This document shows positions 1 through 64,000 of a stretch of 64,000 bases of DNA, one piece after another; positions within the stretch are counted from its first letter, which is position 1; the number at the start of each line of letters is the position of its first letter. Under the pieces are notes generated by a model. It was not told the origin of the DNA, ran no database searches, and was given only the letters and a program-made list of their open reading frames with translations. The stretch covers positions 1 through 64,000 of the forward strand of contig CAVSHO010000012.1 in NCBI GenBank assembly GCA_963727825.1, written 5' to 3'. A program made the translations under genes and the position numbers. Source of the stretch: Ignavibacteriota bacterium. GTDB taxonomy: Bacteria > Bacteroidota > Ignavibacteria > UBA10030.

Positions 1-521
1 GTCGATTCAAGTTGTACTCTATCAATAACTGATCTGCGAATTAATCTGAAACCACATTGGCTATCCTTAATTTTAATGCCAGTTCGTATTCCTACTAACG
101 CCGAGGTTAGCGTATTAGAAAGTATGCGATGCACCGGCATCTGCGTCCCGATTCTTTCACGCCAGCCGATTATAACATCAGCGTTAGTTTTCTGTTGAAC
201 AAGAAGGAATTTTGGAACATCCTCTGGCTGATGCTGCAAGTCGGCATCTATTGTTAAAATATATTCGACCTCTGCTTGTTTTTTCAAATAATCAAAGCCG
301 GTCTGAAGTGCGGCACCTTTGCCTCTATTTATTTCATGCCGAAGCACAATCGCTCCAATAGAAGCGGCAACCTCATTTGTTCGATCCATAGAACCGTCAT
401 TGACAACGACGATCTGCACATTGCCAACAGCATTATGCAACCGATTTACAAGTTCCGTCAGTGAGTATTCTGCGTTGAACGCTGGAATAAGAACCGCAAT
501 TGATTTGGTCATGAATCCCAT
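1..521 (-). CDS. Glycosyltransferase family 2 (runs off the window edge)
   Basis: Manual translation gives MGFMTKSIAVLIPAFNAE...VVNDGSMD...NRGKGAAL...TIDADLQH...DSQCGFRL, typical GT2/DPM1-like motifs. Not in the ORF track because it is truncated. Confidence 0.9.
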   Translation of the reverse strand, partial: MGFMTKSIAVLIPAFNAEYSLTELVNRLHNAVGNVQIVVVNDGSMDRTNEVAASIGAIVLRHEINRGKGAALQTGFDYLKKQAEVEYILTIDADLQHQPEDVPKFLLVQQKTNADVIIGWRERIGTQMPVHRILSNTLTSALVGIRTGIKIKDSQCGFRLIRRSVIDRVQLES

Positions 522-522
522 T

Positions 523-1383
523 TCAAGGTATCTTTGAGGAATTGACAAATTTTAAAGCATCGCAGACCATTGCCACGCGCTTCATTTCTTTTACATCGTG
601 TACACGGATTATGTTGGCGCTGTTCAGGATCGAAGCTGTCACTGCAGCGGCGGTTCCTTCGAGCCGCTCGTTTGGAGGCAAATTTAGAATTGCGCCAAGA
701 AATGATTTCCTTGATACTCCCACCAATAATGGATGTCCAATAGAAGCAAACGTTTTTAATTCCTTGATAAGCTGAATGTTGTGTTCGAACTTCTTTCCAA
801 AACCAATTCCAGGATCTACAATTATTTGTTTAATACCGGCTTTCAATGCCGCTTTAACTCGCTCCTGTAAGAACTGTTTTACATCCTTGGTCACATTCTT
901 GTAACTTGGATTTAGCTGCATCATCTTAGGTGTGCCCTTAATATGCATCAATATAACACTGGCGTGGTTTTTTGTTACTACCGACGACATCTTCGTATCA
1001 AATGTCATTGCGCTAATATCGTTAACAATGGTTGCTCCAACTTGCAACGCGGTTTCCGCAACATCTGATTTGTATGTGTCGACAGAAATTGGAACGCTTA
1101 TTTTTTTTGACAGAGATTCAATAACCGGAATAACTCTCTGGATTTCTTCTTCTACCGAAACTGATTCCGAACCGGGTCTTGTTGATTCTCCACCGATGTC
1201 GATAAAATCTGCACCGTCTTCTGCTAACTTCCGCCCATGCTCAATTGCCTGTTCAATGTTTAGATAACGCCCACCATCAGAAAACGAATCTGGTGTCACA
1301 TTCAAGATTCCCATTACATGAGTTCGCGACGAAAGTTCGTACTCGACTGTGCCAAACCGATATTTGAAATTTTTATTCATCAT
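523..1383 (-). CDS. folP: Dihydropteroate synthase
   Basis: MGILNVTPDSFSDGG, DIGGESTRPG, DPGIGFGK, GVSRKSF and RVHDV motifs. Start set at ATG 1383. Confidence 0.97.
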   Translation of the reverse strand: MMNKNFKYRFGTVEYELSSRTHVMGILNVTPDSFSDGGRYLNIEQAIEHGRKLAEDGADFIDIGGESTRPGSESVSVEEEIQRVIPVIESLSKKISVPISVDTYKSDVAETALQVGATIVNDISAMTFDTKMSSVVTKNHASVILMHIKGTPKMMQLNPSYKNVTKDVKQFLQERVKAALKAGIKQIIVDPGIGFGKKFEHNIQLIKELKTFASIGHPLLVGVSRKSFLGAILNLPPNERLEGTAAAVTASILNSANIIRVHDVKEMKRVAMVCDALKFVNSSKIP

Positions 1384-1390
1384 AAACCAA

Positions 1391-2836
1391 CTATTGCCAT
1401 AACAATCGAATAAGTGCAATGCCGACAGCTTTTACACCCCAAACCATGTTAGCCGGCTCCTTGTCTGTGGTGAGCACTGGAATATCCAAAGATGAATGAT
1501 AGTACGGCGAGTAATCAATCGTTACAGAGTCGGGATTTCCTTTCCATGCCTTCGATGACCAGCCTCGCGTTTGCCGCATGGATTTGGGCTCATTCCATGC
1601 CGCTGTGAAAACCGTAATCGATGGAATTTTTTCTTTCGGAACATCTAAGTAGTCAAGATATTTAGGCAGAAAGACATACGAATCGGTACCCCCCTGAGAT
1701 GGATTTGTCGTTGCTTCTTTCCAGAAACCTTTTCTATCGACAAATTCCTCGCCGACTTGTTCAAAGAGTTTCAACAAGTTGTTATTGTGCGGCACATCGT
1801 TACCTTCAAAATAGATACACTTTCTCGTTTCTCCAATTCCGATTTCGTCGTAATTGATGACACCAAGTATATTCTTTAATTCCTTTGCGTGTTGTTTAAC
1901 ATAACTACTTGTTGAATAGTATTCACTTCCCCAAATAATAAACCGAATACTCTGCTTCGGCAGCGGAAGAGTTTTACTTTTCACCATCGTGTTAAGAATA
2001 CGTGCAACTTCCAGCACTCCCGACTCTCCAGATGCATTATCGTCCGCGCCGGGCCCGCCGGAATCAGAATCGCCATGCGCACACACAATATAATATTTAT
2101 CTGTTTGTCCTTGAAGCGTTGCAATTACAGTCTTAGGATTGCCCTGCGCTATAGTTGTTTTTGAAGAATATTTTATCGAGACATAGATTCCTTTCCCTAA
2201 TTCTTCGCGCAGCCGTTGACCGGCTATATTGGCAATGTTGAATACTGGAATGGGGTTTTTGTCGGATTCTTTTAAAGTTGAAATCATTGCCCAATTGGAA
2301 TATGCTGATGAGCTTACAGTCACATAACATAAGATGCATCGTGCTCCTGCGTCAACTAATTTATCATACATTTTTTCAGATGGATGCTGATCTATCAGCA
2401 CAGCACCTTTGCCGATTTTATTTTCATCAATATCGTGAATGGATTTGACGAACGTAAGACGAACTGTATCCTGTTTTATAGAAGGTGAATATCCTGCTAG
2501 CCATTCATGCTGAATAAGTCCGCTGAGACGTTTCGGTTGTTCAATTTTTAATTGCCAGTCATCATTGGAGTACACAAGCTTTCGAGGATCACTTACTATA
2601 TCCGGCTTGAAGCCATAACTTTTAAATTTGTTAGATATAAATAATGCTGCCTTGTCTCCTGATTTTGTTCCGCCAAGACGATTGCCGCATTTTACCAAAT
2701 CGTGCACGGTTTGTTGAAGACGTTTTTGGGAAACTTTAGAAGTAAATATATATTCGTACGACGACTGTGCCTTAAGAGACGGAACAGTACAAATGAAGGA
2801 TATAATTACAAAAACAAAGCAGCGTTTGAATGTCAT
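1391..2836 (-). CDS. Secreted M28-family metallopeptidase
   Basis: Signal peptide plus AHGDS, GADDNASG, WGSEY, TDS and YHS motifs. Confidence 0.85.
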   Translation of the reverse strand: MTFKRCFVFVIISFICTVPSLKAQSSYEYIFTSKVSQKRLQQTVHDLVKCGNRLGGTKSGDKAALFISNKFKSYGFKPDIVSDPRKLVYSNDDWQLKIEQPKRLSGLIQHEWLAGYSPSIKQDTVRLTFVKSIHDIDENKIGKGAVLIDQHPSEKMYDKLVDAGARCILCYVTVSSSAYSNWAMISTLKESDKNPIPVFNIANIAGQRLREELGKGIYVSIKYSSKTTIAQGNPKTVIATLQGQTDKYYIVCAHGDSDSGGPGADDNASGESGVLEVARILNTMVKSKTLPLPKQSIRFIIWGSEYYSTSSYVKQHAKELKNILGVINYDEIGIGETRKCIYFEGNDVPHNNNLLKLFEQVGEEFVDRKGFWKEATTNPSQGGTDSYVFLPKYLDYLDVPKEKIPSITVFTAAWNEPKSMRQTRGWSSKAWKGNPDSVTIDYSPYYHSSLDIPVLTTDKEPANMVWGVKAVGIALIRLLWQ

Positions 2837-3038
2837 TCAGAAATAACCGATGGTGGAAAAAGCGTTCGTAAATTCACTTTTGAATAATACAGAAATCTTC
2901 CGAGAGGAGCAATTTAAGAGTGGATTCTCCAACCGCCTTCCAAAGATTATTGAAGGTCGCTTAGTTTTTTGAGCGCTTTTTCATACAATTCTGTACAGAA
3001 TTCCTTTGAACAATAATGATTATTTATTCTCGATTGGG

Positions 3039-3173
3039 TTTAATATCCCGACGCTTGCGGCGTATTATAGATTGTCATGCCGAACTTGTTTCGGCATCTA
3101 AACTTTAGACCCTGAAACAAGTTCAGGGTGACGCAGTAAATACCCCGCTGCTTGCGACGGGGATCATTTATTT
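3039..3173. repeat. Composite palindromic element: outer TTTAATAyCCCG.CGCTTGCGGCG...TACCCCGCTGCTTGCG.CGGGG with an inner REP doublet
   Basis: Inner hairpins GTCATGCCGAACTTGTTTCGGCATC and GACCCTGAAACAAGTTCAGGGTGAC (3074-3132). The outer ends recur in inverted orientation at 61771-61905. Confidence 0.75.
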
Positions 3174-3318
3174 TACATATAATATTTCCAAAATCGCTAC
3201 AGAAATACTCTACGAATGATTTACTCGATTGGCTAAGTAGTTATTAAATGGTATATTATTACATGAAAACAAAGTAAAGTCTTGATAAATAAGGAAACAT
3301 TGAAAGAGCAAGTAGTTT

Positions 3319-4674
3319 ATGATTGATCGACAATATTGGTGGTTTTTCAAGGGTTTTGATGTTAGAAACAACAAGGTTTGGTCCCGCGCATTTAAAGATT
3401 GCAATTTGGATGTGCTGGCAAAGTCCAATCCTACGCCGCTGTATTTTACTAATGGAAAAAGAATTGAAGATAAAGCAAGACTTATCAGGGATGCATTTGC
3501 AAAGAATTATGTGGGTGTTGTTGATATCAATTATGCTGTGAAGGCAAACTATTGCCCTCAGATTTTAGATCTCATTGCAATACTTGATCTTGGTGCAGAT
3601 GTTGTCTCTCCCAACGAAGCTATTCTTGCAGAACAGCGTGGAATTCCTCGTAATAGAATCATGTTCACCGGAACATCTGTTTCAAAAGACGATCTTGAAC
3701 AGCTTGTAAAGTTTGGTAATTATAAAATTAATATCGATTCAAATTCACAACTGAAGAAGCTCGGAGAGCAGAGGGACGAATGGAACATTCATGGTTTGAA
3801 TCTTTCCGTCAGGTTGAATCCTAATGTTGGAGCCGGCCATAACCCTGATGTTATAACAGCCGGTTTAAAAAATGAAGGCGGTGTGCCTATTAAATTCGGT
3901 ATCGAGCAGGATAAAATTATCGCCACTTTTCTAGCAGCCCGCGAGTATGGTTTTAATCCCGATACCTTGCACATTCATATAGGCTCCGGCTGGCTTGGTA
4001 ATGATGTCGATAGTTTTAGGATAGCTTTACAAAATACTCTCGGTGTGATGAAGGAATTGCAATCTCATGGTTTTTCAAACTTGAATCTAGATGTCGGCGG
4101 AGGTCCCGGTATTAGGTATAGAGAATCCCAAAAATCCTTTCCATTTAATACGTACGTAAAAATAATCAGTGATGAGCTAAGAAAAAGCGGTGTAGAAATA
4201 AATAAATTAATCACTGAACCTGGCAGGAGTTTAGTCGGCGATTCAACTGTGCTATTGACAAAAGTGAATACCATAGAAGAAAAAAATGGTATTCTACATG
4301 CTTTTACCGATGCCAGTATGGGGACATTGATAAGACCCAAGCTCTATCACGCATATCATGAGATAATTAATGTCTCTAATCCAAACGGCACTCTTATGAC
4401 CTACTCTGTTGATGGAAATGTATGCGAAACCGGCGACACCTTCACTCAAGATCAACCTAGGGAAATCCCCGAGATTAGAGAAGGGGATATTTTAGGCATT
4501 CTTGATACAGGCGCATATGGCGATGTAATGTCCTCATCGTATTGCCTAAGAAGTAGAGCAAACATTTTGTTAGTGCACGATGGCAAACTTGTTCAGTGTT
4601 CTAAGGGTGTGGAAGATTTAAACCAGATAATGAGCAGATTTTTTATAGACACAAAATTAGAAAAACAAAGCTAG
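3319..4674 (+). CDS. lysA: Diaminopimelate decarboxylase
   Basis: YAVKAN (PLP lysine), KFG, HIHIGSG, DVGGG, EPGRSLV, GNVCETGD and GAYG motifs. Confidence 0.92.
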   Translation: MIDRQYWWFFKGFDVRNNKVWSRAFKDCNLDVLAKSNPTPLYFTNGKRIEDKARLIRDAFAKNYVGVVDINYAVKANYCPQILDLIAILDLGADVVSPNEAILAEQRGIPRNRIMFTGTSVSKDDLEQLVKFGNYKINIDSNSQLKKLGEQRDEWNIHGLNLSVRLNPNVGAGHNPDVITAGLKNEGGVPIKFGIEQDKIIATFLAAREYGFNPDTLHIHIGSGWLGNDVDSFRIALQNTLGVMKELQSHGFSNLNLDVGGGPGIRYRESQKSFPFNTYVKIISDELRKSGVEINKLITEPGRSLVGDSTVLLTKVNTIEEKNGILHAFTDASMGTLIRPKLYHAYHEIINVSNPNGTLMTYSVDGNVCETGDTFTQDQPREIPEIREGDILGILDTGAYGDVMSSSYCLRSRANILLVHDGKLVQCSKGVEDLNQIMSRFFIDTKLEKQS

Positions 4675-4761
4675 GACCTAGCTTAGTCTCTTCTCGGTGA
4701 TTGGCTTTCTTCACAATTTTGAAGATCCGATGATGAAAAACTTCTGAAACGATAGTAAGTA

Positions 4762-5145
4762 TTATAAGCTCAGCATTCCCTGGACAATTTTAAGCATATT
4801 ATCCGGATTGAATGAAATTTTTGATATAATTTTCGTGCGTCCAAGCCCTTTGTTGCTGACATGTAATACTTCCGCAGGATAATTTGTTATAAGCAGCGCA
4901 GGAATGTCAATTCCCTTCGTGCGTGCCAATCGAATAATCTCAATCCCATTTGTACCCGGCAGAAGGTAATCACTGATCAGGAGATCGAACTTTTCATCCG
5001 ACAGTTTTTTGATTGCATGATCTCCATCGATACAGAAGGTACATTGAAATCCCAGCCTGCGTAATGTTGACAGCACTACGGTCCTATAAACATGATCATC
5101 TTCTATAAGAAGAATCCGTTTTTCTTTTTGTTGAACATCGGTCAT
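4762..5145 (-). CDS. Single-domain response regulator (REC)
   Basis: LIEDD, DLLISDYLLPGTNG and a C-terminal K. Confidence 0.9.
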   Translation of the reverse strand: MTDVQQKEKRILLIEDDHVYRTVVLSTLRRLGFQCTFCIDGDHAIKKLSDEKFDLLISDYLLPGTNGIEIIRLARTKGIDIPALLITNYPAEVLHVSNKGLGRTKIISKISFNPDNMLKIVQGMLSL

Positions 5146-5363
5146 CTTGATACCCTCCCTATTCGTAAAAAATACACTAAAGTATATTGTAAAAAAAAAG
5201 TAGCGGGATATTTTTATATCGTCAATTAATCTAAAATAGCCTAATACCCAAAAACCCGATTTATCAAATCAGCTTTTTTCCCAGTCCTCCATTCCTATGT
5301 CTGCTAATTTCAAATACTCCATGTGCTTATAGTACATATTATTCTAAAGAAACTTTCTGAAGA

Positions 5364-7398
5364 TCAAATGTTATTCTTTTTTTGATCTTCAATCATTTTG
5401 TCATACACATCTCCATAGAGTTTCTTTGCGCAATCTGGGCATATCCCATGCGTAAATTTTGCATCGGTATGCTGACTGATGTATCCTTCCACTTGATTCC
5501 AGAATCCTTTATCATCTCTTATCTTCTTACAACTAGCACAGATAGGAATAAGCCCTTGCAAAGTTTTGACGTTATCCAAAGCGTACTGAAGTTCTTTAAT
5601 TAATTTCTCGCGCTCCGCTTCGAATTGCTTACGTTCGGTTATATCTAAAACTATACCTATAAATCGAATTGCTTTGCCATTCGCATCTCGTAAAGGCCGT
5701 CCGCGGGACATCAACCATCTTATCGAGCCATCGCTGTCAACCACACGCCACTCTGCATTCAATTCAATCGATTTGAGCGCTGCTTCTTGCACTTTCTTTT
5801 CAGCATTCTCCCGGTCATCCGGATGAATTGTCTGCTGCCATGTTTCATACGATGGCACACAGCTATGCGGCTCAAGACCATACAATGTCCATAATTCATC
5901 CGACCAAATATTCTCATCTGTGATCAAGTCCCATTCCCAGGCACCGGCATTTGCAGACTCTAATGCTATGCGAAGGCGTTCGCTGCTCGCATGCAATGCT
6001 TCTTCTGCTCGCTTACGCCCGGTGATATCTCTTACATTGCACTGTATGACTTTGTGATGATCGACGAGATAAACATTGCTAACAAACTCAACTTCTAATT
6101 TTTGTCCATTGGTAGTTTCCAATGGTAGGTCATCATACCGTACATATTCTTTCTGCCGCAATTCAAAAAATTTCTCTTCATTAGTTATAATATCTTTGAG
6201 GAATCCTAGCTCCCAAAGCTTCTTTTCAAGAAACTGTTCATGCGTGTAACCAAGCATCTCGATCAAGAATGGATTTACATCTGTGATCATTCCTGTTTCG
6301 GCATCGAGGATAAGAATACCGTCCCTCGCCGCCTCAAAGAGCCGGCGATAACGAATCTCTGAGTCTCGAAGTGCCTCCGCCGATTTATACTGCTCCTGGT
6401 AGAAACGATTGCTTTGCTGGCGCCAAACAAATCCCACGCTTGCGCCCGCGCCAGCAAGTAAAACACCGATAAGAAGGATCATAAACCCCAATCGTTCTTT
6501 AAGAGGCGCATACACTTCTTCCATATCCATACGGGCAACTAGGAACCAAGGTGAATCCGGAACGGCACGCACATCGGCAATTACCGATACTCCGCGATAA
6601 TCTATACCTTCAACAATTCCTGACTGACCTAACACCGCTCTTACAGCGGGAACATCTTCACTTGTCAAAGGAATCCGCAGATTCAATGCCGCATCTTTGT
6701 GGAATTTAAGGTCATTTAGAAACAGCGCATCGTTCCCATCTTTGCGAATAATTAACGTTTCGGATGTCCGGCTTGGTGTGGGCCATTCCTTAATGAGAGG
6801 ATATAGGTACTCCTGAGGACTGATCCGTAATGCAAGCACACCGATCAATCGTTTTGAGTGATCGATCTTCCAGAATGGGGACAAGAATTTTTAGATAGAT
6901 ATGTTGATCTTGATCGTTACGATAAAAATCCTGAAAGGCAATATTTCCTGATTGAAGTATATCAGTATTTCTTTGGTCAATTATTAAACGCGCTCGTTCT
7001 TTATTCTCTGGATAAATTAATATCGTATTCAATTGCGCATCCAGCAGCATCATGAGATCATAATTAGAAGCGCTCTGTACTTGCCCCACCCACGCTAGAA
7101 TTTCTGTCTTCGCATTTCTGTCATTTCGGTTATGGATGAACCGTTTGACAATTGCGGAAAACACATCGTTCTTGTAAAAGATTTGTCCATCTCCTAATCG
7201 TTCTTTTCGCCATTGAACTAATTGGTTGACTTTTAAATCCGCAATGGTGGAAAGCTGTTGTTCAACTTCAGCTCGATAGTTCTTCTCATAGCTTCGATAT
7301 GAAAAATAGCCGCCAGTGACAATACCTATTGCAAGGAGAAAGAATATAAGAATGAAAATATATCCCGTCCTGGAGTTTCTATTTTCAGAATTTTTCAT
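5364..7398 (-). CDS. Membrane sensor with a Cache-like periplasmic domain, two PAS domains and a C-terminal LPICxxC...HGICPxC module (frameshift near 6860-6885)
   Basis: ORFs 6790..7440 and 5364..6884 join into TM-periplasmic-TM-PAS-PAS-Cys module. Confidence 0.8.
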
Positions 7399-7661
7399 TG
7401 CAAATTTCCTTTTCAAAGCCAATATACATTCGTCTCGCAAAAATCACGGGACGCCCGCCTGCTGGACGGGTAGGCAAAAAAGCGCGGAAGGACTGGAAAC
7501 CCGACAATGTAATAAACATAGTGTATTTCTGTTTTATCACTTTCTGAAATTTACACATTTTTCCGTATTTATAACAAATTTAAATGAGAGAAGTTTCCAC
7601 GATTTACTTTCCGTCCAACACTTCTCTTACCATTATTAGGATTATTATGGGTTTTCTGTGA

Positions 7662-7938
7662 TGTCAGGTCTTTTTCAGCTACAGAGTTACCTTCGGAAGG
7701 TTTCTCGGCTTAAACTCTGAACCCTTCCGAAGGTTACAACGTTCAGCAAGTCCTGACAGCACTTACATTCGGAAGAACGTAACCTTGTCAAGGTTCTCTG
7801 AGTAAAGTCCGATTAGTAATCGGACGCTACAAGGTAACCTTGACAAGGTTTTCTTAGCTCTGTAGCCTTCGGAAGGTTTCTCGGCTTAAACTCTGAACCC
7901 TTCCGAAGGTTACAACGTTTAGTAAGTCCTGACGGCAC
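7662..7938. repeat. Cluster of nested REP/REPIN-like palindromes
   Basis: Two copies of CCTTCGGAAGGtttctcggcttaaactctgaacCCTTCCGAAGG, an AACCTTGTCAAGGTT...AACCTTGACAAGGTT doublet, and GTCCTGACrGCAC ends. Confidence 0.8.
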
Positions 7939-7944
7939 AATCAT

Positions 7945-10900
7945 CTATTTTTCATCCAGCACTTCTCTAACCATTTTCAGGACTTTCTTAATATCATATG
8001 GTTTGAGGAGGAAATGTTGTATCCCCGCTTTTAAGAATTCGGATTTCATTTCCGGATCAAGAAACCCTGTTGCGACAATCATTCGTTCATTCGGATTGAT
8101 TTTTTTTATCTGCACACACTCTTCCATTCCGGTCATCCTCGGTAATCCGAGATCCGTAAGCACAAGCGCAATCTCCTTCATCCTTTCCTTATAAGTATTC
8201 ACTGCCTCGAATCCATCCTTAACAGAAAGAACTTTATATCCCTTTTCAATGAGTACCGTCTGAAGAGGCATCCTGAGCATTTCTTCATCTTCTGCAATCA
8301 ACAATGTCTCTGTTCCGCCTGGAATACTTTCTAACATCTCTTCTTCTTTTTCAGTGATGGGCGCTACCATATGTGATGCAGGTAAATATATTCTAAAAGT
8401 TGTTCCCTTGCCAGGGTCACTATCTACATCAATAAACCCTGAGTGAGATTGTATCACTCCGAATGTTACTGACAATCCCAATCCTGTTCCTTTTCCTATT
8501 TCTTTTGTTGTGAAAAACGGTTCAAAGATTCGCTTCCGAATTTCTTCGCTCATCCCTTCACCTGTATCACTCACTTCAATGCATACATAACTGCTCGCAG
8601 CAGCATCCGGATGTTGATTACGCAGCTTTTCAACAGATATCATGCGCGTATTGATGGTGAGAACGCCGCCATTTGGCATGGCATCGCGGGCATTGACACA
8701 AAGGTTCATCAATACTTGATGCAGTTGTGAGCGATCTGCATTGATGTAAGGAACTGCTTTATCGAAATTCTGAGAATAGGTAAGATTTTTGGGGAACGTT
8801 TCAAGTATCATTGTCATAATTTCCATAACAACATCATTTACATTCACCGGTCCAAATGCTGTTTCCGTTTTTCTTGCAAATGTCAAGATCGATTGAACAA
8901 GTGTTTGGCCGCGCTGCACGGCTTTCGTGATAGTTTCAGTAGCAAGGTCCAATTGTTTTGTATCATTTTTATATCTTTTAATATTTGCGTTGTACGCTAG
9001 TATGATTCCAAGAATATTGTTGAAATCATGTGCGATTCCTCCTGCAAGCGTTCCTAATCCCTCCAGCTTTTGCATTTGCCTTACTGCTTCTTCCGCCTGC
9101 TTGCGTTCGGTTATATCTGTGAGCACGCCGCGTATTCCAATTGGCTTGTTCTCCTTGATAATTGGCCTACTCGAAGTTCGTATCCATCTAAATTCACCGG
9201 ATTTTATTTTTACCAGATATTCAGTCGGCACAAGATTTCCCGCCATGACATTTTGAAATTGTTCTTTGTTCTTTGGAAGAAACTGTGGATCAAGAAATTC
9301 ACCCAAAGAATGGCCTATCATCTCTTCCGGTTTGTATCCGCCTAATATTTCGACTGTTGGACTGATATAAGTAAAAATTCCGTTCGTATCTGTCGTATAA
9401 ATTACATCATTGATTTGCTCTACCATAGCACGATATTTTTCTTCGCTCTCTTTTAATGCTTCTTCTGCTTCCTTACGTTCGGTGATATCCTCGATCATCA
9501 CCAGAACGTAGAATGATTTTCTGTCTGTACTGCTGATTTTTGATAGAGTCCTCGTAGCCCAGATCACCTCACCGTTCTTCTTGAGGTATCGCTTCTCGGT
9601 TTGATGTCTCTGAATTTGTCCTTCCTGCAATCCCTTAACCGCTTCCACATCCACCGATAGGTCATCGGGATAAGTTGCATCTTTAAAAGTAATGTGCATT
9701 AATTCTTCTTTTGTGTATCCCAACATCTCGCATAATGACCTATTAACATCGATTAACCGACCATCGGTTAAGCTGGCCATTGCCATGCCAAGTGGCCCTT
9801 CCTCAAAGACCTTGCGGAATTTTTCCTCGCTCTCAAACAGTGCATTCTCTGTCCGCTTGCGCTCGGTGATATCGTGCACAACTCCTTGCAGACCAATTAC
9901 TTTTCCATTCTTTATAATTGGATATTCATATGCTTCCAGAAGAATTTCCCTTCCAGTCGCGTGCCGGACTTCTATATATACTGGCTCTTTAGTGAACTCT
10001 CCCCGAAGATGAGCACGTGTTATTTCTTTTGCGACTTGATTAAATTTTGTATCTGTGGTAAACCAATCTTGCCTCTTAATCCACACATCGACTTTATATC
10101 CTGTAATTTGCTCAACTGTCGGAGATACATAGATAGTTTTCGCTTCAGTATCCTGCGTGTAAAAAAACAGGTGGGGGGTTCCCTCCACGATAGCCCTCAT
10201 TCGTTCTTCACTTTTACTCAACGCATCTTCCGCACGTTTGCGGTCGGTAATGTCACTCACAATGTGAACTGCGCCATCGAACCGGCCAGTTGCATCCAGA
10301 ATTGGATCGACTATGACTTCGAACCAATTCTTTCCAATTTGTAATTCCATGCTCTCGCGGCGCAGACTATTTCTTGCACGCAGAAAGGGGCATTCCGGGA
10401 TCGGCTGCGTCGTGCAGTGTACGATTTCCCAACAGTGTTTGCCGATCAACTCCCCGTTTGCGCGTTGGAAGATGTGTTCCGACGTTTTGTTGGAGCGTAG
10501 TACACGCTGGTCCTTATCAAGAATCCACATCGCGTCGTTTGTAGCATCAAATGTGGTTTGCCACTCTTGCAATGCTTTGCCAATCACCTCTTCTGCTCGT
10601 TTGCGCTCAGTGATGTCGCGCGTCAGAGCCATAAACGAAACGGGATTGCCCTCTGCATCCCGAATAACCGTCGCGCTCAGTTCTATCTGAAACTGAGAAC
10701 CATCCTTTTTGAGCAAGCGATACTCAGCGTTTCTGATGACACTGTCTTTTAGAGTTTTCTGTAAGTTAACGCGGGCACGTTCCAATTCTTCCGGCAAAAA
10801 CAGATCGAATACACTTGTGCCAATCAGCTCTTCTGGGCGTTCATAACCATGCAATAACGCAGTTTGCGCGTTACACATGAGAATCTTGCCGTTCAAATCA

Positions 10901-11910
10901 GACTGTGTGATTGCATCGGGAGAGGATTCAATTATAGCTCGATAACGCGTTTCGCTCTCACGCAGTTCTTTTCCCGCTCGTTTGCTCTCGGCCACAACCG
11001 CAGACAGTAAAAGAGAAGGAATCGCCATGATTGCCAAATATAGCTGAACAACAATCACTGCATCCAATGGAGAATCATGGAGGACAACATTTATAACATT
11101 GCCAGATGCGGTAGAATAAATGGCGATCGTTGCTACCAAAAGCAAGGCAATTGTAACTCCGCGCACACTAAAACGCATTGCAGCCCACAATAGATATGGA
11201 AAGGTCGCATATGTGAGTAAAAGGGAAAACTGAGTATGAGCCGAAAGATAGCGGAATACTAAGTGGTTCATAAGGACCAGAGGAATGAAGAGGGCGGCTC
11301 CTTCCAGTACACGTTTCTGATTCCAAGTTTTTAATCCAGTTTTTGCCAAAGATGCCCAACTCAAAATGAGCGGTGTAACGAGAAGATTGCCAATGCCATC
11401 GGATGTTGACCACCACTGAAAAGATTTCAAAAATGGAGTTTCAAGAAAGTGTGTAGAGGCTACTGCCGATAGAAACGACCAGAGCACGTTGCTAAGAATC
11501 ACTGAGAGTAGCAGGAAACCTATCACATCTTTTATTTTACTGAAGTCGATTGGTTCTCCGACGAATTGAATCAATAACCAGGAACTTAAAACGGCATCTG
11601 CAGTAAGGACGAATGCATATATCAGGCTAACAGGTAATGGTGTACCGGTAAGCATTTCCGCAATAAAATCTATTATGAAAAGAACTCCTACAAGATACGG
11701 TCTGAGGTTACGCCGGCTCAATAAGATAGAAGAAAGAAATATTCCTGCTGGGGGCCAAATGGCTGCAATTCCTTCTGGTTCAAATACGAGAGACAGACTG
11801 AGCCGTGCCATTGCAAAATAAATAAGCGCAATGGAGGCGATCCAAAGGATATTCTGCCTTAAGGAGATGCGAGAAGGGAAAAAATACGTGTTGCCAATTT
11901 CTTGATTCAT
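7945..11910 (-). CDS. Hybrid sensor histidine kinase (MASE1, five PAS, HisKA, HATPase, REC)
   Basis: Hydrophobic N-terminus with IWPPAGI and [11 protein letters not shown], repeated DITERK motifs, AHDFNN H-box, FFTTK...GTGLGL and a C-terminal REC domain. Confidence 0.93.
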
Positions 11911-12024
11911 AGAAACCTCTATCTTACATCATGAATCGGGAGAGGAATGCAAGCTGAAAGGAAAGGTGGAGAAAATGTTCGGTTTGATGGTTTGTACATT
12001 CAGGACAATTCATAGCGAAATTCT

Positions 12025-12441
12025 CTAAGTTGGGAGGGAGTTATACTCCCGACTGTATTGCAATTTTTAGTTCGGGAGAACATCTCCCTCACAACTTTGG
12101 CACAAAAGTAATACTCATCCAAGTGAATAGCAAGGTGCGGACTACACTTCTCGTTGCACAGAAGTTATAATCTAAGTTGGGAGGGAGTTATACTCCCGAC
12201 TGTATTGTAATTTTTAGTTCGGGAGAACATCTCCCTCACAACTTTGGGTGGCTCGTGTAATTGTGTCGGTCTTCTGCCCGTTGAACCTTGATTTTGTGAT
12301 CATGCTCCTACTTCCAATCCCTTCCCTGGTATACAGAGTTGATGCACATCCGGTACAAAAGTAATGCCTAAGTTGGGAGGGAGTTATACTCCCGACTGTA
12401 TTGTAATTTTTAGTTCGGGAGAACATCTCCCTCACAACTTT
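12025..12441. repeat. REPIN-like 74-bp hairpin array A (copies 12025-12098, 12172-12245, 12368-12441)
   Basis: CTAAGTTGGGAGGGAGTTATACTCCCGACTGTATTGyAATTTTTAGTTCGGGAGAACATCTCCCTCACAACTTT. The arms are imperfect inverted repeats. Confidence 0.92.
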
Positions 12442-12495
12442 GGTACAAAAGTAATACTCATCCAAGTGAATAGCAAGGTGCGGACTACACACAGC

Positions 12496-12530
12496 AAAGC
12501 CCGATTTCGTGACCAGAATATCGGGCTTTT
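12496..12530. terminator. Terminator-like hairpin (duplicate of the one after sod)
   Basis: AAAGCCCGAT...ATCGGGCTTTT, with a near copy at 17809-17844. Confidence 0.6.
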
Positions 12531-12673
12531 ATCGTTACTGATTATGTACATGCAAATCAGGTCTTGTTTATATACAGAGTTACCTTCAAAAGGGCCGAAA
12601 GCCTGATTTCCCTTTTTCTTTCAAGATTGCTTCCTCTTTCATTACACTGTTCTATTTCAAGTTTCTTCTGTAA

Positions 12674-12796
12674 CTGTCAGGACGCCCGCCCAACCCGCCA
12701 CAAAGCATGGCGGGTAAACAAGACGGCAGGTAAGTAAATCCTGACAGCACACGGAATTTATTCCTTTCACCGTCAGGACGTAAGTCCTGACGGCAC
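12674..12796. repeat. GTGCyGTCAGGAC-family REP pair with nested hairpin insertions
   Basis: CCGTCAGGACGTAAGTCCTGACGGCAC at 12770-12796. A second copy is split by GCCCGCC...CCCGCCAcaaagcaTGGCGGG+TAAA...GGCAGG. Confidence 0.7.
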
Positions 12797-12802
12797 AACC
12801 TT

Positions 12803-15800
12803 CTACTTCTTATCCAGCACTTCCCTTACCATTTTCAGAACTTGTGTGAAATCGTACGGTTTGTACAGAAAATGTTGTACACTTACTTTCAGCAATTCCG
12901 ATTTCATATTTGGGTCAATATACCCTGATGCCAAAATAATACGCTGATTCGGATTGATTTTTTTGATCTTGTTGCACACTTCCAATCCGGATATATTAGG
13001 CAATCCGAGATCGGTAAGTACAAGAGCGATATCGTTTTTTCTTTCTTGATAGATTTTCAGCGCCGTAAATCCATCTCCGACAGAAAGAACTTTGTACCCC
13101 TTATCAATGAGCACCGTCTGAAGAGGCATCATTAGCATCTCTTCATCCTCTATAACCAACAATGTCTCTGTTCCGCCCGGGATTTCTTCCATTGTTACTT
13201 CTTTTTTCACACTGACTGGCAATACGACTTGGGACGTAGGCAGATACAAGCGGAAGGTTGTTCCCCCTGCCTTGCCGGCAGGCAGGTTGCCGAGCTCACT
13301 GTCTACATCAATAAAACCTTTGTGAGATTGTATCACTCCGAACACTACTGACAATCCCAAACCCGTTCCTTTTCCTATTCCCTTTGTTGTGAAAAATGGC
13401 TCGAAGATACGCTTACGTGTCTCTTCGGTCATTCCTTCGCCTGTGTCACTAACTTCGATGCAAACATAACTGCTTGCATCAGCGGTGGGATGCTGAGAAC
13501 GCAGACTTACAACAGATACCATCCGCGTATTGATGGTGAGAACACCGCCCTTCGGCATTGCATCTCTTGCATTGATACAAAGATTCATCAATACTTGATG
13601 CAACTGCGAACGATCTGCATTGATGTATGAAATCGATTTATCGAAATTCTGTGAACAGGTTATAAACTTGGGGAATGTCTCCATAACCATAGTAACAGTT
13701 TCCATGACAATATCATTTACATTCAATGCACCGAATGCAGTTTCCGATTTTCTTGCAAACAATAATATTTGCTGGACAAGTGTTTTGCCACGATCCACAG
13801 CTTTCGTGATGGTTTTCGTAGCAAGATCCAATTTCTTTGGATCGTCCTTAAACCTCTTGATGCTTGTGTTGTATCCCAATATAATTCCAAGAATATTGTT
13901 AAAATCATGCGCTATCCCTCCGGCAAGCGTTCCTAATCCTTCCAGCTTTTGCATTTGTCGCAGTCCCTCTTCCATTTGCTTCTGCTCGGTGATGTCTTCC
14001 ACCGTTCCATCGTAATACAAAGTTTTGCCTTGAGAATCGCGAATCGCTCGAGCGCTTTCTAGCACAAAGATTGCCGTGCCATCCTGACAAATCCATTTTG
14101 ATTCATGACCAATTACCTCACCGTCTCTTTCGATCTTTTCAAGAAACTCTTTGCGTTGATAGGATGATTCAAAACCATCTTTTTTAAGATTTCTTTCAGC
14201 AAGTTTTTCAAAAGATGAATAGCCGAGCATTTTTACTAATGCCAGATTTGCCAATAATATGTTACCCTCGGGGGCCGTTCTATAAAGACCGATTGTGGCA
14301 TTCTCATAAAGTGAACGAAAACGTAACTCACTTTCTCGTAACTCTTGCTCTACCCGATTGCGTTCTGTGATATCCTGTCCAAGAGCAATAGTGGAGATTA
14401 TTGTTTTACCATCTGCAGTATATATATTTGCCGTATTCCATAATACAATGCGATTACTTCCATTCTTGCAACGAATAGGTATTTCGAAAGATATAAGGTT
14501 TTCTCCATCCGATGTTCTTGAAATAAGAGTTGATATTTCTTTTTGCTTTTCATCAGGAAAAAGCATTTCCGGATGTTTGCCAATGACATCGTACATTGTA
14601 TAACCAGTCAACCGTTCAAATGCCAGATTGAACCTCGTGATCCTAATGGTATTATCCCAAACCATAATAGGTGCATTCGTAAAACTAAACAGATTTTCAA
14701 GATAGTCACGAGTTTCACGTAATTCTTCCTCCGCCCGTTTGCGCTCGGTGATGTCGCGCATACTGCCTACAATCTTCAACGGTGTGCTGTTGGCATCGAA
14801 TTGTATCTTTGCAGAAATGGAACTCGGCACTTGTGAACCATCGCGGTTCTTTAGCATAACCTCATAATCTGAAACACTGCCTTGTCCTTGTAATAATGCG
14901 AGGAAAGCTTCTCGCCCGCCGGCAATAGAATAGAAATCGTACATCGACTTCCCTATGAGATCATCGCTATGATATTGTTCTTTCGAAATGATCTCGATGG
15001 AAGGGCTTACTTCGAGTATCGTTCCATCCAAAGCAGCCTCATAATACACATCCTGCACGTTCTCAAAAATGCCACGATATCTTTCTTCACTCTTGGACAG
15101 TGCTTCCTCTGCCCGCTTACGCTTGGTGATGTCCATTATATATCCAATAACTTTCACAACATTGCCGTTTTCCAGTATAGGTATTCCGATAGTCTGCACC
15201 CACAATTTTTCACCACGCGCATTAATAAACCTCGCTTCCAAGTCATAAGGTTCGCCATTAGTTATTGCTTTATTGAATGCATCAGAAACTAAAGACCTGT
15301 CATTCGGGTAATAAAAATTAGCTCCTTCTTCTGTCGAAGACAATTTGTCTTTCGCTATACCATAGATATTGAAAATCTCATCTGAAAAATTTGCTTTGTG
15401 CGCTTGAACATCATATTCCCAACCACCGACTTTCGCAATTTTTTGAGTTTCATTTAATAATTTTTCACTTTTTTTCAGTGTTTCTTCTGCCCGCTTGCGC
15501 TCGGTGATGTCAGTGGCAATACCCACGAGCGCGATATTTTGTCCTTGCTCATCTCGAACAAAGGATGTCGAAAGCGAAATCGGGAAGTCGCGGCCATCCT
15601 TCGTCCGATTCATCAGTTCGCCACTCCATCCTCCAGTTAATGTCGCAGCGAGAATATCACGAGTAGTTTCGGGAGGATTGTTTAGTGACCGCACTACATT
15701 GATGTTCTTTCCCAGAATTTCGTGCTCACTATAACCATACGTTTTCAAAAATGCGTTGTTGACAAAGAGGACAATATTATTCAAGTCCGTGATACTCACG

Positions 15801-16637
15801 CACTCTGCGATGCTTTTCAGTGTATGAGCAAGGAGGACGACCTGTTTCTCAACCTGCTTGCGCTCGGTGATGTCGTGAACAATTGAATGCAGCACATTCT
15901 TGTTTCCGATTGAAATATTGCTGCTGAATACTTCAACGTCCCGTATCGAACCATCTTTCCGCCTGTGTTTGAATTCGAATTGAACTCTTTTTTGAGACTT
16001 TACTTTCTGCATTTCCTTATTAACTTCTTCGGGTGGGAGAACATTGATCTGATAGATTTTCATCCTTTTCAATTCTTCACAGTTCCAACCATAATAGACT
16101 GCCGCGGAATTATTGGCATCAATAATCTCTCCAGATTCCGGATCGATCAGTAATTTCACTGCGGCATGATCTTCGAATATTTTACGGAACTTTTCTTCGC
16201 TTTCGTGCAGTGCTTCTTCAGACTGCTGTCGTGATTTCTTTTCCTTTGATTCATCAAGCGCGCGTTTAATTGCTAAAGGAAGCCTAATTAATCGATCCTT
16301 TAAGACATAATCGATAGCTCCCTGCTTGATAAGTTCGATGGCAGTTTCTTCGCCGATTGATCCGGAAACGCATATAAAGGGAACCTCCGGGCAGATATTC
16401 TTTGCTAATTTCAATGCTCCGTGCGCATCAAATCCGGGTAATTTGAAATCACTTAAAATGAGATCATATGTATGATTGTGAAGTAAAGATGTAAATTCCT
16501 TTTTCTTCTCAGGTACAATCCATACTGAGATCGTATCCTGCATCTAAAAGTAGTTCACGTATGATCTCGATGTCTCGAGGCGAGTCTTCAAGATATAAGA
16601 CTTTCAAAGCTATCTTATCTATGGTCTTCTTTTTCAT
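12803..16637 (-). CDS. Hybrid sensor histidine kinase (REC, six PAS, HisKA, HATPase, REC), frameshift near 16512
   Basis: The upstream frame [22 protein letters not shown]...SMDC joins ORF 12803..16543. AHDFNN and GTGLGL motifs are present. Confidence 0.9.
13266..13286 (-). mobile_element. 21-bp in-frame palindromic micro-insertion CCTG+CCTGCCGGCAAGGCAGG
   Basis: The paralog reads GGCAA|GGGAACAAC (GKGTT). Here the protein reads [12 protein letters not shown]. Confidence 0.85.
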
Positions 16638-16928
16638 TTGATTAGATCCTCTCTGGCGGTAATTCATTAATGACCGCCAAAAACACTCCGACTTGTTTTT
16701 TTCACTTCAATAAAATCTTGAAATAACATGCGATACAAGGCATACTATTGATATGAAAGTTAGCGAGTATTCTTTGCCGATGCGGGGAACAGTTGGATAA
16801 CAATCTAATTATGTTTTTATACGTGTCCATATCCCTTACCTCCAATCCCTATAATTGGCGTATGAGTTATAACACTGCTGGTGTTAAACTAACAAACCAC
16901 TGAGTGAAAAGCAAGATGCGGCTGCGCA

Positions 16929-17755
16929 CTAAGTTGGGAGGGAGTTATACTCCCGACTGTATTGCAATTTTTAGTTCGGGCTCCTTTTACATTTTATTGA
17001 TGCGGGAAATAACCCTAAGTTGGGAGGGAGTTTTACTCCCGACCCAATTCAGAACATTCAACAGTAATAACCGAGTGATCATCTTAAAGATAATTCCTCG
17101 CACTTGTTCCGTTGTACAGGATTTTCGTGCAAGTAATCTAACTTCTGTTAAAAGAAATCTTTTGCATCATTTGCGATGGAATGGTAACAAACACGCTCCG
17201 CCATTCAACAATAGTGGTCGTAATAAAATAGAGATTAACGCCGGGGGTAATTTTCCAGTGTCTCATATTTTATTATTGCAATTTTTAGTTCGGGAGAACA
17301 TCTCCCTCACAACTTTGGGTGGCTCGTGTAATTGTGTCGGTCTTCTGCCCGTGGAACCTTGATTTTGTGATCATGCTCCTACCTCCAACCCTTTCCCTGG
17401 TTTACAGAGATGATGCACATCCGGTACAAAAGTAATGCCTAAGTTGGGAGGGAGTTATACTCCCGACTGTATTGCAATTTTTAGTTCGGGAGAACATCTC
17501 CCTCACAACTTTGAAATTCTTCGGAATGATTTGGTGCGAAATGGTGTCGGATATATGTATGCTGAAACTTGCTTTTGTGTCCATACTCTTACCTCCAATC
17601 CCTATAATTGGTGTATGAGTTATAACACTGCTGGTGTTAAACTAACAAACCACTAAGCGAAAAGCAAGATGCGGCTGCGCACTAAGTTGGGAGGGAGTTA
17701 TACTCCCGACTGTATTGCAATTTTTAGTTCGGGAGAACATCTCCCTCACAACTTT
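16929..17755. repeat. REPIN-like hairpin array B (16929-16980 truncated, 17015-17316 split by the RAYT remnant, 17439-17512, 17682-17755)
   Basis: Same 74-bp unit as array A, and the inter-repeat segments are also shared with array A. Confidence 0.92.
17044..17266 (-). pseudogene. Internally deleted REP-associated tyrosine transposase (RAYT, Y1/HUH family)
   Basis: Three fragments in different frames: MRHWKITPGVNLYFITTTIVEWRSVFVTIP, DFF*QKLDYLHENPVQR and SARNYL*DDHSVITVEC. The HUH segment is missing. Confidence 0.85.
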
Positions 17756-17808
17756 GGTACAAAAGTAATACTCATCCAAGTGAATAGCAAGGTGTGAGCT
17801 GCACACAG

Positions 17809-17844
17809 CAAAGCCCGATTCCGTAGTTACAGAACCGGGCTTTT
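17809..17844 (-). terminator. Probable terminator of the suf-sod operon
   Basis: AAAGCCCG...CGGGCTTTT hairpin about 35 bp past the sod stop. Confidence 0.6.
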
Positions 17845-17878
17845 ATTGTTACTGATGACTCGTAACTTTTAACTGCTT

Positions 17879-18517
17879 TTACTTCCCAAGAACTAACTTC
17901 TTATAACGCTCGTTTATCCTTCCCCAATGCAGATTTGCGATGAAGTTATCTATAAATTTTGCTCGCGCGGGACCATCTTTGTGATAATATGCATGCTCGA
18001 AGACATCCAAAGGAATTAACGGCACTGCGCCCCAAATTGCGCCGTATTGATGTTCATCGACGAGTGCATTTAATAAACGACCGGAGTAAAGACGATCGTA
18101 CAGAAGCAATCCCCAACCGCCAAGCTTTGCCGATATTGCGGTCGCTTTAAAATCTGCTTTCCACGCGTCGAATGAACCAAAATCCTTTTCGATAGCCGCT
18201 TTGATTTCCAGACCCTTCGATGGATCGCCATCACCACCAAGAACATCCCAATAAATTTCATGCAGAAGTGCACCGGAATGATTCCAACTGAAACGCCGTT
18301 TCAATTCTCCGATAACGCTGTAGTTGCCGTTTGCGGCAGAACGATCGGCCGTTTCTAGAGCTTTTTCAATATTGTTCAGTGCAGTTACGTATCCCTTTTG
18401 ATGTGTATTATAATGCCAATCGGTTGTCTCCGGACTCATAACATTGGCGAGTAAATTTTTCGCTTCTTCATCTGAGTACGGGCGCTTGTTGAACTTCCAT
18501 TCGTATGCCATAGCCAT
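17879..18517 (-). CDS. Fe/Mn superoxide dismutase
   Basis: HYNTHQKGYV, LHEIYW, DFGSFDAWK, GWG and DVFEHAYY motifs. Confidence 0.9.
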   Translation of the reverse strand: MAMAYEWKFNKRPYSDEEAKNLLANVMSPETTDWHYNTHQKGYVTALNNIEKALETADRSAANGNYSVIGELKRRFSWNHSGALLHEIYWDVLGGDGDPSKGLEIKAAIEKDFGSFDAWKADFKATAISAKLGGWGLLLYDRLYSGRLLNALVDEHQYGAIWGAVPLIPLDVFEHAYYHKDGPARAKFIDNFIANLHWGRINERYKKLVLGK

Positions 18518-18599
18518 TTCCTTTATATGAATGTTTGATCTTTAAGTTTCAATTCAAAGTTTATAACAAATGTATGGTGTGAAAGAGTTCCCGTAGTAA

Positions 18600-18992
18600 T
18601 TACATCATATTTAGCATCAACTTTGCTTCTTCCGACATCATATTCGGATTCCAGATAGGATCGAAAACCAGCTCTACCAACACATTACTCACGCCGCGAA
18701 TTTGCTGAACGCGCCGTTTCACATCCGCCGCAATCATTGGTCCCATGCCGCATCCCGGTGCTGTTAATGTCATTCTGATATAAACATTTGCATTGCCCGG
18801 AAATTCTTCTTCAATTTTTACTTCGTACACCAAACCAAGATCAACAATATTTACCGGTATCTCTGGATCGTAGCATTGTTTTAAAGCATCCCACACGTGC
18901 TCTTCCGGAACCATTTGCATTGGTTCGACAGTTATGCCGCCTGTTGCCGATTCAACTTGTATCGGCGATTCATTCTTATCTTTTGCACTCAT
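18600..18992 (-). CDS. DUF59/SufT-like Fe-S assembly protein
   Basis: DPEIPVNIVDLGLVY and MTLTAPGCGMG. Confidence 0.9.
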   Translation of the reverse strand: MSAKDKNESPIQVESATGGITVEPMQMVPEEHVWDALKQCYDPEIPVNIVDLGLVYEVKIEEEFPGNANVYIRMTLTAPGCGMGPMIAADVKRRVQQIRGVSNVLVELVFDPIWNPNMMSEEAKLMLNMM

Positions 18993-19004
18993 CGTAATAC
19001 CCGG

Positions 19005-19400
19005 CTAATGATCACCACAGCCGCAAGATTTTTCCTCGCTGGAATCATCCCCGCAGTTACAAGATTTTGACTGATTGGGATTATTAAATTTGAAACCTTT
19101 CCCATTCGGGCCATCGACATATTCCAGTGTCGTTCCGTATAAACCTTCCAGATTTTCCACATCAACATAGATTGGAATACCTTCGCTTTGAAAAACTTTA
19201 TCTGTTGCTTGGACGTTATTATCAAACGCAAGTACATACGATGGGCCACAGCACCCTCTGCCTTGTATTCCAATTCTCAATCCGTGCGTATCTGGAATTT
19301 GATTTTCCCGGCGAATGTTCCGAATCTGTTCTGCCGCTTCCGGCGTCATGGTGATCTCTTGCGCTGAGACCTCTGTTTCCTGTGTACTCATAACCATCAT
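19005..19400 (-). CDS. A-type Fe-S carrier (HesB/IscA/SufA family)
   Basis: MTPEAA, GLRIG..GCCG.SY and FKFNNPN...CNCG. Confidence 0.9.
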   Translation of the reverse strand: MMVMSTQETEVSAQEITMTPEAAEQIRNIRRENQIPDTHGLRIGIQGRGCCGPSYVLAFDNNVQATDKVFQSEGIPIYVDVENLEGLYGTTLEYVDGPNGKGFKFNNPNQSKSCNCGDDSSEEKSCGCGDH

Positions 19401-19429
19401 CCTCTTTTATTTATATTTTTGTTTAACAT

Positions 19430-19874
19430 TTATTCTGTCGATACAGTTTCCTTTTTTTCTTCCAATGCATTCTTCATTGTGTGCCAGGGGAGAATTGCAC
19501 ATTTGACCCGTGCCGGAAACTCGCTTACGCCGGCAAACGCCGCAAGTTTTCCAAGTTCTTCTGCACAATTCTCGTTTTTATTTTCACCACGCACAAGATG
19601 ATGAAATTTCTCAAATAACACTTCAGCTTCTGCGTGCGTTTTCCCTTTTAGCACTGTGCTCATTACAGATGCAGATGCTTTTGAAATCGCACAGCCGGAT
19701 CCTTGAAAAGAAATTTCCTTAATGATTCCGTTATCTAACTTAAGAAAGATTGTGTAGTGATCGCCACAAAGCGGATTGTACCCATCTACTGAGCAGCTCG
19801 CATCTTCCATTTTTTTGAAGTTGCGCGGATTCCGGTTGTGATCAAGAATAATTTCCTGATATAATGCTTTTAAA

Positions 19875-19882
<8 letters not shown>
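19430..19882 (-). CDS. sufU: SUF system NifU-like protein
   Basis: LYQEIILDH, NPLCGD, GCAISKAS and RVKCA. Confidence 0.93.
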
Positions 19883-21143
<1,261 letters not shown>

Positions 21144-21148
21144 TAGCT

Positions 21149-22474
21149 TTAAGTGTGGTTATTATTTAATCGATCGTGAATTATCCGTTCTACCTGTAAA
21201 CGCAACGATTCAATCGTTATCCGGTTAATCACATCGCTTGCAAACGCAGAAGTGAGGATGTCGCGTGCAGCATCAAGACCGATACCGCGCGAACGTAAAT
21301 AGAATATTTGTTCATCATCCAATTGTCCTATTGTAGCGCCATGCGTGCACTTCACATCGTCTGCAAATATTTCCAACTGCGGTTTCGTGTTGATCGTCGC
21401 TTCATCCGATAACAGTAGAGTTTTATTTGTCTGTTTCGCGTCGGTCTTCTGAGCATCTTTTCTGACGTATACTTTCCCGTTAAAAACACCTTTAGACCCA
21501 CCGTCTAAAATCGACTTATACAATTCATGACTGCTACAGTGCGGTTTTGCATGATCAATAACCGTATGATTATCAATTAGCTGAGTGCTTCCGCCAAGCG
21601 ACAATCCATTCAGTATACACTCAGCGCCTTCAGCATTGCAACGAACAATCAAGTTATTCCGAACTATTGAACCGCCAATAGAAATAACATTCGACACATA
21701 ATGACTTGCTGCATTCATTTGCAAATGCGTCGTTCCAATATGGTAGGCGCTAATGCCTTCTATTTGGACCTTGTCATGCTCGACAATGGAATTATCACCA
21801 AGCACTATTTCTGTAACTGTGTTCGTCAAATATGTATTTTTAGCAAGGCCAACATAAGTCTCTACAATTTTAAATTGGCTGTCTATCCCTGCAACGATAA
21901 TATTTCTAGGTTGAGCGGTAAAAACTTGCTCACGATCGGTTGCAACAAAAAGAAGTTGAATCGGATTTTCTAGAACAATTCCTCGCGGCACCAAAATAAA
22001 AGCACCATCCCACAAAAAAGCTGTATTGAGCGTGGTGAAAGCATTCTCCTCTCCCATTACCATATTATTGATGTATGATCGAATTGTTTCCGGATGTTCT
22101 CTCGACATTTCTGTTAAACTTCCGGCTGTTATACTTATTGGATCCGAATTAATATTTGACAATTCCATTGAAAACATTCCATCAATGAACACCAACTGCA
22201 ACGCATCATCCAGCGTGTACTGTTGAATGTCTTTTTTCCTCACTCCATTCAACTCGTAACTAAGAATTGGCTGAAATTCTGTCTTGGTGATCGGCATAAT
22301 GTTTGTGAAGCGCCACTCCTCCTGCCGTGTTGTCGGAAAACCGATTTCAACGAACCGGCGCATCGCATCGCGGCGAATCGCATGTACCGGCGTTGACTTT
22401 GCACCATTCAAACTTTGCTCAAACGCCTCAAATTTTGACTGATACCACTTAATATTTTGACTGATCGCCTGCAT
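21149..22474 (-). CDS. sufD: Fe-S cluster assembly protein SufD
   Basis: EEWRFT, KPQLEIFADDVKCTHGAT and FYLRSRGI. Confidence 0.96.
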   Translation of the reverse strand: MQAISQNIKWYQSKFEAFEQSLNGAKSTPVHAIRRDAMRRFVEIGFPTTRQEEWRFTNIMPITKTEFQPILSYELNGVRKKDIQQYTLDDALQLVFIDGMFSMELSNINSDPISITAGSLTEMSREHPETIRSYINNMVMGEENAFTTLNTAFLWDGAFILVPRGIVLENPIQLLFVATDREQVFTAQPRNIIVAGIDSQFKIVETYVGLAKNTYLTNTVTEIVLGDNSIVEHDKVQIEGISAYHIGTTHLQMNAASHYVSNVISIGGSIVRNNLIVRCNAEGAECILNGLSLGGSTQLIDNHTVIDHAKPHCSSHELYKSILDGGSKGVFNGKVYVRKDAQKTDAKQTNKTLLLSDEATINTKPQLEIFADDVKCTHGATIGQLDDEQIFYLRSRGIGLDAARDILTSAFASDVINRITIESLRLQVERIIHDRLNNNHT

Positions 22475-22485
22475 TTTTTTTTAGT

Positions 22486-23259
22486 TTAAATCGTTTGTCC
22501 GGCTTCTTCATGTACCCAATCGTATCCACGGGCTTCAAGTTCCAGTGCAAGTTCTTTACCCCCTGATTTGACTAACCTTCCATCCTTCATTACATGCACA
22601 AAATCTGGAATAATATAATTGAGCAGTCGCTGATAATGTGTCACAATAATTGTAGCGTTTTCCTTTGAGCGGAGTTTATTCACGCCTTCCGAAACAATTC
22701 TGAGTGCATCAATGTCAAGGCCGGAATCTGTTTCATCTAAAATCGAAAGAACCGGTTCCAGCACGGCCATGTGAAATATTTCGTTACGTTTCTTCTCGCC
22801 ACCGGAAAATCCTTCATTCACAGGGCGATTCAAAAAACTTTCGTCCATCTCTACTACTTTTACTTTTTGTTTGATAAGTGCAAGAAAATCAATTGCATCA
22901 AGTTGCTCTAATCCTTTGTGCTTACGAATTGCATTGAGTGCTTCTTTTAAAAAATAGGAGTTATTCACGCCGGGAATTTCGACAGGATATTGAAATGCAA
23001 GAAACAATCCTTCGCGTGCACGTTCTTCCGGAATCATTTCAAACAGGTTAAGTCCTTTATATAAAACTTGACCTTCAGTTACAATATATTCTTCACGTCC
23101 GGCAAGCACTCCGGCAAGCGTACTCTTTCCTGATCCGTTCGGCCCCATTATTGCATGAACTTCTCCGGTATTCACGGTTAAATTGATCCCGCGTAAGATT
23201 TCGTTTCCATTCACACTAGCATGCAGATTTGTAATTTCAAGCAGACTCATTTTTTTCAT
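22486..23259 (-). CDS. sufC: Fe-S cluster assembly ATPase SufC
   Basis: [27 protein letters not shown] and DETDSGLD. Confidence 0.97.
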
Positions 23260-23303
23260 CTTTCATTGATCACTCTTCACCGACTACTATTCATTATTTA
23301 CTG

Positions 23304-24750
23304 TTATCCAACGCTTCCTTCCAAACTTACACCAAGCAATTTCTGCGCTTCAACTGCAAACTCCATCGGTAATTCGCGGAATACTTCTTTGCAAAAACCA
23401 TTGACAATCAGATTCACGGCATCCTCTGCAGAAAGTCCGCGCTGTTTACAATAGAATATTTGATCATCGCCAATTTTTGATGTTGTTGCTTCGTGCTCAG
23501 CTTTAGCGGAAGTATTTCTCACTTCGATATATGGAAACGTATGCGCGCCGCATTTGTCGCCTAACAACAGCGAGTCGCACTGGGAATAGTTACGCGCGTT
23601 CATTGCGGCTTTTTTCATCTCAACTAATCCGCGATAGGAATTCTGTCCGTGTCCTGCTGAAATTCCTTTCGAAACAATTGTGCTCTTCGTATTCTTCCCA
23701 ATGTGAATCATCTTCGTACCGGTATCCGCTTGCTGGTAATTATTTACAACCGCGACAGAATAGAATTCACCAACCGAATTGTCTCCTATCAGAAGCACAC
23801 TCGGATATTTCCATGTAATCGCAGAGCCAGTTTCTACCTGTGTCCATGAAATTTTAGAATTCACTCCTGCACATTTACCGCGCTTCGTTACAAAATTGTA
23901 TATTCCTCCATCGTCCCTCCTTGTCGCCGGGGTACCAGTTCTGCACTGTCGAATATTTTATCTTTGCATTATCTAACGCAACCAATTCTACCACTGCCGC
24001 GTGCAATTGATTTTTATCCCGCATTGGCGCAGTGCATCCTTCCAAATAGCTCACCTGCGCGCCTTCTTCCGCTACGATGAGCGTTCGCTCAAACTGCCCA
24101 GTTGCAACGGCATTAATACGGAAGTAAGTAGATAACTCCATCGGACAGCGAATGCCTTTGGGGATGAAGCAAAACGATCCATCACTGAACACTGCCGAAT
24201 TCAGTGCAGCAAAATAATTATCATTCGCCGGCACGACAGAACCAAGATACTTTTTTACTAAATCAGGATGTTCACGAACTGCATCTGAAAACGAACCGAA
24301 TATAATTCCGAGCTCTTTCAGTTTTTCTTTAAATGTTGTCGCTACAGAAACGCTATCGAATACAGCATCAACAGCGACACCGGCGAGCCATTCTTGTTCA
24401 CGAAGCGGAATACCAAGTTTATCATACGTCTTCAGCAATTCCGGATCAACTTGCGATAAATCTTTGAGCAATGGCTTTTGTTTCGGTGCTGAATAATAGA
24501 CAATCGCCTGATAGTCAATTGGCGGGTACTTTATATTCTGCCAGTGGGGTTCTTCCATTGTTTGCCAATGTCGGAATGCTTTCAACCGCCATTCAAGCAA
24601 CCAAACCGGCTCCTGCTTTTTTGTAGAAATTAAACGGATGATGTCTTCATTTAAACCGGGAGGTGCTGAATCAGCTTCGATGTCAGTCACAAATCCATAC
24701 TTGTATTCTTGTGCTGCAAATTCTTCTATAGTATTTGTTTCATTGTTCAT
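23304..24750 (-). CDS. sufB: Fe-S cluster assembly protein SufB (frameshift near 23910)
   Basis: Two ORFs join at [11 protein letters not shown]|[19 protein letters not shown] and EHEATTSKI are present. Confidence 0.93.
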
Positions 24751-24772
24751 AAATTTCTCAGTCTGCAGGTCG

Positions 24773-25177
24773 TTACACAATCTGCTCCAATGTTGTGTTT
24801 TCAAGAAGCAAATTTAGATTGTGCTGCATTTTCCCAAGCGGTTTGCGAATCGTGCAGGCGTTAAAGATAGAACAATTCTCTCCATCTTTCGCGTAACATT
24901 CAGCAATCGTTGGCTTTTCTTCTTCAATTACACTTATTATTTGTGAGACCCGTAATTCATTCGGTTTCTTCGCAAGCGAATACCCGCCGTGCATTCCTTG
25001 AGTTGAAATAACAACTCCGGCTTTAGTCAGTTTCTGTAAAATCTTCGCGAGCAGCTCATACGAAATATCGAACTCCACTGCAATTTCTTTCGCAGTAAAT
25101 ACATGTCCTTTTGGGTTCATCGCCATATGCCGAAGAGCGATCAAACCATATTCCACTTTTTTTGAGAGTTGAAGCAT
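24773..25177 (-). CDS. Rrf2-family transcriptional regulator
   Basis: [15 protein letters not shown] and three C-terminal Cys. It heads the suf operon. Confidence 0.92.
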
Positions 25178-25179
25178 AA

Positions 25180-25240
25180 ATACGACTATTCCAGTCTTAT
25201 ATTACACTAAAAAATAAGAGTCCTTTTAATGACTCTTATT
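25180..25240. promoter_or_regulatory. Candidate Rrf2 operator palindromes
   Basis: ATACGACT-N5-AGTCTTAT (25180-25200) abuts the ATG. AATAAGAGTC-N8-GACTCTTATT lies at 25213-25240. Confidence 0.5.
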
Positions 25241-25337
25241 AATTAAATATCTTTTTCTTTTTCTATTTAATCAAGAACTAATAAAAATCTCTTCTATGAC
25301 CTTTGAAGAGCAGACATTTATTTTTATCTTATCAGTT

Positions 25338-26273
25338 ATGGAAGCAATTCAAACACTTGATCTTACAAAGCATTATCATTCCCGCGCATTCAATAGGAAT
25401 AACATCCCTGCTCTCGAAAAAGTTTCCATTTCTGTTGAGCAAGGTGAAATATTTGGATTGCTTGGCCCAAACGGAGCCGGAAAAACCACATTCGTCAAGT
25501 GCATTCTTTCTATAGTACACCCGACATCAGGTACGGCAACTGTCCTTGGTTGCTCTTTGGGACAGAGAATATTGAAAGAGAGTTGCGGATATTTACCAGA
25601 AAATCACCGCTATCCTGGATTTCTAACAGCGGAAAATACATTGATTTTTTTCGGAAGATTGAACGGCTTGCCGGAATCGACTTTGAAAGAGAAAGCACAT
25701 TCACTTCTCGATACAGTTGGATTGAAGGATTGGACAAAGGTCAAGACGAAAAAGTTTTCAAAAGGAATGCTGCAGAGGCTTGGTCTCGCACAAGCGCTAA
25801 TTAACGACCCGAAAATATTGTTTTTGGATGAACCGACCGATGGTGTAGATCCTATTGGACGGAAAGAAATTCGCGACCTACTTTTGAGTTTGAAAGCTCA
25901 AGGCACAACTGTTTTCCTAAACTCACACCTTCTTTCTGAAGTAGAAATGATCTGCGATCGTGTAGCGATTCTAAACAAAGGAAAAGTAGTTCGTCAAGGA
26001 ACAATTGCTGAACTAACAGCACAAAAACTAATATATGTCATTCAGTTATCTTCTCCTCTCACCGGAGAAATTCGGGCCCGATTACAACAGACAATCTTTC
26101 CCATCGAGTATAAAGACGCAAATCTAATTGTGTCATTGCATGATAAGCCCGAGCTTAATACGATCATTGATATCCTCCGTGCAGGCGGAATTGGAATTGA
26201 AAGTATGAATCAGCAAAAGACGTCACTAGAGGATTACTTTATGCAGATTATGAAAGGAGAAAACGGACAGTGA
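25338..26273 (+). CDS. ABC transporter ATP-binding protein
   Basis: GPNGAGKT, FSKGMLQR, DEPT and SH motifs. Confidence 0.95.
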   Translation: MEAIQTLDLTKHYHSRAFNRNNIPALEKVSISVEQGEIFGLLGPNGAGKTTFVKCILSIVHPTSGTATVLGCSLGQRILKESCGYLPENHRYPGFLTAENTLIFFGRLNGLPESTLKEKAHSLLDTVGLKDWTKVKTKKFSKGMLQRLGLAQALINDPKILFLDEPTDGVDPIGRKEIRDLLLSLKAQGTTVFLNSHLLSEVEMICDRVAILNKGKVVRQGTIAELTAQKLIYVIQLSSPLTGEIRARLQQTIFPIEYKDANLIVSLHDKPELNTIIDILRAGGIGIESMNQQKTSLEDYFMQIMKGENGQ

Positions 26274-27109
26274 GGTTCTGGGGGATGTTTCGGTTTACAG
26301 TTGAAGAAGCAATGCGCAAAGGAACACTCATTTTCTATTTTACCGTCGCAACAATTATATTACTGCTTTTAGCACTCGGCATTAGTCATCCGATGAACGA
26401 TCGGGATATGGTTACTCTCTTTAGTATGCCGCTTGCTCGCTTATCTCAACAGGGATTAAATGTTGTCGAATTTCTACTTATTCAATTGCATTCATTATCT
26501 ATTTTTTGGATTATGATTTTCGGTATGTTCGGCGTTGCAGGACTAATTCCATCTATGCTTGAGAAAGGGACCGTCGATCTCTTTCTCAGTAAACCCCTTA
26601 CGCGTACCGAATTACTTATGGCACGCGCGCTTGGCGCTGTTTCTGGTATTGCCATTAATCTTATCTATTTCTTTGTCGGCGTTTGGTTTATTTTTGGGTT
26701 GAAAGTGGGAGTATGGCACTGGGGATTTCTTTCATCTACTATTTATGTGGTCTATGCATTTGTATGTTTCTTTTCGGTAGTTACCATTGTCGGATTAATA
26801 ACCCGGAGTGCCGGCTTTTCAATCATGCTGTCTTTTATTTTCACTCTCATTTCGTGGGGACTTGAAGTAAGAGAAAACGGATTATATAGACTCTGGGATA
26901 ATGTCGTTTATCACCGCTTGCTCGACGCACTTTATTATCTAACTCCACAAATGAATGCCATGCTTGAAAATTCTACTCGTGTAATCGGCAAACTTCCTTA
27001 TATTCCCAATGCACCTGATTTTACTTTTATGCCTTTCATATATTCGTTCTTCTCGACTTGCCTTCTCTATTTTCTTTCAATCTGGTATTTTTCCCGGCAG
27101 GATTATTAA
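26270..27109 (+). CDS. ABC-2 type transporter permease
   Basis: Multiple TM segments, EKGTVDLFLSKPLTR motif, overlaps the ATPase stop. Confidence 0.9.
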   Translation: MRFWGMFRFTVEEAMRKGTLIFYFTVATIILLLLALGISHPMNDRDMVTLFSMPLARLSQQGLNVVEFLLIQLHSLSIFWIMIFGMFGVAGLIPSMLEKGTVDLFLSKPLTRTELLMARALGAVSGIAINLIYFFVGVWFIFGLKVGVWHWGFLSSTIYVVYAFVCFFSVVTIVGLITRSAGFSIMLSFIFTLISWGLEVRENGLYRLWDNVVYHRLLDALYYLTPQMNAMLENSTRVIGKLPYIPNAPDFTFMPFIYSFFSTCLLYFLSIWYFSRQDY

Positions 27110-27185
27110 TCGCTCAACTTATTATTTTTTGGTCTACTTTATTTGAATGTGGCACGAATTCTATCTATTTTTCTCAAATTAGAAG

Positions 27186-28089
27186 ATGAGAGATATTCAT
27201 CAGACTTTATTATCAAATATATTATTGGCTTCAAGGAACCTATACTTTAAGAATTTTAGAAGATTTTTTTCATTTATTCTTCAAGATTAGTCCGTATCTG
27301 TTAATAAGCATTGTTTTAAATGTATTAGCTATCCGATATTTTCGCGGCAAAAAAATTCAATTCTCATCAAGAAACGAATATGTCGCTATCATTTCTGCTG
27401 CTATTGTCGGTTTGATTTCTCCTTTGCCCACGTACGCTGCAATCCCTATAGGGTTATCATTAATGACATCCGGAGTTCCTTTTAGTGCAGTTATAGCATT
27501 TATTCTTTCTTCGCCTTTGATGAATCCGACTATATTTTTTCTCACAGCAACACAGATCAGTATGGAAATGGCGATTGCAAGAACCGTTACTGCTTTTATA
27601 CTTGCTATTATTGGCGGATTACTTACAATCAAATTATTCAAACCTATCTATGATACAGATACACCATCGCCTTTTTTAAAGAAATCATCTAACAAATCAC
27701 TATGGTCAGATATCTACGGTAACACAAAGTATATAGCGAAATATTTTTCTATTGCGATTTTTCTAAGCGCCGCTGTAAAGGCATTAGTTCCGCCTGAAAT
27801 GATTACCCGCTTACTTTCAGGCAATGCTAAAATGAGTACATTAATCGCAATAGGCATGGGAGTTCCTTTCTATACCTGCGGCGGTTCCGCTATTCCATTT
27901 ATTGAAACATTGATGGATTTGGGTATGAGTAAAGGCGCTACCCTGGCATTTTTCATTTCTGGACCAGCAACGAAACTGGAAACCTTGTATGCATATAAAT
28001 CTTTACTGGGAACAAAAGTATTAATTTTTTACTTATCACTTACTTTTGTATACTCATACATAGTTGGATTGTTGTATTCTTTTTTTTAA
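27186..28089 (+). CDS. Permease (DUF318/ArsP-like), probable 1-bp indel just after ATG 27186
   Basis: The frame is open from 27190 to 28089. AFILSSPLMNP, GVPFYTCGG and AFFISGPAT motifs. Confidence 0.75.
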
Positions 28090-28097
28090 AGGGAATA

Positions 28098-30239
28098 ATG
28101 ACATCAATGAGAAAAATTGAGAATAAATCGCGGAAAATTTTTATTGCGCTTATTGCTTTATCAATTTGGTTTTACTGGGATTTATCCCAAGCTCACAGTG
28201 CAATAACAACCATCTATAAATCGTTCTTTCTGGATTCAGAAATGAAAGCATCCTCCTCTTCATCTTCAACTGCTACGGTTGCGATTGTTCGCTCGAATGA
28301 TCCTGTATTAGGAGCAGATACTTGTGGAGTAACATCTGAGAGCATAACATATCCGACGATATATAAAATGGTAAAACATGCTGTGGAACTTGTTTGCGGA
28401 CCGACAGGATTGCGCACGATTATTAAGAGCGGAGATACAGTACTTATAAAACCGAATATCGTGCAGTGGGATTCCAGCGGAAGCGGCGGTGTGACAGATG
28501 TTCGTGTCGTGAAATCATTGGTGTATCTGATTGATTCCATCGATCACGGCCATATTAAAATTATTGTTGGAGAAGGATCGCCAAGACCCTATACAACATT
28601 TGAAAAAATAGCTGCTCCAACGACAACACCTTGGGTTCAATTATTTGATGTACCCGGATATCAACAATTAAAAACAGATGCGCAGAAATCTGGAATCGAT
28701 TTTCGTATTTCTAATCTTAATGGAAATGATGATACAAATCCATGGCCGGAATTGGATACTGTGTCTGTACCGGGAGGGGGACAAGCACAACCACAAGGCG
28801 GCAAATATTTTGTTCATCGAGATGTGACACACGCAAGCGTATACATCGCTGTACCGGTGATGAAAATTCATAAAGATGTACGTTATACAGGCGCTGTGAA
28901 AGATCAAATCGGATTAGCAGCAAGCTCACGTTATGGCTTTAGTAAAACGGCCGGTGTATCGCAAGATGGATATATTCATAAATTACTTCACACAAGTCAG
29001 ATGGCAACAAATTGCCATAACTGGCAGGACAAAGAGATTGTGGATCTGGCTACAATAGCTAGGATTAAATTTGTCGTGATGGACGCTATTACCTGTTTGG
29101 ATTCAACAAAAACCCCGAAATATGGTGGTAATTCCTCCACTCCAAACATTCCTAATATTAATATTTCTAATCGCATAAAGATGAACACAATAATGGCGGG
29201 TTATGATCCCGTTGCAGTCGATAATGTTTGCTGCCGTGTTATGGAGATCAATCCAGACGATATACGTTATCTCACTTTGGCAGAATGTGTGGGTTTGGGT
29301 ACGAATAATTCGGACAACATTACAGTTGTCGGAGCAACGATCGACCAAACGAAGAGACATTTCAGATATGTTCAGCCGTTTAGCACAACGAACACTTCTT
29401 CCTATGGGCAAAGCAATAGAACATGGTTGTTGAGTAATTATTATCTAACAAGCGGAATCAGCAATCCAATGGATAATCAATTTATTTCTAACGAAGCGAC
29501 TTTAACGCCGTTAGCTGGGGCCAATGGTTGGAGTCAGCCGATTTATTTCATAGACGATCAAATATTACTAGGAGATTATTATCAATCTCTAGATTCAATA
29601 AGAAATAGCCAAGCAGGCGTAGGTTATGCATTCACATATTTTACCGTTCCTACAGCTCAGCAAGCCGAACTTTGGGTTGGCTCAGATGAATCTATAAAAA
29701 TATATCTTAATGGCTCAATTGTTTATAATTACTCCGGTACACGATCTTTTACTGGAGATCAATTTTTTAATGATGATACCTGTATTATCAATCTTCAACA
29801 AGGCACCAACAAATTACTCGTCAAATCATATCAAAGCATTGGGAAATATTCATTCAGTCTTAATATCTGTGAAATCCAACCAAATCCTTTATATAAAGGC
29901 AATAGAGTAATGGGATTGAAGTTCACAACTACCGGGAATGCAACTGGCGTAAACGAGAAAAATGCTTCTACTATTTCATCATTCGAGTTAAAAAATAATT
30001 ATCCCAATCCATTTAATCCGGCAACGATGATCACATTTTCTGTAGGGACGTATAGCTATACGTCCCTACGGGTGTACGATATGTTAGGGCGGGAAGTGGC
30101 AACAATATTCTCAGGAAAATTGGCGGCAGGAAGTTACACAAAACAATGGAATGCCAGCGGAATGCCAAGCGGAGTGTACTTCTATAAGCTTACGGCGGGT
30201 AATTTCTCACAAGTAAAAAAAATGGTGCTAATGAAATAA
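28098..30239 (+). CDS. DUF362-domain protein with a beta-sandwich domain and T9SS-type C-terminal sorting tail
   Basis: GDTVLIKPN, VGEGS, PVMKIH...TGAVK, DPVAVD, and NYPNPFNP...SGVYFYKL...KKMVLMK. Confidence 0.82.
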   Translation: MTSMRKIENKSRKIFIALIALSIWFYWDLSQAHSAITTIYKSFFLDSEMKASSSSSSTATVAIVRSNDPVLGADTCGVTSESITYPTIYKMVKHAVELVCGPTGLRTIIKSGDTVLIKPNIVQWDSSGSGGVTDVRVVKSLVYLIDSIDHGHIKIIVGEGSPRPYTTFEKIAAPTTTPWVQLFDVPGYQQLKTDAQKSGIDFRISNLNGNDDTNPWPELDTVSVPGGGQAQPQGGKYFVHRDVTHASVYIAVPVMKIHKDVRYTGAVKDQIGLAASSRYGFSKTAGVSQDGYIHKLLHTSQMATNCHNWQDKEIVDLATIARIKFVVMDAITCLDSTKTPKYGGNSSTPNIPNINISNRIKMNTIMAGYDPVAVDNVCCRVMEINPDDIRYLTLAECVGLGTNNSDNITVVGATIDQTKRHFRYVQPFSTTNTSSYGQSNRTWLLSNYYLTSGISNPMDNQFISNEATLTPLAGANGWSQPIYFIDDQILLGDYYQSLDSIRNSQAGVGYAFTYFTVPTAQQAELWVGSDESIKIYLNGSIVYNYSGTRSFTGDQFFNDDTCIINLQQGTNKLLVKSYQSIGKYSFSLNICEIQPNPLYKGNRVMGLKFTTTGNATGVNEKNASTISSFELKNNYPNPFNPATMITFSVGTYSYTSLRVYDMLGREVATIFSGKLAAGSYTKQWNASGMPSGVYFYKLTAGNFSQVKKMVLMK
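30042..30069. repeat. Perfect 28-bp GTAG-type REP-like palindrome inside coding sequence
   Basis: GTAGGGACGTATAG|CTATACGTCCCTAC encodes VGTYSYTSL. Confidence 0.8.
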
Positions 30240-30349
30240 TTTCAAATGTAATAAAATTATGACCGAGATTTTTCTAAGCGTGCTCAATCCACTAGTAGGT
30301 TTGAATATCATACGATTTCTGCCTACCTTTTTCCATCATTGAGGGTATT

Positions 30350-31469
30350 ATGAGAATTGGTATTACGTGTTATCCCACATACGGCGGCAGCGGCGTTGTC
30401 GCGACCGAACTTGGAAAAGCACTTGCCAGCCGCGGACATTCAATTCATTTCATCAGCTATGCAATGCCAATGCGTTTGAGTGGATTTCAGGATAATATTG
30501 TCTATCACGAAGTGGAGATGGCAAATTACCCGTTCTTCGACTTTCCTCTTTACACGCTTGCTCTAAGCCAGTAAAATGGTTGAAGTGGCACGATATGAGA
30601 AATTGGATCTGCTGCATTGCCACTATGCGATTCCCCATGCCACAAGCGCATATTTGGCAAAACAGATCATGGGCGATCATATCAAAATCGTCACTACGTT
30701 GCATGGAACTGATATTACTCTCGTGGGATTAGAGCCGAGCTTCTTGCCGATCATGAAATTCAGCATTGAGCAGAGTGATGGTGTAACGGCTGTCTCCCGT
30801 TTTCTCAAAGAAAAGACCCTGACGAATTATGGGATCGATAAAGAGATCGAAGTCATTCCGAATTTCATCGATACAGCAAAATACAAACGACTGCAATCGG
30901 ATACATTATGTTTGAAGTGTGGAACAGAAGGTGAAAAAGTGTTAATGCATACTTCAAACTTCCGTCCAGTGAAACGCGTGATGGATGTTATTCGAATTTT
31001 TAACGAAGTACAGAAAAAAGTACCAAGCAATCTTATATTGATTGGCGATGGCCCAGACCGTTCACAATGTGAAATGTTGTGCCGTGAATTTGGAATTCAG
31101 GAGAAAGTGCGTTTTCTCGGGAAACAAGTAGAGTTAGTGCCAATTCTTTCTACTGCTGATCTTTTCTTAATGCCAAGTCAATCGGAAAGTTTTGGACTTT
31201 CCGCACTTGAAGCGATGGCATGCGAAGTACCGGTCATTTCCTCAAGTGTTGGCGGATTGCCCGAACTTCAAGTGCATGGCCAGACAGGATTTATTGCTGA
31301 GTTTGGCGACATTGACCGAATGGCTCGCTATGCAATTGATCTACTGACAAATTCATCTAAACATAAACTATTTGCAGAAGCGGCACGCAAACGCGCAATC
31401 GAATTTGAATCTTCAAAAATTATCAGCCAGTATGAAAAGTACTACGAACAAGTTCTCGCAGTACAGTAA
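30350..31469 (+). CDS. bshA: N-acetyl-alpha-D-glucosaminyl L-malate synthase (frameshift near 30565)
   Basis: IGITCYPTYGGSGVVATELG, HYAIPHA, TTLHGTDITLVG, SNFRPVKR and ESFGL. Confidence 0.93.
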
Positions 31470-31478
31470 ATTCAGTGG

Positions 31479-31511
31479 ACCTCTCCGACCCCTTTTAGGG
31501 ATCGGAGAGGT
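31479..31511. terminator. Hairpin between convergent bshA and pcrA
   Basis: ACCTCTCCGA...TCGGAGAGGT. Confidence 0.55.
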
Positions 31512-31530
31512 AATCTTTTAAAAATCAGTT

Positions 31531-33756
31531 TTATGCAGGGCGAAGCCGCGCATACTTTACAATCAAAGTTTTCGTTCCACAATTTTCAAATTGCACAATA
31601 GCTTTTTGCGCATCTCCTTTTCCAATGACAGTCGTTACGCGTCCACAACCAAATATTTCGTGCATTACAATTGCACCGCGTTTAACCTCAAATTTTTCTT
31701 GTGATTCCGATTCATAGTCCGGCATGGCATCACTGAAAAATACCGCTTCTTCACTCTTCTTCTGATGTGCCGCAAATGTGCGTTTATCAAATGCAAAGGA
31801 TGATTCAGCCGTTCGCTGATGCTGGGCTTTCATACCGACACGCTCGATATTTTTCGTCCCTAATTCGGAAAGAAATCGAGATTCGCTTGGATAAGTGACA
31901 TCACCAAATCGATATCGAAGGGCCGTATAAGTGATGTATAACTTTTGTTCTGCTCTTGTAATCCCGACATAAAACAATCGCCGCTCTTCTTCTAAATCTG
32001 AAGATTCAATGGTGCTTGAATAAAACGGTAGAAGCCCTTCCTCCAATCCCGCGATCATCACGACAGGAAATTCTAACCCTTTTGATGCATGCAGTGTCAT
32101 CAAAGTAACAGCATTGTGCTCGCCTTCCCACGTGTCGATATCGGAAACGAGCGCTACTTCTTCAAGAAAAGATTCGAGCGTGCCGTCCGGTCTGTCGCTG
32201 CTGAATTCAGAAATTGCCGAGAGCAACTCTTGCACATTTTCCCACCGTCCCATCGATTCAGTCGTGCGTTCTTCTTTAAAGATTGATAGAATTCCTAATT
32301 CATCTACAAGAGAACGTGCCCATTCGCTCAACGTCATTTGCGGGCGTAGCGCCTGATACTTATCAATAATCGCTCTGAATTGTGACAAGCTATTCTTTGC
32401 CCGTTCCGTCAATTCTGTTACTGCATCAAGCCGTTTTAATGAATCAAACAGGGAAAGCGAATGCTGCGACGCATATCTCTGCAAATGCTCGATTGTCACA
32501 TCGCCTATTCCGCGTGCCGGATAATTAATGACACGCAATAGACTTATCTCATCAGTAGTATTCGCAAGCAGACGCAAGTATGCAAGCACATCCTTAATTT
32601 CTTTGCGTTCGTAGAAGCGCGTCCCGCCGACAATTTCATATGGAATCGCATTTTTTCGAAAGGCTTCTTCCAATGCGCGCGATTGAGCGTTTGTTCGATA
32701 CAGCACTGCAAAATCTTTCAGATCAAGTTTGCGCTTGTGACTTTCCTTCTGGATGGCACGGACAACCTGACTTCCCTCTTCACGGTCATCGGTACACTGT
32801 ATAACCGTTACCGGTTCACCCGCCGGATTAGCAGTCCACAAATTTTTCTTTAACTGTTCTTTGTTGAAGTGAATTAGTTCATCTGCAACAGATATAATAG
32901 ATTTTGTGGAGCGATAATTTTGTTCTAATCTAAAAAGCTGACAGTTAGGATAATCTTTTTGAAAATCCAAAATGTTGCGGATATCTGCGCCGCGGAAGGA
33001 ATAAATGCTTTGGGCATCATCCCCAACCACTGCAATATTCTTAAACATATTGCCGAGCAACCGGACAACTTGATATTGTGCGCGATTCGTATCTTGAAAT
33101 TCATCTACTAAAATAAACTTGAAGCGATACTGATATTTTTCCAGTACTTCTTTCTTCTTTTCGAACAGCTCGATTGGTTTTACCAGAAGATCGTCAAAAT
33201 CCATTGCGTTGCTGCGCTGAAGTGTTTTCTGATATTCTGAATACACCAGCGCTGCCTTTTCATCAAAAAGTTCATGCACTGTCTCTGTAAACTTACTTGG
33301 CGAGAGATATTGATTCTTCGCAATACTGATGCGAGAGCGAATTGCTAGAGGATTGAATTGCTGAGTCGGTAGATTCAATTTCTCCATTGCTTTTTTTATG
33401 GTACTGAGCGAATCATCAGAGTCGTAGATTGTGAACGACGGTGTGAACTTTAGATGAATGCATTCTTTACGGAGAATCCGTGCGAACATTGAATGAAATG
33501 TCCCCATCCAAAGACTGCCCGCATCGCTGCCCGCCAGTTTGATGATGCGTTTCTTCATCTCATTCGCCGCCTTATTAGTAAAGGTAAGCGCAAGAATTTG
33601 ATGAGCTGGCACACCGCATTCCATCAGGTAAGCAATGCGGTATGTTAGAACGCGTGTTTTACCGCTGCCTGCGCCGGCAATGATCATCACCGGGCCATTT
33701 GCAGCTTTAACAGCTTCTATTTGAACAGGATTAAGATCGTTGAGAAATTTCATCAC
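31531..33756 (-). CDS. pcrA: UvrD/PcrA DNA helicase
   Basis: AGAGSGKT, TFTNKAA, VDEFQD, QNYRS and HASKGLEF. Confidence 0.93.
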   Translation of the reverse strand: MMKFLNDLNPVQIEAVKAANGPVMIIAGAGSGKTRVLTYRIAYLMECGVPAHQILALTFTNKAANEMKKRIIKLAGSDAGSLWMGTFHSMFARILRKECIHLKFTPSFTIYDSDDSLSTIKKAMEKLNLPTQQFNPLAIRSRISIAKNQYLSPSKFTETVHELFDEKAALVYSEYQKTLQRSNAMDFDDLLVKPIELFEKKKEVLEKYQYRFKFILVDEFQDTNRAQYQVVRLLGNMFKNIAVVGDDAQSIYSFRGADIRNILDFQKDYPNCQLFRLEQNYRSTKSIISVADELIHFNKEQLKKNLWTANPAGEPVTVIQCTDDREEGSQVVRAIQKESHKRKLDLKDFAVLYRTNAQSRALEEAFRKNAIPYEIVGGTRFYERKEIKDVLAYLRLLANTTDEISLLRVINYPARGIGDVTIEHLQRYASQHSLSLFDSLKRLDAVTELTERAKNSLSQFRAIIDKYQALRPQMTLSEWARSLVDELGILSIFKEERTTESMGRWENVQELLSAISEFSSDRPDGTLESFLEEVALVSDIDTWEGEHNAVTLMTLHASKGLEFPVVMIAGLEEGLLPFYSSTIESSDLEEERRLFYVGITRAEQKLYITYTALRYRFGDVTYPSESRFLSELGTKNIERVGMKAQHQRTAESSFAFDKRTFAAHQKKSEEAVFFSDAMPDYESESQEKFEVKRGAIVMHEIFGCGRVTTVIGKGDAQKAIVQFENCGTKTLIVKYARLRPA

Positions 33757-33949
33757 ATAATTAGTTTAATGAGATGAAATGGTAAGGAATATTTGCTCGG
33801 AGGGCAATTAGAAAAAAATGTTTTACAATAAAAAGAAAGAAGCATTGAAGAGACAGCTGATAAAAAGCAATAAGTCATTAATCACGAAACCACAAGATCA
33901 CTATATCAACCAATTTCAAATTCCTAATCACTAATTCAAAATTTAATAA

Positions 33950-34459
33950 TCACACCGGCAATGCACCTTCGAGCCGCAGGAGAAATTCTTTTGTTTTCAA
34001 TCCAGCCGCATAACCTACAAGTTTTGAATTCGATCCAATGACGCGATGACACGGTATAACAATTGGAAGTGGATTAGCGCCGTTTGCCCTGCCCACTGCT
34101 TGAAATCCACGCTGAACACCGACACGCTCTGCAAGCTCCTTGTATGAAATCATTTTCCCATATCGAATTCGTTTCAACTCTGACCAAACATGGCGTTGAA
34201 ATTCAGTTCCTACCGGATCGAGCCGGCTGTGAAACTTTACAAGCCGCCGATCAAAATAGCGATTCAACTCATCTATAATCTGGCGATTCTTGGTTGATGT
34301 CTCGACGAGCTCGGCACCATCGAACTTCTTTTGCAACCATCCAAGAAAATCCTTTTTCGTCTGAGCTGGAATGCTAATTTTACACACACCTGATTTTGTT
34401 GAAGCAATGTGAATGATTCCAATTTTTGAATTGAATGACGAATAGTAGATTTTTTCCAT
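33950..34459 (-). CDS. ogt: Methylated-DNA-protein-cysteine methyltransferase
   Basis: GTEFQ..VW, AVGRANGANP and PCHRV. Confidence 0.93.
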   Translation of the reverse strand: MEKIYYSSFNSKIGIIHIASTKSGVCKISIPAQTKKDFLGWLQKKFDGAELVETSTKNRQIIDELNRYFDRRLVKFHSRLDPVGTEFQRHVWSELKRIRYGKMISYKELAERVGVQRGFQAVGRANGANPLPIVIPCHRVIGSNSKLVGYAAGLKTKEFLLRLEGALPV

Positions 34460-34666
34460 GTTCTCTCACAGTTTTATATACTCTGGTTCCCCTTCTAATC
34501 AAATTTCACCTTCATTCTTCCGAAAGCGAAACTGACTCGTTATTGAATTGTATTTCGAGAAATGATGCTGCACTAAAGCCGGAAAAAGTATAACTAAAAG
34601 GTATATGAAAGGCAAGCGCTCTCTGTCTTCTTTCGATTTCTTCTTGAGAATAATCCTTGACATAAC

Positions 34667-37600
34667 TTAGAAAAACGCTCTCGCTTCCATCCTCGCAAGA
34701 TGTACCGGCAGCCCTCCACCTTCCTTGCGTCCATTGTAATTGAGCGACAATTGCAGGTTCGAAGTGATGCGGTAATCGAATGTCAACTGCCACAGATAAC
34801 TTTGTCCCACTGCTTTTCCAGCAGTGAATTCATAAGGCAAAGTTGCGCTTGGATCGGTAATATTTGCCAGTGATACCTCGTCCCGTTTGAATTCTACATG
34901 TAATTGTCCAACACCAGGGAATGACTGAACAATCCTGATTCCTTCTTCATTAATGTCCGCTGTTGCATTTTTACCGCCAAAATAATTTATTATTTCTGTT
35001 ACACTAAAATTAAAGCCGATTTCCCAATTCATTGTTGGCCGATAAGAAAAATCGGAAAGCAGCGCATTGGAAACTAGATCTCGTTCCTCAGAGGATTGTG
35101 TGGATGCTGTCATTCGGTCAATTTTGTACACAAAGTCTGTCTGGTTGCCAATCTCTTGCACAAGTTGTGATCGAATACGTATCGATCGTTCTTCCTGAAA
35201 AGTTCTTTCAGTTGACGAGACGAGCTGTGATAATCCATATCGCTCGTTATAACGAAACCGAAATGATAAATTGGAGTTATTCTCAAATAGGAACGCATCT
35301 TGCGTGATTTGTTGTGAACCAGCGAGCGTCGTTTGGTCATTTAAAAAATGTGAGAAATCGAGCAAGTATATTTGTTTTGTATCAGTATCTTCGCTTCTTT
35401 CATCCACCCGTAAATATGTTTCAGTTGAAATTGCTCTTAGAACTTTGCTTAGCCATGTAGATGCAGCTGTAGCCATACGTGCAGGTTGAAGACGCAAACG
35501 CACACTCGCATTTAGATTTGCAACCGGATAAAGCTGGTCACTTGGAATATAGACAACAATATAATCGCCATCGTAAGTTGTGAGCTCAAAATCATTTTCA
35601 TCAACGATTCCATTGCCATTCACATCACCGATGTACTTATAATTGCCGGTTCCCTTAGCAACTTTAATAAATATACGTTCCAAGCGCGCAGATCGTTGAT
35701 TGGAGAATTCATAATAGAGATCAGCTTCCACAGCACGTTGAAGAGGAGTATATCGTGTTTCAGAGCGAACTAGTACAGCATCAGAGTTCAAATTTCCACG
35801 TAATTTGAATTCATCTGTAAACTCCACATTACGAACACTCAACGTTAACGAGCTAGTTAAAGATTGCCAGTCTTTCAACTGCCAACTGTATAGCTGCGTA
35901 ACAGATCGTAACGCACGGCTCAATGTTCCATTGGCAGCACTGTCTTCCGTTCGTATTTGATATTCGGCAGAGGCGATCATTCTCCAGAATTCGGCAGTGA
36001 CAAGGCGCGGTGCAATTTCCAAATAGCGAAAACTGCCCTGGTGCAGCGAATCTTGTCCTGTGGTTGAATCAATGCGTTCTTCTGTTTCAATACGAAGACT
36101 GGGATGCCACTTGGCAATTTCATATTCTAATGTCCCACGTTGGCGGATCCATTGCGATTCATCTTGTAAAAGTTTGTTGGATGTATTGATAATCTCGACC
36201 TGATACTGAGCTTTTGGCAAACTCGAATCTGCAATTCCTAGATTGATTTGCGTTCTAGTGGAATGAACTTCACCAGGACGATTCAGCACACCATAAGATA
36301 CTGCACTATTCAGGCTCCGTATTGGAAGATATGCCAGAGAGAATTCCTGAATTTCTTCGTTGGCAACTGCCGCTTCGCTGAGATTCCATTTCCTATTGAA
36401 CTCTACTTCATTTACACGATCCAGCGGAACGAAGCGTCGATCTACAAACCGATCGGAAATGCGCGCATCTACTTCGCCTAAATTCTTACCATCTATAAAT
36501 AGTTGTTTCGGATTGTAGCGAGCGGCAAATGTGAATGCATTGCCTTGAAGACTACTTGAATCCTGGTTGGCAAATCTGTTTTGATTAAAATTGCTCATTG
36601 CATATTCACCTGAAACAGAAAAATCAGACGTAAGAGATACTTGTCCATTCACGTCAAAAACTTGATGAAGCTGCGGCATAGGCAAAAATTGAAGGGGAAG
36701 ATAATTTCCCTGGCCAATCCCCACAAACTGAAATTGTCCGGCAGCAATACGTATGTATCCGGCAGATGTATCGGGCACAAGATCCACAGGTGAAAAACTT
36801 ACCGAATAGAATGCAAGCGAATCTCCCGGTGCATAGATAAGTATAGGATAATGCTTGCCACTAATAAGTGTATCCTTCAAAATATATTGACCTTTAACGC
36901 TGTCCACTCTTGATATTCCAGAGACAGATGCCTTCATACGATCTGCACCGCTTTGACGAAGTATAGCGCGAGTTGTATCGTTCAGCGTAACATCGACTGG
37001 TGAATCCGGATCATCCGCCTCCTGTACAAAAGATGCGTTCAATTTTAACCTGTCACTGAACGCTTTTCCGCTTACGGTGGTTGCAATAAGATTGCGAACA
37101 AATTGTTGATCAGAGTATTCAAAATCGATTACAATTCGCGATGCATTAGTAATTAATCGACGGCTGGAAAACGTCACCTCTCCGCTGGCATAATCGATAG
37201 TATAATCATTCACATCTCCACGTGTCATCAATGCGCCGTCTAAATAGACTCGCTCACTTCCCGCAATTACGAGCAAATGATTTTCACCGTTTGCTCCCGT
37301 AAGAAGGTATGGGCCTTGTACACTTTCCATTCCTTGAAATTGATTAGTGTTGTACTTGCCGCGTGCTGTAGCTCCGGTAATAGATACCGAGCCATCAATA
37401 TCAGAACTTGCAATATGATTAAATGAAGCGATACCCTCTGCACCCTGCAATTTTCGATTTAACTGGCCAAACTCGCCTCCTTCTTTCTGATCAATATGCA
37501 AATTGAAATCTCCGAGTGTAGCGGAATATTGCGGATGTTTTATTTCAACATAAACTTTATCAACTTCGCGAAGCGTTTGAGTTGTCCCCTCTGGTTGAAT

Positions 37601-38203
37601 CGGCGAGTTCTCGTCTGTAAGCGCTGCCGTTACGTCAATATCTTGAGCAAGTTTACCTGCAAGTTGCATACGAAAGCCGGAACTCAACGAAAGATCTTGA
37701 TTAGAACCGACAGAAAAACCGCGGACAATTGATCCGCTTTTTTGCAAACCAGGACCGAATAAATCTTCCGATAGTAAGCTGCGCGATTGCTGCGAGATAA
37801 ATGTTTTATTGCCTTCTACAGAATCATGCCGTATCTCTAATTGTCGAAGTGCATATTCACGTTTGAAACTGAGCGGAAGTGTCCTATATGTTACAAACAT
37901 TTTGTGTGTAATTGTATCAGAGACTATTCGAGCAAGTTGAGCTGAAGAAAACGATATTTGACCGTAGCGATAATCTATCCGGTAATCTTGCAAGCGTTTT
38001 ATATGCGACGTTGAGTCGATAATAATGCGCTCGCTTCCTTCAACAATAAATTCCTTTTGAAGTCGATAGACTGTATCAAGTTTCGTAAGCGTGATAGTAA
38101 CGGAGTGAAGACCAAAAGAATTTATTGTTCCGGAAGATTGAGCGGAAAGACGGGCTGAGTGAAATAACAAGACAAGAACAGCGATAGAAAGTAAATACTT
38201 CAT
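34667..38203 (-). CDS. Large outer-membrane beta-barrel-like protein conserved in Bacteroidota/Ignavibacteria
   Basis: Signal peptide, SGSIVRG, PIQPEGTTQTLRE, QGPY, GSERVY, DYTIDY..GE and a terminal Phe. Confidence 0.7.
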   Translation of the reverse strand: MKYLLSIAVLVLLFHSARLSAQSSGTINSFGLHSVTITLTKLDTVYRLQKEFIVEGSERIIIDSTSHIKRLQDYRIDYRYGQISFSSAQLARIVSDTITHKMFVTYRTLPLSFKREYALRQLEIRHDSVEGNKTFISQQSRSLLSEDLFGPGLQKSGSIVRGFSVGSNQDLSLSSGFRMQLAGKLAQDIDVTAALTDENSPIQPEGTTQTLREVDKVYVEIKHPQYSATLGDFNLHIDQKEGGEFGQLNRKLQGAEGIASFNHIASSDIDGSVSITGATARGKYNTNQFQGMESVQGPYLLTGANGENHLLVIAGSERVYLDGALMTRGDVNDYTIDYASGEVTFSSRRLITNASRIVIDFEYSDQQFVRNLIATTVSGKAFSDRLKLNASFVQEADDPDSPVDVTLNDTTRAILRQSGADRMKASVSGISRVDSVKGQYILKDTLISGKHYPILIYAPGDSLAFYSVSFSPVDLVPDTSAGYIRIAAGQFQFVGIGQGNYLPLQFLPMPQLHQVFDVNGQVSLTSDFSVSGEYAMSNFNQNRFANQDSSSLQGNAFTFAARYNPKQLFIDGKNLGEVDARISDRFVDRRFVPLDRVNEVEFNRKWNLSEAAVANEEIQEFSLAYLPIRSLNSAVSYGVLNRPGEVHSTRTQINLGIADSSLPKAQYQVEIINTSNKLLQDESQWIRQRGTLEYEIAKWHPSLRIETEERIDSTTGQDSLHQGSFRYLEIAPRLVTAEFWRMIASAEYQIRTEDSAANGTLSRALRSVTQLYSWQLKDWQSLTSSLTLSVRNVEFTDEFKLRGNLNSDAVLVRSETRYTPLQRAVEADLYYEFSNQRSARLERIFIKVAKGTGNYKYIGDVNGNGIVDENDFELTTYDGDYIVVYIPSDQLYPVANLNASVRLRLQPARMATAASTWLSKVLRAISTETYLRVDERSEDTDTKQIYLLDFSHFLNDQTTLAGSQQITQDAFLFENNSNLSFRFRYNERYGLSQLVSSTERTFQEERSIRIRSQLVQEIGNQTDFVYKIDRMTASTQSSEERDLVSNALLSDFSYRPTMNWEIGFNFSVTEIINYFGGKNATADINEEGIRIVQSFPGVGQLHVEFKRDEVSLANITDPSATLPYEFTAGKAVGQSYLWQLTFDYRITSNLQLSLNYNGRKEGGGLPVHLARMEARAFF

Positions 38204-38415
38204 TGAGTACGTTGAGGACATTCCTTCAAAATAGATTTGTTTCAATACCTCATAATTTCCTCCTAAACGCACACCATATCGTCTTATTATAGATGAGCAC
38301 TAATATGTTTATTTAAAGATAACGAAGAGAGTTAACTGTTACAACTGTTTTGTATAAAGAGATGAATAATGAGAAATCCTTCCCGATACTTTTAAATAGA
38401 TACCGAAGAATCGTT

Positions 38416-39678
38416 TCAGAACTTTTTCACTTCAACATACTTCAAATCCCCAGTCCGAAAATACACCCAGGTGACGATCAACAGCGTCATCATCCCGCCG
38501 AAAACGGCTGAAGGAACAGTTCCCATTAATTTTGCGGCAAGTCCAGATTCAAAGCCGCCAAGCTCATTAGATGATGCAAGGAACATCTCATTCACCGCCT
38601 GGGCCCTGCCGCGCATTTCATCGGGAGTCATCACTTGCAAGATTGTTGCTCGAATAACGACACTTACGCTATCGAAAGCGCCGCTGAAAAATAGCATGGC
38701 AACCGAAAGTCCCATCCATGGTGAAATAGCAAATATTAGAATGCAGATGCCGAATCCCGTTACTGACAGAAGCAAATTCTTCCAGGCATGCTGCATCGGT
38801 GAGAACCGGGTCAAAAGAAGCAGTGTAACGACGGCGCCAAGCGAAGGTGCAGCCCGTAAAATGCCCAACCCCTCCGCCCCGACATGCAAGATGTCTTCTG
38901 CATAGATAGGAAGAATCGCCATAACTCCGCCGAACATCACAGAAAATAAATCAAGCGATATAGAATACAGAATAATTTTTGTTTTAAAAACGAAGCGTAT
39001 TCCTTGCTTAATACTGGTTATAATTTCATCTTGATTATTTACTTCCTGAATAGGTTTATCTCCGATCTTCATAAAAAGGAAAAATGATGTAACCACCATC
39101 AAAACAGCAACCAGTAATGTATTAGCAAATCCACTCCATGCATAGAGAAATCCGGATATCATGGGGCCGGCAATAGCGCCAACCTGCCAAGCAGAGCTGC
39201 CCCATGCAGAAGCGTTTTCATATAAAGGTATAGGAACAAGAATGGCTCGAAGAGATTTTGACGTCGGAGAGAGAAATGCCCGGCATAAGCCAATAATAAA
39301 AATTGTTAAGTAGATTATAATAAGAAAAGACGCTTGTGAAATATTGTCTTGCTGACGAGCAATAATTTGCAGTATTAGCGAACTAAGTGCAATGCTCCCA
39401 ACGCTCCACAGCAGAATTTTACGCTTACTATACTTATCTGCAATATGGCCGCCGAAAAGAGAAAAAGAAATAAACGGGATCGCCTCAACAAGTCCTATCA
39501 GTCCCAATGACAATGGATTGTGCGTAACGCGATATAGTTCGTACCCAATAGCAACTTCTTGCGCAAGAAGCGCCAGTGTAATAAAAAAAGATCCTATAAC
39601 GAGATTGCGAAATTCCGGATAGCGCAAAGCTGCAAAGGGATCATTTTCTTGAGATAAGATTTTCGATTTATTCAACAT
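38416..39678 (-). CDS. MFS transporter (MFS_3-like)
   Basis: About 12 TM segments, GHIADKYSKR, LDLFSVMFGG and PDEMRGR. Confidence 0.9.
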   Translation of the reverse strand: MLNKSKILSQENDPFAALRYPEFRNLVIGSFFITLALLAQEVAIGYELYRVTHNPLSLGLIGLVEAIPFISFSLFGGHIADKYSKRKILLWSVGSIALSSLILQIIARQQDNISQASFLIIIYLTIFIIGLCRAFLSPTSKSLRAILVPIPLYENASAWGSSAWQVGAIAGPMISGFLYAWSGFANTLLVAVLMVVTSFFLFMKIGDKPIQEVNNQDEIITSIKQGIRFVFKTKIILYSISLDLFSVMFGGVMAILPIYAEDILHVGAEGLGILRAAPSLGAVVTLLLLTRFSPMQHAWKNLLLSVTGFGICILIFAISPWMGLSVAMLFFSGAFDSVSVVIRATILQVMTPDEMRGRAQAVNEMFLASSNELGGFESGLAAKLMGTVPSAVFGGMMTLLIVTWVYFRTGDLKYVEVKKF

Positions 39679-39911
39679 TTACTAGCAAATGCCCAAAGTG
39701 TTTTTCCATAATGCTATCTTTTACATTGACTTCCTCCCCTTTTAGGGGAGGACTTCTCCACTCCTTTGAGGAGAGGGAAATATTTCTCTATTTACTAAAA
39801 AGATCTAGAGAAGTTATAATTAATAAAATAAGTAAGCTCGACTGTATTTCCAAGAGACACATTATTTTTTCGTAATAATATGCTTTTAGTGATTCTATTT
39901 TCAGACATAAT

Positions 39912-39951
39912 AAAAAAGAAGCCCGTAAGCGTAATACTCACGGGCTTCTTT
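39912..39951 (-). terminator. Rho-independent terminator after the tRNA-Leu 3' duplicate
   Basis: AAGAAGCCCGT...ACGGGCTTCTT followed by a T-run on the minus strand. Confidence 0.8.
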
Positions 39952-39952
39952 G

Positions 39953-40055
39953 TGCCGAAGGGGGGACTCGAACCCCCACTCGATTTGAGTCGAACCTCGT
40001 AGAACGAGGCAAGCTGTATTTTGAGTCCAGTTTATCCCGACAAAGTCGGGACGCG
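39953..40055 (-). pseudogene. 3' duplicate of tRNA-Leu interrupted by two hairpin insertions
   Basis: Matches 40303-40365 except one substitution and inserts at 39995-40013 and 40031-40051. Confidence 0.9.
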
Positions 40056-40298
40056 CCTTTTCGTCAGTAACGAGTTCAATTCATAATGACCCGGTCCACT
40101 TTTAAGAAATTTCTCTCTTTTTCTTGCTTGCTGTCGATTAGGACATTCTTCTGTAAGAAGTAGTTGGAACGGTCGTCTATTTTTTGTCGATGGTACTTTT
40201 CCCTGATTGTGACGTATTAACCGCTTCTCTACATCTTCCGTCATTCCGATGTAAAGATTATTATCTTTTAGAGATTTTAATACGTACACAAAAAACAT
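40032..40298 (-). CDS. Small stand-alone GIY-YIG nuclease (UPF0213/SLX1-like)
   Basis: FVYVLKS...LYIGMT...KRLIRHN.G...STK.RRP...AR.RE.FLKSG. Confidence 0.92.
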   Translation of the reverse strand: MFFVYVLKSLKDNNLYIGMTEDVEKRLIRHNQGKVPSTKNRRPFQLLLTEECPNRQQARKREKFLKSGPGHYELNSLLTKRRVPTLSG

Positions 40299-40302
40299 TC
40301 AG

Positions 40303-40388
40303 TGCCGAAGGGGGGACTCGAACCCCCACTCGATTTGAGTCGAACTGGATTTTGAGTCCAGCGCGTCTACCAGTTCCGCCACTTCGGC
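40303..40388 (-). tRNA. tRNA-Leu(CAA)
   Basis: GCCGAAG acceptor, CTGGA-CT CAA AA-TCCAG anticodon arm, long variable arm, GGTTCGAGTCC T-arm. Confidence 0.96.
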
Positions 40389-40624
40389 GCTTCGTTTATT
40401 AAATATATCAAGGAATGACCTGCGAAACAAGTTTTTTTCTTCAACAACTCTCAGAGTGTTTGAAAATTTCAAACTCACTACTTCGATACTAACTCGTCTG
40501 CTCTACATTCTAGCGGGACGAATTATATTCAAAAGAACAGTTGCCAAATGGAACTGTACGGCATCCTGCAATTTATTACTTTGAGCGGTAGAATACTTTG
40601 GAAGTCTTATGTAACGCATTAAAC

Positions 40625-41503
40625 TTAATTTCCCACACCCTCGCTGATAAACTTGCGAACGGAAATCATACTTCCCAGCAATCCAAGGAGGCAGCCAATG
40701 CCTATGATAATGCCGTAGTAATAAGGCTGAACGCGGACAAATTCTGATAGCGAGACGGTCAACCACTGTTCTAAATATTTAAATAGCGTATAAATAATTC
40801 CAGCGGCGATTGCTCCTCCCAGCAGGCCCTGAAGAAATCCTTCCAGTAAAAATGGCGTACGAATAAAGCTTCGCGTTGCACCAATAAGTTTCATTGTCTG
40901 TATAATTTTACGCTTTGCATAAATGGCAAGACGGATAGTGTTAGCTACTAAAATGACAGATGAAATAGTGATAAAGATTCCAACACCAAGCGTAATCCAA
41001 AGAAACAACATCGCCCGCTGATCCAGCATTTCCAACAATTGTTTCCGGTAGATTACATCATCCACGCCTTTGATGGATTTTACCTGACTGGAAATTACTT
41101 CAGCATGTTTTGCCGTCTTATAGCCGTCTTTTAAGAATATTTTGAGAGACGCCGGCAGCGGGTTGAAATTCAAAACTTTATAAATATCTTCGCCGAACTC
41201 TTCATTAAATATTTTCGCTGCTTCTTCTTTTGAAACGTAGCGAACCTCGCGCACGCCTTCCAGCATTTCTACTTGTCCTTTAACCTCGGTTACCTGATCG
41301 TTGGTGATTTGGTCGTTCAAAAACGCCTCCATTTCTACCTTTTCACGCAGCGATTTGACAAAACCATTTACATTCAAAAATAGAATTGTAAAAAAACTCA
41401 GCAGCAATAACGATACGCAAATAGTAAAAATTGCGGCAAACATCGACAGTTTGGCTCGCTTGAAACCTGAAAATCCCTCTTTTAAAACATATCCTAGTTG
41501 CAT
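40625..41503 (-). CDS. ftsX: Cell division permease FtsX
   Basis: YVSKEEA, NPLPAS, NTIRLAIYA and MKLIGAT..FIRTPF. Confidence 0.93.
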   Translation of the reverse strand: MQLGYVLKEGFSGFKRAKLSMFAAIFTICVSLLLLSFFTILFLNVNGFVKSLREKVEMEAFLNDQITNDQVTEVKGQVEMLEGVREVRYVSKEEAAKIFNEEFGEDIYKVLNFNPLPASLKIFLKDGYKTAKHAEVISSQVKSIKGVDDVIYRKQLLEMLDQRAMLFLWITLGVGIFITISSVILVANTIRLAIYAKRKIIQTMKLIGATRSFIRTPFLLEGFLQGLLGGAIAAGIIYTLFKYLEQWLTVSLSEFVRVQPYYYGIIIGIGCLLGLLGSMISVRKFISEGVGN

Positions 41504-41510
41504 ATTACTC

Positions 41511-42351
41511 TCACTTGCTATGGCGTGAAATAGCGGAATCGTCAAACGGCTGGTAACTCCCCAGCACGCGCACAAAAGAACAAACTTCTTCTAAATGATT
41601 TAATGCCTGACTCAGTGGATCTCGTTTAGGTATCCCTTCCACATCCAAATAGAAGAGATATTCCCACGGTTTGCCGATTATCGGACGTGATTCAATTTTC
41701 AGTAAATTAATATCCCGCAATGCAAATACAGCAAGCGCTTTGAAGAGTGCGCCGGGAATATCTTTTGCTGCAAATACGATTGAAGTCTTGACTTTGCCGA
41801 GCGGTTGAACCTGTTTTCGCGAGAGTGCAATGAAGCGTGTGAAATTGCGATGGTCACTCTCAACGTTTCGTTCCAGAATATGCAGTCCGTACGCACGCGC
41901 TGCTTGTTCGCTGGCGATAGCCGCTGCATCATTGCGTTTTCGTTCCTGGATAAACCGAGCAGCCGCTGCCGTATCATGCACGGCTTCCACTTTTACATCT
42001 TTTTAGTGTGCTGAGAAAGTTCTCGCACTGGCCAATCGCTTGCAATTGCGAGTAGATCGTGCGAATGCTATTCCGTTTTGCTTCGGGCAAAGCCATCAAA
42101 TGCAGTTCGATGCGGAGTTTTACTTCACCGATTATAAAAAGCTTATGCTTCAGAAGAAGATCGTACACCTGATGGATACTGCCGAATAGCGAATTCTCAA
42201 TCGGCACAATGCCAAAGCTTGCGGGATGATGTTCGGCATCTGAAAAGACATCGGAAAAAGCAGGCAATGGTTTTAATATAGCATGGGCCCCAAAGAATTT
42301 TCGCGCTGCTTGTTCACTAAACGCACCTGGTTCACCCTGATAAGCGATCAT
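41511..42351 (-). CDS. pheA: Prephenate dehydratase (frameshift near 41990)
   Basis: IAYQGEPGAFSE, VPIENS, NFTRF, KIESRP and VLGSY across two ORFs. Confidence 0.92.
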
Positions 42352-42369
42352 AAGTAATTTCCCATTAAG

Positions 42370-42879
42370 TTAAAAATTTGATTCATCATCCCATCGGACA
42401 ATCTTCCATGGATCCTGTGCTTGATTGCGTACCAATGTAAGATTAACATATCCGTCCACATAAACAATATCACTCGGATTGAACGTAACCGTCAAATTAA
42501 ACCCCCGCTTAATCATTTCTTGTGTATTGGTAGAATCAACGGAAGACGATGCTATATCATTCCATAAAATATCCAATCGCTGAGCATTCTGGAATAGTCC
42601 GTATGTTGTCCGCATCTCCTCATCTCTTCCCCAAGTTACATCGACACCCATATCATAATCGTGATAAACAAATGTAAAGTTCCCGTCAAGAAGTTGTCCA
42701 TAAATTGATGTATCGCGAACAGTGTAAGCATATTTGAAGTTTTGAAATATACCGTCGGCCGTTTTTTGGTCGCTCAGGAGCGATGATGTTTCTCCAGAAG
42801 AATCATCCAACCCAGGTGCGAATGGATTACAGGCAGCCAGTACCAAGATGAATGGTATGGAAATAAAGATGAATTTCAT
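42370..42879 (-). CDS. Hypothetical lipoprotein (NTF2-like fold possible)
   Basis: LAAC lipobox, CNPFAP and C-terminal WKIVRWDDES. Confidence 0.75.
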   Translation of the reverse strand: MKFIFISIPFILVLAACNPFAPGLDDSSGETSSLLSDQKTADGIFQNFKYAYTVRDTSIYGQLLDGNFTFVYHDYDMGVDVTWGRDEEMRTTYGLFQNAQRLDILWNDIASSSVDSTNTQEMIKRGFNLTVTFNPSDIVYVDGYVNLTLVRNQAQDPWKIVRWDDESNF

Positions 42880-42882
42880 TAG

Positions 42883-43466
42883 TCACCATTGTGAATAAGC
42901 AATCCCCTTTAAGTCGCTCCATGTTGAGTCGGATACATTTACAGCAACATCCACCCACTGATTGATATACCATAATCCCGATACTTGCGTAAGTGTATAT
43001 TGCACTTGTCCGTTAGAATTTTTTAACCGACGCCTGCTTCCACTGGAAGAGTCAAATGATAAGCAGTTTCCACCTGACTTATATTATTGTTATATGTCGG
43101 CGTATAAGGATCAAACACTAAAACCACTCTAGAATTATTTGAGAAGTGATTAATAATTTTTTCGAAGCATTGCTGTTCTTGCGCTTTATTCCAAGCCGTC
43201 CAATCAATACCGCCGTATTTGTTTTTAGCGTCAGTTGATGGGATAAAACTAAAAGAAGCATCCGAAAATGATTTAGCATAGTTGACAGAATTTCCGTCCT
43301 GGAACGCGTTCACCATATTCTGCAATACTATTGATACATCTGTCGGAGGAACGTAATTTGAACTCTGTTGCGACGGCTCCTCCGGTGTTCTAGTCTTAAA
43401 CAAATCACAGGATATCAAACTGAAACACAACATTATATTTATAGCCATAACAAAACTGCGCAGCAT
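42883..43466 (-). CDS. Hypothetical lipoprotein, paralog-like to its neighbour (frameshift near 43022)
   Basis: LISC lipobox and FKTRTPEEP. It continues in another frame as GLWYINQWVD...TWSDLKG. Confidence 0.7.
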
Positions 43467-43476
43467 CAAAGTTCCT

Positions 43477-44076
43477 TTATACAACGATGCGGCCTTCAAA
43501 CGCTCTGGAAAGAGTCGCTTCGTCTGCAAATTCAAGATCAGAGCCGACCGGTAAACCACGTGCAATACGTGTTACCTTTATTCCCAGCGGTTTTAACAAC
43601 CGGGAAAGATAGAGTGTTGTTGTTTCTCCTTCCACATTTGGGTTAAGCGCCAAGATAATTTCTTCGATTGTTGAAGTAGAAATACGCTGCAACAATTCCT
43701 TAATCTTCAACTCGTCGGGACCAATGCCGTCTAACGGTGAAAGTGCTCCCCCTAAGACATGGTACAAACCTTTAAACTCGTTCGTCTTTTCAATAGCAAG
43801 GACATCGTGCGGCTCTTCGACAACACAGATTGAAGACCGTTCGCGTTTAGTATTAGAACAAATTGCACATGGATCGGTTTCAGTGATATTTGAGCAGATA
43901 GTACAATACCGTACTTTATCTTTCACATTAACCAATGCTTTTGCCATCGTAACGACTTCATCGCGCGACATTTTCAAAACATAGAGGGCAAGACGCTGCG
44001 CAGTCTTCCTTCCTATACCCGGAAGTTGTGCAAATTGTTCAGCGAGTTGTTCAATTGATTCAGCAGTATAAAACAT
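43477..44076 (-). CDS. recR: Recombination mediator RecR
   Basis: [10 protein letters not shown]4 zinc finger, YHVLGG and NPNVEGE. Confidence 0.97.
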
Positions 44077-44134
44077 TATCAGATCTCATAGGTGCAAGGA
44101 TTATCAAGAATTAAAATTTTAAGAGTTTTTATGA

Positions 44135-44479
44135 TTAAAAACCGGGAAGCTTCATACCGGGAATATTGGGTATCATTCCGCCGGTCGCTTTTTGCATTTC
44201 TTCCGCTGCCATTGCAGTTGATCGCTCCAATGCTTGATTTACAGCCGCTAGAACTAAATCCTCCAGCATCTCTTTCTCATCCGGATTTATTACTTCTTTC
44301 TCAATTTCAATTTTGATGATATGCTGTTTGCCATTGGCATTTACCCTCACCATACCTCCACCGGCTTCGGCTGCAACAGTTTTGCTTTCAAGTTCCGCCT
44401 GAACTTGATCCATCTTCTCCTGCATTTTCTGCACTTGCTTCATCATTTGCTGCATATTCGGCATGCCGCCTTTGAACAT
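44135..44479 (-). CDS. ybaB: YbaB/EbfC nucleoid-associated protein
   Basis: AGGGMVRV and [12 protein letters not shown]. Adjacent to recR. Confidence 0.95.
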
Positions 44480-44651
44480 TTTTTTGTCTCCTATATTTTT
44501 ATTCTTAAATAATTTTCTGCGTCAATATACCCCGAAATGGAAGGAAAGTCAACGCACGAAATTTTAAACGCCTATATTGACTTTCGGAAAAAAATGGAGA
44601 TATATTAAGGTAAAGCTCATCAGTATTGATGAGTTTTTTAAATGATGTGAT

Positions 44652-44897
44652 TCCGCGATAGCTCAATGGTAGAGCATGCGGTCCGATCATCGCACAAGCG
44701 ATGATCGAGATCTCGTCCCGATAAAATCGGGACGGACTGTTAACCAGACTTTGAAATAGGGAATTATTTTTCATTCCGCGATAGCTCAATGGTAGAGCAT
44801 GCGGTCCGATCATCGCACAAGCGATGATCGAGATCTCGTCCCGATAAAATCGGGACGGACTGTTAACCAGACTTTGAAATAGGGAATTATTTTTCAT
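44652..44897 (+). repeat. Two identical 123-bp tandem units: tRNA-Asn 5' half with a 55-bp cruciform insert, plus a 29-bp spacer
   Basis: Units start at 44652 and 44775. The intact tRNA starts one period later at 44898. Confidence 0.92.
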
Positions 44898-44972
44898 TCC
44901 GCGATAGCTCAATGGTAGAGCATGCGGCTGTTAACCGCAGGGTTGTAGGTTCGAGTCCTACTCGCGGAGCCA
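44898..44972 (+). tRNA. tRNA-Asn(GTT)
   Basis: TCCGCGA acceptor, TGCGG-CT GTT AA-CCGCA anticodon arm, GGTTCGAGTCC T-arm and encoded CCA. Confidence 0.96.
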
Positions 44973-45034
44973 ATTCATTTTGCCGTACCGCAGACGGGAT
45001 TTGTTGTTTATAAGAGACTAACTCAAAACTACCT

Positions 45035-45273
45035 TTGTTTTATTTATATATACTCATCTGAATTTAATGGAATGTTTTAAGTTGGTATTAGTCCGAAAAT
45101 CTTAGAACAGCGGCTTGAATTTACCATCTTTCAATAGGTAATGGATTCACAGCACGATATCGTCCCTGGAAATTAGTATACACGAAAGGATATCCAACGC
45201 GACAGCTGGCTCGAGTGCTGAAAAGAAAATCAAAACAAGGAAAAGCAGATCGATGATTTAACATTTCATCTAA
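45035..45273 (+). pseudogene. Decayed GIY-YIG nuclease gene
   Basis: Fragments LFYLYIL, VGIS, LEQRLE, GNGFTARYRPWKLVYTKGYPTRQLA and AEKKIKTRKSRSMI, with stops and frameshifts. Confidence 0.8.
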
Positions 45274-45320
45274 TGATGTTTGGGATTATTCGGATTATTA
45301 ACCATTCCGTCGATTTCTGA

Positions 45321-45403
45321 CTGTAGGGTTGTAGGTTCTCCCGCTCCATCATAATGGAACGGGACTATTAACCCCGACGTTTTATGTCGGGGCTCTCGGA
45401 GCA
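45321..45403 (+). pseudogene. Degenerate 3' duplicate of tRNA-Asn with two hairpin insertions
   Basis: ctgtAGGGTTGTAGGTTC[hairpin]CTA[TTAA+hairpin]CTCtCGGAGC, compared with ccgcAGGGTTGTAGGTTCgagtcCTACTCGCGGAGC in the intact gene. Confidence 0.8.
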
Positions 45404-45413
45404 CTTATAAATG

Positions 45414-45444
45414 AAAGGTCGAAATAGATTTTCGACCTTTTTTT
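45414..45444. terminator. Rho-independent terminator
   Basis: AAAGGTCGAAA...TTTCGACCTTTTTTT. Confidence 0.8.
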
Positions 45445-45482
45445 CTTACACCCATCTCAGAAAGAAAAATATTTTCTTATTT

Positions 45483-46679
45483 CTATAATCTTCGAATTCT
45501 AAACACAACTGCCAAATAAAAAGCGGTAATAATAGTTCCGATTGCTGACACACTAAACGTCACCGCTGGCGAAAACGCATACCACAACCATCCGGCTAAA
45601 CTGCTCGCCAGTAAAGTGCAAATGCTTTGCATTCCAGTGTAGAATCCGATGGCAGTCGCCACATCATTTTTAGAGACAATATTAGAAATCCATGCTTTAG
45701 AAATTCCTTCAGTGCTCGCAGCATACATTCCGTAGAGAAAAAACAATGCAAGTAATACAGGCATAGATGCAGCAAAAATGATCCCGCCATAAACAATCGC
45801 AAATAAAACCAATCCTGCGAAGAATATCAATTTTAATCCAATTTTGTCTCCCAACGCTCCCAGCGGATACGACATCAACGCATAGACAAGATTATAGAAA
45901 ATATAGATTCCAATCACCTGTTGATCTGTCGCCCTTTGGTGCCGCATCATCAAAAGAAGCAGCACATCCGAACTATTCATCAATGCAAAAAAGAGAAGAC
46001 CAACCACAAGTAGACGAAATTCGCGGGGAGCAATTTTCCAATATTTTAAGAAAGAGAAAAATCCGGATCTAGCATTATATGCAGACATTTTTTCAATATG
46101 TACATTTCTATCTTCCTTTATAAGAAAGGTTATCGCAATAGCAATTATCCCCGGGATAAAAGCAATCAGAAATAATGTTCTATACTGCGCCGGGTAAAAT
46201 ATAAGAAAAATTAAAGCCGCCAATGGACCAAGTGCGGCTCCGATCGTGTCGAATGCCCGATGGAAACCGAATACTCTTCCCTTAAACTCTGGAGTTGTTT
46301 CAGCGGAGAGCATTGCATCGCGTGCACCAGTGCGAATCCCTTTTCCTAACCTGTCTAGCGTACGTGCACCGAATATCCAAAGTGGAAACGTAAATACTGC
46401 CATCATCGGTTTGGAAATTGCACTTAGGGAATATCCCATTTGAACAAATATCTTTCGTTTACCAATGTTATCTGAAAGATTTCCAAAATATCCTTTACTC
46501 AAACCGGCGGTAGCTTCTGCAATTCCTTCTAACAAACCAATAAGCGCAACAGAAAACCCGATATTCGTGAGATACATTGGCATAATCGGATAAAGCATCT
46601 CGCTTGCTACATCAGTAAAAAGACTCACGATAGATAGAACTAGGATTGTACGTGTGATAATTCTCATTGTTCTCCTCAC
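45483..46679 (-). CDS. MFS transporter
   Basis: DVASEM, GNLSDNIGKRK, DRLGKGIRT and GRVFGFHR. Confidence 0.9.
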   Translation of the reverse strand: MRRTMRIITRTILVLSIVSLFTDVASEMLYPIMPMYLTNIGFSVALIGLLEGIAEATAGLSKGYFGNLSDNIGKRKIFVQMGYSLSAISKPMMAVFTFPLWIFGARTLDRLGKGIRTGARDAMLSAETTPEFKGRVFGFHRAFDTIGAALGPLAALIFLIFYPAQYRTLFLIAFIPGIIAIAITFLIKEDRNVHIEKMSAYNARSGFFSFLKYWKIAPREFRLLVVGLLFFALMNSSDVLLLLMMRHQRATDQQVIGIYIFYNLVYALMSYPLGALGDKIGLKLIFFAGLVLFAIVYGGIIFAASMPVLLALFFLYGMYAASTEGISKAWISNIVSKNDVATAIGFYTGMQSICTLLASSLAGWLWYAFSPAVTFSVSAIGTIITAFYLAVVFRIRRL

Positions 46680-46827
46680 GCTCTTTCTGATGATAATATA
46701 CTAAGTGATTTTTATGAGCGCAATTATCTGCTTTTTTAACAGAACATTTCAGTGGATTCACAGAAAAAGTTTCTTATATTTTTCGGAAATAAATTTTCAA
46801 CTTTTTGGTGTTGAGAGTAGGAGCAGT

Positions 46828-48147
46828 ATGGACTTCATATCAATCCTCCGAGGTCTCTTTGGCCTCATAGTTATTACAGCCCTCGCCTATATTTTTTCCG
46901 ACAATAAGAAAAAAATTAATTGGAAATTGGTCACCAGCGGCATCATAATGCAATTTGCCTTTGCATTTATCGTCGTGAAAACCGATATCGGCCGGGAGAT
47001 TTTCAGTTATTGCAGTAAATTCTTCGTATGGCTCTTCAGTTTTGCAAGTGACGGGGCACAATTCGTTTTCGGTGGATTGGCGAAAAACGTGGGCACTGAT
47101 GGAAGCCTTGGCTCTTTCTTTGCCTTTCAGGTTCTTCCAACTATTATTTTCTTTGTATGTTTTATGAGCATCCTCTACTATCTCGGCATTATGCAGCGTA
47201 TCGTTCAAGGCATTGCGTGGATAATGCTGCGTTTGTTGGGAACAAGTGGGGCAGAATCTCTTGATGTCGCGGCAAATACATTCATCGGTCAAACAGAAGC
47301 TCCGGTCGTTATCCGGCCTTACCTTGCTACACTGACCAATTCCGAACTCTTCACTATTATGACAAGCGGTATGGCACACATCGCTGGTGGGGTACTTGCC
47401 GCATATATGCAGATGCTCGGCTTGGCATATGCGAAAGCTAATGGCTTGCCAATTGACGCATCGCAGGTATATTTTGCCGGTCATCTCCTCGCAGCAAGCA
47501 TTATGGCAGCCCCTGCAACTATGGTGGTTGCAAAAATGTTAATGCCGGAGACCAGTGAGCCCCTCACGATGGGAACCGTGCGCGTCAAGATCGAACGGAC
47601 TCATTCCAACATTATCGAAGCGGCTGCAGGCGGCGCAGGCGATGGCGTGCGCCTTGCAATTAATGTTGCCGGAATGCTTATCGCATTCATTGCGATAATT
47701 GCGTTGATAAATGCATTATTGGGTTACGTCGGTGATATTTCTGGATTAAATGCCGTCTGCCAAACACAGTTCCATCAAAAATTATCGCTCGAACTTCTTT
47801 TCGGACTTATTTTCCAGTTCATTGCATTCACTATCGGTGTCCCCTGGCACGACTCACTCAATGTTGGCAGTTTGATGGGAATTAAATTGGTGGTCAATGA
47901 ATTTGTCGCTTATTTGCGAATGGCCGATATGATCTCAGCAGGTATGCTTTCGCCAAAAGCGATTGTGATTTCTACTTACGCTCTTTGCGGGTTCGCGAAT
48001 TTTTCATCTATTGCTATTCAAATTGGCGGTTTAAGTCCGCTTGCTGAAAATCGTCGCAGCGATATCGCAAAATTAGGATTGAAAGCGGTACTCGGCGGTA
48101 CAATCGCAACATGGATGACGGCATCGATAGCCGGGCTTCTTTGCTAA
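46828..48147 (+). CDS. nupC: Concentrative nucleoside transporter (NupC/CNT family)
   Basis: FAFQVLPTIIFF, FIGQTEAP, NEFVAY and CGFANFSS. Confidence 0.93.
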   Translation: MDFISILRGLFGLIVITALAYIFSDNKKKINWKLVTSGIIMQFAFAFIVVKTDIGREIFSYCSKFFVWLFSFASDGAQFVFGGLAKNVGTDGSLGSFFAFQVLPTIIFFVCFMSILYYLGIMQRIVQGIAWIMLRLLGTSGAESLDVAANTFIGQTEAPVVIRPYLATLTNSELFTIMTSGMAHIAGGVLAAYMQMLGLAYAKANGLPIDASQVYFAGHLLAASIMAAPATMVVAKMLMPETSEPLTMGTVRVKIERTHSNIIEAAAGGAGDGVRLAINVAGMLIAFIAIIALINALLGYVGDISGLNAVCQTQFHQKLSLELLFGLIFQFIAFTIGVPWHDSLNVGSLMGIKLVVNEFVAYLRMADMISAGMLSPKAIVISTYALCGFANFSSIAIQIGGLSPLAENRRSDIAKLGLKAVLGGTIATWMTASIAGLLC

Positions 48148-48204
48148 TTGATGTTACGCACTAATAATTTTTTATTAAAGGATTTATAGTTCTTTATATG
48201 ATTG

Positions 48205-48290
48205 TCCACCTCCCTATCCCGACCCGATTTTGCATCGTGTGGGGATTTCCCCTCCCCGCCTGCTGCGGGCAGGCTCAAACGAGGAGGAGC
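48205..48290. repeat. Purine/pyrimidine-tract hairpin repeat with nested hairpin insertions
   Basis: TCCCGACCCGAT...GGGA and CCCGCCTGCTGCGGGCAGG lie inside CCACCTCCC...CTC AAAC GAGGAGG. Confidence 0.5.
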
Positions 48291-48422
48291 GTATTAAAGT
48301 AATTCCACGAAGTGAAATTACAATAAATGCGCAGATTTTTCTTTAAAGGGGTGGTTTACTTTGTTTTATTATATTCCATGTTTATCAGCATAAAAGATGG
48401 CTTTGCGTAACATTAGTTGCTA

Positions 48423-48558
48423 GAGACCTCTGAAAAACATTATTTGTCATTTCGATCGCAGGGAGAAATCTTTCTTTTTATTAAGATTTCTCAGTCTCCC
48501 GATCGACGTTGTCGTTCGGGATTCTTCGAAATGACAATCCCGAATATTGCAGAAGTTT
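48423..48558. repeat. Nested element: imperfect outer inverted repeat, TGTCATTTCGA REP doublet and TCCCGA...TCGGGA hairpin
   Basis: GAGACCTCTGAAAAA...TATTGCAGAAGTTTC, TGTCATTTCGA..GAGAAATCT...AGATTTCTC..TCGAAATGACA, with an insert near 48497-48521. Confidence 0.7.
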
Positions 48559-48597
48559 CTGCAAATTAATTTTCATGGTCTAAATCAAGGATCGTTC

Positions 48598-50202
48598 ATG
48601 AACGACACTCAGAAGAATTACAAATGGTTTGTTCTCGAAGACTGGAATGGGTTCTTCGGACTCATATTCGACAATTTGACTGTCCTTTCCTTCCTTGCAG
48701 GTATTCTTATTTTCGTTTTTAAATATCCGGCAGATGTTGTATATACGAGAATGTTTCCCGGAACTGCATTCGGTGTATTGTTCGGCGATCTTATCTATAC
48801 TTGGATGGCGTTCCGGTTAGCGAAGAAAACCGGTAATACAAAAGTAACCGCAATGCCGCTCGGTCTCGATACACCATCAACAATTGGGATTGCGCTCGTG
48901 GTACTTGGTCCCGCCTTTATCGGCTTGAAGGCAGAAGGAATTTCTGAGCGTGACGCGGCTATGATGACCTGGTATATCGGTATGGCAACCATGGTGTTTA
49001 TGGGTATCATCAAATTTGTATTCTCTTTTTTAGGTCGATGGGTGCAGAAGATTGTTCCGCAAGCAGGATTGCTTGGTTCCCTCGCGGGTATCGGGCTTGC
49101 GTTGATCGGAATGACTCCCTTGATCGACATTTTCGGCATGCCGCTTGTTGGACTTATTGCGCTTGGAATGATTTTTTACACATTGATTGCTGGAATTAAA
49201 TTGCCGTTTAAAATTCCGGGAGTATTCGCATCGGTTGCAGTCGGAACTGTACTCTATTATCTCCTCGGTCCCTCCGGAATTGTTGGTGGAACATACGCCG
49301 GGCCTCCTCCTGCTGAACTCCATTTTGGCCTACCCTTACCTACGTTAGATTTTATTAAAGGACTTGCTCCTGCACTCAAGTATCTTCCCATTGCTATTCC
49401 CTTCGGTATATTAACAGTCGTCGGCGGAATCAACGTAACGGAAAGTGCACGGGTTGCTGGTGACGATTACAGTACACGGAATATCCTTCTAACAGAAGCA
49501 ATTGCTACTCTCATTGCTGGAATTTGCGGCGGTGTCGCTCAGTCAACGCCTTATATCGGACAACCAGCTTACAAACATATGGGTTCACGGGCGGGATATA
49601 CTTTTCTCACCGGTGTTTTTATTGGATTGGGCGGAATTTTTGGATATATATCGTTTATTGTTGAACTTATCCCGCGTGCTGTATTAGCGCCGATTCTCAT
49701 CTTCGTTGCATTTGATATTATCGCGCAATCATTTCAAGCGTGCCCGGCACGGCATGCACCGGCGATCGCCTTTGCATTCTTCCCGACAATCGCGCGTTTG
49801 TTGGCAATCAAATTAGGAAATACAGACGCAGTGCTTCCGGAAACCTTCAATAAACTAATGGCAGTCCCGGGAAAAGCATTACCTGAATTGCTTATCATCG
49901 TTGCGCTTGGCAATGGATTCATCGTCACGGGAATGTTATGGGGCGCATTCCTCGCCGAACTCATCGATCGTCGGTTGCGGGCATCGGCGGCATACTTGAT
50001 CGCCCTGGCAGCGTTAACGTTTTTCGGAATAATCCATTCTGCATTACCTGATGGAATGATGTATTTGCCATGGAATCTTGATGGATTAGCCAGACAGGTT
50101 CCATATCAATTCACAGTGGCGTATTTAGCATTGGCGGCTTTCTTCTTTGCTATGTCTTTTACAAAGGAAAGCAGAGAACCGATCACTGGAATAGGACACT
50201 AA
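48598..50202 (+). CDS. NCS2-like (xanthine/uracil/AzgA-type) permease
   Basis: Many TM segments, TAMPLGLDTP, ESARVAGDDY and TPYIGQPAYKHMG. Confidence 0.75.
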   Translation: MNDTQKNYKWFVLEDWNGFFGLIFDNLTVLSFLAGILIFVFKYPADVVYTRMFPGTAFGVLFGDLIYTWMAFRLAKKTGNTKVTAMPLGLDTPSTIGIALVVLGPAFIGLKAEGISERDAAMMTWYIGMATMVFMGIIKFVFSFLGRWVQKIVPQAGLLGSLAGIGLALIGMTPLIDIFGMPLVGLIALGMIFYTLIAGIKLPFKIPGVFASVAVGTVLYYLLGPSGIVGGTYAGPPPAELHFGLPLPTLDFIKGLAPALKYLPIAIPFGILTVVGGINVTESARVAGDDYSTRNILLTEAIATLIAGICGGVAQSTPYIGQPAYKHMGSRAGYTFLTGVFIGLGGIFGYISFIVELIPRAVLAPILIFVAFDIIAQSFQACPARHAPAIAFAFFPTIARLLAIKLGNTDAVLPETFNKLMAVPGKALPELLIIVALGNGFIVTGMLWGAFLAELIDRRLRASAAYLIALAALTFFGIIHSALPDGMMYLPWNLDGLARQVPYQFTVAYLALAAFFFAMSFTKESREPITGIGH

Positions 50203-50212
50203 AGGATTTTTT

Positions 50213-50977
50213 ATGTTTCGTTCTGCGTTCGTTTGGATTACAACATGCATACTTATTCTCCTTTGGCTTTTCTTATTAGCAATAAGTCGATTGTTTGATC
50301 ATGATCCGGTGCACTATCGGACTGGCTTTCTATTCCGAAAAATCGGGAATGCACTAACCTGGATCAATCCTGCATGGCGGCTTCACATTACCGGTGAAAT
50401 TATTTCCAATCCGCGACTGCCGTACGTCGTTGTCTGTAATCATCAATCGATGGCTGATATTCCATTGATCAGCAACTTGCCATGGGAAATGAAATGGATG
50501 GCGAAAACAGAAATATTCAAACTACCAATCCTCGGCTGGATGCTGCGGCTTGCAGGCGATATTAGTGTTGATCGAAAAAATCCACGCAGCGGCGCTCAAG
50601 CGCTCATCAAGGCACAGCATATTCTTGAACAAAAATGTTCCGTTATGATTTTTCCGGAAGGAACGCGCACTCTTGATGGACGAGTGCGGCAATTCACAGA
50701 CGGAGCATTTCATCTTGCTATCAAAGCTAAAGTCCCTATACTTCCTCTCGTCATTGAAGGTTCGCGCGATTGCATCCCGAAGAACAGTTGGAAATTCGGC
50801 AAGCCATCGGATATCTTTCTGAAAGTGCTGCCGCCAATCGAAACATCTTCATTGACAATACAGGACGTTCCTTTGCTTCGTGACAATGTCCGTACAGCAA
50901 TTATGAAACAAATTGCAGAATGGCGCTCGGTTCCGATTGAAGCAGTGGATGGGATGATGCCACTTTCGACAAAATAG
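50213..50977 (+). CDS. plsC: 1-acyl-sn-glycerol-3-phosphate acyltransferase
   Basis: NHQSMADI and IFPEGTR. Confidence 0.9.
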   Translation: MFRSAFVWITTCILILLWLFLLAISRLFDHDPVHYRTGFLFRKIGNALTWINPAWRLHITGEIISNPRLPYVVVCNHQSMADIPLISNLPWEMKWMAKTEIFKLPILGWMLRLAGDISVDRKNPRSGAQALIKAQHILEQKCSVMIFPEGTRTLDGRVRQFTDGAFHLAIKAKVPILPLVIEGSRDCIPKNSWKFGKPSDIFLKVLPPIETSSLTIQDVPLLRDNVRTAIMKQIAEWRSVPIEAVDGMMPLSTK

Positions 50978-51179
50978 GAAACAGCAATTTTAAAAGTCGA
51001 GAGGAAAAACGAGAAGTCAAATCTCAGATTGCTTCATCGTTAAATCTACCAAAGGGTGTGAGCATTGCAATCAGGCGGGTTAAAGCATAAAGGCAATATT
51101 TTAAGGAAGGACAATCGAGAGATTGCCCTTCTTCATTTTATACAGGAATACAAAAATAGACATAGTATTATATACTCAC

Positions 51180-52070
51180 CTACTTGGTAATATCCAAAAG
51201 CTCCTTAGGGACATGAAAACCTAATTCTTTCGCTCTTTTGAAATTTGAATGCGCTTCGCTCTTTTTGTTAAGTCGCGCGTATGCGAGCCCCCTGTCATAG
51301 TAGGCGAGTGCAAAGTCCGGGTTCAAAACGATTGCCTTGGTGAAGTCAGCAATGGCTCCTTGATAGTCCTTAAGCGTATACCTTGTCAAGCCCCTGCCAT
51401 TGTAGGCTTCTGAATCATTCGGGTTCAAACCGATTGCCTTGGAGAAGTCAGCAATGGCTCCTTGATAGTCTTGAAGCATATACTTTGCTTTCCCCCTGCC
51501 GTTGTAGGAAATTTGTGCATCCTCAGGGTTCAAACCGATTGCCTTGGAGAAGTCGGAAATGGCTTCCTGATAGTCTTGAAGTGTATGCTTTGCGTATCCC
51601 CTGTAATAATAGACATCTGCATAATCTGGTTTCAGCTTGATTGCCTCATTGTAGTCGGTAATAGCTCCCTGACAATCTTCAAGATTAAACTTTGCGAACC
51701 CCCTGTAATAATAGGCATCTACAAAGTCCGGTTTCAGCTTGATTATTTCATTGAAGTCAACAATTGCGCCTTGATGGTCTTCTAGATTCCGCTTTGCAAT
51801 CCCTCTGAATAGATAGGCTTCCGCAAAATCCGGTTTCAGTTTGATTGCCTCGTTGAAGTCAGCAATAGCTTCTTGCCATTCGTTAAGTTCACTCTTTGCG
51901 TTTCCTCTGTGTAGGAAGGCTTCTGCATAATCTGGTTTCAGTTTGATTGCCTCATTGATGTCAGCAATGGCTCCCCGATAGTCTTGATGTATACACTTTT
52001 CGAGCCCCCTAAGATAGTAGGCTTTAGCATCATCCAGTTCCATACCGATTGACTTTTTGAACAGACTCAT
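51180..52070 (-). CDS. Tetratricopeptide repeat protein (eight 34-aa repeats)
   Basis: Repeated AY..RG.AK..L.DYQGAIADF..AI.L.P, with 102-bp DNA periodicity. Confidence 0.93.
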   Translation of the reverse strand: MSLFKKSIGMELDDAKAYYLRGLEKCIHQDYRGAIADINEAIKLKPDYAEAFLHRGNAKSELNEWQEAIADFNEAIKLKPDFAEAYLFRGIAKRNLEDHQGAIVDFNEIIKLKPDFVDAYYYRGFAKFNLEDCQGAITDYNEAIKLKPDYADVYYYRGYAKHTLQDYQEAISDFSKAIGLNPEDAQISYNGRGKAKYMLQDYQGAIADFSKAIGLNPNDSEAYNGRGLTRYTLKDYQGAIADFTKAIVLNPDFALAYYDRGLAYARLNKKSEAHSNFKRAKELGFHVPKELLDITK

Positions 52071-52320
52071 CTTATGCTCCTCGTACGTTTATACAATTAT
52101 ATTTAATAATATAACAACAAAATATGCTCTTTGACAATGACCTTCCATTTATTTAAGTTTAAATGACATTCACCTATACCAGAGAGGTTTAGTATATTTT
52201 GAAAGTTATCCACTTGATACTCAGTTCGTTCACAGCAAAACAGAATGTTTTGGAAAAATATAGATAGCTACATTTATAGATGGGTATGGAAAGGTTATTA
52301 AATTATAAAAGGAGTTTTTC

Positions 52321-52908
52321 TTGCTCTCTTGGGAATTCCAACAATTTTATAATAATTGGCTTCATAAAGCTGATTCATACAATACTGATGATTTAACAGA
52401 CTGTTTTGATAAGTTTTTTACCCTATTCGTTCTGTACAATCGTCTTTATGCCGAAACCACGTTTGAACTTGCTCGTGTCGGCAAGATTAATTTAAGTAAT
52501 CACAAATATTTCCCTGATTCAAAAGCGGCAACTTGTTATATAAAACAATTTCTTGGCGCAAATGCCATACTTGATTGTATAAATTCAAATCCATCTTCTC
52601 ATTGCGCCTTATCAAATATTATTTCTCTTATTGAAGCAGAAAGATTTCACATACTTTTGCATCTAATTACTGGTGAAGGACAACGAAAAAAGGACATTGA
52701 ACTTCTTGAATCACTTCGTTCAACAAATCCAGATTTAAAAGCAGGCGCCATTTTACAATTAATATATTCAATAAGATGTAATTTATTTCATGGACACAAA
52801 TCATTTGAAGGAGTGCAAAAAGAGATTGTTGTTCCTGTTTTAGTTATCCTTCATAATATTGTTGTATGTCTCTATAATAAACTTAACGCCGCCCTAACCC
52901 ACGGCTGA
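52321..52908 (+). CDS. HEPN-like domain protein
   Basis: N-terminal DKFFTLFVLYNRLY helix and C-terminal IYSIRCNLFHGHK (R-x4-H). AT-rich. Confidence 0.65.
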   Translation: MLSWEFQQFYNNWLHKADSYNTDDLTDCFDKFFTLFVLYNRLYAETTFELARVGKINLSNHKYFPDSKAATCYIKQFLGANAILDCINSNPSSHCALSNIISLIEAERFHILLHLITGEGQRKKDIELLESLRSTNPDLKAGAILQLIYSIRCNLFHGHKSFEGVQKEIVVPVLVILHNIVVCLYNKLNAALTHG

Positions 52909-53118
52909 AGCTGACGAAATGAGGTTGGTTTTTTTGTTCCATTATATCGTTATTCTTTATTTTGCCTTCACCATTTTGATTTGATTTCTTAAGCTGGTGA
53001 TGATGTCTTGCTGAACACGGCATCTATCCATCAAGTGCCGTATCTGATTTTCTTTCGATTCTATCTCGGCATCTAATCTTATTTCCTCACCATTTTTTTT
53101 CTGAATGTATGATGCGTC

Positions 53119-53158
53119 AAAAAAAAGAGCTGAATCCATTAAAGGAATCAACTCTTTT
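53119..53158 (-). terminator. Terminator after the tRNA-Ile2 3' duplicate
   Basis: AAAAGAG.TGA.TCC...GGAATCA.CTCTTTT with a T-run on the minus strand. Confidence 0.65.
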
Positions 53159-53165
53159 CGATTTG

Positions 53166-53241
53166 TGGGCCCTGCTGGGCTCTCCGCCAAAGGCGGATGC
53201 GCCTTCCACCAAAAAATGGCGGACAAGCTGGCGCAGAACCA
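53166..53241 (-). pseudogene. 3'-end duplicate of tRNA-Ile2 with nested hairpin insertions in the T-loop
   Basis: TGGGCCCTGCTGGGCTC[53183-53235]GAACCA matches the 3' 23 nt of the intact gene. Confidence 0.85.
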
Positions 53242-53255
53242 CGGCTTATTTTTTG

Positions 53256-53329
53256 TGGGCCCTGCTGGGCTCGAACCAGCGACCCGCAGATTATGAGTCT
53301 GCTGCTCTAACCAACTGAGCTAAGGGCCC
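53256..53329 (-). tRNA. tRNA with CAT anticodon, probably tRNA-Ile2 (lysidine)
   Basis: GGGCCCT acceptor, GCAGA-CT CAT AA-TCTGC anticodon arm and GGTTCGAGCCC T-arm. It lacks initiator features. Confidence 0.92.
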
Positions 53330-53660
53330 AATGTTAACTTAAATTAAAATCTCTTATCTATTTTTGAAGATCTACGACCCGCAGATTATGAGTCTGCTGC
53401 TCCCCGCCCGACTGCACGATGCAATCGTGCGGGCAGGTAACCAACTGTTTACCCGCCGTGCCTTACCTTTTGGCGGGAGCTAAGGGCCCGAATGTTAACT
53501 CAAAATTAACAATCTCTTATCAATTTTTGAAGATTTAGGACCCGCAGATTATGAGTCTAGATGCTCCCCGCCCGACTGCACGGAATGCATACTCGTGCTG
53601 GGCAGTTCCCAACTGATTTACCCGTCCGTGCCTTATTTTATGCCGCGAGAGCTCGACGAA
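53330..53660 (-). repeat. Two upstream tandem units: spacer plus tRNA-Ile2 5' portion with two hairpin inserts (second unit degenerate)
   Basis: Copies at 53375-53489 and about 53539-53660. Inserts at 53403-53437 and 53448-53477. The spacer AATGTTAACT...TTTTTGAAGAT is repeated. Confidence 0.85.
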
Positions 53661-53736
53661 GCTCGTGACGGGAATCTAACTATTAGATAAATTGCACATG
53701 TAAAAATAACCCACTCTTGACGATTTCTCGTGCGCA

Positions 53737-56243
53737 TCATAGATTACTTTTTACACATCCGCACAAACGTAAAGAAAGCGAATGATATTTTCCTTCAGCA
53801 ATTGAATCTGCCGGATTAATACGAACCAATCGTTTATACATTTCCGCCGCTGATGAATATCGTTGTTTGCTCTCATAGAGAGCGCCCTGCAAAGAAAGCG
53901 CCTGTTGATTGTTAGGATCTAATTGCAAGAGACGATACAATTCCTCGATAGCATCCTCTTGAAGTCCCATCGCTAAATAAATCCGGGCAATAGAAAACTG
54001 GAATGTATGGCGCTGTGCTGCGTTGGATGCTTCGCGATAGGGAATCGCATGAGTGCAACAATGCAGCAAGTCCCCTTACGTATGGATTTGATGAATCAAT
54101 TGCCTGTGCAATATGTACACTTTCGCTAGCAGCAAGAGTATCTCCTAATTGAAGGGAGAATAGTACACGAAAGATGTGTGAAAGCAGCAGATTTGGATTC
54201 ATTCGCAGCGACTGTTGCAGCATAGATATTGCCTGTTTACGGAATCCTAATTGCCAATATTTGCTTGCAACGCCAACAAATCGTTCCGCTTGTTCCAAAG
54301 GTACTGTGGTATCCTTTGCTTGTTGCAATAGTGCGATGATCTCCATATGAAAGGAAGACAGCTGGACAAACGCTCCGGCTTGCGGCATCAATCGAACTTT
54401 TTCGAACTGCATCGATGCAGAATCAAGCTCCATAGCAAACTCTTTTGCAACGGCTAGATGAAACATTCCTTCCGTATACGCGCGATGGTTCACAGTAAGT
54501 CTCTGTATAATATTTTCTGCTTCTCGTGGATTATCTTCCAGAATACAGAGCGCTTTGTGCCATGACATACTTGTTTCCGAATCCGGTGGACTATTTTTTT
54601 TGTCCTCAAATACTTTCTGCTTTTGTTGCATAACTTCATAGATTTCAATATTTGCAAAACGATGAACCTTTTTAAAGGCAAACAGTCTTGACCGAATCAT
54701 TAGACTTTCATATTCATTTAACCCTAAAAAAGAAACAGCTCCGACAATATAATGCACTGGATAATCTCTAAGAAGACGATCAAAAGCGTCTGGGCTTAAT
54801 TGCGGCTCTGCATCAATAATCTTCCGCCCATTGAGCCAGAATGTTAATTCTTTCCATCTGCTTACGACCACGGTTGAAGAATCTGAGTGCTGGACAATCC
54901 ATTCACCAGCAAGGGGAAACGGTTTTGTTAACAGCCATGGATATTCTGAATCGTTTCTGATTTGCTCATAGAACTGCTCCGGTGATTGCCTATAGTGCCG
55001 GCTATTTCTTATGTAATTCATCATCCATATTCCATTTGGAATAAGCATAATTATGATTACGGCTGCACTCAACACATTCCTCATCCGTATATTTTTCTCG
55101 ACAATCCAAATGGATACATTCTTCATACCAGCCGCACAGAAATATATCATCACAAAGAGAAACGGAAAAAGAAACCGGCCGTCATTGATCGGATATAAAA
55201 GAATAAGACCGCTGTAACAAACGAGAAATATGAATAGAAACGTAACAGTTTTAGAATTTCTCATTTGATACTTCACGCCAACTACGCACAGTATTATCGT
55301 CGCAATAACAAGCGCCCATTGAAGAATCGGATATACTGACAAAACAAATGGAACTAACGGATCATAGGCGGAAAGAAACGATACTGCATGCTGCGGATAT
55401 GCGGGAATAAAAATTAAATTACCTATTAATCGCACATACACAGAAATATTATCCTGTAAACGAGCAATAAATTCCGCTATTAGCGATTCTTTACCGGTTG
55501 TATACAAATGCATGAAAAAGAAGTTTGTATTGCGCAAAGAAGGGTTTTCAATGTTTGCAACGATTATTTCATTACGGATATACCACAATAAATACACAGA
55601 AACAGTTGATAAAAAAATGAGCAATGCATAACGATAGTTCTTTTTCCAGAGAAGAAATAAAACCGCTCCGATCATAAGTGTAAAGCCGACTTCACGTAAA
55701 AATACTCCGCAAATAATGACAATAATAAATCCTATCTTCAGCGCAAGAGAAGAATTTTCTTTTTCAAGAAATTTTTCCGCAAAGAAACCATAGAGGACAA
55801 GACAAAAAGCAAATGGCACATCAGAAAGAATTTGCGTTGAATAAATCAGCATGTATGAATTCAGTGCAAGAAATAGTGAACCGAGAAGTGCGTAGCGATC
55901 TCCAATCGTTTTTCTCAGCCACAGATAGAAAAGCAGCAAAACAAAACACCCGATAAGAAGAGTCGTCACTTTTGCCGCATACACACTTTGTGGAAAGAAA
56001 AAAGCTCCCGGAACAAGTAAAAATGGGATACATCGGGGCATGGACAACATAACAAATCGGTTCCGGTGCCGATAAGTCTTGTAGCCCTTCGCCATGAGCC
56101 AGAGAATTGGCCCACACTAAATAGCGCGCGCTATCCGGTGTATAAATAATCATATTGGAAAGAGAACAGATACCAAGAAGGAAAAAGAGTCCACATAAAA
56201 TAGTTATACCAAGATATCTGCGTAATAATAAATTTTGGCTCAT
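53737..56243 (-). CDS. ArnT/PMT-like (GT-C) membrane glycosyltransferase with C-terminal TPR repeats (two frameshifts)
   Basis: TPDSARY...PMYP, QILSDVPF and RFLFP motifs plus a TPR tail, across ORFs 55821..56243, 53912..56095 and 53737..54069. Confidence 0.78.
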
Positions 56244-56276
56244 CTTTTTGCCCTTATGAAGTCATTCACTTGATGT

Positions 56277-57443
56277 CTACTTACCGAAGACTAATTTTAT
56301 TTGCACAACTTCCGGACGACTTCCTGTACGCATTGGCGGTCCCCATGTTCCGACACCGCAAGAAACATAAATATGCGTATTGCCTTTCTGCTTGTAACCC
56401 CAACCGACTTCGTACACTGCGTCAGTAATATAATTAAACGGCCACAATTGCCCGTTGTGGGTATGACCGGATAATTGCAGATCAACACCTTGTTCAACCG
56501 ATTCATTCAAATGCATCGGCTGATGATCCATCAAAATAACAGGAAGATTCTTATTAACAGTCTTCATCAATTCGCTCAAGGGTTTGCGTTTCCCCATACC
56601 GAATTGGCTGATGCTGATATCCTCGCGCCCTACAAGTGTAAAAGCATCTGCAATTTGTGCGACGCTATCTCTCAGCATCACTACGCCATGCTCTGTCAAA
56701 TATTTACACGCCGCCTCGACCCCGCCGATATATTCATGGTTTCCGGTGATTCCATAGATGCCGTACTTTGATTTAATTTGCCGTAAAGTTTCGCCAAGAT
56801 TTTGTCGTATCACAGGGGCGATATCTTCATCAACCAGATCACCGGCGAATAGGACAATATCCGGATTCAATGAATTAATCTTCTCCACGATACGCATAAA
56901 ATGACTATTACAAACGATGGTGCCGAGGTGAACATCAGAGACCATTGCAATGTTCAATTCCTTTAACGGAGATTCTTTATGAATCGTCAACTCCAATGTT
57001 TTAATTTGCGGCGACATTTGATTTAAACGTGCACCAATAATGGTCAACAGCACAATACCCACTACAGCTGATGCAATGATTTGTTTGGCGTACTGATAAT
57101 TCTGAGTGATAATAGCCGGAAAGAACGGCACAAAATAGTTTGCAAGTCTTAGAATATCGATCACTAAAAGAATAATAACAAAATACGCCATTGCTCCGAG
57201 CCAGAATGAACCAATCCACACAAGTCCATCAGTAAGCCACGAGATCGAAATACGTTCTAATAGCCGCGCGATAAAGTATGAAAGCGCAAGAGACCAAAAC
57301 ACTACGGTGAACCATTGCCTCAACGATGAAGCAGATGGTATTGCCTGCAAACCACGGAGATAGATATACGTGTTGATTAGTCCATAAAGGACAATAACGA
57401 TGGAAAAGAAAATAATAAATGCATGCGTGCGAGTCATATTCAT
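56277..57443 (-). CDS. Membrane-anchored metallophosphoesterase (YkuE-like)
   Basis: SDVHLG, GDLVD, GNHE and SGHTHNGQ. Confidence 0.92.
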   Translation of the reverse strand: MNMTRTHAFIIFFSIVIVLYGLINTYIYLRGLQAIPSASSLRQWFTVVFWSLALSYFIARLLERISISWLTDGLVWIGSFWLGAMAYFVIILLVIDILRLANYFVPFFPAIITQNYQYAKQIIASAVVGIVLLTIIGARLNQMSPQIKTLELTIHKESPLKELNIAMVSDVHLGTIVCNSHFMRIVEKINSLNPDIVLFAGDLVDEDIAPVIRQNLGETLRQIKSKYGIYGITGNHEYIGGVEAACKYLTEHGVVMLRDSVAQIADAFTLVGREDISISQFGMGKRKPLSELMKTVNKNLPVILMDHQPMHLNESVEQGVDLQLSGHTHNGQLWPFNYITDAVYEVGWGYKQKGNTHIYVSCGVGTWGPPMRTGSRPEVVQIKLVFGK

Positions 57444-57589
57444 TCCTAAATATTAGCATGTAGAATAGAACAATAGAATTGAAAATTCAAGCGATATTAT
57501 TCCTCTATACTCATTTACAGTTTGATTCTTGATTCTATAATTCATAGAATATAGAAGATGAGATAAGAGTATCGGAAAGGAAAACGGAC

Positions 57590-58024
57590 GTGGAAGCATT
57601 TATGAAGACAGCTATTGAAGAAGCCAGACTTAGTTTGCAAGAAGGCGGTATTCCCATTGGTTCTGTACTAGTACGTGATGACAAGATAATCGGGCGTGGG
57701 CATAACCGCCGTATTCAGAATGGCGATCCGCTCGCTCATGCAGAAATCGAATGCATCCGGAATGCCGGACGCATAGGTTCGTATTCCAATACAATTCTCC
57801 TCTCGACTCTCATGCCATGCTATCTTTGTTCCGGTGCAATTGTGCAGTTCGGGATAGAAAAAATAATAGTCGGTGAATCTCGGACATTCAAGGGAGATAT
57901 AGAATTTCTTAAAGACCACTGGGTTACAGTGGAAGATTGGGATATGGACGAATGTTTTGAATTAATGGAAGGGTTTATTAAAAAGAATCCAACTCTCTGG
58001 AATGAAGATATCGGGAAACTATAA
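57590..58024 (+). CDS. Cytosine/nucleoside deaminase (CDA fold)
   Basis: EGGIPIG, HAE, PCYLC and WNEDIG. Confidence 0.85.
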   Translation: MEAFMKTAIEEARLSLQEGGIPIGSVLVRDDKIIGRGHNRRIQNGDPLAHAEIECIRNAGRIGSYSNTILLSTLMPCYLCSGAIVQFGIEKIIVGESRTFKGDIEFLKDHWVTVEDWDMDECFELMEGFIKKNPTLWNEDIGKL

Positions 58025-58040
58025 CAGCGAGCATTTAACA

Positions 58041-58538
58041 ATGAGCAACGAGCTAAAAACGACAAACGATGAACGGCAACAATTTATGCGTGAAGCAATT
58101 CGGCTTTCGATTGAGAATGTTCGATCAGGTAAAGGAGGGCCTTTCGCTGCTGTAGTGGTCAAAGACGGAACAATCATCGCGCGAGGCACGAACATCGTCA
58201 CCTCTGCTATCGATCCAACAGCACATGCCGAAGTTATTGCAATCCGCGAGGCGTGTAAAACGCTTGGTAAATTTCAGTTGAATGGATGCGAAATCTATAC
58301 TTCCTGCGAACCCTGCCCAATGTGTCTTGGAGCTATTTATTGGGCTCGACTGGAACGGGTTTTCTACGGCAATACGAAACAAGATGCAGCAGAAATAGGA
58401 TTTGACGATTCGTTTATCTACGAGGAACTTCCTAAAAAGATCAGCAACCGGAGTATCCCAATGGTGCAGGTAATGCATGAAGAAGCACTTGCTGCCTTTA
58501 ATGAGTGGAAAGAAAAACCGGATAAGATTGAGTATTGA
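58041..58538 (+). CDS. guaD: Guanine deaminase (CDA fold)
   Basis: GGPFAA, DPTAHAE, CEPCPMC, GFDD and a terminal Tyr. Confidence 0.88.
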   Translation: MSNELKTTNDERQQFMREAIRLSIENVRSGKGGPFAAVVVKDGTIIARGTNIVTSAIDPTAHAEVIAIREACKTLGKFQLNGCEIYTSCEPCPMCLGAIYWARLERVFYGNTKQDAAEIGFDDSFIYEELPKKISNRSIPMVQVMHEEALAAFNEWKEKPDKIEY

Positions 58539-58604
58539 TATTTCTCCGCTAATATTTCAGCGTACAAGTTAGAAGTGTATTTACCTAATAAATTCTCTTT
58601 TCAC

Positions 58605-61600
58605 TTATGCTTTTTGATCTAATATTTGCCGAATTATCCGTAATACGTCATTCGGCTCATACGGTTTCTGAATAAAACCCTTAGCTCCATCTTTCAAGAG
58701 TTCCGATTTTATATCCGGTTCAAAATATCCACTGGCAAATATTACTTTCACGCTTGGATTAACCTCTTTAAGTTTTTTAAATTCATCTGATCCTGTCAGC
58801 ACCGGAAGCCCCAAGTCAGTAATGACAAGTGCAATCTCTTGCATATGAGATTGATATATATTAACTGCTTCAAGGCCATCACGCGCGCATAGCACATTGT
58901 ACCCTTTGGATTCGAGTAAGAAATTCACCATTTGAATAAGCATCTCTTCATCTTCAACGAACAGAATTGTCTCTGTACCGCCGACTTCGAATGATTCGAT
59001 TGAATGTTGAGAATCGATCGCTTGTCTATTGGAAGCTATGACAGGAAAAAAGACCTGAAAGGTCGTACCGCGACCCGGTTCACTCTTTAAATCTATAAAG
59101 CCATGGTGTGCTTGTATAACACCATAGACAACGGACAAACCGAGCCCTGTTCCTTTTCCCTTTTCCTTGGTTGTGAAGAACGGATCAAATACCCTAGCGC
59201 ATGTTGCCTTGTCCATTCCTTTACCCGTATCGGTTACAGTCAAACATACGTATGCTTCCTCATTTGCAGAGGGGAACTGCTGAGTAATCTGTTCTCTTGT
59301 ATGTTTCCCTGCCGCGATAGAGATTGATCCGCCATCCGGCATGGCATCCCTTGCATTAACGCAAAGATTCAATAATGCTTGATGGATTTGTGTACGATCT
59401 GCAAAGATAAGCGGAAGACTATCTGCAATGTTCTCTGAGAATATGATAGTCTTAGGAAAGGTTTGATCCAACATTGAAAGAAGTTCGTGTATCAATTCAG
59501 AAATATTCGTCGGTTCAAATACGATATCAGTTTTCCGCGCAAACGTGAGAATCTGGCGAACAAGTGCAGCTCCTCGTTGTACCGCCTGATTGATGGCGGT
59601 AATACTTGTCGCAAATTTATCCGGACTCAACTGACTCTTATTGAGAAGAGAAGAGTAAGCCAAGATGATGCCGAGTATATTGTTAAAGTCGTGTGCAATA
59701 CCGCCGGCAAGCGTACCAATGCTCTGTATTTTCTGTGTTTGAAGAAGCTGGCTCTGCAGCTTTTTTTGTTCAGAAATGTCGCGCACAACAATCTGCATAG
59801 CGCGTTTTTCCTTGTAGATAATCGGCAATGCGGCAACTTCTACCTCGATAACAGATCCATCCACCCGCATGAATTTTTGTTCTGTTAATGGAAGCGCATA
59901 TTCTTCCTTCACCACTGCAATGATTTGCTGATGAATAGAGTCTCGATAATCCGGATGAATGATATCCAAGAATGGTTTACCGACTAATTCCGATGCGCTA
60001 TTTGCGCCAAGGAGCGTAATGGCAGCAGGATTAACATACACGATTTTCCCTTCGCTATGCACCGCAATGGCATCCGGAGAAAATTCCACAAGGCGCCTAT
60101 AGCGTTCTTCGCTTTCTTTCAGTTCAATTTCTGCTTTTTTGCGTTCGGTAATGTCTTTGGAAATACCAAAAGTGCCAATAATCTCTCCTTCTCTATCCCG
60201 CAAAGGCATCTTCGTGGTAGTTACCCACGTCTCGCTTCCATCAGGCCACGTTTCCTTCTCTTCGAATCCTATCAATGGTTTGCCTATTTTTATAATCTTC
60301 TGTTCATCTTTAAAGGCCAGTTGAGCATGTTGTTCAGTGAAAAAGTCGAAATCCGTTTTACCCATAGCCTCTGCTGGGTCGCTTAATCCAAATCTCGCAG
60401 CAAGAGACTTATTCATTCTTATAAAACGGCTCTCTTTGTCTTTGAAATAAATATAGTCGGGAACATTGTCCATCAATATATTCATCAGAAATTGTTCTTT
60501 TGCCAGCGTCTCTTCCGCTCGCTTGCGCTCAGTGATATCAGTATTGAAGCCATGCCATATTATACTACCATCATTTAGCTTCTCCGGCATTGATTGCCCA
60601 TACATCCATCTGATTGGACCATCGGGTATCTGTACCCTATATTCGCATTGAAAAAGAGTTAGATGTTCAGCTGACCTTTTTATGGAATTGATTACATTAC
60701 TTAAATCCTCGGGTAATATAACCTTCGCTATAGGAGAAAAATCATCGCGCACATCTTGCGGTGAACATCCAAAAACATCTCGGATACCTTCACTGGTTAA
60801 TGGCACACAAAAGGTTCCATCGGGCTTTTGCATAAATTGATAAATCATTCCTGGTACTTGAGCAGCGAGTTTTTCAAATTGAATATCGCGTGCCCGCAGT
60901 GCTTCTTCAGCCTTCTTGCGCTCAGTGATGTCGCGCGCGACACCTACCATTGCAATAGGAGCACCAGAATTGTTTTTGACAACGGAAGTCCATAATTCAA
61001 CTGTGAACTCAGTGCCGTTCTTACGCCTATTACGAATTTCTCCATGCCAGCCATTTTTCATTGTTCCTGATTGAATAGCATCACTCTCTTTAGAAGATAC
61101 AATTGACGACCGAACAATTGAAATATTTTTCCCAAGCAACTCAGCTTCAGAATATCCATAAGTTGTAATGAAAGAATCATTAACAAATAGAATATTGTTT
61201 TCAAGATCAGTGATAGAAATGCAGTCCTTTATCGATTTAACTGCTTGTGCCAATAGTTGACTTTCTTCCTCTACTTTTTTATGTTTTCGCCACAATTGAG
61301 CTTCCGCAAGTTCACGCTTCACAAGCGGAACAAACGGAAAAGTTTGTCTTTCATCAGATAGTCGCTGTGCACCAGCTTTCATAAGTTCCGCTGCAGTTTC
61401 TTCTCCAATGCTACCGGATACAACTATGAAAGGAATGTCAAGCTTGGTCTTTTGCAGGATTGCAAGAGCAGCAGGTGCATTAAACCCGGGCAATTTATAA
61501 TCTGAAATGACAATATCCCACGTTTGCTTTTCCAGCGCCGCTTCCATGTCTTTTGCAGTTTCAACTCGTTCGTAGTGAATTGAATATTCCGATTTCTCCA

Positions 61601-61691
61601 ATTGTCTTAGAACAAGTTCAGCATCGATTTTTGAGTCCTCAACAATTAGAACCCGCAGCAATATTTTCATATCAACTTTTCGCTTCTTCAT
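58605..61691 (-). CDS. Hybrid sensor histidine kinase (REC, four PAS, HisKA, HATPase, REC)
   Basis: VEDS, DITERK repeats, AHDFNN, GTGLGL and a C-terminal REC domain. Confidence 0.93.
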   Translation of the reverse strand: MKKRKVDMKILLRVLIVEDSKIDAELVLRQLEKSEYSIHYERVETAKDMEAALEKQTWDIVISDYKLPGFNAPAALAILQKTKLDIPFIVVSGSIGEETAAELMKAGAQRLSDERQTFPFVPLVKRELAEAQLWRKHKKVEEESQLLAQAVKSIKDCISITDLENNILFVNDSFITTYGYSEAELLGKNISIVRSSIVSSKESDAIQSGTMKNGWHGEIRNRRKNGTEFTVELWTSVVKNNSGAPIAMVGVARDITERKKAEEALRARDIQFEKLAAQVPGMIYQFMQKPDGTFCVPLTSEGIRDVFGCSPQDVRDDFSPIAKVILPEDLSNVINSIKRSAEHLTLFQCEYRVQIPDGPIRWMYGQSMPEKLNDGSIIWHGFNTDITERKRAEETLAKEQFLMNILMDNVPDYIYFKDKESRFIRMNKSLAARFGLSDPAEAMGKTDFDFFTEQHAQLAFKDEQKIIKIGKPLIGFEEKETWPDGSETWVTTTKMPLRDREGEIIGTFGISKDITERKKAEIELKESEERYRRLVEFSPDAIAVHSEGKIVYVNPAAITLLGANSASELVGKPFLDIIHPDYRDSIHQQIIAVVKEEYALPLTEQKFMRVDGSVIEVEVAALPIIYKEKRAMQIVVRDISEQKKLQSQLLQTQKIQSIGTLAGGIAHDFNNILGIILAYSSLLNKSQLSPDKFATSITAINQAVQRGAALVRQILTFARKTDIVFEPTNISELIHELLSMLDQTFPKTIIFSENIADSLPLIFADRTQIHQALLNLCVNARDAMPDGGSISIAAGKHTREQITQQFPSANEEAYVCLTVTDTGKGMDKATCARVFDPFFTTKEKGKGTGLGLSVVYGVIQAHHGFIDLKSEPGRGTTFQVFFPVIASNRQAIDSQHSIESFEVGGTETILFVEDEEMLIQMVNFLLESKGYNVLCARDGLEAVNIYQSHMQEIALVITDLGLPVLTGSDEFKKLKEVNPSVKVIFASGYFEPDIKSELLKDGAKGFIQKPYEPNDVLRIIRQILDQKA

Positions 61692-61770
61692 ATAATTTTA
61701 GATCTAAAGGATTCCCTTACCATAGTTATTTATTCAAAAATTGTAACTGCTAACGCAAATTTAATTAAAT

Positions 61771-61905
61771 AAAATAAACATCCTTGCAGTCCCGCATAGC
61801 GGGACGAGGTATTTTGTCACTCCCGCGTACGCGGGAGTCTAACGTTCTGGATTCCTCCCGACTTTGTCGGGACGGGAATGACGCCGCAAGCGGCGGGGTA
61901 TTAAA
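61771..61905. repeat. Composite palindromic element, same outer family as 3039-3173 (inverted), with a different inner REP doublet and two hairpin inserts
   Basis: ATAAACATCC...GAGGTATT[TGTCACTCCCGCGTACGCGGGAGTC...CTGGATTCC..CGGGAATGA]CGCCGCAAGCGGCGGGGTATTAAA. Confidence 0.78.
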
Positions 61906-62022
61906 TCCGAAAAAGAATTAAATTATTTTTTCTCCTTCCCCAAAAGGGAAGGTGACTAATCAGATAAAATAGTTCTGACAATTATCATAAATTATGACGA
62001 CAAATAAATAATATGCATAATA

Positions 62023-63423
62023 TCATTGTTTTTTCTCTTTTTTTTCTGTTTTAGTAGGATTATAGTCAGGATACAATTTGGGAATGCAGTCGGGGCATAC
62101 GCCATGAGTGAAGGTTGCATCTGTATGAGTTTGGATATATCTCTCAACTTGCTGCCAGTAGCCTTCATCGTCTCTTATCTTCTTGCACACTGAGCATATT
62201 GGAAGCAAACCGCCTAACGTCTTGACTTGGGAGAGCGCCTCCTGAAGTTTAACCAATAGTTTTTGTTTGTCTTCTTCTAACCATTTTTGATTTGTTATGT
62301 TGCGCGCAATACCCATAACAGAAGTAATCTGACCTATATCATTACGCAGCGGTACCAACCAAGTACCCAGCCAGATTAATTGATCCATAAATGTCATTTT
62401 GCTTTCAACATACTTAGACATTCCTGTTTCAAAAACATTTTGCATGTCGCGCTGATGTTCGCGCGGCATTTCTGGCGGCAACAATAGCATCCATTTTTTT
62501 CCAATAATCTCTTCCGGCCGTTTGTGTAATAGTGCAACAGCAGATGTATTAACATATTCCACAATATCGTCACGATTGATAATAAAGATCATATCTTGTG
62601 CCGCTTCTGCCAATGTTCGATATCGCTCTTCGCTTGCACGCAATGCCTTCTCTGCCTGTTTGCGCTCTGTGATATCGCGTGCTATGACCTGAACTGCACT
62701 CATTCCTTCGAATGTAATTGGAACGGACGCGACTTCCACATCAACGACTGTTCCATCCGAACGTAAGAATTTTTCCTCTGTTAAAGGTTGTGCGTTACCG
62801 TTTTCCACCGCTCCAATAATCCGTTTACGCACAGACTCTCTATAATCCGGATGAACGACATCGAGGACTGGTTTGCCAATTAGTTCCGACTTGTTGTGTG
62901 CACGGAAAAGCTTGATTGCGGCGGGATTAACATATACAATTCTTCCATTAGCATGCACTGCAACGGTATCAGGGGAAACCTCGACAAGACGCCGATATCG
63001 CTCTTCGCTTTCACTCAATGCTTTTTCTGTTTTTTGATGCTCTCGTCGCACTTGTGCTTCTGCAATTTCACGTTTTACAACTGAAACCAAGCGTTTAAGT
63101 TTGTCTTTCAAGAGATAGTCGCTCGCCCCGGATTTCATAAGTTCCACTGCAGTTTCTTCGCCGATTGCACCAGAAACGACGATAAATGGAATATCCAGAC
63201 CAGTCTTTTGTAAAAGCGTCAGAGCGGCAAATGCATTAAACTGTGGTAATTTGAAATCTGCAATTATAATGTCCCATCTGAGCATTTCTAATGCAGCTTT
63301 CATTTCATCGGCGGTTTCGATTCGCTCGTGATGGATTGTATAGCCTGCCTTCGTTAAATGTTGCAGAACCCAATCGGCATCTATTTTAGAGTCTTCAATA
63401 ATTAAGACATGCAATGTGCTCAT
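62023..63423 (-). CDS. REC-PAS-PAS signalling protein with a C-terminal LPICxxC...HGVCPxC module
   Basis: IIEDS, DYLLKD, two PAS domains and LLPICSVCKKIRDDEGYW. Confidence 0.88.
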   Translation of the reverse strand: MSTLHVLIIEDSKIDADWVLQHLTKAGYTIHHERIETADEMKAALEMLRWDIIIADFKLPQFNAFAALTLLQKTGLDIPFIVVSGAIGEETAVELMKSGASDYLLKDKLKRLVSVVKREIAEAQVRREHQKTEKALSESEERYRRLVEVSPDTVAVHANGRIVYVNPAAIKLFRAHNKSELIGKPVLDVVHPDYRESVRKRIIGAVENGNAQPLTEEKFLRSDGTVVDVEVASVPITFEGMSAVQVIARDITERKQAEKALRASEERYRTLAEAAQDMIFIINRDDIVEYVNTSAVALLHKRPEEIIGKKWMLLLPPEMPREHQRDMQNVFETGMSKYVESKMTFMDQLIWLGTWLVPLRNDIGQITSVMGIARNITNQKWLEEDKQKLLVKLQEALSQVKTLGGLLPICSVCKKIRDDEGYWQQVERYIQTHTDATFTHGVCPDCIPKLYPDYNPTKTEKKEKKQ

Positions 63424-63451
63424 AATATCCCCACTATTGTTTTCTTGACCA

Positions 63452-64000
63452 TCAAAGATATGCTACTCTATTTCTGCCGTTGCGTTGAGCATCATAAAGT
63501 GTTTCTTTGACGGTAATCAACAATTCCTTTTCCGAAAAAGCATTTTTCGGAAAAGCCGCTGCTCCAATGCTAACCGTTGTGCGAATTCCCTGCTGTGTAA
63601 ATTCTGTCTCCTCAATCGCCTTACGCAGCTCTTCAGCGAATGTGATTCCGGCTTCCAGCGAAGCATTCTCGCGTAGAACAATTATCTCGTCAAATCCATA
63701 ACGACTTGCAGCATCCATCGGTCGCAGGCGCGCTTTGACAAGGTTTGCTATTTCTCTAAGCATTTTCTTCGATGCTTCATAACCGTACGTTCCACCAATT
63801 TGCTTATAGTTATCGATATCTAAAATGAAAAGACATATACTTTCATGGCTTTCTTCGGCGCGCGAGATACTCGTACTAAGACGTTCAAGAAAAGGTGCGT
63901 ACTTTTCTAATTCCGTTTCATGATCAATTTTATCTAATCGGAGGTTTTTTTCATATAGATATGATTTATTCAATGCAATGCTTGTTAGATCGGCGAAACT
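63452..64000 (-). CDS. GGDEF-domain protein with a degenerate active site (5' end outside the window)
   Basis: DIDNYK, RYGFDEI, TVSIG and GRNRV. The frame is open to the window edge. Confidence 0.85.
   Translation of the reverse strand, partial: SFADLTSIALNKSYLYEKNLRLDKIDHETELEKYAPFLERLSTSISRAEESHESICLFILDIDNYKQIGGTYGYEASKKMLREIANLVKARLRPMDAASRYGFDEIIVLRENASLEAGITFAEELRKAIEETEFTQQGIRTTVSIGAAAFPKNAFSEKELLITVKETLYDAQRNGRNRVAYL

Follow-up and report, generated by a model that had tools for sequence, protein, structure and literature searches.

A RAYT pseudogene between the two halves of a REPIN: the probable remains of a REPtron in an Ignavibacteriales-like bacterium

Introduction

What is the relation between a short palindromic repeat and the remains of a transposase gene, when the latter are found between the two halves of one copy of the repeat? 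The question is raised by a locus in a 64-kb window (the whole stretch of DNA that was analysed), for which an initial annotation described a 74-bp repeat and a RAYT remnant enclosed by the two arms of that repeat. The locus was then read as the birth of a REPIN caught in place, in a class of RAYT that behaves like an insertion sequence (IS).

The transposases TnpA_REP and those of the IS200/IS605 type recognise hairpins in single-stranded DNA and cleave beside them by means of an HUH motif and a tyrosine. Here we describe the repeat, the remnant and the related loci of other genomes, and we discuss which part of this reading can be kept.

Anatomy and copies of the repeat unit

The repeat of the window is a 75-nt palindromic unit, which consists of two REP-like arms that are inverted relative to each other, each arm having its own small GGGAG-N5-CTCCC hairpin. 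As single-stranded DNA, the 75-nt unit folds into one long imperfect hairpin, with energies of -16.7 and -18.4 kcal/mol for the two strands; the corresponding z values are -5.5 and -6.4, and none of 200 shuffles was equally stable. Two inverted REPs forming a hairpin make this unit a REPIN by structure.

The left arm has seven matches in the 64-kb window, all on the plus strand, and the right arm has six, in the same orientation throughout, when none is expected in either case (100 shuffles). Five intact units, which are 98.7-100% identical among themselves, and one truncated unit are detected by blastn, and this is the copy number that had been announced. Another copy is split into two halves by an insert of 230 nt, at a position where the intact units have only 2 nt (Table 1). 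All five intact copies are extragenic and confined to two clusters, A and B, within the 64 kb. These clusters are two intergenic regions 5 kb apart, and no REPIN arm is found in the other ~62 kb of the window. Since all the copies lie in two clusters and have a single orientation, the window does not show dispersal by transposition.

The search of Rfam with the region 11800-18000 returned only mir-3479, with 22 bits for a gathering score of 79; being far below this score, the match was rejected as a chance resemblance of a hairpin to the REPIN. Promoter-like sites amount to 14 for 13.9 expected, and terminator-like sites to 8 for 4.9 expected, counts that were judged uninformative; the model used does not include promoters of the Bacteroidota type.

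Table 1. Positions in the window of the REPIN copies, of the RAYT remnant and of the adjacent spacer
Feature	Position	Strand	Evidence and remarks
Intact REPIN, cluster A	12025-12099	-	Arm matches, blastn
Intact REPIN, cluster A	12172-12246	-	Blastn; same slot relative to the 121-nt spacer as the RAYT unit in cluster B
Intact REPIN, cluster A	12368-12442	-	Arm matches, blastn
Truncated REPIN (5' REP reduced to 7 nt; 3' REP and inner part present)	16929-16980 (52 nt, 100%)	-	Blastn
Split REPIN, two halves around the 230-nt insert	17015-17043 / 17274-17317 (or 17318)	-	Blastn
3' REP of the RAYT unit (the left arm of the initial annotation)	17015-17043 (29 nt)	-	Hairpin 17027-17039; 1 mismatch to the other six copies
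Insert: RAYT (TnpA_REP) pseudogene and 7-nt leader	17044-17273 (230 nt)	-	Homologue alignment
RAYT aa 160-179, frame -1	17048-17107	-	80% identical; in-frame TAA 17084-17086
RAYT aa 123-153, frame -3, catalytic-Tyr motif	17094-17186	-	Tblastn; in-frame TAA 17148-17150
RAYT aa 1-30, frame -1	17177-17266	-	87% identical to P0002 and P0003
5' REP (hairpin 17293-17305) and 19-nt leader (17274-17292)	17274-17317/8 (44-45 nt, 100%)	-	Leader identical to the inner part of the REPIN
121-nt spacer preceding the RAYT unit in gene sense	17318-17438	.	Paralogue 12247-12367; with adjacent REP sequence, makes up the 240-nt repeat
Intact REPIN, cluster B	17439-17513	-	Arm matches, blastn, folding
Intact REPIN, cluster B	17682-17756	-	Arm matches, blastn

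The split unit

The 64-kb window was searched by tblastn with P0002, a metagenomic RAYT of 179 aa. Three collinear pieces are obtained (E values of 4e-13 and 5e-12 are reported), which confirms that the halves of the repeat enclose a RAYT remnant, and beyond these pieces there is no credible match that would indicate a second RAYT in the window. The arms around the remnant are inverted and recur in the five intact units and in the truncated one. The three peptide stretches by which the remnant had been recognised (the N-terminus, the Tyr motif and the C-terminus) are indeed present on the minus strand, in the same order as in full-length RAYTs; the catalytic Tyr motif (Y...NP) lies in 17082-17147 of this strand and corresponds to aa 135-147 of P0002.

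The HUH core had been described as missing, and we agree: the window copy is devoid of the motif, which reads PNH.HY in homologues. A first deletion of ~286 nt has removed aa 31-122, HUH motif included. Its junction falls within a stretch of 10 nt (17177-17186) that can be aligned to both sides, an overlap that would fit a microhomology-mediated deletion. A second deletion, of ~32 nt, has removed aa ~148-159, ahead of the piece that corresponds to aa 160-179. Besides these deletions, the reading frame changes twice and contains two in-frame TAA (17148-17150 and 17084-17086). Since its HUH motif is deleted, the window copy is a pseudogene of the RAYT family and not a working member. The coding part of the remnant is 222 nt long (17266-17045, minus strand); it begins with an ATG at 17266-17264, and has a TTG (17047-17045) where the homologues have their stop codon. 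The description of a 223-bp remnant was thus right as to its nature, but the length has to be corrected, and the two TAA, the ~32-nt deletion and the two frame changes have to be added.

In the sense of the gene, the hairpin of the 5' REP (17305-17293) is followed by 19 nt that are shared with the REPINs, by 7 nt, and by the ATG at 17266. The 5' REP hairpin ends 26 nt before the ATG, while the codon at the position of the stop is 5 nt from the hairpin of the 3' REP (17039-17027). An intact REPIN consists of the 5' part of the RAYT unit, 2 nt, and the 3' part, and therefore corresponds to the RAYT unit minus its gene. The claim that the joined arms reproduce the repeat unit holds, including for the 19 nt next to the 5' hairpin, except that the unit has 75 nt and not 74.

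An open reading frame of the plus strand (16904-17362, 152 aa) crosses three REP units and is antisense to the remnant; we consider that it is probably spurious.

Family of the RAYT remnant

The remnant fragments, of 22-42 aa, have no RAYT match among the Pfam and NCBIfam profiles, and their match to MLLE_2 (E 0.08-0.11), which is at chance level, was rejected. Since the fragments match no profile, the RAYT identity of the remnant is established via its full-length homologues. The protein search with the N-terminal piece gives homologues of 168-179 aa which have PF01797 and are 83-89% identical over the matched part; some of them are named RayT by their source. P0002 scores 111.9 bits with the NCBIfam profile REP_Tyr_transpos (NF047646), whose cut-off is 80, and 33.4 bits with Pfam Y1_Tnp (PF01797), whose cut-off is 23, while its score with NCBIfam transpos_IS200 (23.8 bits) is under the cut-off of 55 bits. 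A lack of matches to Y1_Tnp or RAYT profiles would have spoken against the initial annotation; the fragments themselves have none, but the full-length homologues match above the cut-offs, so that in substance the objection does not apply. The profile built from 19 relatives also matches TnpA_REP from E. coli (4ER8, E 3e-6).

The family comprises 847 proteins at E <= 1e-5, and a library clustered at 50% identity contains 7439 representatives at E <= 1e-3, of which 70 are retained at E <= 1e-30. Many of the RAYT proteins come from metagenomic contigs of ~1 kb. This could be taken as a sign that the gene is present in many copies, an argument that we did not retain, since flanking multi-copy REPINs would probably break assemblies even around a single-copy gene.

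Flanking arms in related loci

A first scan of genomes (one genome per species) with an alignment of the close family gave 55 pattern matches, none of which was confirmed; about as many are expected, by our own estimate, for degenerate 8-residue patterns in 596 Gb. The scan with a broader alignment gave 132 relatives, the best 80 of which were kept as 79 loci. These loci belong to MAGs as well as isolates, and the phyla represented are Bacteroidota, Ignavibacteriota, Kryptoniota and a few others.

According to a script, 67 of the 79 loci have a single open frame of 176-201 aa. The aligned region contains an in-frame stop in four loci (L010, L014, L018 and L046), and the RAYT is split over two frames in four others (L024, L052, L060 and L074); in L017, L021, L056 and L058, it is cut by the end of the contig or its frame is unclear. 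With eight of 79 loci apparently disrupted, decay is not rare in this gene family. The pieces of the split RAYTs span ~1-1.5 kb in L052, L060 and L074, and ~0.7 kb in L024.

The presence of arms was assessed by aligning the upstream flank of the gene (200 nt) to the reverse-complemented downstream flank of equal length, in 74 loci (L009, L017, L021, L054 and L057 were dropped because of their short flanks), and in 398 control pairs where one flank was displaced by 0.8-2.5 kb. Inverted arms scoring at least 30 are found in 51 of the 74 loci, compared to 5 of the 398 controls. The initial annotation would have been refuted if intact homologues lacked these arms, which is not the case.

The arms also resemble those of the window in their geometry. 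The hairpin of the 5' type (GGAG-N5-CTCC) is separated from the start by 17-35 nt in L001, L002, L003, L011, L014 and L015, and at a greater distance in L005, L006 and L007; the arm of the 3' type is found 9-28 nt past the stop in L001, L005, L006, L011, L014, L015 and L017. The closest loci conserve the motif G(C/T)TG.GA.GGAG-N5-CTCC.GA, and when 18 arms are aligned, no variation is seen in the GGAG and CTCC stems or at several positions beside them. Gene and arms have the same orientation in the window and in the closest loci. L005 contains three further doublets, the 5' type followed by the 3' type, within its 5 kb. It is important to note that the exact REP motif of the window has no match in the 79 loci, so that the arms can be called the same at the level of motif and geometry only.

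Genomic setting of the clusters

The two intergenic regions that contain the REPINs are on either side of a large gene coding for a PAS histidine kinase (12803-16543). Apart from the REPINs, the clusters have longer modules in common: a REPIN followed by a 47-nt tail occurs three times across the two clusters, a 158-nt module occurs twice, and a 240-nt module is present at 12203-12442 and 17274-17513, the two occurrences being 96.7% identical. In this latter pair, an ordinary REPIN of cluster A occupies the slot that is taken by the RAYT unit in cluster B. The RAYT unit and the REPIN are paralogous on one side only: past the unit the similarity is lost, and the flanks on the far side are different.

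This setting could be explained without any mobility of the repeats. The palindromes would have been copied only by tandem or segmental duplication, along with the paralogues of the PAS histidine kinase, and the RAYT would be a relic that has no present role. All copies do lie in the two intergenic regions, next to kinase genes that are paralogous, their flanks were duplicated with them (three times for the 47-nt tail, twice for the 158-nt and 240-nt modules), and the local RAYT is dead. We nevertheless consider this explanation unlikely. The repeat modules are 92-100% identical (92-99% for those made of a REPIN and its flank that recur from one cluster to the other), versus 74-83% for the kinase paralogues beside them, which implies that the modules spread or were homogenised after the duplication of the genes. 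Besides, five kinds of left junction and three kinds of right junction are counted over the seven units, a diversity that hints at insertions or recombination there. Last, the same REP motif, in the sense defined above, flanks RAYTs in other genomes, and L005 has doublets.

As for the origin of the DNA, the SufC protein of the window shares 93-94% identity with proteins assigned to MAGs of Bacteroidota and Ignavibacteriales. The source contig is metagenomic, and misassembly may have occurred inside the repeat clusters.

Two observations were made on the reading frames of this region. On the minus strand, the spacers 16823-16927, 17577-17680 and 17318-17438 have a GGAGG-type motif that resembles a ribosome-binding site, followed by an ATG and open reading frames of 29-60 aa that enter the next REPIN; these short frames look like copied fragments of gene starts. 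In addition, a 52-aa frame of the minus strand (16509-16667 region), which resembles the beginning of a receiver domain, lies immediately upstream of the 1246-aa frame of the PAS histidine kinase and overlaps its start, and this gene may have a frameshift or a start that is not correctly set.

Other repeats in the window

The window contains three other kinds of repeats. The first is a second, unrelated set of palindromic repeats, at 7686-7938 and 12676-12800, downstream of both kinase paralogues. It includes 73-nt copies (7690-7762 and 7866-7938) that are 96% identical and have hairpins of the CCTTCGGAAGG type, as well as GTCAGGAC...GTCCTGAC palindromes. This set may be another REP-like family.

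Then, two identical 123-nt units are found in tandem ahead of an intact tRNA-Asn gene (44898-44972), in the region 44650-44972. Each is composed of the first ~31 nt of the tRNA-Asn, an insert of ~53 nt with two small hairpins, and the sequence of the anticodon loop, without the 3' half. These units are partial duplications of the tRNA.

Last, repeats of 102 nt, 62-73% identical, are arranged in tandem at 51206-52011, within a 296-aa frame of the minus strand; a period of 102 nt inside a reading frame means that the protein has a repeat of 34 residues.

Discussion

From the anatomy of the unit, the homology of the remnant, its pseudogene lesions and the REP-gene-REP layout conserved in relatives, all of which are observed, we conclude that the locus is likely to be a decayed REPtron of an uncultured Ignavibacteriales-like bacterium, with a probability of about 80%. 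The scenario that we favor is the following. A RAYT/TnpA_REP gene of the 179-aa class would formerly have been located between a 5' REP, 26 nt before its ATG, and an inverted 3' REP, right after its stop codon. The two REPs joined via a short leader would make up the 75-nt REPIN, which would be the non-autonomous partner of the RAYT transposase. By analogy with E. coli TnpA_REP and IS200/IS605, the REPs would be the sites that the transposase recognises and cleaves on single-stranded DNA hairpins, and the REPINs would have been moved in trans. The REPIN itself may have arisen from a REP-RAYT-REP unit through the loss of the gene. Much of the local copy number, on the other hand, is probably the result of duplication or recombination of modules consisting of a REPIN and its flank, rather than of separate transpositions.

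The local RAYT, which has lost its HUH motif and contains two frame changes and two stops, is unable to mobilise anything. Either the REPINs are moved by a different RAYT copy, encoded at another place of the genome, or their movement has ceased.

Is the window copy a step on the way from RAYT unit to REPIN? The initial annotation answered that the birth of a REPIN had been caught in place, which we do not find supported. The deletions of the remnant are inside the gene, while the junction of the REPIN connects the 3' REP to a point situated 7 nt upstream of the ATG. Since the two do not coincide, the remnant is a decaying side branch, not a step towards the REPIN; its nonsense codons and frame changes are also those commonly seen when a gene decays.

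The idea of an intermediate is part of a broader proposal, in which RAYTs of this class are autonomous elements comparable to an IS, and the locus is a true intermediate in a series that goes from the full element to an internal deletion and then to the REPIN. The layout is indeed that of IS200, with a gene between one REP on each side; the REPIN equals both ends of the unit plus 19 nt of leader; and the RAYT unit and the REPIN share the slot beside the 121-nt spacer in the 96.7% identical modules. A pseudogene with nearly perfect arms would also be expected if several copies existed, and near-identical RAYT pairs are present within one genome in distant relatives (L025, and the pair L053/L067). 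However, the two deletions of the remnant are internal, unlike the REPIN junction, and with its two nonsense codons the remnant is a product of decay and does not carry the founding deletion; the paralogy between RAYT unit and REPIN is seen on one side only; and the 64 kb contain a single RAYT copy. L006 and L010, which come from one MAG, are divergent copies, as is the case for domesticated RAYTs. Only 5 of 72,556 plasmid records contain a relative, in each case with less than 40% identity and on a non-mobilizable plasmid, and phage records contain none. We therefore find this proposal quite unlikely, and the near-identical pairs, which are local, do not change our opinion.

Regarding these pairs, the two RAYT units of L025, a Tenuifilaceae MAG, are located at 7539-8365 and 9899-10710; they are 96% identical, have 35-nt inverted repeats at their ends, and lie 2.4 kb apart amid several copies of the arm. 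The units of L053 and L067 (Arenibacter sp. F26102, each at 9844-10940) are 96.6% identical and 18 kb apart. We considered IS-like transposition as the origin of the Arenibacter pair and rejected it: the similarity begins at the left arm and enters the next gene, going past the right arm by ~320 nt, and neither of the two 20-kb loci contains further copies of the arm, which points to a segmental duplication.

The possibility that a RAYT fragment inserted secondarily into an existing REPIN, the nesting being accidental, would account for a unit whose inner part is broken up between the REP halves, but it is extremely improbable, since the distances between the gene and the arms here (26 nt on the 5' side and 5 nt on the 3' side) are as short as those in intact homologues of other genomes (17-35 nt and 9-28 nt), and gene and arms have the same orientation in all compared loci.

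What remains of the initial interpretation is that REPIN and RAYT unit are structurally homologous, which is its strongest argument, and that intact relatives have equivalent arms; the birth in place is not supported, and there is little evidence for IS-like behaviour.

A more speculative view, which we hold to be doubtful, is that the RAYT clade of Ignavibacteriota and Bacteroidota is a living intermediate between an IS of the IS200 type and a domesticated RAYT. Whole units would still duplicate and spin off REPINs by losing their gene, possibly repeatedly, and the pseudogene of the window would be one of several copies. If that were true, the paired modules, with a RAYT unit and a REPIN in the same slot, would record such a conversion.

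Comparison with known systems

The type of system, the protein subclass and the structured flanks have already been described, and the locus adds one decayed case. We compare this decayed REPtron, as we read it, to three known systems.

With IS200/IS605 elements and their miniature derivatives, the locus shares the succession of a left hairpin, tnpA and a right hairpin, and the existence of a short derivative in which the two ends are combined. Contrary to these elements, P0002 is below the IS200 cut-off and its family is rare on plasmids, and the window contains a pseudogene instead of multiple full-length copies.

The RAYT family is most like subclass 2.6 of Quentin et al. 2018, which is group 5 of Bertels et al. 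2017; this assignment would fit the features tabulated by the authors, and was made from these features rather than with the authors' models. In the sections of PMC6006769 considered here, subclass 2.6 has a mean length of 179 aa and the motifs NH[LIV]H, WQ, YIH[QN]NP and SS; most of its members are from Bacteroidetes, and they have atypical flanking secondary structures of which the genome contains further copies. The list of its REPs (PMC6006769, supplement 2 part 6) consists of hairpins with a GCTG or GCTA foot. The relatives of the window copy are likewise of 179 aa, with NH.H, WQ, Y(I/L)H.NP and an SS tail, are found in the neighbourhood of Bacteroidota, and have non-canonical flanking structures that recur in the genome; the closest loci have a foot of the GCTG type, and the listed REPs resemble the arms of Bacteroidota loci. 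As variants, NHAH and YLHENP also occur in our family alignment. The two supplements have no entry for Ignavibacterium or Melioribacter, and the doublets equal to joined flanks that we find here are not described in the sections considered. As regards group 5, the part of PMC5581495 that deals with it reports no sign of high duplication rates, and flanking 16-mers that are fairly frequent.

The third system is the REPtron, or RAYT-REPIN system, as in E. coli (TnpA_REP and BIMEs) and Pseudomonas. In both cases a homologue of Y1 HUH transposases is flanked by inverted REPs, and near-identical extragenic REP doublets that form hairpins are found in tandem clusters that include flanks. Such clusters are reported for Pseudomonas REPINs in PMC3116915, in the part cited here, and the inactivation of a RAYT has a precedent in the frameshift of N. 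gonorrhoeae (bioRxiv 10.1101/2021.07.10.451892, section on this species). The differences are that the gene is here between the halves of a single REPIN and not between whole REPINs, that the hairpin is short (GGGAG/CTCCC stem of 5 bp) and lacks the canonical GT[AG]G foot, and that the host is Ignavibacteriales-like, with a gene reduced to 222 nt.

That a REPIN can originate from the fused flanks of an IS, an autonomous element thus giving rise to a REPIN, had already been hypothesised, in passages of PMC3116915 and of bioRxiv 10.1101/2021.07.10.451892. The finding of a RAYT of a different class between the halves of its own REPIN, whose inner sequence is the leader of the gene, gives direct sequence-level support to the flank-fusion hypothesis as worded in the passage of PMC3116915. 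It also extends a clear REPIN-RAYT pairing to an Ignavibacteriales-like lineage, and the conserved REP motif of this RAYT clade provides a handle for genome-wide surveys.

Follow-up and report, generated by a model that had tools for sequence, protein, structure and literature searches.

GC-rich palindromic modules in partial tRNA gene copies beside mini GIY-YIG genes suggest a form of miniature mobile DNA not described before

Introduction

Among the closest described systems are the REP sequences and REPINs with their RAYT (Y1) enzymes. These short palindromes carry a tetranucleotide tag at one foot and often form inverted pairs; they are dispersed, sometimes within genes, and are regarded as miniature, non-autonomous mobile DNA (PMC3733652; PMC3116915). 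The hairpins reported here have a similar architecture, but their tags are TTTA or CTTG instead of GTAG or CGTC, their copy numbers are 1–20 rather than hundreds and their units are as small as 11–21 nt. The two hairpins of a pair also differ, so that no single long REPIN hairpin is formed, and the Y1 genes present are flanked by other repeats while the best co-occurring gene is that of a GIY-YIG nuclease.

Mitochondrial GC clusters, double-hairpin elements and the repetitive hairpin-forming elements of sponges are, in the cited parts of PMC4478555 and PMC2800124, likewise GC-rich palindromes in an AT-richer genome, found as single or double hairpins in RNA genes and ORFs from which they are not removed; they diversify rapidly, merge and nest, and share their genomes with free-standing endonuclease ORFs. 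Those elements are organellar, whereas the modules described here occur in free-living bacteria of several phyla and are tied to tRNA gene copies, precisely in the cloverleaf loops. Target duplication has been reported for the yeast GC clusters and none was seen here.

Free-standing GIY-YIG homing endonuclease genes, for example that of phage T4 SegB in a tRNA gene cluster, promote their own inheritance, as set out in the cited portion of PMC2330249. The GIY-YIG genes found here are also lodged among tRNA genes and are present or absent between close relatives. However, they are chromosomal genes in bacteria of many phyla, they are accompanied by partial tRNA duplications and hairpin modules, and the predicted nucleases of 80–110 aa consist of the catalytic domain only, with no DNA-binding domain. 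Their nearest solved sequence relatives are UPF0213 and SLX1 proteins; SLX1 acts with SLX4 in eukaryotic repair, and the bacterial mini proteins are putative nucleases.

The cyanobacterial SDR (21–27 nt) and the Rickettsia palindromic elements are very small as well and nest in repeats or lie in frame in genes, but they have other sequences and occur in other taxa, and we know of no link between them and tRNA copies or GIY-YIG genes. Integrase-borne islands share the order of intact tRNA, element and direct repeat of the tRNA 3' part, and their crossover sub-locations are the anticodon loop and the T loop. The present loci lack an integrase, a single 250-bp gene makes up the "island", and 5' copies are found upstream too, together with tandem arrays.

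Results

Hairpin inserts in copies of three tRNA genes

The window analyzed was a whole stretch of 64,000 nt from the genome of an Ignavibacteriota bacterium (G000). The original prediction had placed six small hairpins, each with a tetranucleotide at its foot, in tRNA duplicates and none in intact tRNAs. This was borne out when intact tRNAs were located with ARAGORN and used as empty-site references: the hairpins at 39995–40013, 40031–40051, 45368–45392, 53205–53227, 53403–53437 and 53448–53477 each interrupted a partial copy of the neighbouring intact tRNA-Leu, tRNA-Asn or tRNA-Met, as judged by alignment, and the three intact genes contained no hairpin insert. Additional inserts, overlooked in the original prediction, were found in the same copies at 44682–44735, 44805–44858, 45339–45365 and 53183–53197 and as an outer hairpin at 53198–53235.

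The features of the tRNA-Leu locus are as follows.

40302–40388, minus strand: intact tRNA-Leu(CAA), ARAGORN; empty-site reference
40032–40298, minus strand: predicted gene for an 88-aa mini GIY-YIG nuclease (Pfam PF01541, E 3e-15)
39952–40056, minus strand: partial tRNA-Leu copy, about positions 22–87, by alignment to the intact tRNA

The GIY-YIG gene begins 3 nt past the end of tRNA-Leu, and its stop codon TAA falls within the TAAA tag of hairpin 1. The copy consists of an exact 44-nt copy of tRNA positions 44–87 (39952–39995), hairpin 2 with CTTG (39995–40013), the anticodon stem-loop with one mismatch (40014–40030) and hairpin 1 with TTTA (40031–40051) followed by GCGCG. At the orthologous locus both hairpins were present in identical layout in independent assemblies of four other species of the genus, and the site was empty in three. 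In G004, a sister species whose element is otherwise 94%-identical, three more inserts had been gained, and an older hairpin held one of these in its loop. Between genomes the 61-nt hairpin block was 92–100% identical as against 48–69% for the GIY-YIG gene and 56–61% for the flank. Two of its pairs had changed in a compensatory way and none was broken. The block thus resembles a component of the element kept by selection, not debris in dead DNA.

At the tRNA-Asn locus the nuclease gene has decayed.

44652–44868, plus strand: two tandem 5' copies of tRNA-Asn, positions 1–39 (44652–44745 and 44775–44868)
44898–44972, plus strand: intact tRNA-Asn(GTT), ARAGORN
45036–45272, plus strand: decayed GIY-YIG pseudogene in pieces in three frames (hmmsearch with profile A1, best piece E 3.9e-6), standing after tRNA-Asn
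45318–45405, plus strand: 3' copy of tRNA-Asn, by alignment to the intact tRNA

The tandem 5' copies have a period of 123 bp and each contains, between positions 30 and 31, a 54-nt double hairpin (44682–44735, 44805–44858) of the layout TCCG-hairpin-CGAGATCTCG-hairpin-CGGA; in this genome such hairpin-flanked cores were found near tRNAs only (5/5). Past the T-loop GGTTC of the 3' copy two hairpins (45339–45365, and 45368–45392 including TTAA) replace 8 nt.

At the tRNA-Met locus copies lie on both sides of the intact gene.

53165–53242, minus strand: 3' copy of tRNA-Met, by alignment to the intact tRNA
53255–53329, minus strand: intact tRNA-Met(CAT), ARAGORN
53375–53489, minus strand: 5' copy 1 of tRNA-Met, positions 1–50, by alignment to the intact tRNA
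53539–53650, minus strand: 5' copy 2 of tRNA-Met, older and more diverged than copy 1

In the T loop of the 3' copy, GGTTC is followed by a double hairpin, TGCGCC..GGCGCA (53198–53235) and TCCGCC-TTT-GGCGGA (53183–53197), and the loop of the first in turn contains the CTTG-tagged hairpin 53205–53227. This place of the T loop is occupied by the same double hairpin in the tRNA-Leu copy of G004 and, in a Buchananbacteria MAG, in a copy of tRNA-Lys. Copy 1 is interrupted at 13|14 by a hairpin with TAAA (53448–53477) and at 22|23 by the long palindrome CCTGCCCG..CGGGCGGG (53403–53437), and diverged versions of both inserts are found in copy 2. The tRNA-Met copies were absent in 11 of 11 relatives examined. 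No GIY-YIG gene is left with the tRNA-Met and tRNA-Ala copies, in which the inserts are present.

Siting and recurrence of the modules

Of 35 clean insert sites, 34 mapped to a loop or a helix end of the tRNA cloverleaf, where 62.6% of positions would be expected, in keeping with the predicted preference for structured DNA. The inserts were recurrent, as the original prediction had it, and empty sites, stepwise gains and nested inserts were seen among the sister species. As had also been claimed, there was no target duplication, beyond 1–2 ambiguous bases, in the three extra G004 inserts or in a 21-nt insert outside the 39,953–53,660 range which belongs to the same module family.

13266–13286, strand not assigned: 21-nt palindrome copy CCTGCCTTGCCGGCAGGCAGG (alignment A2)

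This copy is an in-frame insert in a histidine-kinase ORF (12803–16543, minus strand) and is missing from three orthologues and one paralogue of that ORF (alignment A2), so that the description of these hairpins as among the smallest mobile units is defensible. Modules also occur outside tRNA duplicates, in the kinase ORF and, for example, in the loops of other repeats, which the original prediction had missed. At up to two mismatches five of the six named hairpins occupied a single site in this genome, whereas two other modules were found at 13 and 19 sites and the palindrome at 9, all of them low copy numbers. The family likeness of the modules appears to be largely architectural.

Modules were shared at the same tRNA positions with distant phyla, namely a 20-nt perfect palindrome (D-loop edge) and the double hairpin (T loop), in records of Bacteroidales, Saprospiraceae, Buchananbacteria, Peribacteria and Saccharibacteria. 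The 20-nt palindrome, which often lay 40–65 nt upstream of a GIY-YIG match, was present in 42 of the 251 genomes of a phylum sample and its reversed control in one. In counts that span related genomes and are not independent, 41 of the 42 palindrome-positive genomes (98%) had a mini GIY-YIG gene, at a base rate of 171/251 (68%), and 36 (86%) had Y1, at a base rate of 185/251 (74%).

Tetranucleotide tags and Y1 genes

Across the full set of 780 GC-rich hairpins in the genome, TTTA and CTTG were enriched only 1.9-fold and 1.7-fold, and among the 97 hairpins with a stem starting YCC they were enriched 5.5-fold and 6.9-fold. The proposed 4-nt tag therefore marks a sub-family only and is no general guide, and no common target tetranucleotide or motif was seen at the insert sites. 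CCTG of 53403–53437 was rejected as a free tag, being part of the stem of the long palindrome. There were nine Y1_Tnp matches in this genome, three flanked by REP pairs, and the hairpins flanking the Y1 genes belong to other families (GGGAGT/GGGAGA and GTAG-type). G037 of the phylum sample had 19 palindrome copies and no Y1 match, and three of five small genomes whose tRNA copies carry tagged hairpins likewise gave no Y1 match.

Mini GIY-YIG genes and tRNA copies

At least 13 of the 45 tRNA genes in this genome have partial copies, and 10 of its 14 GIY-YIG matches lie within tRNA-copy arrays. Relatives of the 88-aa protein from many phyla, at loci found via the protein and so containing it by construction, had a tRNA within 900 nt in 40 of 45 cases, on the same strand as the GIY-YIG gene in all but one of the 40. 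Partial copies of the linked tRNA were observed at 28 of the 45 loci, with inserts of at least 10 nt at 18 and uninterrupted copies only at the other 10. Tandem arrays reached 14 units of 299 bp. The nearest solved relatives of the mini proteins were UPF0213 1zg2 (2.6e-15), 1ywl and SLX1 entries (2.4e-6 to 5.5e-5), the PDB profile matches of the 88-aa protein itself being 1zg2 at 2.6e-15 and SLX1 at 2.4e-6. We infer from these associations that the tRNA duplicates were probably made by the tRNA-linked mini GIY-YIG genes, a point which the original prediction had overlooked.

Discussion

That these hairpins are found at matching positions in very distant bacteria suggests a type of miniature mobile DNA not described before. 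It is probable, though far from certain, that palindromic micro-modules enter the loops of DNA hairpins and travel with tRNA-linked mini-nuclease elements, in two layers. In the first, mini GIY-YIG genes (80–110 aa, catalytic domain only, UPF0213/SLX1-like) beside tRNA genes and in the same direction would behave as selfish, homing-type elements. On entry such an element would keep the tRNA intact and leave part of it as a direct copy, the 5' part upstream or the 3' part downstream, and the copies sometimes form tandem arrays. In the second, these non-essential copies would be colonised by GC-rich palindromic modules whose hairpins are 11–35 nt long and are often arranged in units of two or in inverted pairs. 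Insertion would cause no target duplication and would take place where the folded tRNA-gene strand is unpaired, in the D loop or at its edge, in the anticodon loop, at the feet of the anticodon stem, in the T loop or within the loops of modules already present. Intact tRNAs would be free of inserts since any insert in them would be lethal. The modules would belong to a wider family also present in loops of other repeats, in leaders and, in frame, in ORFs, and some of them may travel across phyla with GIY-YIG/tRNA elements. Entry would begin with a structure-directed nick or break in the loop of extruded or single-stranded hairpin DNA, into which the module would be copied. The best candidate for the breaking enzyme is the predicted mini GIY-YIG nuclease, which fits better than HUH/Y1, and cleavage in loops and at helix ends would be in keeping with a structure-specific nuclease like SLX1. 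Because an insert interrupts the repeat, and probably the nuclease site as well, the element would be shielded from being cut again and from recombinational deletion, which could explain the retention of the Leu hairpin block.

An unlikely alternative, although one that deserves weight, is that the hairpins are not independently mobile but are built-in, selected parts of the GIY-YIG/tRNA element, with which they would be inherited and transferred. They would form leader or trailer structures of the mRNA, or patches by which the repeat and the nuclease site are ruined, and similar hairpins elsewhere in the genome would in that case be REP-type repeats with no relation to them. The conservation and compensatory changes of the Leu block, the stop codon inside the tag of hairpin 1, the palindrome upstream of GIY-YIG matches, the 54-nt double hairpins near tRNAs only, the single sites of five named hairpins, and the motifs and tRNA positions shared by distant phyla next to GIY-YIG genes are all consistent with it. 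It accounts poorly for the further G004 inserts, for the clean copies at 10 of 28 loci, for inserts in tRNA-Met and tRNA-Ala copies though the GIY-YIG gene is gone, and for one 17-mer and the palindrome at tRNA-unrelated sites, including the 21-nt in-frame insert with its empty comparators. The attribution to HUH/Y1 in the original prediction, with REP-like modules moved in trans by RAYT or IS200/IS605-type transposases that recognise a hairpin plus tetranucleotide on single-stranded DNA, did not hold up well and we regard it as improbable, given the other hairpin families beside the Y1 genes, tags that are neither GTAG nor CGTC and mark a sub-family only, the lack of a common target motif at the insert sites, and G037 and the three small genomes without a Y1 match; the enrichment of Y1 is also weak compared with that of GIY-YIG. 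On its side are the nine Y1_Tnp matches, three with flanking REP pairs, Y1 in 36 of 42 palindrome-positive genomes, the absence of target duplication and the preference for structured DNA, as well as the tag plus hairpin, a REP hallmark in the cited part of PMC3733652, and the inverted pairs, which recall the REPINs of the cited part of PMC3116915.

That no mobile element is involved, and that the hairpins arose de novo by template-switch repair of tRNA-gene hairpins after repeated nuclease cuts or stalled replication, with intra-strand correction keeping the arms complementary, seems very improbable. Arm-to-arm correction can indeed yield compensatory-looking changes (quasi-palindrome mutagenesis), most named hairpins are single-site, the insert sites are loops of existing hairpins, and microhomologies of 1–2 nt (TC and GA) were seen at several T-loop junctions. 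However, the stems show no relation to the tRNA sequence on either side, identical 15–20-nt modules recur in distant phyla and at sites unrelated to one another, far in excess of reversed-pattern controls, and the 21-nt ORF insert is a copy of a dispersed palindrome. Chance resemblance or mis-assembly of a metagenome-derived genome is already refuted, even though G000 is a draft with an estimated contamination of 6.55%. The hairpins are not assembly artefacts, as the two Leu hairpins are present in the four sister species and the Leu inserts in contigs of four public runs: a 151-nt contig of one independent run spans 39997–40147 with zero differences and contigs from three more span 39978–40029/40041 with 3–5 differences. 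Exact matches of 44 nt and 30 nt to the adjacent tRNA were also found. The hairpins are more than chance given their siting in loops or at helix ends and the folding of their G004 version, for which z was −6.4 against shuffles.

Hairpin inserts in partial tRNA copies

The original prediction named six short GC-rich palindromic hairpins (39995-40013, 40031-40051, ~45368-45392, 53205-53227, 53403-53437 and 53448-53477), and sequence reading together with flank alignment confirmed that all six are present and that each splits a partial copy of the adjacent tRNA. The observation was borne out and extended by additional inserts, other tRNAs and other genomes. The intact tRNA genes, the GIY-YIG sequences and the inserts beyond these six are located in the window as follows.

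40032-40298, minus strand: 88-aa GIY-YIG ORF, start 3 nt past tRNA-Leu (PF01541, E 3e-15)
40302-40388, minus strand: tRNA-Leu (CAA), intact
44682-44735 and 44805-44858: identical 54-nt double hairpins in tandem 5' tRNA-Asn copies
44898-44972, plus strand: tRNA-Asn (GTT), intact
~45036-45272: decayed GIY-YIG copy after tRNA-Asn, in three frames (profile of seven paralogues)
45339-45365: second hairpin of the tRNA-Asn 3' copy
53183-53235: double hairpin of the tRNA-Met 3' copy, the first loop of which encloses the predicted CTTG hairpin
53255-53329, minus strand: tRNA-Met (CAT), intact

Read in the tRNA sense, the Leu copy consists of GCGCG, TCCCGAC-ttt-GTCGGGA+TAAA, the anticodon stem-loop with one mismatch, CTTG+CCTCGT-tct-ACGAGG and a 44-nt stretch matching tRNA positions 44-87 exactly. 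The genome of the window (3.12 Mb, 14 contigs, 45 tRNA genes) carries partial same-orientation copies at at least 13 tRNA genes, with the 5' parts upstream and the 3' parts downstream, and 10 of its 14 GIY-YIG matches lie inside these tRNA-copy arrays; the GIY-YIG genes are taken as the source of the copies. In this genome and in the compared loci L022-L066, 5'-copy ends appeared by eye to cluster near tRNA positions 24-33 and 46-55 and 3'-copy starts near 43-47, positions that border the anticodon arm on either side.

Mini GIY-YIG genes

The stop codon of the Leu-linked GIY-YIG ORF falls within the TAAA tag of the first Leu hairpin. The PF01541 match spans residues 1-67 of the 88-aa protein, with no separate DNA-binding domain reading a long target, and the catalytic motifs are intact, residues Y5, Y16, G18, R26, H30, N31 and E62 being invariant across seven paralogues. 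The seven-paralogue profile which detected the decayed copy after tRNA-Asn detected no GIY-YIG remnant beside tRNA-Met. The closest solved relatives of the paralogues are UPF0213 proteins (1zg2, 2.6e-15; 1ywl, 5.9e-14), followed by the structure-specific endonuclease SLX1, and by sequence these proteins belong to the UPF0213/SLX1-like GIY-YIG group. From the molecule names of the SLX1 matches we infer structure-specific cutting of branched or hairpin DNA as a candidate activity. PADLOC and PHROGs returned only weak GIY-YIG or homing-endonuclease matches (E 6e-4 to 4e-3).

Occupied and empty sites and the position of inserts

Four species of the genus have the tRNA, the GIY-YIG gene and a copy with the same two hairpins at the tRNA-Leu site, whereas in three species this site is empty and the tRNA passes directly into the terminator; such presence or absence at one site among close relatives is a feature of homing endonuclease genes. 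The Leu copy of a sister species (G004) contains three extra inserts, one within the loop of the first hairpin, one between variable arm and T stem (TTTA+TCCCGT-tct-ACGGGA) and one, a 30-nt double hairpin, behind the GGTTC of the T loop. Outside tRNA copies the cleanest case is a 21-nt copy of the palindrome, itself a near-perfect palindrome, at 13266-13286, which is in frame (7 codons) in a histidine-kinase ORF (12803-16543, minus strand) and is missing from the paralogue at 8362-8451 of the window and from three orthologues. The originally noted lack of target duplication, which is also a property of IS200/IS605-type insertion, held for the G004 inserts and the ORF insert, neither showing anything beyond 1-2 ambiguous bases. 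No tRNA-Met copy was found within 900 nt in any of 11 relatives.

The inserts are also backed by independent data: the Leu hairpins are covered by contigs from four public runs, and one contig shows zero differences. Of the words sampled from 39900-40420, public runs contained a share of 0.30 at most. A contig from an RNA library spans 39978-40041 with 5 differences, which is not proof of transcription, and uncovered stretches are uninformative.

Thirty-five distinct clean insertion events (13 from the window's genome and 22 from other loci) were placed on the ARAGORN cloverleaf. All but one (34/35) were at a loop or a helix end, positions with a null share of 62.6%, and a single event was inside a helix strand. 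By place, the T loop had 13 events, the D loop 9, the D-loop edge 9 and the anticodon loop 5. The two Leu inserts, which occupy both feet of the anticodon stem, were left out of the scoring because of the mismatch. Left flanks vary (GGTTC, GGATA, GCGG, CCGAG, GTTCCC), structural context is the only common feature, and the fixed tetra- or pentanucleotide target 5' of the insert which marks IS200/IS605-type elements was not seen.

Conservation of the Leu hairpin block

Between genomes, the identity of the 61-nt hairpin block in the Leu copy is 92-100%, compared with 48-69% for the GIY-YIG gene and 56-61% for the flank. Each hairpin contains one compensatory change with zero broken pairs, and the 3' tRNA piece of the copy tracks the tRNA of each genome. 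Running counter to the other results, these sequence comparisons indicate that selection or repeated conversion maintains the 'dead' Leu copy, and the Leu hairpins may serve the element as functional parts and not be mere passengers.

Copy number, tag and candidate enzyme

At up to 2 mismatches the window's genome contains 13 sites for TCCCGACAAAGTCGGGA and 19 for TCCGCCTTTGGCGGA, and one site for each of the other five hairpins named in the prediction. A tetranucleotide at the hairpin foot had been proposed as a rule. Among all 780 GC-rich hairpins TTTA was found 19 times (10.3 expected) and CTTG 12 times (7.0 expected), while in the YCC-stem subset of 97 hairpins the counts were 7 (1.3 expected) and 6 (0.9 expected), respectively. 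As the enrichment is weak genome-wide and higher among YCC stems, the tag stands as a trait of this sub-family and the general rule was dropped.

Enzyme co-occurrence was examined in 251 genomes of the phylum, which are related and hence non-independent, using the 20-nt perfect palindrome at up to 1 mismatch. The palindrome was present in 42 genomes compared with 1 for the reversed control, a mini GIY-YIG gene in 171 and a Y1_Tnp match in 185. The 42 palindrome-positive genomes included 41 with the GIY-YIG gene and 36 with Y1, and the palindrome was often located 40-65 nt upstream of the GIY-YIG match. These data favour GIY-YIG as the enzyme but fall short of proof.

The enzyme originally proposed was an HUH/Y1 transposase (IS200/IS605 TnpA or RAYT). 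This mechanism was not supported: the 9 Y1 matches of the window's genome sit beside other hairpin families, with no RAYT gene flanked by the same repeats, no fixed target is shared and the tag is confined to a sub-family. Y1 accompanies the modules in most but not all genomes: beside the 36 of 42 above, another genome (G037) has 19 palindromes and zero Y1 matches, and of five small genomes (completeness uncertain) whose tRNA copies bear hairpins, three gave no Y1 match. REP and REPIN sequences, as defined in PMC3733652, have at one end of the palindrome a GTAG or CGTC tag that is conserved and unpaired; here the tags are TTTA and CTTG. Nor do the modules form a high-copy set of near-identical, mostly extragenic units, having 1-19 sites each with some in ORFs and tRNA copies, and the hairpins, often paired and inverted with stems that differ within the pair, do not form the single long hairpin of a REPIN.

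Two further origins were considered and rejected. Palindromic (P-nucleotide-like) additions at hairpin-capped breaks were discarded because the insert stems are unrelated to the flanking sequence, and tRNA introns or split tRNAs because the copies are mostly truncated and have intact genes next to them. As with mitochondrial GC clusters and double-hairpin elements, GC-rich palindromes are seen to insert, to merge and to nest, RNA genes and ORFs being among their sites; this genome is bacterial and so falls outside the organellar definition.

Distribution across phyla

Relatives of the protein were collected from 45 loci of named MAGs and isolates, covering Bacteroidales, Saprospiraceae, Ignavibacteria, several Patescibacteria, Elusimicrobia, Planctomycetia and Omnitrophota; these cross-phylum loci were ascertained through the GIY-YIG protein. 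A tRNA lies at most 900 nt away in 40 of the 45, mostly abutting the ORF, and all tRNAs but one are on the same strand. Partial copies of the adjacent tRNA were found in 28 loci, 18 with inserts of at least 10 nt and 10 clean.

The inserts of distant loci repeat the motifs of the window at the same tRNA positions. Where the D loop meets the D stem, copies of Arg, Glu and Leu tRNAs carry the perfect palindrome CCTGCCTGCCGGCAGGCAGG or its variants, as does Leu-CAG of the window's genome and, with a long variant, the Met copy of the window. The T loop of a tRNA-Lys copy from Buchananbacteria holds TGCGCC-aga-GGCGCA with a second hairpin, as it does in the Met copy of the window and the Leu copy of G004, and hairpin+TAAA occurs also in Peribacteria and Saccharibacteria records. 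A tandem array in another genome (L067, G002:C2:364955-369156) comprises 14.1 repeats of a 299-bp unit with 99% identity and reaches the contig end, each unit combining a mini GIY-YIG gene with a 3' copy of tRNA-Pro that bears a TGGCGCC-tct-GGCGCCA hairpin. ARAGORN called no tRNA in this array and none in a palindrome-rich stretch of G037.

In the Buchananbacteria MAG (L029, 1-1000) two GIY-YIG genes flank a tRNA-Lys copy that is almost full-length and whose T loop contains a 30-nt double hairpin. ARAGORN called this copy a tRNA, and such copies can therefore contaminate tRNA annotation.

Interpretation

The best reading of these results is that the palindromic micro-modules form a family, insert where folded hairpin DNA is unpaired and are carried along with selfish mini GIY-YIG genes linked to tRNAs. 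We also put forward, as a tentative proposal which we consider rather unlikely, that the mini GIY-YIG (80-110 aa) is the engine of an undescribed cross-phylum selfish DNA on tRNA genes and mobilises the palindromic modules as well. In folded tRNA-gene DNA the nuclease would cut at a loop or the end of a helix, and its gene would copy itself in with the tRNA regenerated. Palindromic modules of 11-35 nt, including the 20-nt perfect palindrome, would be mobilised as non-coding companions which patch cut sites and could jump to other hairpin loops, even in ORFs.

A full-text literature search turned up no account of mini GIY-YIG genes that are linked to tRNAs and accompanied by tRNA copies bearing hairpins. 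The closest described systems are tagged REPs and REPINs (PMC3733652, PMC3116915), mitochondrial GC clusters and hairpin elements (PMC4478555, PMC2800124) and phage T4 SegB (PMC2330249). GIY-YIG genes are listed among transfers out of Patescibacteria in PMC12455944.

Were the nuclease the engine, this would be the smallest known pair of autonomous and non-autonomous mobile elements. If the reading holds, the empty sites would prove independent insertion by palindromic units of ~20 nt, below the size usually assumed for the replicative unit of REP-type repeats. It would tie the very common, functionally blank UPF0213-like mini GIY-YIG to tRNA genes across Bacteroidota, Patescibacteria, Elusimicrobia and other phyla, with a testable role as a structure-directed selfish nuclease. 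Odd tRNA calls in genome annotation and one class of tRNA pseudogene fragments would also be accounted for, and there would be a natural system for studying insertion into DNA hairpin loops.

Modules in other repeats and reading frames

Modules are not restricted to tRNA copies and were also found directly upstream of start codons, in frame in ORFs and in the loops of other repeats, namely GTAG-type hairpins, GTCATTCC..GGAATC hairpins, a ~120-nt multi-hairpin repeat and a ~200-nt repeat. One of at least 6 genomic copies of the ~120-nt repeat is at ~61750-61880 of the window, with TCCCGAC-aaa-GTCGGGA nested within a GTCATTCC..GGAATC hairpin; in the copy at C9 ~49880-50050 a hairpin was lost through fusion of two similar ones. 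The ~200-nt repeat (L068/L069) has the palindrome at a fixed place in four copies (G000:C11:80460-80730, 81520-81790, 97150-97420 and 100185-100455), which differ in the presence of CTTG-tagged and TCCC-ttc-GGGA mini-hairpins, and Rfam (E up to 0.01) returned no match for it. In G037 six palindrome copies lie within 12.7 kb (L070, G037:C2:1199800-1212500), a stretch without tRNA in a genome without a Y1 match, each nested in a GTCATTCCGAGC..GAGG-[palindrome]-AATC repeat.

The window also has REP-like hairpins next to the studied loci, at 39735-39790 and 12693-12793 (CCTCCCC-tttta-GGGGAGG, CTCC..GGAGAGGG, ACCCGCC..GGCGGGT+AAAC and CCGTCAGGAC-gtaa-GTCCTGACGG), the first two of which have matches at many sites of sister genomes. 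Two more modules are apparently in frame, one in a NuoL-like ORF (L083, G000:C7:104745-104776) and one in the C-terminal tail of a secreted protein (L085, G000:C11:430761-430786), both ORFs being identified by eye.

What the first reader, a model, noticed from the sequence alone, without database searches (positions are those of the whole stretch)
44898..45444. Second, independent instance at tRNA-Asn with a decayed GIY-YIG gene
Seen: the intact tRNA-Asn is followed by a GIY-YIG pseudogene absent from the ORF track (FTARYRPWKLVY...EKKIKTRKSR). After it come a degenerate tRNA-Asn 3' copy carrying two hairpins and a terminator. The nuclease clearly differs in sequence from the tRNA-Leu one. Inference: different nuclease variants pair with different tRNAs and follow an invade-then-decay cycle, as homing elements do.
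Basis: partly seen in the sequence, partly recalled or inferred. Interest (0 to 1): 0.8.

Follow-up and report, generated by a model that had tools for sequence, protein, structure and literature searches.

The report
Nuclease mini-elements nested in tRNA genes
The stretch after tRNA-Asn is a dead copy of a tiny, probably mobile cassette (a minimal GIY-YIG nuclease gene plus a hairpin-disrupted partial tRNA copy) that turns up beside tRNA genes in many bacterial phyla and that I could not find described.

Summary
An intact tRNA-Asn (44898-44972) is followed by a GIY-YIG pseudogene (about 45035-45260). It is readable only across three frames and has one in-frame stop. After it come a degenerate tRNA-Asn 3' copy interrupted by hairpins and a terminator.

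The pseudogene's nearest intact relative is only 36% identical to the intact nuclease beside tRNA-Leu.

In 119 loci from other genomes, 101 hold such a nuclease gene, and 70 of those have a same-strand tRNA within 250 nt; none had only an opposite-strand one. Most also carry a partial copy of that tRNA on the other side of the nuclease.

Nuclease clades track tRNA isotype (27 changes against a shuffled mean of 50; 0 of 500 shuffles as low). They also track hairpin family.

The hairpins sit at fixed cloverleaf junctions. The nuclease belongs to the UPF0213/Slx1-like branch and has no DNA-binding domain.

Best reading: a mobile cassette that recombines into its cognate tRNA gene while leaving one working tRNA copy, then decays. 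The window shows three stages: Leu intact, Asn pseudogene, Met hairpin and stub only.

Cleavage and homing are inferred, not shown. Eight literature searches found no description of this arrangement.

The parts
44650..44772 (+). Unit 1 of an exact 123-nt tandem repeat. It holds tRNA-Asn positions 1-31, hairpin CGATCATCGC..GCGATGATCG, hairpin TCCCGATAAAATCGGGA, the anticodon loop CTGTTAACC and a 28-nt leader.
   Evidence: D1, D2, I13, I4; score 30; 0 of 500 shuffles as high
44773..44895 (+). Unit 2, 100% identical to unit 1.
   Evidence: D1
44898..44972 (+). Intact tRNA-Asn (GTT).
   Evidence: 72.9 bits
45035..45260 (+). GIY-YIG nuclease pseudogene of the tRNA-Asn-linked clade. It is spread over three frames, has one in-frame stop and has no ATG.
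   Evidence: (E=4.8e-4 among 3756 six-frame pieces)
45292..45403 (+). Degenerate partial tRNA-Asn copy. It comprises an anticodon-loop-like GGATTATTAACC, positions about 39-57 at 45320-45338, a hairpin in the T loop at 45339-45364, a second hairpin at 45372-45392 and an acceptor 3' strand remnant CTCTCGGAGCA.
   Evidence: (D7, D8). The layout matches L040, L017 and L106.
45414..45447 (+). Intrinsic terminator: 11-bp perfect stem plus a T run.
   Evidence: (I9)
40302..40388 (-). Intact tRNA-Leu (CAA); sister instance.
40032..40298 (-). Intact 88-aa GIY-YIG nuclease. Its last codons run through the hairpin TCCCGACAAAGTCGGGA (40035-40051).
   Evidence: PF01541, E=3e-15; pLDDT 92.4
39952..40030 (-). 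Partial tRNA-Leu copy. Positions 44-87 are exact (44 nt). It also holds hairpin CCTCGTAGAACGAGG and a degenerate anticodon arm. A terminator follows at 39915-39951.
   Evidence: D1, D2, I2; score 44
53255..53329 (-). Intact tRNA-Met (CAT); third instance, with no nuclease left.
53166..53197 (-). Met-clade hairpin TCCGCCAAAGGCGGA directly followed, on the - strand, by an exact stub of tRNA-Met positions 58-75.
   Evidence: score 18; 0 of 500 shuffles as high
53373..53672 (-). Two successive partial tRNA-Met copies (positions 1 to about 50), each interrupted by two hairpins in the D region and each followed by the leader. The distal copy is more degenerate.
   Evidence: score 28

Best explanation
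The locus is a decayed copy of a small cassette (about 0.3-0.5 kb) that lives in tRNA genes.

The cassette is a stand-alone minimal GIY-YIG nuclease gene of the UPF0213/Slx1-like branch, joined to a copy of the target tRNA. In that copy the anticodon arm, or a loop, has been replaced or interrupted by a clade-specific GC-rich hairpin.

I propose that the cassette enters its cognate tRNA gene by recombination that the nuclease stimulates with a break or nick. The tRNA-derived stretches on either side of the hairpin would act as the homology arms.
- A crossover in the 3' arm gives tRNA - nuclease - disrupted copy (type U). The Asn and Leu loci here are of this type.
- A crossover in the 5' arm gives disrupted copy - nuclease - tRNA (type D).

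Either way one working tRNA remains. This is the same trick that mitochondrial mobile ORFs use when they carry a replacement gene end.

Unequal recombination between the repeats would make tandem arrays. Once a copy is fixed, the nuclease would decay by frameshifts and deletion. This window would then show an intact stage (Leu), a pseudogene stage (Asn) and a stage with only hairpin and stub (Met).

Shown: the architecture, the tRNA linkage, the strand bias, the tracking of isotype and hairpin family by nuclease clade, the fixed hairpin positions, and the decay.

Inferred: nuclease activity, its target, and the recombination route.
For: Of these, 101 hold a GIY-YIG ORF at E<1e-10.

tRNA linkage:
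- 70 of 101 loci have a same-strand tRNA within 250 nt. Of the other 31, 19 have a flank shorter than 250 nt.
- Of 118 nuclease ORFs, 48 have the tRNA upstream, 24 only downstream and 46 none. None has only an opposite-strand tRNA.
- tRNA density is 1.64 per kb within 330 nt, against 0.086 per kb beyond 500 nt. There are 0 tRNAs in 59 kb of the 18 chance loci.

Partial copies:
- A partial copy of the same tRNA lies after the nuclease in 35 of 47 evaluable type-U cases. The threshold was score >=13; the reversed-tRNA control reached at most 11.
- A partial copy lies before the nuclease in 22 of 30 cases with a downstream tRNA; the control reached at most 12.

Tree, one row per locus:
- Isotype: 27 changes against a shuffled mean of 50.1; 0 of 500 shuffles as low.
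- Hairpin family: 4 changes against 17.2; 0 of 500 as low.

Hairpins:
- They are enriched next to the ORF: 4.1-5.6 per kb within 150 nt, against 0.3-1.2 per kb farther out.
- TCCCGA..TCGGGA occurs 34 times near the ORF and once far away. Its seventh pair is complementary in 21 of 21 (T-A 13, A-T 7, C-G 1).
- They sit at fixed tRNA coordinates: 37 to 48; 26 to 44 (whole anticodon arm swapped); 21|22; 45|46.

Mobility:
- L044 and L053 share an orthologous flank (88.8% over 152 nt) running into tRNA-Asp, but carry different elements in opposite arrangements. In L044 the copy next to the native flank is the disrupted one.
- The Asn and Asp clades span several phyla.
- 16 of 101 loci hold tandem arrays with periods of 283-543 nt.

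Read-through translations in public proteins:
- tRNA-Leu in 5 of the 44 proteins (P0009, P0010, P0011, P0022, P0023), read by eye.
- tRNA-Asn in P0049, P0050, P0058 and P0071.

Analogue in print: PMC3630166 (passages read).
Against: - No nuclease activity, target site or transfer event was observed.
- The intact tRNA next to the nuclease keeps the full presumed target, so self-cleavage is not obviously avoided. In the Leu locus the two 44-nt 3' parts are identical.
- The protein is 85-88 aa, the catalytic domain only. Sequence-specific recognition by the protein alone is therefore doubtful.
- Its relatives Slx1 and UPF0213 are not known as mobile-element nucleases. PMC1564403 (passages) argues for vertical descent of this branch.
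- Ser-, Leu- and Pro-linked rows do not cluster.
- 12 loci with adequate flanks have no ARAGORN tRNA within 250 nt.
- Similar hairpins also occur away from tRNAs in this window, for example at 61789-61952.
- The sample is biased to proteins carrying RPWKLVY, and many loci come from metagenome-assembled genomes whose binning may be wrong.
- The Met stub is exact although the nuclease is gone. This does not fit simple age-graded decay.
- tblastn of P0045 found no copy on phages and only one weak match in the plasmid collection.
Confidence: 0.6

Rival explanations
1. Passive resident, not self-mobile. The nuclease is a host or hitch-hiking gene that sits in tRNA transcription units. The partial tRNA copies are by-products of tandem tRNA duplication. 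The hairpins are REP-like elements that colonise any non-essential DNA. Clade-isotype tracking reflects vertical descent of old loci.
For: - Hairpins of the same kind occur in intergenic DNA without tRNAs.
- PMC1564403 (passages) describes the stand-alone Slx1-like branch as mostly vertically inherited.
- L014 and L101 share promoter, fragment, nuclease and tRNA as one block, which could simply be orthology.
- Label shuffles do not control for shared descent.
Against: - Hairpin family tracks nuclease clade (4 changes against 17.2).
- Hairpins sit at fixed cloverleaf coordinates across isotypes and phyla.
- One clade links to one isotype across Balneolota, Bacteroidota and Chloroflexota, or across Thermodesulfobacteriota, Myxococcota and Bacteroidota.
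- Two different elements occupy one orthologous tRNA-Asp locus.
- Two diverged nucleases (36% identity) sit beside different tRNAs in one genome.
Confidence: 0.15
2. RNA-level role. The nuclease is expressed from the tRNA transcript. The hairpin-swapped tRNA-like copy is a processing or stability signal for its mRNA (RNase P/Z entry, 3' protection), or a non-decoding tRNA mimic. The nuclease acts on tRNA or RNA, and the linkage is functional rather than due to mobility.
For: - In type-D loci the stop codon overlaps the tRNA start (offsets -7 to -28) and lies behind the tRNA promoter region.
- Pseudo-tRNAs keep a full cloverleaf, with only the anticodon arm swapped. ARAGORN still calls some of them tRNAs (L048 'Cys gca', L065 '??? 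agta').
- PMC1564403 notes a fusion of an Slx1-like domain with a TrmH-type tRNA methylase.
Against: - In L017 and L095 a terminator separates the tRNA from the nuclease.
- Pseudogenes and nuclease-less relics are common.
- A housekeeping RNA role would not explain the tandem arrays, or different elements at one locus.
Confidence: 0.1
3. Relics of integrase-type genomic islands. The tRNA 3' duplications are att sites left by integrative elements, and the nuclease is leftover cargo.
For: Integrative islands are known to duplicate the 3' part of tRNA genes (recalled knowledge, not from a call).
Against: - The repeats are only 0.3-0.5 kb apart and enclose just the nuclease.
- No integrase ORF lies at the three window loci.
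- Type-D loci duplicate the 5' part.
- Hairpins replace internal tRNA segments in register.
Confidence: 0.03

Closest known systems
Mobile ORF elements (mORFs) of fungal mitochondria: Glomus atp6/atp9/cox2/nad3 and Allomyces atp6. Source: PMC3630166, passages read; the Allomyces paper itself was not seen.
   Same: An endonuclease ORF (LAGLIDADG, or GIY-YIG in atp9) is inserted in a host gene together with a replacement copy of the gene's end. The host gene stays whole and the displaced native end is left downstream as a duplicate. Spread is by horizontal transfer.
   Different: - The target there is a protein gene of an organelle; here it is bacterial tRNA genes.
- Here either the 3' or the 5' part can be the duplicate.
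- Here the duplicate carries a clade-specific hairpin at a cloverleaf junction.
- Here the nuclease is a bare 85-aa UPF0213/Slx1-like domain.
- Which copy is foreign could not be tested on such short, conserved sequences.
Phage T4 SegB, a free-standing GIY-YIG homing endonuclease in the tRNA gene cluster. Sources: PMC2330249 and PMC13096335, abstracts seen in the search listings only.
   Same: A GIY-YIG nuclease gene sits among tRNA genes and promotes inheritance, and by the 2026 abstract also segmental amplification, of the tRNA region.
   Different: - SegB is a phage protein of the I-TevI/Seg type. The family profile here matches I-TevI only at E=0.0098, against 3.5e-19 for UPF0213.
- No partial tRNA duplication or hairpin was seen in those abstracts.
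- tblastn of P0045 found nothing in 50,697 phage records.
UPF0213 / bacterial Slx1-like stand-alone GIY-YIG proteins (BH0048 1ZG2, EF2693 1YWL) and eukaryotic Slx1.
   Same: Sequence and fold match. The A2 profile hits 1zg2 at 3.5e-19, 1ywl at 2.7e-14 and SLX1 chains at 2e-9 to 2e-7. Foldseek puts 1zg2 and Slx1-Slx4 structures on top. All are the minimal domain without extra domains.
   Different: The passages of PMC1564403 that I read mention no tRNA linkage, flanking tRNA fragments, hairpins or mobility for that group. Slx1 is described there as a structure-specific nuclease working with Slx4.
Hairpin-dependent elements: REP/RAYT and IS200/IS605 with TnpB guide RNAs. Recalled, except the OMEGA review abstract PMC13565253, seen in the listing.
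   Same: Short conserved hairpins are linked to a small nuclease gene, similar hairpins are scattered in the genome, and a target-derived sequence lies next to a structured element end.
   Different: There is no Y1 transposase or TnpB here. The nuclease is GIY-YIG, and no guide function has been shown.

Membership tests
GIY-YIG nuclease superfamily (Pfam PF01541) | Significant match to the domain model | tested here: met
   - Leu-linked ORF: E=3e-15, 56.7 bits, cut-off 22.6.
- Asn pseudogene on its own: 14.5 bits, below cut-off.
- The pseudogene aligns in three frames to P0045 (E=4.5e-15 for the main piece). P0045 scores 54.6 bits.
GIY-YIG nuclease superfamily (Pfam PF01541) | Conserved catalytic positions (two Tyr, Arg, His, Glu) | tested here: met
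   - In the 44-sequence Leu clade R26, H30 and E62 are invariant, and Y5 and Y16 are at least 90% conserved.
- In the 122-sequence set Y17, G19, H31 and E63 are invariant.
- Equating these with the I-TevI catalytic residues is from memory.
- In the Asn pseudogene they lie in different frames, so no product can carry them all.
UPF0213 / Slx1-like branch | Closer in sequence and fold to UPF0213 and Slx1 than to I-TevI or UvrC; stand-alone minimal domain | tested here: met
   - 1zg2 3.5e-19; SLX1 about 1e-8; I-TevI 0.0098.
- 1zg2 and Slx1 on top; I-TevI rank 14; UvrC rank 45.
- Length is 85-88 aa.
- In one search most of the 150 best hits are 80-130 aa. The longer ones that I read are read-through or tandem fusions.
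Classical homing endonuclease (I-TevI / Seg type) | Catalytic domain tethered to a sequence-specific DNA-binding domain | tested here: not met
   Only the catalytic domain is present. The NCBIfam group I intron endonuclease model scores 19 bits against a cut-off of 56.
Classical homing endonuclease (I-TevI / Seg type) | Cleaves the empty allele and is copied into it | not testable with these tools
   This needs enzyme and genetic assays.
Classical homing endonuclease (I-TevI / Seg type) | Presence/absence polymorphism at one site among close relatives | tested here: inconclusive
   L044 and L053 show different elements at one orthologous tRNA-Asp locus, but no strictly empty site was recovered. 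Contigs of this organism's close relatives (RecR 99% identical) could not be fetched.
Mitochondrial-type mobile ORF with carried gene end | Intact gene, then endonuclease ORF, then displaced duplicate of the gene end | tested here: met
   Window Asn and Leu loci; 35 of 47 type-U loci elsewhere.
Mitochondrial-type mobile ORF with carried gene end | The gene end joined to the gene is foreign and the displaced one is native | tested here: inconclusive
   The Leu copies are identical over 44 nt. tRNA segments are too short and conserved to tell. L044 shows the disrupted copy next to the native flank, which fits.
tRNA-targeting integrase island | Integrase gene between the tRNA and its duplicated end | tested here: not met
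   Only the 88-aa nuclease ORF, or a pseudogene, or nothing lies between the repeats. Array periods are 283-543 nt.
Group I intron in a tRNA gene | Intron RNA fold within the tRNA | tested here: not met
   Rfam at gathering thresholds finds only the three tRNAs in the window. The nuclease lies outside the intact tRNA.

The most novel reading that the evidence does not exclude
The hairpin and the tRNA-derived stretches beside it are the targeting module of the element. The minimal Slx1-like nuclease has no DNA-binding domain. It would be brought to its cognate tRNA gene by nucleic-acid structure and base-pairing: it binds its clade-specific hairpin, the flanking tRNA fragments pair with the target, and it cuts at the bases of cloverleaf arms (26|27, 43|44, 37|38, 48|49, 21|22). 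This would be a guide- or structure-directed homing system built on a GIY-YIG domain. It could also scatter solo hairpins in trans, as RAYTs do with REPs.
Probability: 0.12. Interest if true: 0.95.

Novelty: new variant of a known kind. Interest (0 to 1): 0.77.

Why it matters
If this reading is right, several things follow.
- A large group of tiny 'GIY-YIG nuclease family' genes, annotated without function and regarded as vertically inherited repair-type proteins, is a widespread class of selfish cassettes specialised on tRNA genes. By the record titles in the sample it occurs in Bacteroidota, Ignavibacteriota, Balneolota, Chloroflexota, Patescibacteria and others.
- It would be a third way for a nuclease-bearing element to sit in an essential gene without killing it. 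Introns and inteins are the first two. The third, partial gene duplication, has been described for mitochondrial protein genes.
- It would explain tRNA fragments, hairpin-laden pseudo-tRNAs and tandem tRNA-part arrays in these genomes.
- It would explain two annotation artefacts. Pseudo-tRNAs with a swapped anticodon arm are called as tRNAs, and protein models carry N-termini that are translated tRNA genes.
- The fixed hairpin positions give a concrete, testable handle on how a nuclease without a DNA-binding domain finds a target.

Tried and rejected
- Pfam on single frames of the pseudogene: one weak hit below cut-off and two blanks.
- NCBIfam: nothing above cut-off.
- PADLOC: only marginal partial hits for P0001 (best E=6e-4) and none for P0045, so this is not filed as a defence gene.
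- phmmer of P0045 against PDB sequences: 0 hits. The family profile was needed.
I used a degenerate DNA pattern instead. This biases the sample to proteins with T-x3-RPWKLVY and leaves out the Leu-type clade, which has RRPFQLL.
- Phages and plasmids: tblastn of P0045 gave 0 hits and 1 weak hit respectively.
- Element borders from near-identical pairs: L014/L101 end exactly at the tRNA 3' end but include the promoter, so orthology is not excluded. In the other close pairs at least one locus is too short.
- Strand of the hairpins: uninformative, because they are palindromes.
- Arrangement type U against D is only weakly clustered on the tree (13 changes against 17.0; 13 of 500 shuffles as low).
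- Group I intron and integrase-island readings were rejected.
- Literature: eight searches found no paper describing this arrangement. The library lacks most subscription journals, so this is not proof that none exists. No supplementary files were consulted.
Full report
**1. What is at the coordinates**

ARAGORN finds three tRNA genes in the window: Leu-CAA (40302-40388, - strand), Asn-GTT (44898-44972, + strand) and Met-CAT (53255-53329, - strand). Rfam finds the same three and nothing else.

Downstream of tRNA-Asn there is no + strand ORF of 25 aa or more until 45411. FTARYRPWKLVY is in one frame and EKKIKTRKSR in another.

Read in one frame with X at stops, Pfam GIY-YIG is matched only weakly (E=0.045, 14.5 bits, cut-off 22.6). 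The other two frames match nothing. A profile built from relatives of the tRNA-Leu nuclease picks the piece 45119-45253 at E=4.8e-4 among 3756 six-frame pieces of the window; the next best score is E=2.8.

The decisive result came from a database search with that frame. It found two intact 85-aa proteins, P0045 (E=4.4e-10) and P0046. Both are Pfam GIY-YIG well above cut-off.

tblastn of P0045 back on the window gives three colinear pieces in three different frames:
- 45042-45131, with an in-frame stop;
- 45122-45247, 64% identity, E=4.5e-15;
- 45214-45258.

So this is a GIY-YIG pseudogene with at least two frameshifts and one stop. P0045 is 36% identical to the intact nuclease beside tRNA-Leu. 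The 'clearly different' claim therefore holds.

After the pseudogene, 45320-45338 repeats tRNA-Asn positions about 39-57 (17 of 19 bases). The local score is 14, against at most 11 in 500 shuffles. Hairpins follow at 45339-45364 and 45372-45392, then a remnant of the acceptor 3' strand, then a terminator at 45414-45440.

**2. The surroundings show the same thing three times**

*tRNA-Leu.* On its own strand it is followed by an intact 88-aa GIY-YIG ORF (40032-40298; Pfam E=3e-15). Then comes a partial tRNA-Leu copy. Positions 44-87 are exact over 44 nt, and the anticodon arm is degenerate and bracketed by two hairpins. A terminator follows.

*tRNA-Met.* It has no nuclease. About 55 nt after it lies the hairpin TCCGCCAAAGGCGGA, directly followed by an exact stub of positions 58-75 and a terminator. 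Upstream lie two partial copies (positions 1 to about 50), each with two hairpins in the D region.

*tRNA-Asn.* It too has upstream copies: two 100% identical 123-nt units. Each holds positions 1-31, two hairpins, the anticodon loop and a 28-nt leader.

The profile search of all six frames found no further nuclease remnant in the window.

Perfect GC-rich hairpins are over-represented in the window (44 against 10.4 +/- 3.4 in shuffles). They cluster at these loci and at a few other intergenic spots.

RecR next door has 96-99% identical relatives. Those that carry a name are labelled Bacteroidota or Ignavibacteriales metagenome-assembled genomes.

**3. Is this general?**

The Leu-type nuclease has 44 relatives in the protein collection. 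By my reading, five of them (P0009, P0010, P0011, P0022, P0023) carry an N-terminal extension that is the read-through translation of a tRNA-Leu gene. It is the same peptide as the window ORF 40299-40478. P0005 carries what looks like the same gene read in another frame. Many end in RVPT(S/L)S(R/G), which is the translated hairpin.

P0045 has 2482 cluster representatives at E<=1e-3. Among the nearest, P0049 and P0058 begin with the translation of tRNA-Asn. P0050 and P0071 begin with the same gene in another frame. Others carry what I read as tRNA-fMet and tRNA-Asp (the isotype decoding of those two is my own reading).

Eighty loci have 2-kb flanks and 39 have about 0.3 kb.
- 101 loci hold a GIY-YIG ORF at E<1e-10, 118 ORFs in all.
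- 18 are chance hits, mostly Streptomyces, and serve as a control.

**4. tRNA linkage**

- 70 of the 101 loci have a same-strand tRNA within 250 nt of a nuclease ORF.
- Of the other 31, 19 have a flank shorter than 250 nt. Twelve have adequate flanks and no tRNA called.
- Per ORF: 48 have the tRNA upstream (7 of these also downstream), 24 have it only downstream (-28 to +39 nt from the stop), and 46 have none. Many of the last group are inner copies of tandem arrays. No ORF has only an opposite-strand tRNA.
- tRNA density is 1.64 per kb within 330 nt, against 0.086 per kb beyond 500 nt. The 18 chance loci (59 kb) hold none.

**5. Partial copies**

With the tRNA upstream ('type U'), a partial copy of that same tRNA lies 20-110 nt after the stop codon in 35 of 47 evaluable cases. 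It mostly covers positions about 45-76. The threshold was score >=13, and the reversed-tRNA control reached at most 11.

With a downstream tRNA ('type D'), a copy lies 4-115 nt before the nuclease in 22 of 30 cases. It mostly covers positions 1 to about 20-38. The control reached at most 12.

Ten of 39 evaluable type-U loci also have a 5' copy upstream of the tRNA, as the window's Asn locus does.

Sixteen of 101 loci hold two or three nuclease genes in tandem, with periods of 283-543 nt. One public protein (P0171) reads through four tandem copies of a tRNA 5' part with an insert before the intact tRNA and the nuclease.

**6. Clades and labels**

In an IQ-TREE 'quick' tree of 110 rows with one labelled row per locus:
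- Isotype (69 rows, 16 isotypes) needs 27 changes, against a shuffled mean of 50.1 and a minimum of 43; 0 of 500 shuffles were as low.
- Hairpin family (43 rows, 3 families) needs 4 changes, against 17.2; 0 of 500.
- Arrangement type U or D needs 13 changes, against 17.0; 13 of 500.

In the first tree (112 rows):
- Asp: 8 rows, 1 change.
- Met: 9 rows, 2 changes.
- Asn: 7 rows, 2 changes.
- Ser, Leu and Pro were not clustered.

The window's pseudogene piece groups with P0045 and P0046 (support 99). It lies inside a 12-row clade (support 98) that holds the tRNA-Asn-linked nucleases from Balneolota and Bacteroidota. The Asp clade spans Thermodesulfobacteriota, Myxococcota and Bacteroidota.

Caveats:
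- The alignment has only 92 columns.
- Many forks are unresolved.
- Shuffles do not remove shared descent.
- The taxon labels of metagenome-assembled genomes can be wrong.

**7. The hairpins are part of the unit**

Perfect GC-rich hairpins reach 4.1-5.6 per kb in the 150 nt on either side of the ORF, against 0.3-1.2 per kb farther out.

They fall into a few families:
- TCCCGA..TCGGGA: 34 near, 1 beyond 450 nt.
- TCCGCC..GGCGGA: 21 near, 3 far; mostly the Met clade.
- CCTGCC..GGCAGG: 8 near, 2 far; mostly type D.

In the TCCCGA family the seventh pair is complementary in 21 of 21 (T-A 13, A-T 7, C-G 1). Loop lengths vary. This fits a conserved stem-loop rather than a duplex-binding palindrome.

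The hairpin always lies between the nuclease and the partial tRNA copy, and at set tRNA coordinates:
- It replaces 38-47 (left flank ends at 37, right flank resumes at 48-51) in Met-, Asn- and Asp-linked loci.
- It replaces the whole anticodon arm (26 then 44) in Ala-, Ser- and some Met-linked loci.
- It is a clean insertion at 21|22 in type D.
- It is a clean insertion at 45|46 and 61|62 in Arg-linked loci.

The window's Asn remnant has the same layout as L040: GTAGGTTC, a TCCCG..CGGGA hairpin in the T loop, then CTA.

The window's Met locus carries the Met-clade hairpin. The Leu locus has hairpins at 26|27 and just before 44.

Some pseudo-tRNAs keep a whole cloverleaf with only the anticodon arm swapped, and ARAGORN then mis-calls them (L048 'tRNA-Cys gca', L065 'tRNA-??? 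agta').

**8. Evidence for turnover**

L044 and L053 share an orthologous upstream flank (88.8% over 152 nt) that runs into tRNA-Asp.
- In L053 the flank is followed by the intact tRNA, a terminator, a nuclease and a hairpin-bearing remnant.
- In L044 the same flank is followed by tRNA positions 1-37, a TCCCGA hairpin and a degenerate T arm. Then comes a different nuclease, not alignable by blastn. Then comes an intact tRNA-Asp 100% identical to that of L053.

So one locus has been occupied by two different elements. In L044 the copy that sits on the native flank is the disrupted one.

Ten of the 118 ORFs cover only part of the domain, and five of those are away from contig ends. This is despite a search pattern that requires an intact motif.

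**9. The protein**

The AlphaFold model of the Leu-linked nuclease is confident (pLDDT 92.4; beta-beta-alpha-beta-alpha-alpha). Foldseek puts the UPF0213 protein BH0048 (1zg2) and Slx1-Slx4 structures on top. I-TevI is at rank 14 and UvrC at rank 45.

The family profile gives 1zg2 3.5e-19, 1ywl 2.7e-14, SLX1 2e-9 to 2e-7 and I-TevI 0.0098.

It is thus the stand-alone 'Slx1-like' minimal GIY-YIG of Dunin-Horkawicz et al. (PMC1564403; passages read). That paper describes the group as mainly vertically inherited. The passages I read say nothing of tRNA genes.

There is no DNA-binding domain.

**10. Mechanism**

The simplest account of all these facts is a unit made of the nuclease gene plus a hairpin-disrupted pseudo-tRNA. 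It recombines with the cognate tRNA gene through the tRNA-derived stretches on either side of the hairpin. Exchange in the 3' stretch gives type U. Exchange in the 5' stretch gives type D. This holds whether the donor is a circle (Campbell-like) or another chromosome (break-repair homing).

This reading keeps one tRNA intact. It explains the strict same-strand rule, the in-register copies, the arrays and the joint inheritance of nuclease clade, isotype and hairpin family.

The nuclease presumably stimulates the exchange. Its kinship with structure-specific Slx1, and the hairpin junctions at the bases of cloverleaf arms, suggest that it recognises structure rather than sequence.

None of this was observed directly. 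An open problem is that the intact tRNA keeps the presumed target.

The closest described analogue is the mitochondrial mobile ORF. It carries a replacement C-terminus of atp6, atp9, cox2 or nad3 and leaves the native end downstream (PMC3630166; passages). T4 SegB in the phage tRNA cluster is a looser analogue (abstracts only).

**11. Novelty and limits**

Eight full-text searches found no description of minimal GIY-YIG genes nested between a tRNA and its hairpin-disrupted partial copy. The library misses most subscription journals, so prior description cannot be excluded.

I rate it a new variant of a known kind: an endonuclease-bearing mobile ORF that restores its target by partial duplication. 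The new features are the target class, the nuclease branch and the hairpin component.

Limits:
- The sample is motif-biased and capped.
- Close relatives' loci could not be fetched.
- No experiment was possible.

Noticed in passing
window 53166-53672 (- strand): tRNA-Met is flanked by hairpin-laden partial copies of itself. Downstream is a Met-clade hairpin plus an exact 3' stub with no nuclease. Upstream are two partial 5' copies, each with two hairpins.
   Followed up: yes
window 44650-44895: Two 100% identical 123-nt tandem units lie upstream of the intact tRNA-Asn, outside the finding's coordinates. Each holds the tRNA-Asn 5' half, two hairpins, the anticodon loop and a leader. Their exact identity suggests very recent duplication or gene conversion.
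   Followed up: partly
window 61789-61952: An intergenic cluster of five GC-rich hairpins with no tRNA nearby. One is TCCCGACTTTGTCGGGA, the same stem as the hairpin at the end of the tRNA-Leu nuclease gene. It could be a fully decayed element or hairpins spread in trans.
   Followed up: no
window 12025-12542 and 16835-17856: A family of 146-240-nt direct repeats (91-98% between the two regions) brackets about 5 kb. Each repeat carries paired small hairpins GGGAGTTATACTCCC and GGGAGAACATCTCCC. Nature unknown.
   Followed up: no
L048 2197-2287 and L065 (about 60 nt after the nuclease stop): ARAGORN calls hairpin-swapped pseudo-tRNAs as genes ('tRNA-Cys gca' 91 nt; 'tRNA-??? agta'). The 'anticodon' is the loop of the TCCCGA hairpin. 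This is a likely source of false tRNA annotations.
   Followed up: partly
public proteins P0005, P0009-P0011, P0022, P0023, P0049, P0050, P0058, P0071, P0072, P0119, P0122, P0171: Their predicted N-termini are translations of the upstream tRNA gene, or of tandem tRNA fragments. These are gene-calling artefacts, but they reveal the neighbouring tRNA without any contig.
   Followed up: partly
L040 and L118: The tRNA-Asn plus nuclease DNA is 93.6% identical over 373 nt between a Balneolaceae and a Chitinophagaceae metagenome-assembled genome. This is either recent transfer between phyla or mis-binning. L118 is too short to show the borders.
   Followed up: no
window 39732-39780: Two more GC-rich hairpins (TCCTCCCCTTTTAGGGGAGGA and a weaker one) lie just beyond the terminator of the tRNA-Leu element.
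   Followed up: no

Follow-up and report, generated by a model that had tools for sequence, protein, structure and literature searches.

The gene for tRNA-Ile2 in this Ignavibacteriota genome stands between incomplete copies of itself, which raises the question of how a tRNA gene comes to be flanked by its own halves and whether a nuclease had a part in it. Our evidence base consisted of 64 kb of one genome (the window, meaning the whole stretch of DNA that was analyzed) together with a comparison set of 20 short tRNA-Ile2 loci from 20 species with an exact 39-mer match.

Anatomy of the tRNA-Ile2 locus

ARAGORN and Rfam reported a single tRNA with anticodon CAT on the minus strand (53255/53256..53329), a functional tRNA-Ile2 (CAU) of 74 nt at 53256..53329 with no CCA encoded (Rfam 71.8 bits). 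Because it shares 87% identity with an E. coli gene that is annotated as tRNA-Ile and likewise has the anticodon CAT, tRNA-Ile2 is a fair name for it, and its sequence is identical in 13 of the 20 loci from other genomes. BLAST of this tRNA against the entire window revealed that the partial self-copies described for both of its sides are real, with collinear same-strand pieces found solely beside the gene and all remaining matches in the 64 kb being ≤14 nt long (E ≥0.79). An Rfam search of 52900-53800 at a permissive threshold returned only the tRNA and its antisense, with no family for the pieces.

Upstream of the gene, the two tandem units that had been reported to share two inserts do align over their full length with the inserts co-located, and each of them consists of a copy of tRNA positions 1-50, two hairpin inserts and a 45-48-nt spacer (~161-170 nt in all). 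Unit A (53375..53490, minus strand; fold z -3.85) has two clean hairpin inserts and tRNA-derived parts that are identical to tRNA-Ile2 at 51 of 51 positions, with BLAST placing tRNA positions 1-13 at 53489..53477, 13-22 at 53447..53438 and 23-50 at 53402..53375 (28/28, E 6e-11). Insert 1 lies directly 3' of GCTC (53448-53476, minus strand) and insert 2 between GGTTA and GAGC (53403-53437, minus strand), and a 45-nt spacer, or leader, connects the unit to the gene (53330..53374, minus strand), such that unit A including its spacer measures 161 nt (53330-53490). Unit B (about 53491-53665, minus strand, its spacer at 53491-53538) is a degenerate copy of unit A plus spacer in which both inserts recur but with their stems broken. 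Its tRNA-derived parts have ~11 substitutions and 2 indels, and BLAST matched it to tRNA positions 30-49 at 53558..53539 (E 3e-6). A sigma-70-like promoter was looked for in the leader and none was found, and a search for its donor revealed nothing similar upstream of the tRNA in the 19 loci holding 60 nt upstream, closest relatives included.

Downstream, a short trailer (53242..53255, minus strand) leads to the 3' copy, and the gap that had been put at about 14 bp is 10-14 nt, varying with the placement of the copy's degenerate start. The 3' copy itself (53162..53245, minus strand; fold z -3.63) comprises tRNA positions ~47-74 plus CAAA and includes an identical stretch of 21/21, with positions 58-75 matched by BLAST at 53182..53165 (E 5e-5). 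Between GGTTC and GAGCCC of its T-loop sits a 53-nt composite insert (53183-53235, minus strand) made of an outer hairpin with a nested hairpin, then a second hairpin. The preliminary description had correctly seen a hairpin in this T-loop, but the second hairpin is not literally TGCGCCtctGGCGCA, as it has a stem of TGCGCC/GGCGCA around ~25 nt with a nested imperfect hairpin. Beyond the 3' copy lies a terminator-like hairpin with a T run (53119..53158, minus strand), which belongs to the native downstream flank and is 78% similar to the hairpin directly 3' of the tRNA in relative L015; a simple terminator scan did not have it among its listed terminators.

The two sides of the locus share a boundary, with the 5' piece ending at 50 and the 3' piece starting at ~47, and the pieces are separated by the leader, the gene and the trailer. 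Leader and trailer are not native flanks, the trailer being unlike the flank beyond the 3' copy except for a common CAAA and aligning weakly with the spacer of L006.

GIY-YIG genes at tRNA-Leu and tRNA-Asn

As the preliminary description had it, all three tRNAs of the window (3/3) have partial copies, except that tRNA-Leu possesses a 3' copy only. At that locus, the tRNA-Leu gene (40302-40388) is followed after 3 nt by a stand-alone GIY-YIG gene of the UPF0213 type (40032..40298, minus strand; 88 aa) and then by the tRNA-Leu 3' copy with two hairpin inserts (39952 to about 40055), whose T-loop is intact. The nuclease gene is intact (Pfam PF01541 at 3e-15), its PDB matches 1zg2_A (E 1e-7) and 1ywl_A (E 1.5e-4) are both named "UPF0213 protein", and its product has the one GIY-YIG domain in about 80-100 aa that defines the UPF0213/YhbQ type. 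This tRNA-Leu and nuclease arrangement is conserved in homologues. Among 11 that are extended N-terminally, 6-8 read through a tRNA-Leu gene, and of 44 homologues (clusters) 19 end in a translated hairpin, with the Leu-element hairpin conserved down to ~65% protein identity; the 3' copy behind the hairpin of a Leu-type nuclease is visible in P0012. T-arm-like read-through was seen in 19 of 65 extended members versus 3 of 150 control windows, the 65 having been drawn from the best 150 of a family with 27,201 clusters.

The tRNA-Asn locus (44650..45405, plus strand) served as a further comparison and begins with a pair of identical tRNA-Asn 5' units of 123 bp that carry a double-hairpin insert of 55 nt (44650-44895), followed by the tRNA-Asn gene (44898-44972), a decayed GIY-YIG fragment with stops (45119-45253; E 3e-4) and a tRNA-Asn 3' copy with hairpins (45325-45405). 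The boundary here falls between position 39, the end of the 5' piece, and 41-42, where the 3' piece begins. The link of the copies with a GIY-YIG gene is supported at both tRNA-Leu and tRNA-Asn. A literature search, largely confined to main texts outside subscription journals, returned nothing on a chromosomal GIY-YIG gene at bacterial tRNA genes with partial copies, and with the same scope no paper on hairpin inserts in partial tRNA copies.

These neighbors bear on the proposal that tRNA-Ile2 represents an end stage after nuclease loss, where a homing-type GIY-YIG gene would once have stood between tRNA-Ile2 and its 3' copy and been deleted, with ~10-14 nt remaining. The window offers a graded series (intact at Leu, decayed with stops at Asn, none here), the parts follow one another in the same order (tRNA, spacer, hairpin-bearing 3' copy, terminator), the nuclease family is a very large one whose genes often lie directly behind tRNA genes, and a 13-nt string that the L016 spacer has in common with the Asn element's end provides a weak lead (E 0.09). 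That the locus itself holds no nuclease was borne out by a family HMM over six-frame translations, which found none in 52900-53800, and by Pfam, which detected no GIY-YIG in 52957-53226 and 52321-52908. The relatives, however, speak against a loss. The same local family HMM, run over six-frame translations of the 20 related loci, found a GIY-YIG gene within 2 kb in none of them (0/20), so that no relative has one between this tRNA and its 3' copy, and Pfam found none in 51 of 245 ORF segments near the tRNA in 5 loci. Moreover, none of 193 family proteins reads through the tRNA-Ile2 3' end, the four genomes with a 3' copy have spacers of about 14, 13, 14 and 66 nt that would call for several near-complete deletions, and the nearest relatives lack the copies and the nuclease alike. 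Partial copies are present or absent at tRNA-Ile2 among relatives, and the nuclease gene is found in none. On the 20 species sampled, we consider its loss from this locus unlikely. The useful result at tRNA-Ile2 is in that sense negative, as a "decay series" read from one window is unsupported by relatives.

Related genomes and the hairpin inserts

Comparison across the 20 loci revealed a clean tRNA with no partial copies in the nearest relatives (L003, L004, L015 and L013), and L016 has a copy whereas its own relatives L008 and L012 do not. Given this distribution, the partial copies at tRNA-Ile2 are a recent and patchy gain. Three other genomes carry 3' copies (L006, L016 and L017; spacers of 13, 14 and 66 nt). 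In all three the T-loop is interrupted by a hairpin insert at precisely the position seen in the window, and one of the inserts is homologous to the window's, four units of L006 holding a homologue of the composite insert with a single compensatory base-pair change. L006 has a tandem array of at least 4 units and L017 one of 2, and 5' pieces are not matched in number by 3' pieces, the counts being 2 and 1 in the window and 0 and at least 4 in L006. As the start of the 3' piece differs across genomes (about 47, 41, 38 and 19), there is no common cut point for tRNA-Ile2.

Could such an arrangement be a product of metagenome assembly, in which a conserved tRNA sequence led to wrong joins or miscounted repeats? 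Every related record is a MAG, the contig of L006 terminates with the array, and split genes in the window may be indel errors; yet hairpin-bearing pieces must physically exist somewhere, the same anatomy recurs at three window loci, in three independent MAGs and in many Leu protein records, and the numerous differences between units A and B are not what a collapsed or expanded repeat would show. We regard an artefact as extremely improbable.

The pieces and hairpins might instead be kept for a function, as tRNA-like decoy or processing elements cotranscribed with the gene, recombination barriers or homology arms required by a mobile module, to which the shared composite insert with its compensatory change (and weakly even the spacer) in the window and L006, the end hairpin kept by 19/44 clusters of the Leu nuclease along with the 3' copy in P0012, the perfect identity and well-formed hairpins of unit A, and the tandem arrays would all be congenial. 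Absence from the four nearest relatives argues that the pieces are not needed, however, and unit B is decaying, the pieces match no Rfam family, the leader is without a promoter-like site, and a protein-database search for more arrays, queried with the open frame from L006, gave no hit among 8000 candidates scored. Palindrome pairing, furthermore, can persist without selection, and a retained function strikes us as rather improbable.

Partial tRNA 3' copies are a classic mark of integrase islands and prophages. tRNA genes are landing sites of integrase-borne islands and, in phages, of GIY-YIG homing enzymes. In attL/attR islands, a direct repeat of the tRNA 3' part lies downstream of an intact gene in a variable neighborhood, and the tRNA-Ile2 locus shares both the repeat and the variability, with L003 and L004 lacking ~2.2 kb that in the window separates an acyltransferase gene from the 3' copy and holds a TPR gene and orf195, and with L003 lacking a 727-aa gene. 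The pieces could accordingly be scars of a lost island or prophage that used the tRNA as its attachment site. The extra 2.2 kb nonetheless lies outside the repeat pair, whose members are only 10-14 nt apart, and no tRNA remnant bounding it as an island was found near the acyltransferase end. The 52 window ORFs scanned against Pfam include no transposase, RAYT, integrase or other tyrosine or serine recombinase, NCBIfam and Pfam revealed nothing in the orf195, 727-aa and 551-aa neighbors beyond a sub-threshold PMT_2 for the 727-aa protein, and BLAST of the whole locus against phage records gave ordinary tRNA matches only, none spanning a module. Integration at a 3' end would not be expected to leave copies of the 5' part together with a foreign leader, the hairpin inserts are likewise foreign to the att pattern, and the start of the 3' copy varies across genomes, all of which makes an island scar very unlikely.

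The inserts themselves fold stably (z -3.6 to -6.0 in 4 of 5 stretches; -2.4 in the Leu 3' copy), and at 6 of 7 window insert sites the tRNA sequence is restored once the insert is ignored. Across the window we found 31 distinct perfect GC hairpins (33 rows) versus 1-10 in 10 Markov shuffles, and 8 of 20 non-coding hairpins lie inside the tRNA pieces, which total 876 nt (binomial P 1e-4). Members of the hairpin families also occur at 61856, where an identical 17-mer is shared with 40035, and in 12680-12800, and beyond the window the same families were found in L006, L016 and L017, with a hairpin-family cluster upstream of the L007 tRNA. Of six 3' pieces, five (window CAT, window Asn, L006, L016 and L017) are struck at the T-loop spot GGTTC^GAG, where at least three insert families are represented. 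The CCCGCCCG-type family, for instance, occupies GGTTC^GAGC in L016 and L017, and in the window it is found in the D-loop, at GGTTA^GAGC. With the same T-loop spot struck in four genomes, the hairpin elements appear to be site-specific. All three inserts at the tRNA-Ile2 locus abut its three GCTC/GAGC motifs, and we rejected an insertion rule based on this motif as a general one, as it fits 3/3 inserts here and fails for the Asn, Leu and intergenic inserts.

We infer from these patterns that the hairpins are REP-like mobile mini-elements that prefer certain sites. REPs and REPINs are short GC-rich palindromes dispersed in intergenic DNA and often paired or clustered, a description that the hairpins here may fit, and CGTC-tagged REPs are reported from Chlorobi and Bacteroidetes without a known transposase (PMC3733652). 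Some of the window's hairpins start with CGTC, namely those of the Leu and Asn elements and also ones at 61789 and 12770, in likeness to the tag described there. The three inserts at the tRNA-Ile2 locus, in contrast, carry no GTAG or CGTC tag, which sets most of its inserts (TCCGCC, TGCGCC and CCCGCCCG types) apart from REPs, and a further difference from REP/RAYT systems is that the window is without a RAYT. Because it also lacks a transposase and an integrase, the hairpins have no candidate enzyme here. Fixed spots in tRNA-gene pieces and hairpin-in-loop nesting are, within the available part of that same paper, not described for REPs. 

Fungal mitochondrial genomes, too, have small GC-rich hairpin or double-hairpin elements, among them the GC clusters, which colonize AT-rich non-coding DNA and can lie nested within one another. 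Those elements differ in being organellar and in having no tie to tRNA-gene pieces.

A proposed history of the locus

The reading that we favor, to which we would tentatively assign a probability of about 0.4, is that tRNA-Ile2 was broken or invaded, rebuilt from a second copy and its leftover halves colonized by hairpins. The break or invasion would have fallen at one point (47-50), on the border of the variable loop and the T-stem, and the gene would have been rebuilt by copying from a second gene copy, either all at once or in two events that struck the same point, with ends joined without homology such that the old halves were left behind. REP-like hairpin mini-elements with a site preference would then have colonized these halves, with insertions persisting solely in the redundant halves, as the same insertion in the essential gene would be lethal. 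Unequal exchange may thereafter have tandemly duplicated the 5' piece with its leader, leaving unit B to decay and unit A to be either kept identical to the gene or younger. The break itself would have been made by a tRNA-gene-specific, stand-alone UPF0213-type GIY-YIG nuclease akin to those behind tRNA-Leu and tRNA-Asn, acting in trans, and the gene for it need never have been at tRNA-Ile2. We infer the break, the cut site and the mobility from anatomy, and the weakest step is the nuclease, which probably made the break and most likely did so in trans.

A simple tandem duplication, as a candidate for the whole locus, was rejected, as the tRNA-Ile2 trailer is unlike the flank after the 3' copy, just as in L016 and L017 the trailer or spacer mismatches the flank that follows the final 3' piece, the window's leader resembles no relative's upstream region, and the Asn spacer is unlike the sequence preceding the first Asn unit; unit B is nevertheless a tandem copy of unit A. 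Regarding the order of events, the claim that insertion preceded amplification is upheld insofar as homologous inserts are co-located in both units, and most simply a unit already bearing its inserts would have been what was amplified, a direction to which the 100% identical 123-bp Asn units also point. Repeated insertion into a younger unit could still account for this, however, because the elements appear site-specific and unit A shows no changes next to the ~11 of unit B.

Some observations count against the proposed break and repair. Conservation of the composite insert, shared by the window and L006, and of the Leu hairpin in homologues hints at maintenance, as do the 0 changes in unit A; a resident nuclease, moreover, would still meet the intact gene, and its escape from cutting is unexplained. 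We also considered that the spacer and hairpin-bearing 3' piece, or the composite hairpin alone, might be a tiny geneless mobile module homing to the T-loop site GGTT[AC]^GAGC and spreading by way of breaks made in trans by a very large and hitherto uncharacterized family of tRNA-gene-specific UPF0213 GIY-YIG nucleases. Such a module, whose existence seems doubtful to us, would have spread between unrelated Ignavibacteria/Bacteroidota genomes and would target tRNA genes as well as their leftovers.

The break and repair that we favor have partial parallels in phages. SegB, a phage GIY-YIG enzyme, cuts tRNA genes at the T-loop-like motif RAWTSGAAC and drives segmental amplification, as set out in PMC13096335, and the T-even phages are described in PMC2330249 as having free-standing GIY-YIG homing endonucleases at tRNA genes. 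The window resembles the SegB system in a GIY-YIG gene beside tRNA genes and in tandem amplification of what would be the cut region. SegB is a longer phage protein with a DNA-binding part that amplifies whole genes, whereas the window has an 88-aa UPF0213-type catalytic domain on a bacterial chromosome and partial copies with hairpin inserts; at tRNA-Ile2 the nuclease gene is absent altogether. In fractured genes, an endonuclease gene is lodged in a host gene with parts of it on both sides (PMC2677866). The halves in that case are functional and joined via split inteins, whereas the tRNA-Ile2 halves are dead and a complete gene copy restores function.

The pattern as a whole is unlike known tRNA landing sites, with GIY-YIG genes 3 nt behind tRNA genes, halves flanking each window tRNA, and hairpin mini-elements that strike these halves at recurrent single-nucleotide positions and recur in other genomes. 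If the module reading were true, two selfish systems, one nested in the other, would be contending over tRNA genes in this clade. If the nuclease link is true, part of the large UPF0213 family (27,201 cluster representatives) would gain a function, and the link would supply both a source of tRNA-locus instability that can be tested and a model of site choice by REP-like elements.

Partial copies at the tRNA genes of the window

The window is unremarkable chromosomal DNA of an FCB-group bacterium (41% G+C); it encodes a type IX secretion tail, SUF genes, sensor kinases and transporters, and none of the 52 ORFs scanned is a transposase or integrase. It holds three tRNA genes, of which the one under study (53329..53256, minus strand) has anticodon CAT and shares 87% identity with an E. 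coli gene of the same anticodon annotated tRNA-Ile, which makes the name tRNA-Ile2 reasonable. A sub-threshold Rfam match to 'Plastid-ycf2 5UTR' at 53255-53329 on the plus strand (38.5 bits; gathering score 65.7) is the antisense of this tRNA.

Read along the minus strand, the locus consists of a 5' unit B (about 53665..53491), a 5' unit A (53490..53330), tRNA-Ile2, a trailer of 10-14 nt, a 3' copy (53245..53162), and a terminator-like hairpin with a T run (53158..53119). Each 5' unit comprises positions 1-50 of the tRNA followed by a 45-48-nt spacer. The tRNA-derived parts of unit A match the gene perfectly (51/51 identical) around two clean inserts, one of about 30 nt immediately 3' of GCTC (positions 10-13) and one of 35 nt flanked by GGTTA and GAGC, and those of unit B differ by about 11 substitutions and 2 indels, with damaged hairpin stems. 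The 3' copy runs from about position 47 to the tRNA end plus CAAA (21/21 identical), and its T-loop is cleanly interrupted between GGTTC and GAGCCC by a 53-nt insert, in which a hairpin with a second one nested in its loop is followed by a third. The preliminary description of these features stands: the partial self-copies are real and far beyond chance, with no tRNA-Ile2 match of such length elsewhere in the 64 kb; unit B carries both inserts of unit A at equal positions; and the gap of about 14 bp between gene and 3' copy corresponds to the trailer. Neutral copies of equal age would be expected to share changes, whereas unit A has 0 and unit B about 11, a contrast that could reflect selection or gene conversion, or mean that unit A is younger and was re-hit by the same site-specific elements.

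Partial self-copies were also confirmed at the other two tRNA genes, so that all three show the pattern, and two of the three have a nuclease gene or its remains. Starting 3 nt after tRNA-Leu (40388..40302) is an 88-aa gene for a bare GIY-YIG domain (Pfam 3e-15), whose nearest solved relatives are two 'UPF0213' proteins, followed by a tRNA-Leu 3' copy from about position 21-28 with two hairpin inserts and then a terminator. Upstream of tRNA-Asn (44898..44972) lie two 123-bp units, 100% identical to each other, each made of positions 1-39, with a 55-nt double hairpin immediately ahead of the anticodon loop, and a 31-nt spacer; downstream, about 350 nt with a decayed GIY-YIG fragment containing stop codons (45119-45253; E 3e-4, family HMM) lead to a hairpin-bearing 3' copy that starts at position 41-42, one hairpin again lying immediately 3' of GGTTC. 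At the two loci with copies on both sides, the end of the 5' copy is the start of the 3' copy (50 versus about 47 for tRNA-Ile2, 39 versus 41-42 for tRNA-Asn).

A SufB-like gene (23875-24804 plus 23304-23864) and a prephenate dehydratase gene (41974-42351 plus 41511-41990) are split into adjacent or overlapping frames, either by real frameshifts or by assembly indels, which bears on the trust placed in repeat numbers of this assembly.

tRNA-Ile2 in other genomes

Scanning genome contigs with a 39-nt piece spanning the boundary yielded 20 tRNA-Ile2 loci from Bacteroidota and Ignavibacteria MAGs, with the tRNA identical over all 74 nt in 13. The nearest relatives by flanking genes, L003 and L004 (85-90% nucleotide identity), L015 (78%) and L013 (79% protein identity), have a clean tRNA free of partial copies in all four cases. 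Because tRNA-Ile2 abuts an acyltransferase gene in L003 and L004 (window counterpart 50213-50977), the window has an extra stretch of about 2.2 kb beyond the 3' copy (50978-53161), absent from both, which encodes a TPR gene (51180-52070; 7.3 tandem 102-bp units) and the 195-aa orf195 (52321-52908), for which no Pfam or NCBIfam family was found. On the other side, a 727-aa gene (53912-56095) is missing in L003. In L015 the tRNA directly precedes a terminator similar to the one after the window 3' copy, which places that copy at the native 3' end.

Three other loci possess 3' copies, with no clear 5' copy in any of them: at least four tandem 99-bp units reaching the contig end (L006), two tandem 93-bp units (L017), and a single copy from position 19 onward (L016). 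Their spacers measure 13, 14 and 66 nt and the start of the copy varies between genomes, and all three carry a hairpin insert between GGTTC and GAGCCC, as in the window. The L006 insert is homologous to that of the window 3' copy, being the same nested composite but with both bases of one stem pair changed; the L006 spacer also aligns weakly with the window spacer. The L016 and L017 inserts belong to another family, CCCGCCCG...CGGGCGGG, that resembles window insert 2, whose site in the D-loop region, GGTTA^GAGC, shares 8 of 9 bases with the T-loop site. Since L008 and L012, relatives of L016, are clean (L008 has a single 10-nt match 87 nt upstream of the tRNA, E 0.2), as are the nearest relatives of the window, the copies are of patchy occurrence and recent origin in at least three lineages. 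In L020 (80-200), tRNA-Ile2 is directly followed by tandem repeats of about 57 nt.

The preliminary description had taken the arrangement for an end stage after loss of a nuclease gene formerly located between tRNA-Ile2 and its 3' copy, which our comparisons did not support, as the family HMM, run unfiltered on six-frame translations, found no GIY-YIG sequence in any of the 20 loci, nor did Pfam on the 51 of 245 ORF segments covered (5 loci). A 13-nt string common to the L016 spacer and the end of the tRNA-Asn element (L016 2057-2069, window 45309-45321; E 0.09 in 135 kb) may be either a remnant of a lost nuclease element or a chance match; it lies 9 nt after tRNA-Ile2 in L016, where a degenerate T-arm-like stretch follows, and 3 nt before the tRNA-Asn 3' copy. 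No observation establishes that a GIY-YIG gene was formerly present at tRNA-Ile2, and we regard its loss as unlikely.

Hairpin inserts

Perfect GC-rich hairpins are frequent in the window (33 rows, 31 distinct with two nested pairs merged, versus 1-10 in Markov shuffles), and 8 of the 20 non-coding ones fall within the 876 nt that tRNA pieces occupy (P about 1e-4), two of these 8 being duplicates from the identical tRNA-Asn units. Further intergenic clusters away from tRNAs occur at 61789-61952 and 12680-12800 (the latter nested), with the hairpin at 61856-61872 identical to that closing the Leu-linked GIY-YIG gene (40035-40051, opposite strand). The same hairpin families flank the tRNA of locus L007 on both sides (1725-1960, 2100-2150), outside any recognisable tRNA piece. 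Because six of seven window insert sites are clean, such that removing the insert restores the tRNA sequence, the inserts look like insertions of small REP-like mobile palindromes rather than scars of decay or repair. Conservation of the composite insert between the window and L006, and of the Leu hairpin over long divergence, hints at maintenance.

Mitochondrial GC clusters and double-hairpin elements are among the closest known systems, but they belong to organelles and have no tie to tRNA-gene pieces. REP/REPIN elements are also close, but a REP tag is absent from the tRNA-Ile2 hairpins and no RAYT was found. Chlorobi and Bacteroidetes are reported to carry CGTC-tagged REPs for which no transposase is known (PMC3733652), and a CGTC tag is present on some of the hairpins analyzed here; the window contains no candidate enzyme for hairpin movement. 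The partly covered full-text literature yielded no hairpins recurring at one T-loop position of partial tRNA copies.

A repeat family of about 75 nt, each copy with internal inverted repeats, has seven plus-strand copies in 12025-12440 and 16929-17760 (seeds at 12025, 12172, 12368, 16929, 17015, 17439 and 17682), on both sides of a sensor-kinase gene (12803-16543), with no Rfam match in 16500-17900 at E up to 0.1.

Origin of the arrangement and the GIY-YIG family

Simple tandem duplication as the first event was excluded by non-matching junctions: the trailer is unlike the sequence that follows the final 3' copy in the window, L016 and L017, the tRNA-Asn spacer is unlike the sequence before the first 5' unit, and the window leader between unit A and the gene is unlike the upstream region of any relative.

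The boundary that the 5' and 3' pieces have in common at each locus speaks for a single position at which the gene was broken or invaded. The tRNA would have been broken or invaded there, rebuilt from another copy of this very conserved gene, and its ends joined without homology, with the old halves remaining; hairpin elements would then have entered the halves, equal insertions in the essential gene presumably not being survivable, and the 5' unit would have been duplicated by unequal exchange. A tRNA-specific GIY-YIG enzyme probably made the break, judging by analogy with the tRNA-Leu and tRNA-Asn loci and with SegB of phages, which is described as cutting tRNA genes at a T-loop-like motif and as driving segmental amplification via recombination (PMC13096335). 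SegB-type free-standing homing enzymes at phage tRNA genes are also close, but the tRNA-Ile2 locus has no nuclease gene, just as it differs from the attL/attR tRNA repeats of islands in having no integrase. We give this break, rebuilding and hairpin invasion as a whole a probability of roughly 0.4; we infer every step beyond the anatomy. The variable 3' copy starts across genomes fit it poorly, as do the contrast between units A and B, the hints of maintenance in the hairpins, and the intact gene, which would still be a target for a resident nuclease.

Homologues of the nuclease, found with a word index, formed 44 clusters, 11 with an N-terminal extension that in 6 to 8 cases is a translated tRNA-Leu gene, as upstream of the window gene. 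In 19 of the 44, the C-terminus R-V/A-P-T-x-S-G/R is the translation of the hairpin closing the Leu-linked gene, and P0012 reads beyond it into the anticodon arm of the tRNA-Leu 3' copy. The order tRNA-Leu, nuclease, hairpin, 3' copy is thus conserved as a whole among homologues, to protein identities as low as about 65-70%. The partly covered full-text literature yielded no description of a UPF0213-type gene that follows a tRNA gene with partial copies on a bacterial chromosome.

When 1.84 billion cluster representatives were searched with a profile, 27,201 family members were found at E up to 1e-3, and 65 of the best 150 have an extension of at least 12 residues. T-arm-like translations occur in 19 of these 65, versus 3 of 150 control windows, and many family members therefore lie directly behind tRNA genes; none of the 193 family proteins viewed reads through the tRNA-Ile2 end. 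Many database entries (P0005, P0009-P0011, P0022, P0023, P0075 and others) start as a translated tRNA gene and end as a translated hairpin, and gene callers therefore ran through the tRNA. Such read-through 'proteins' supply genomic context without contigs, and could serve to determine which tRNA each family member follows.
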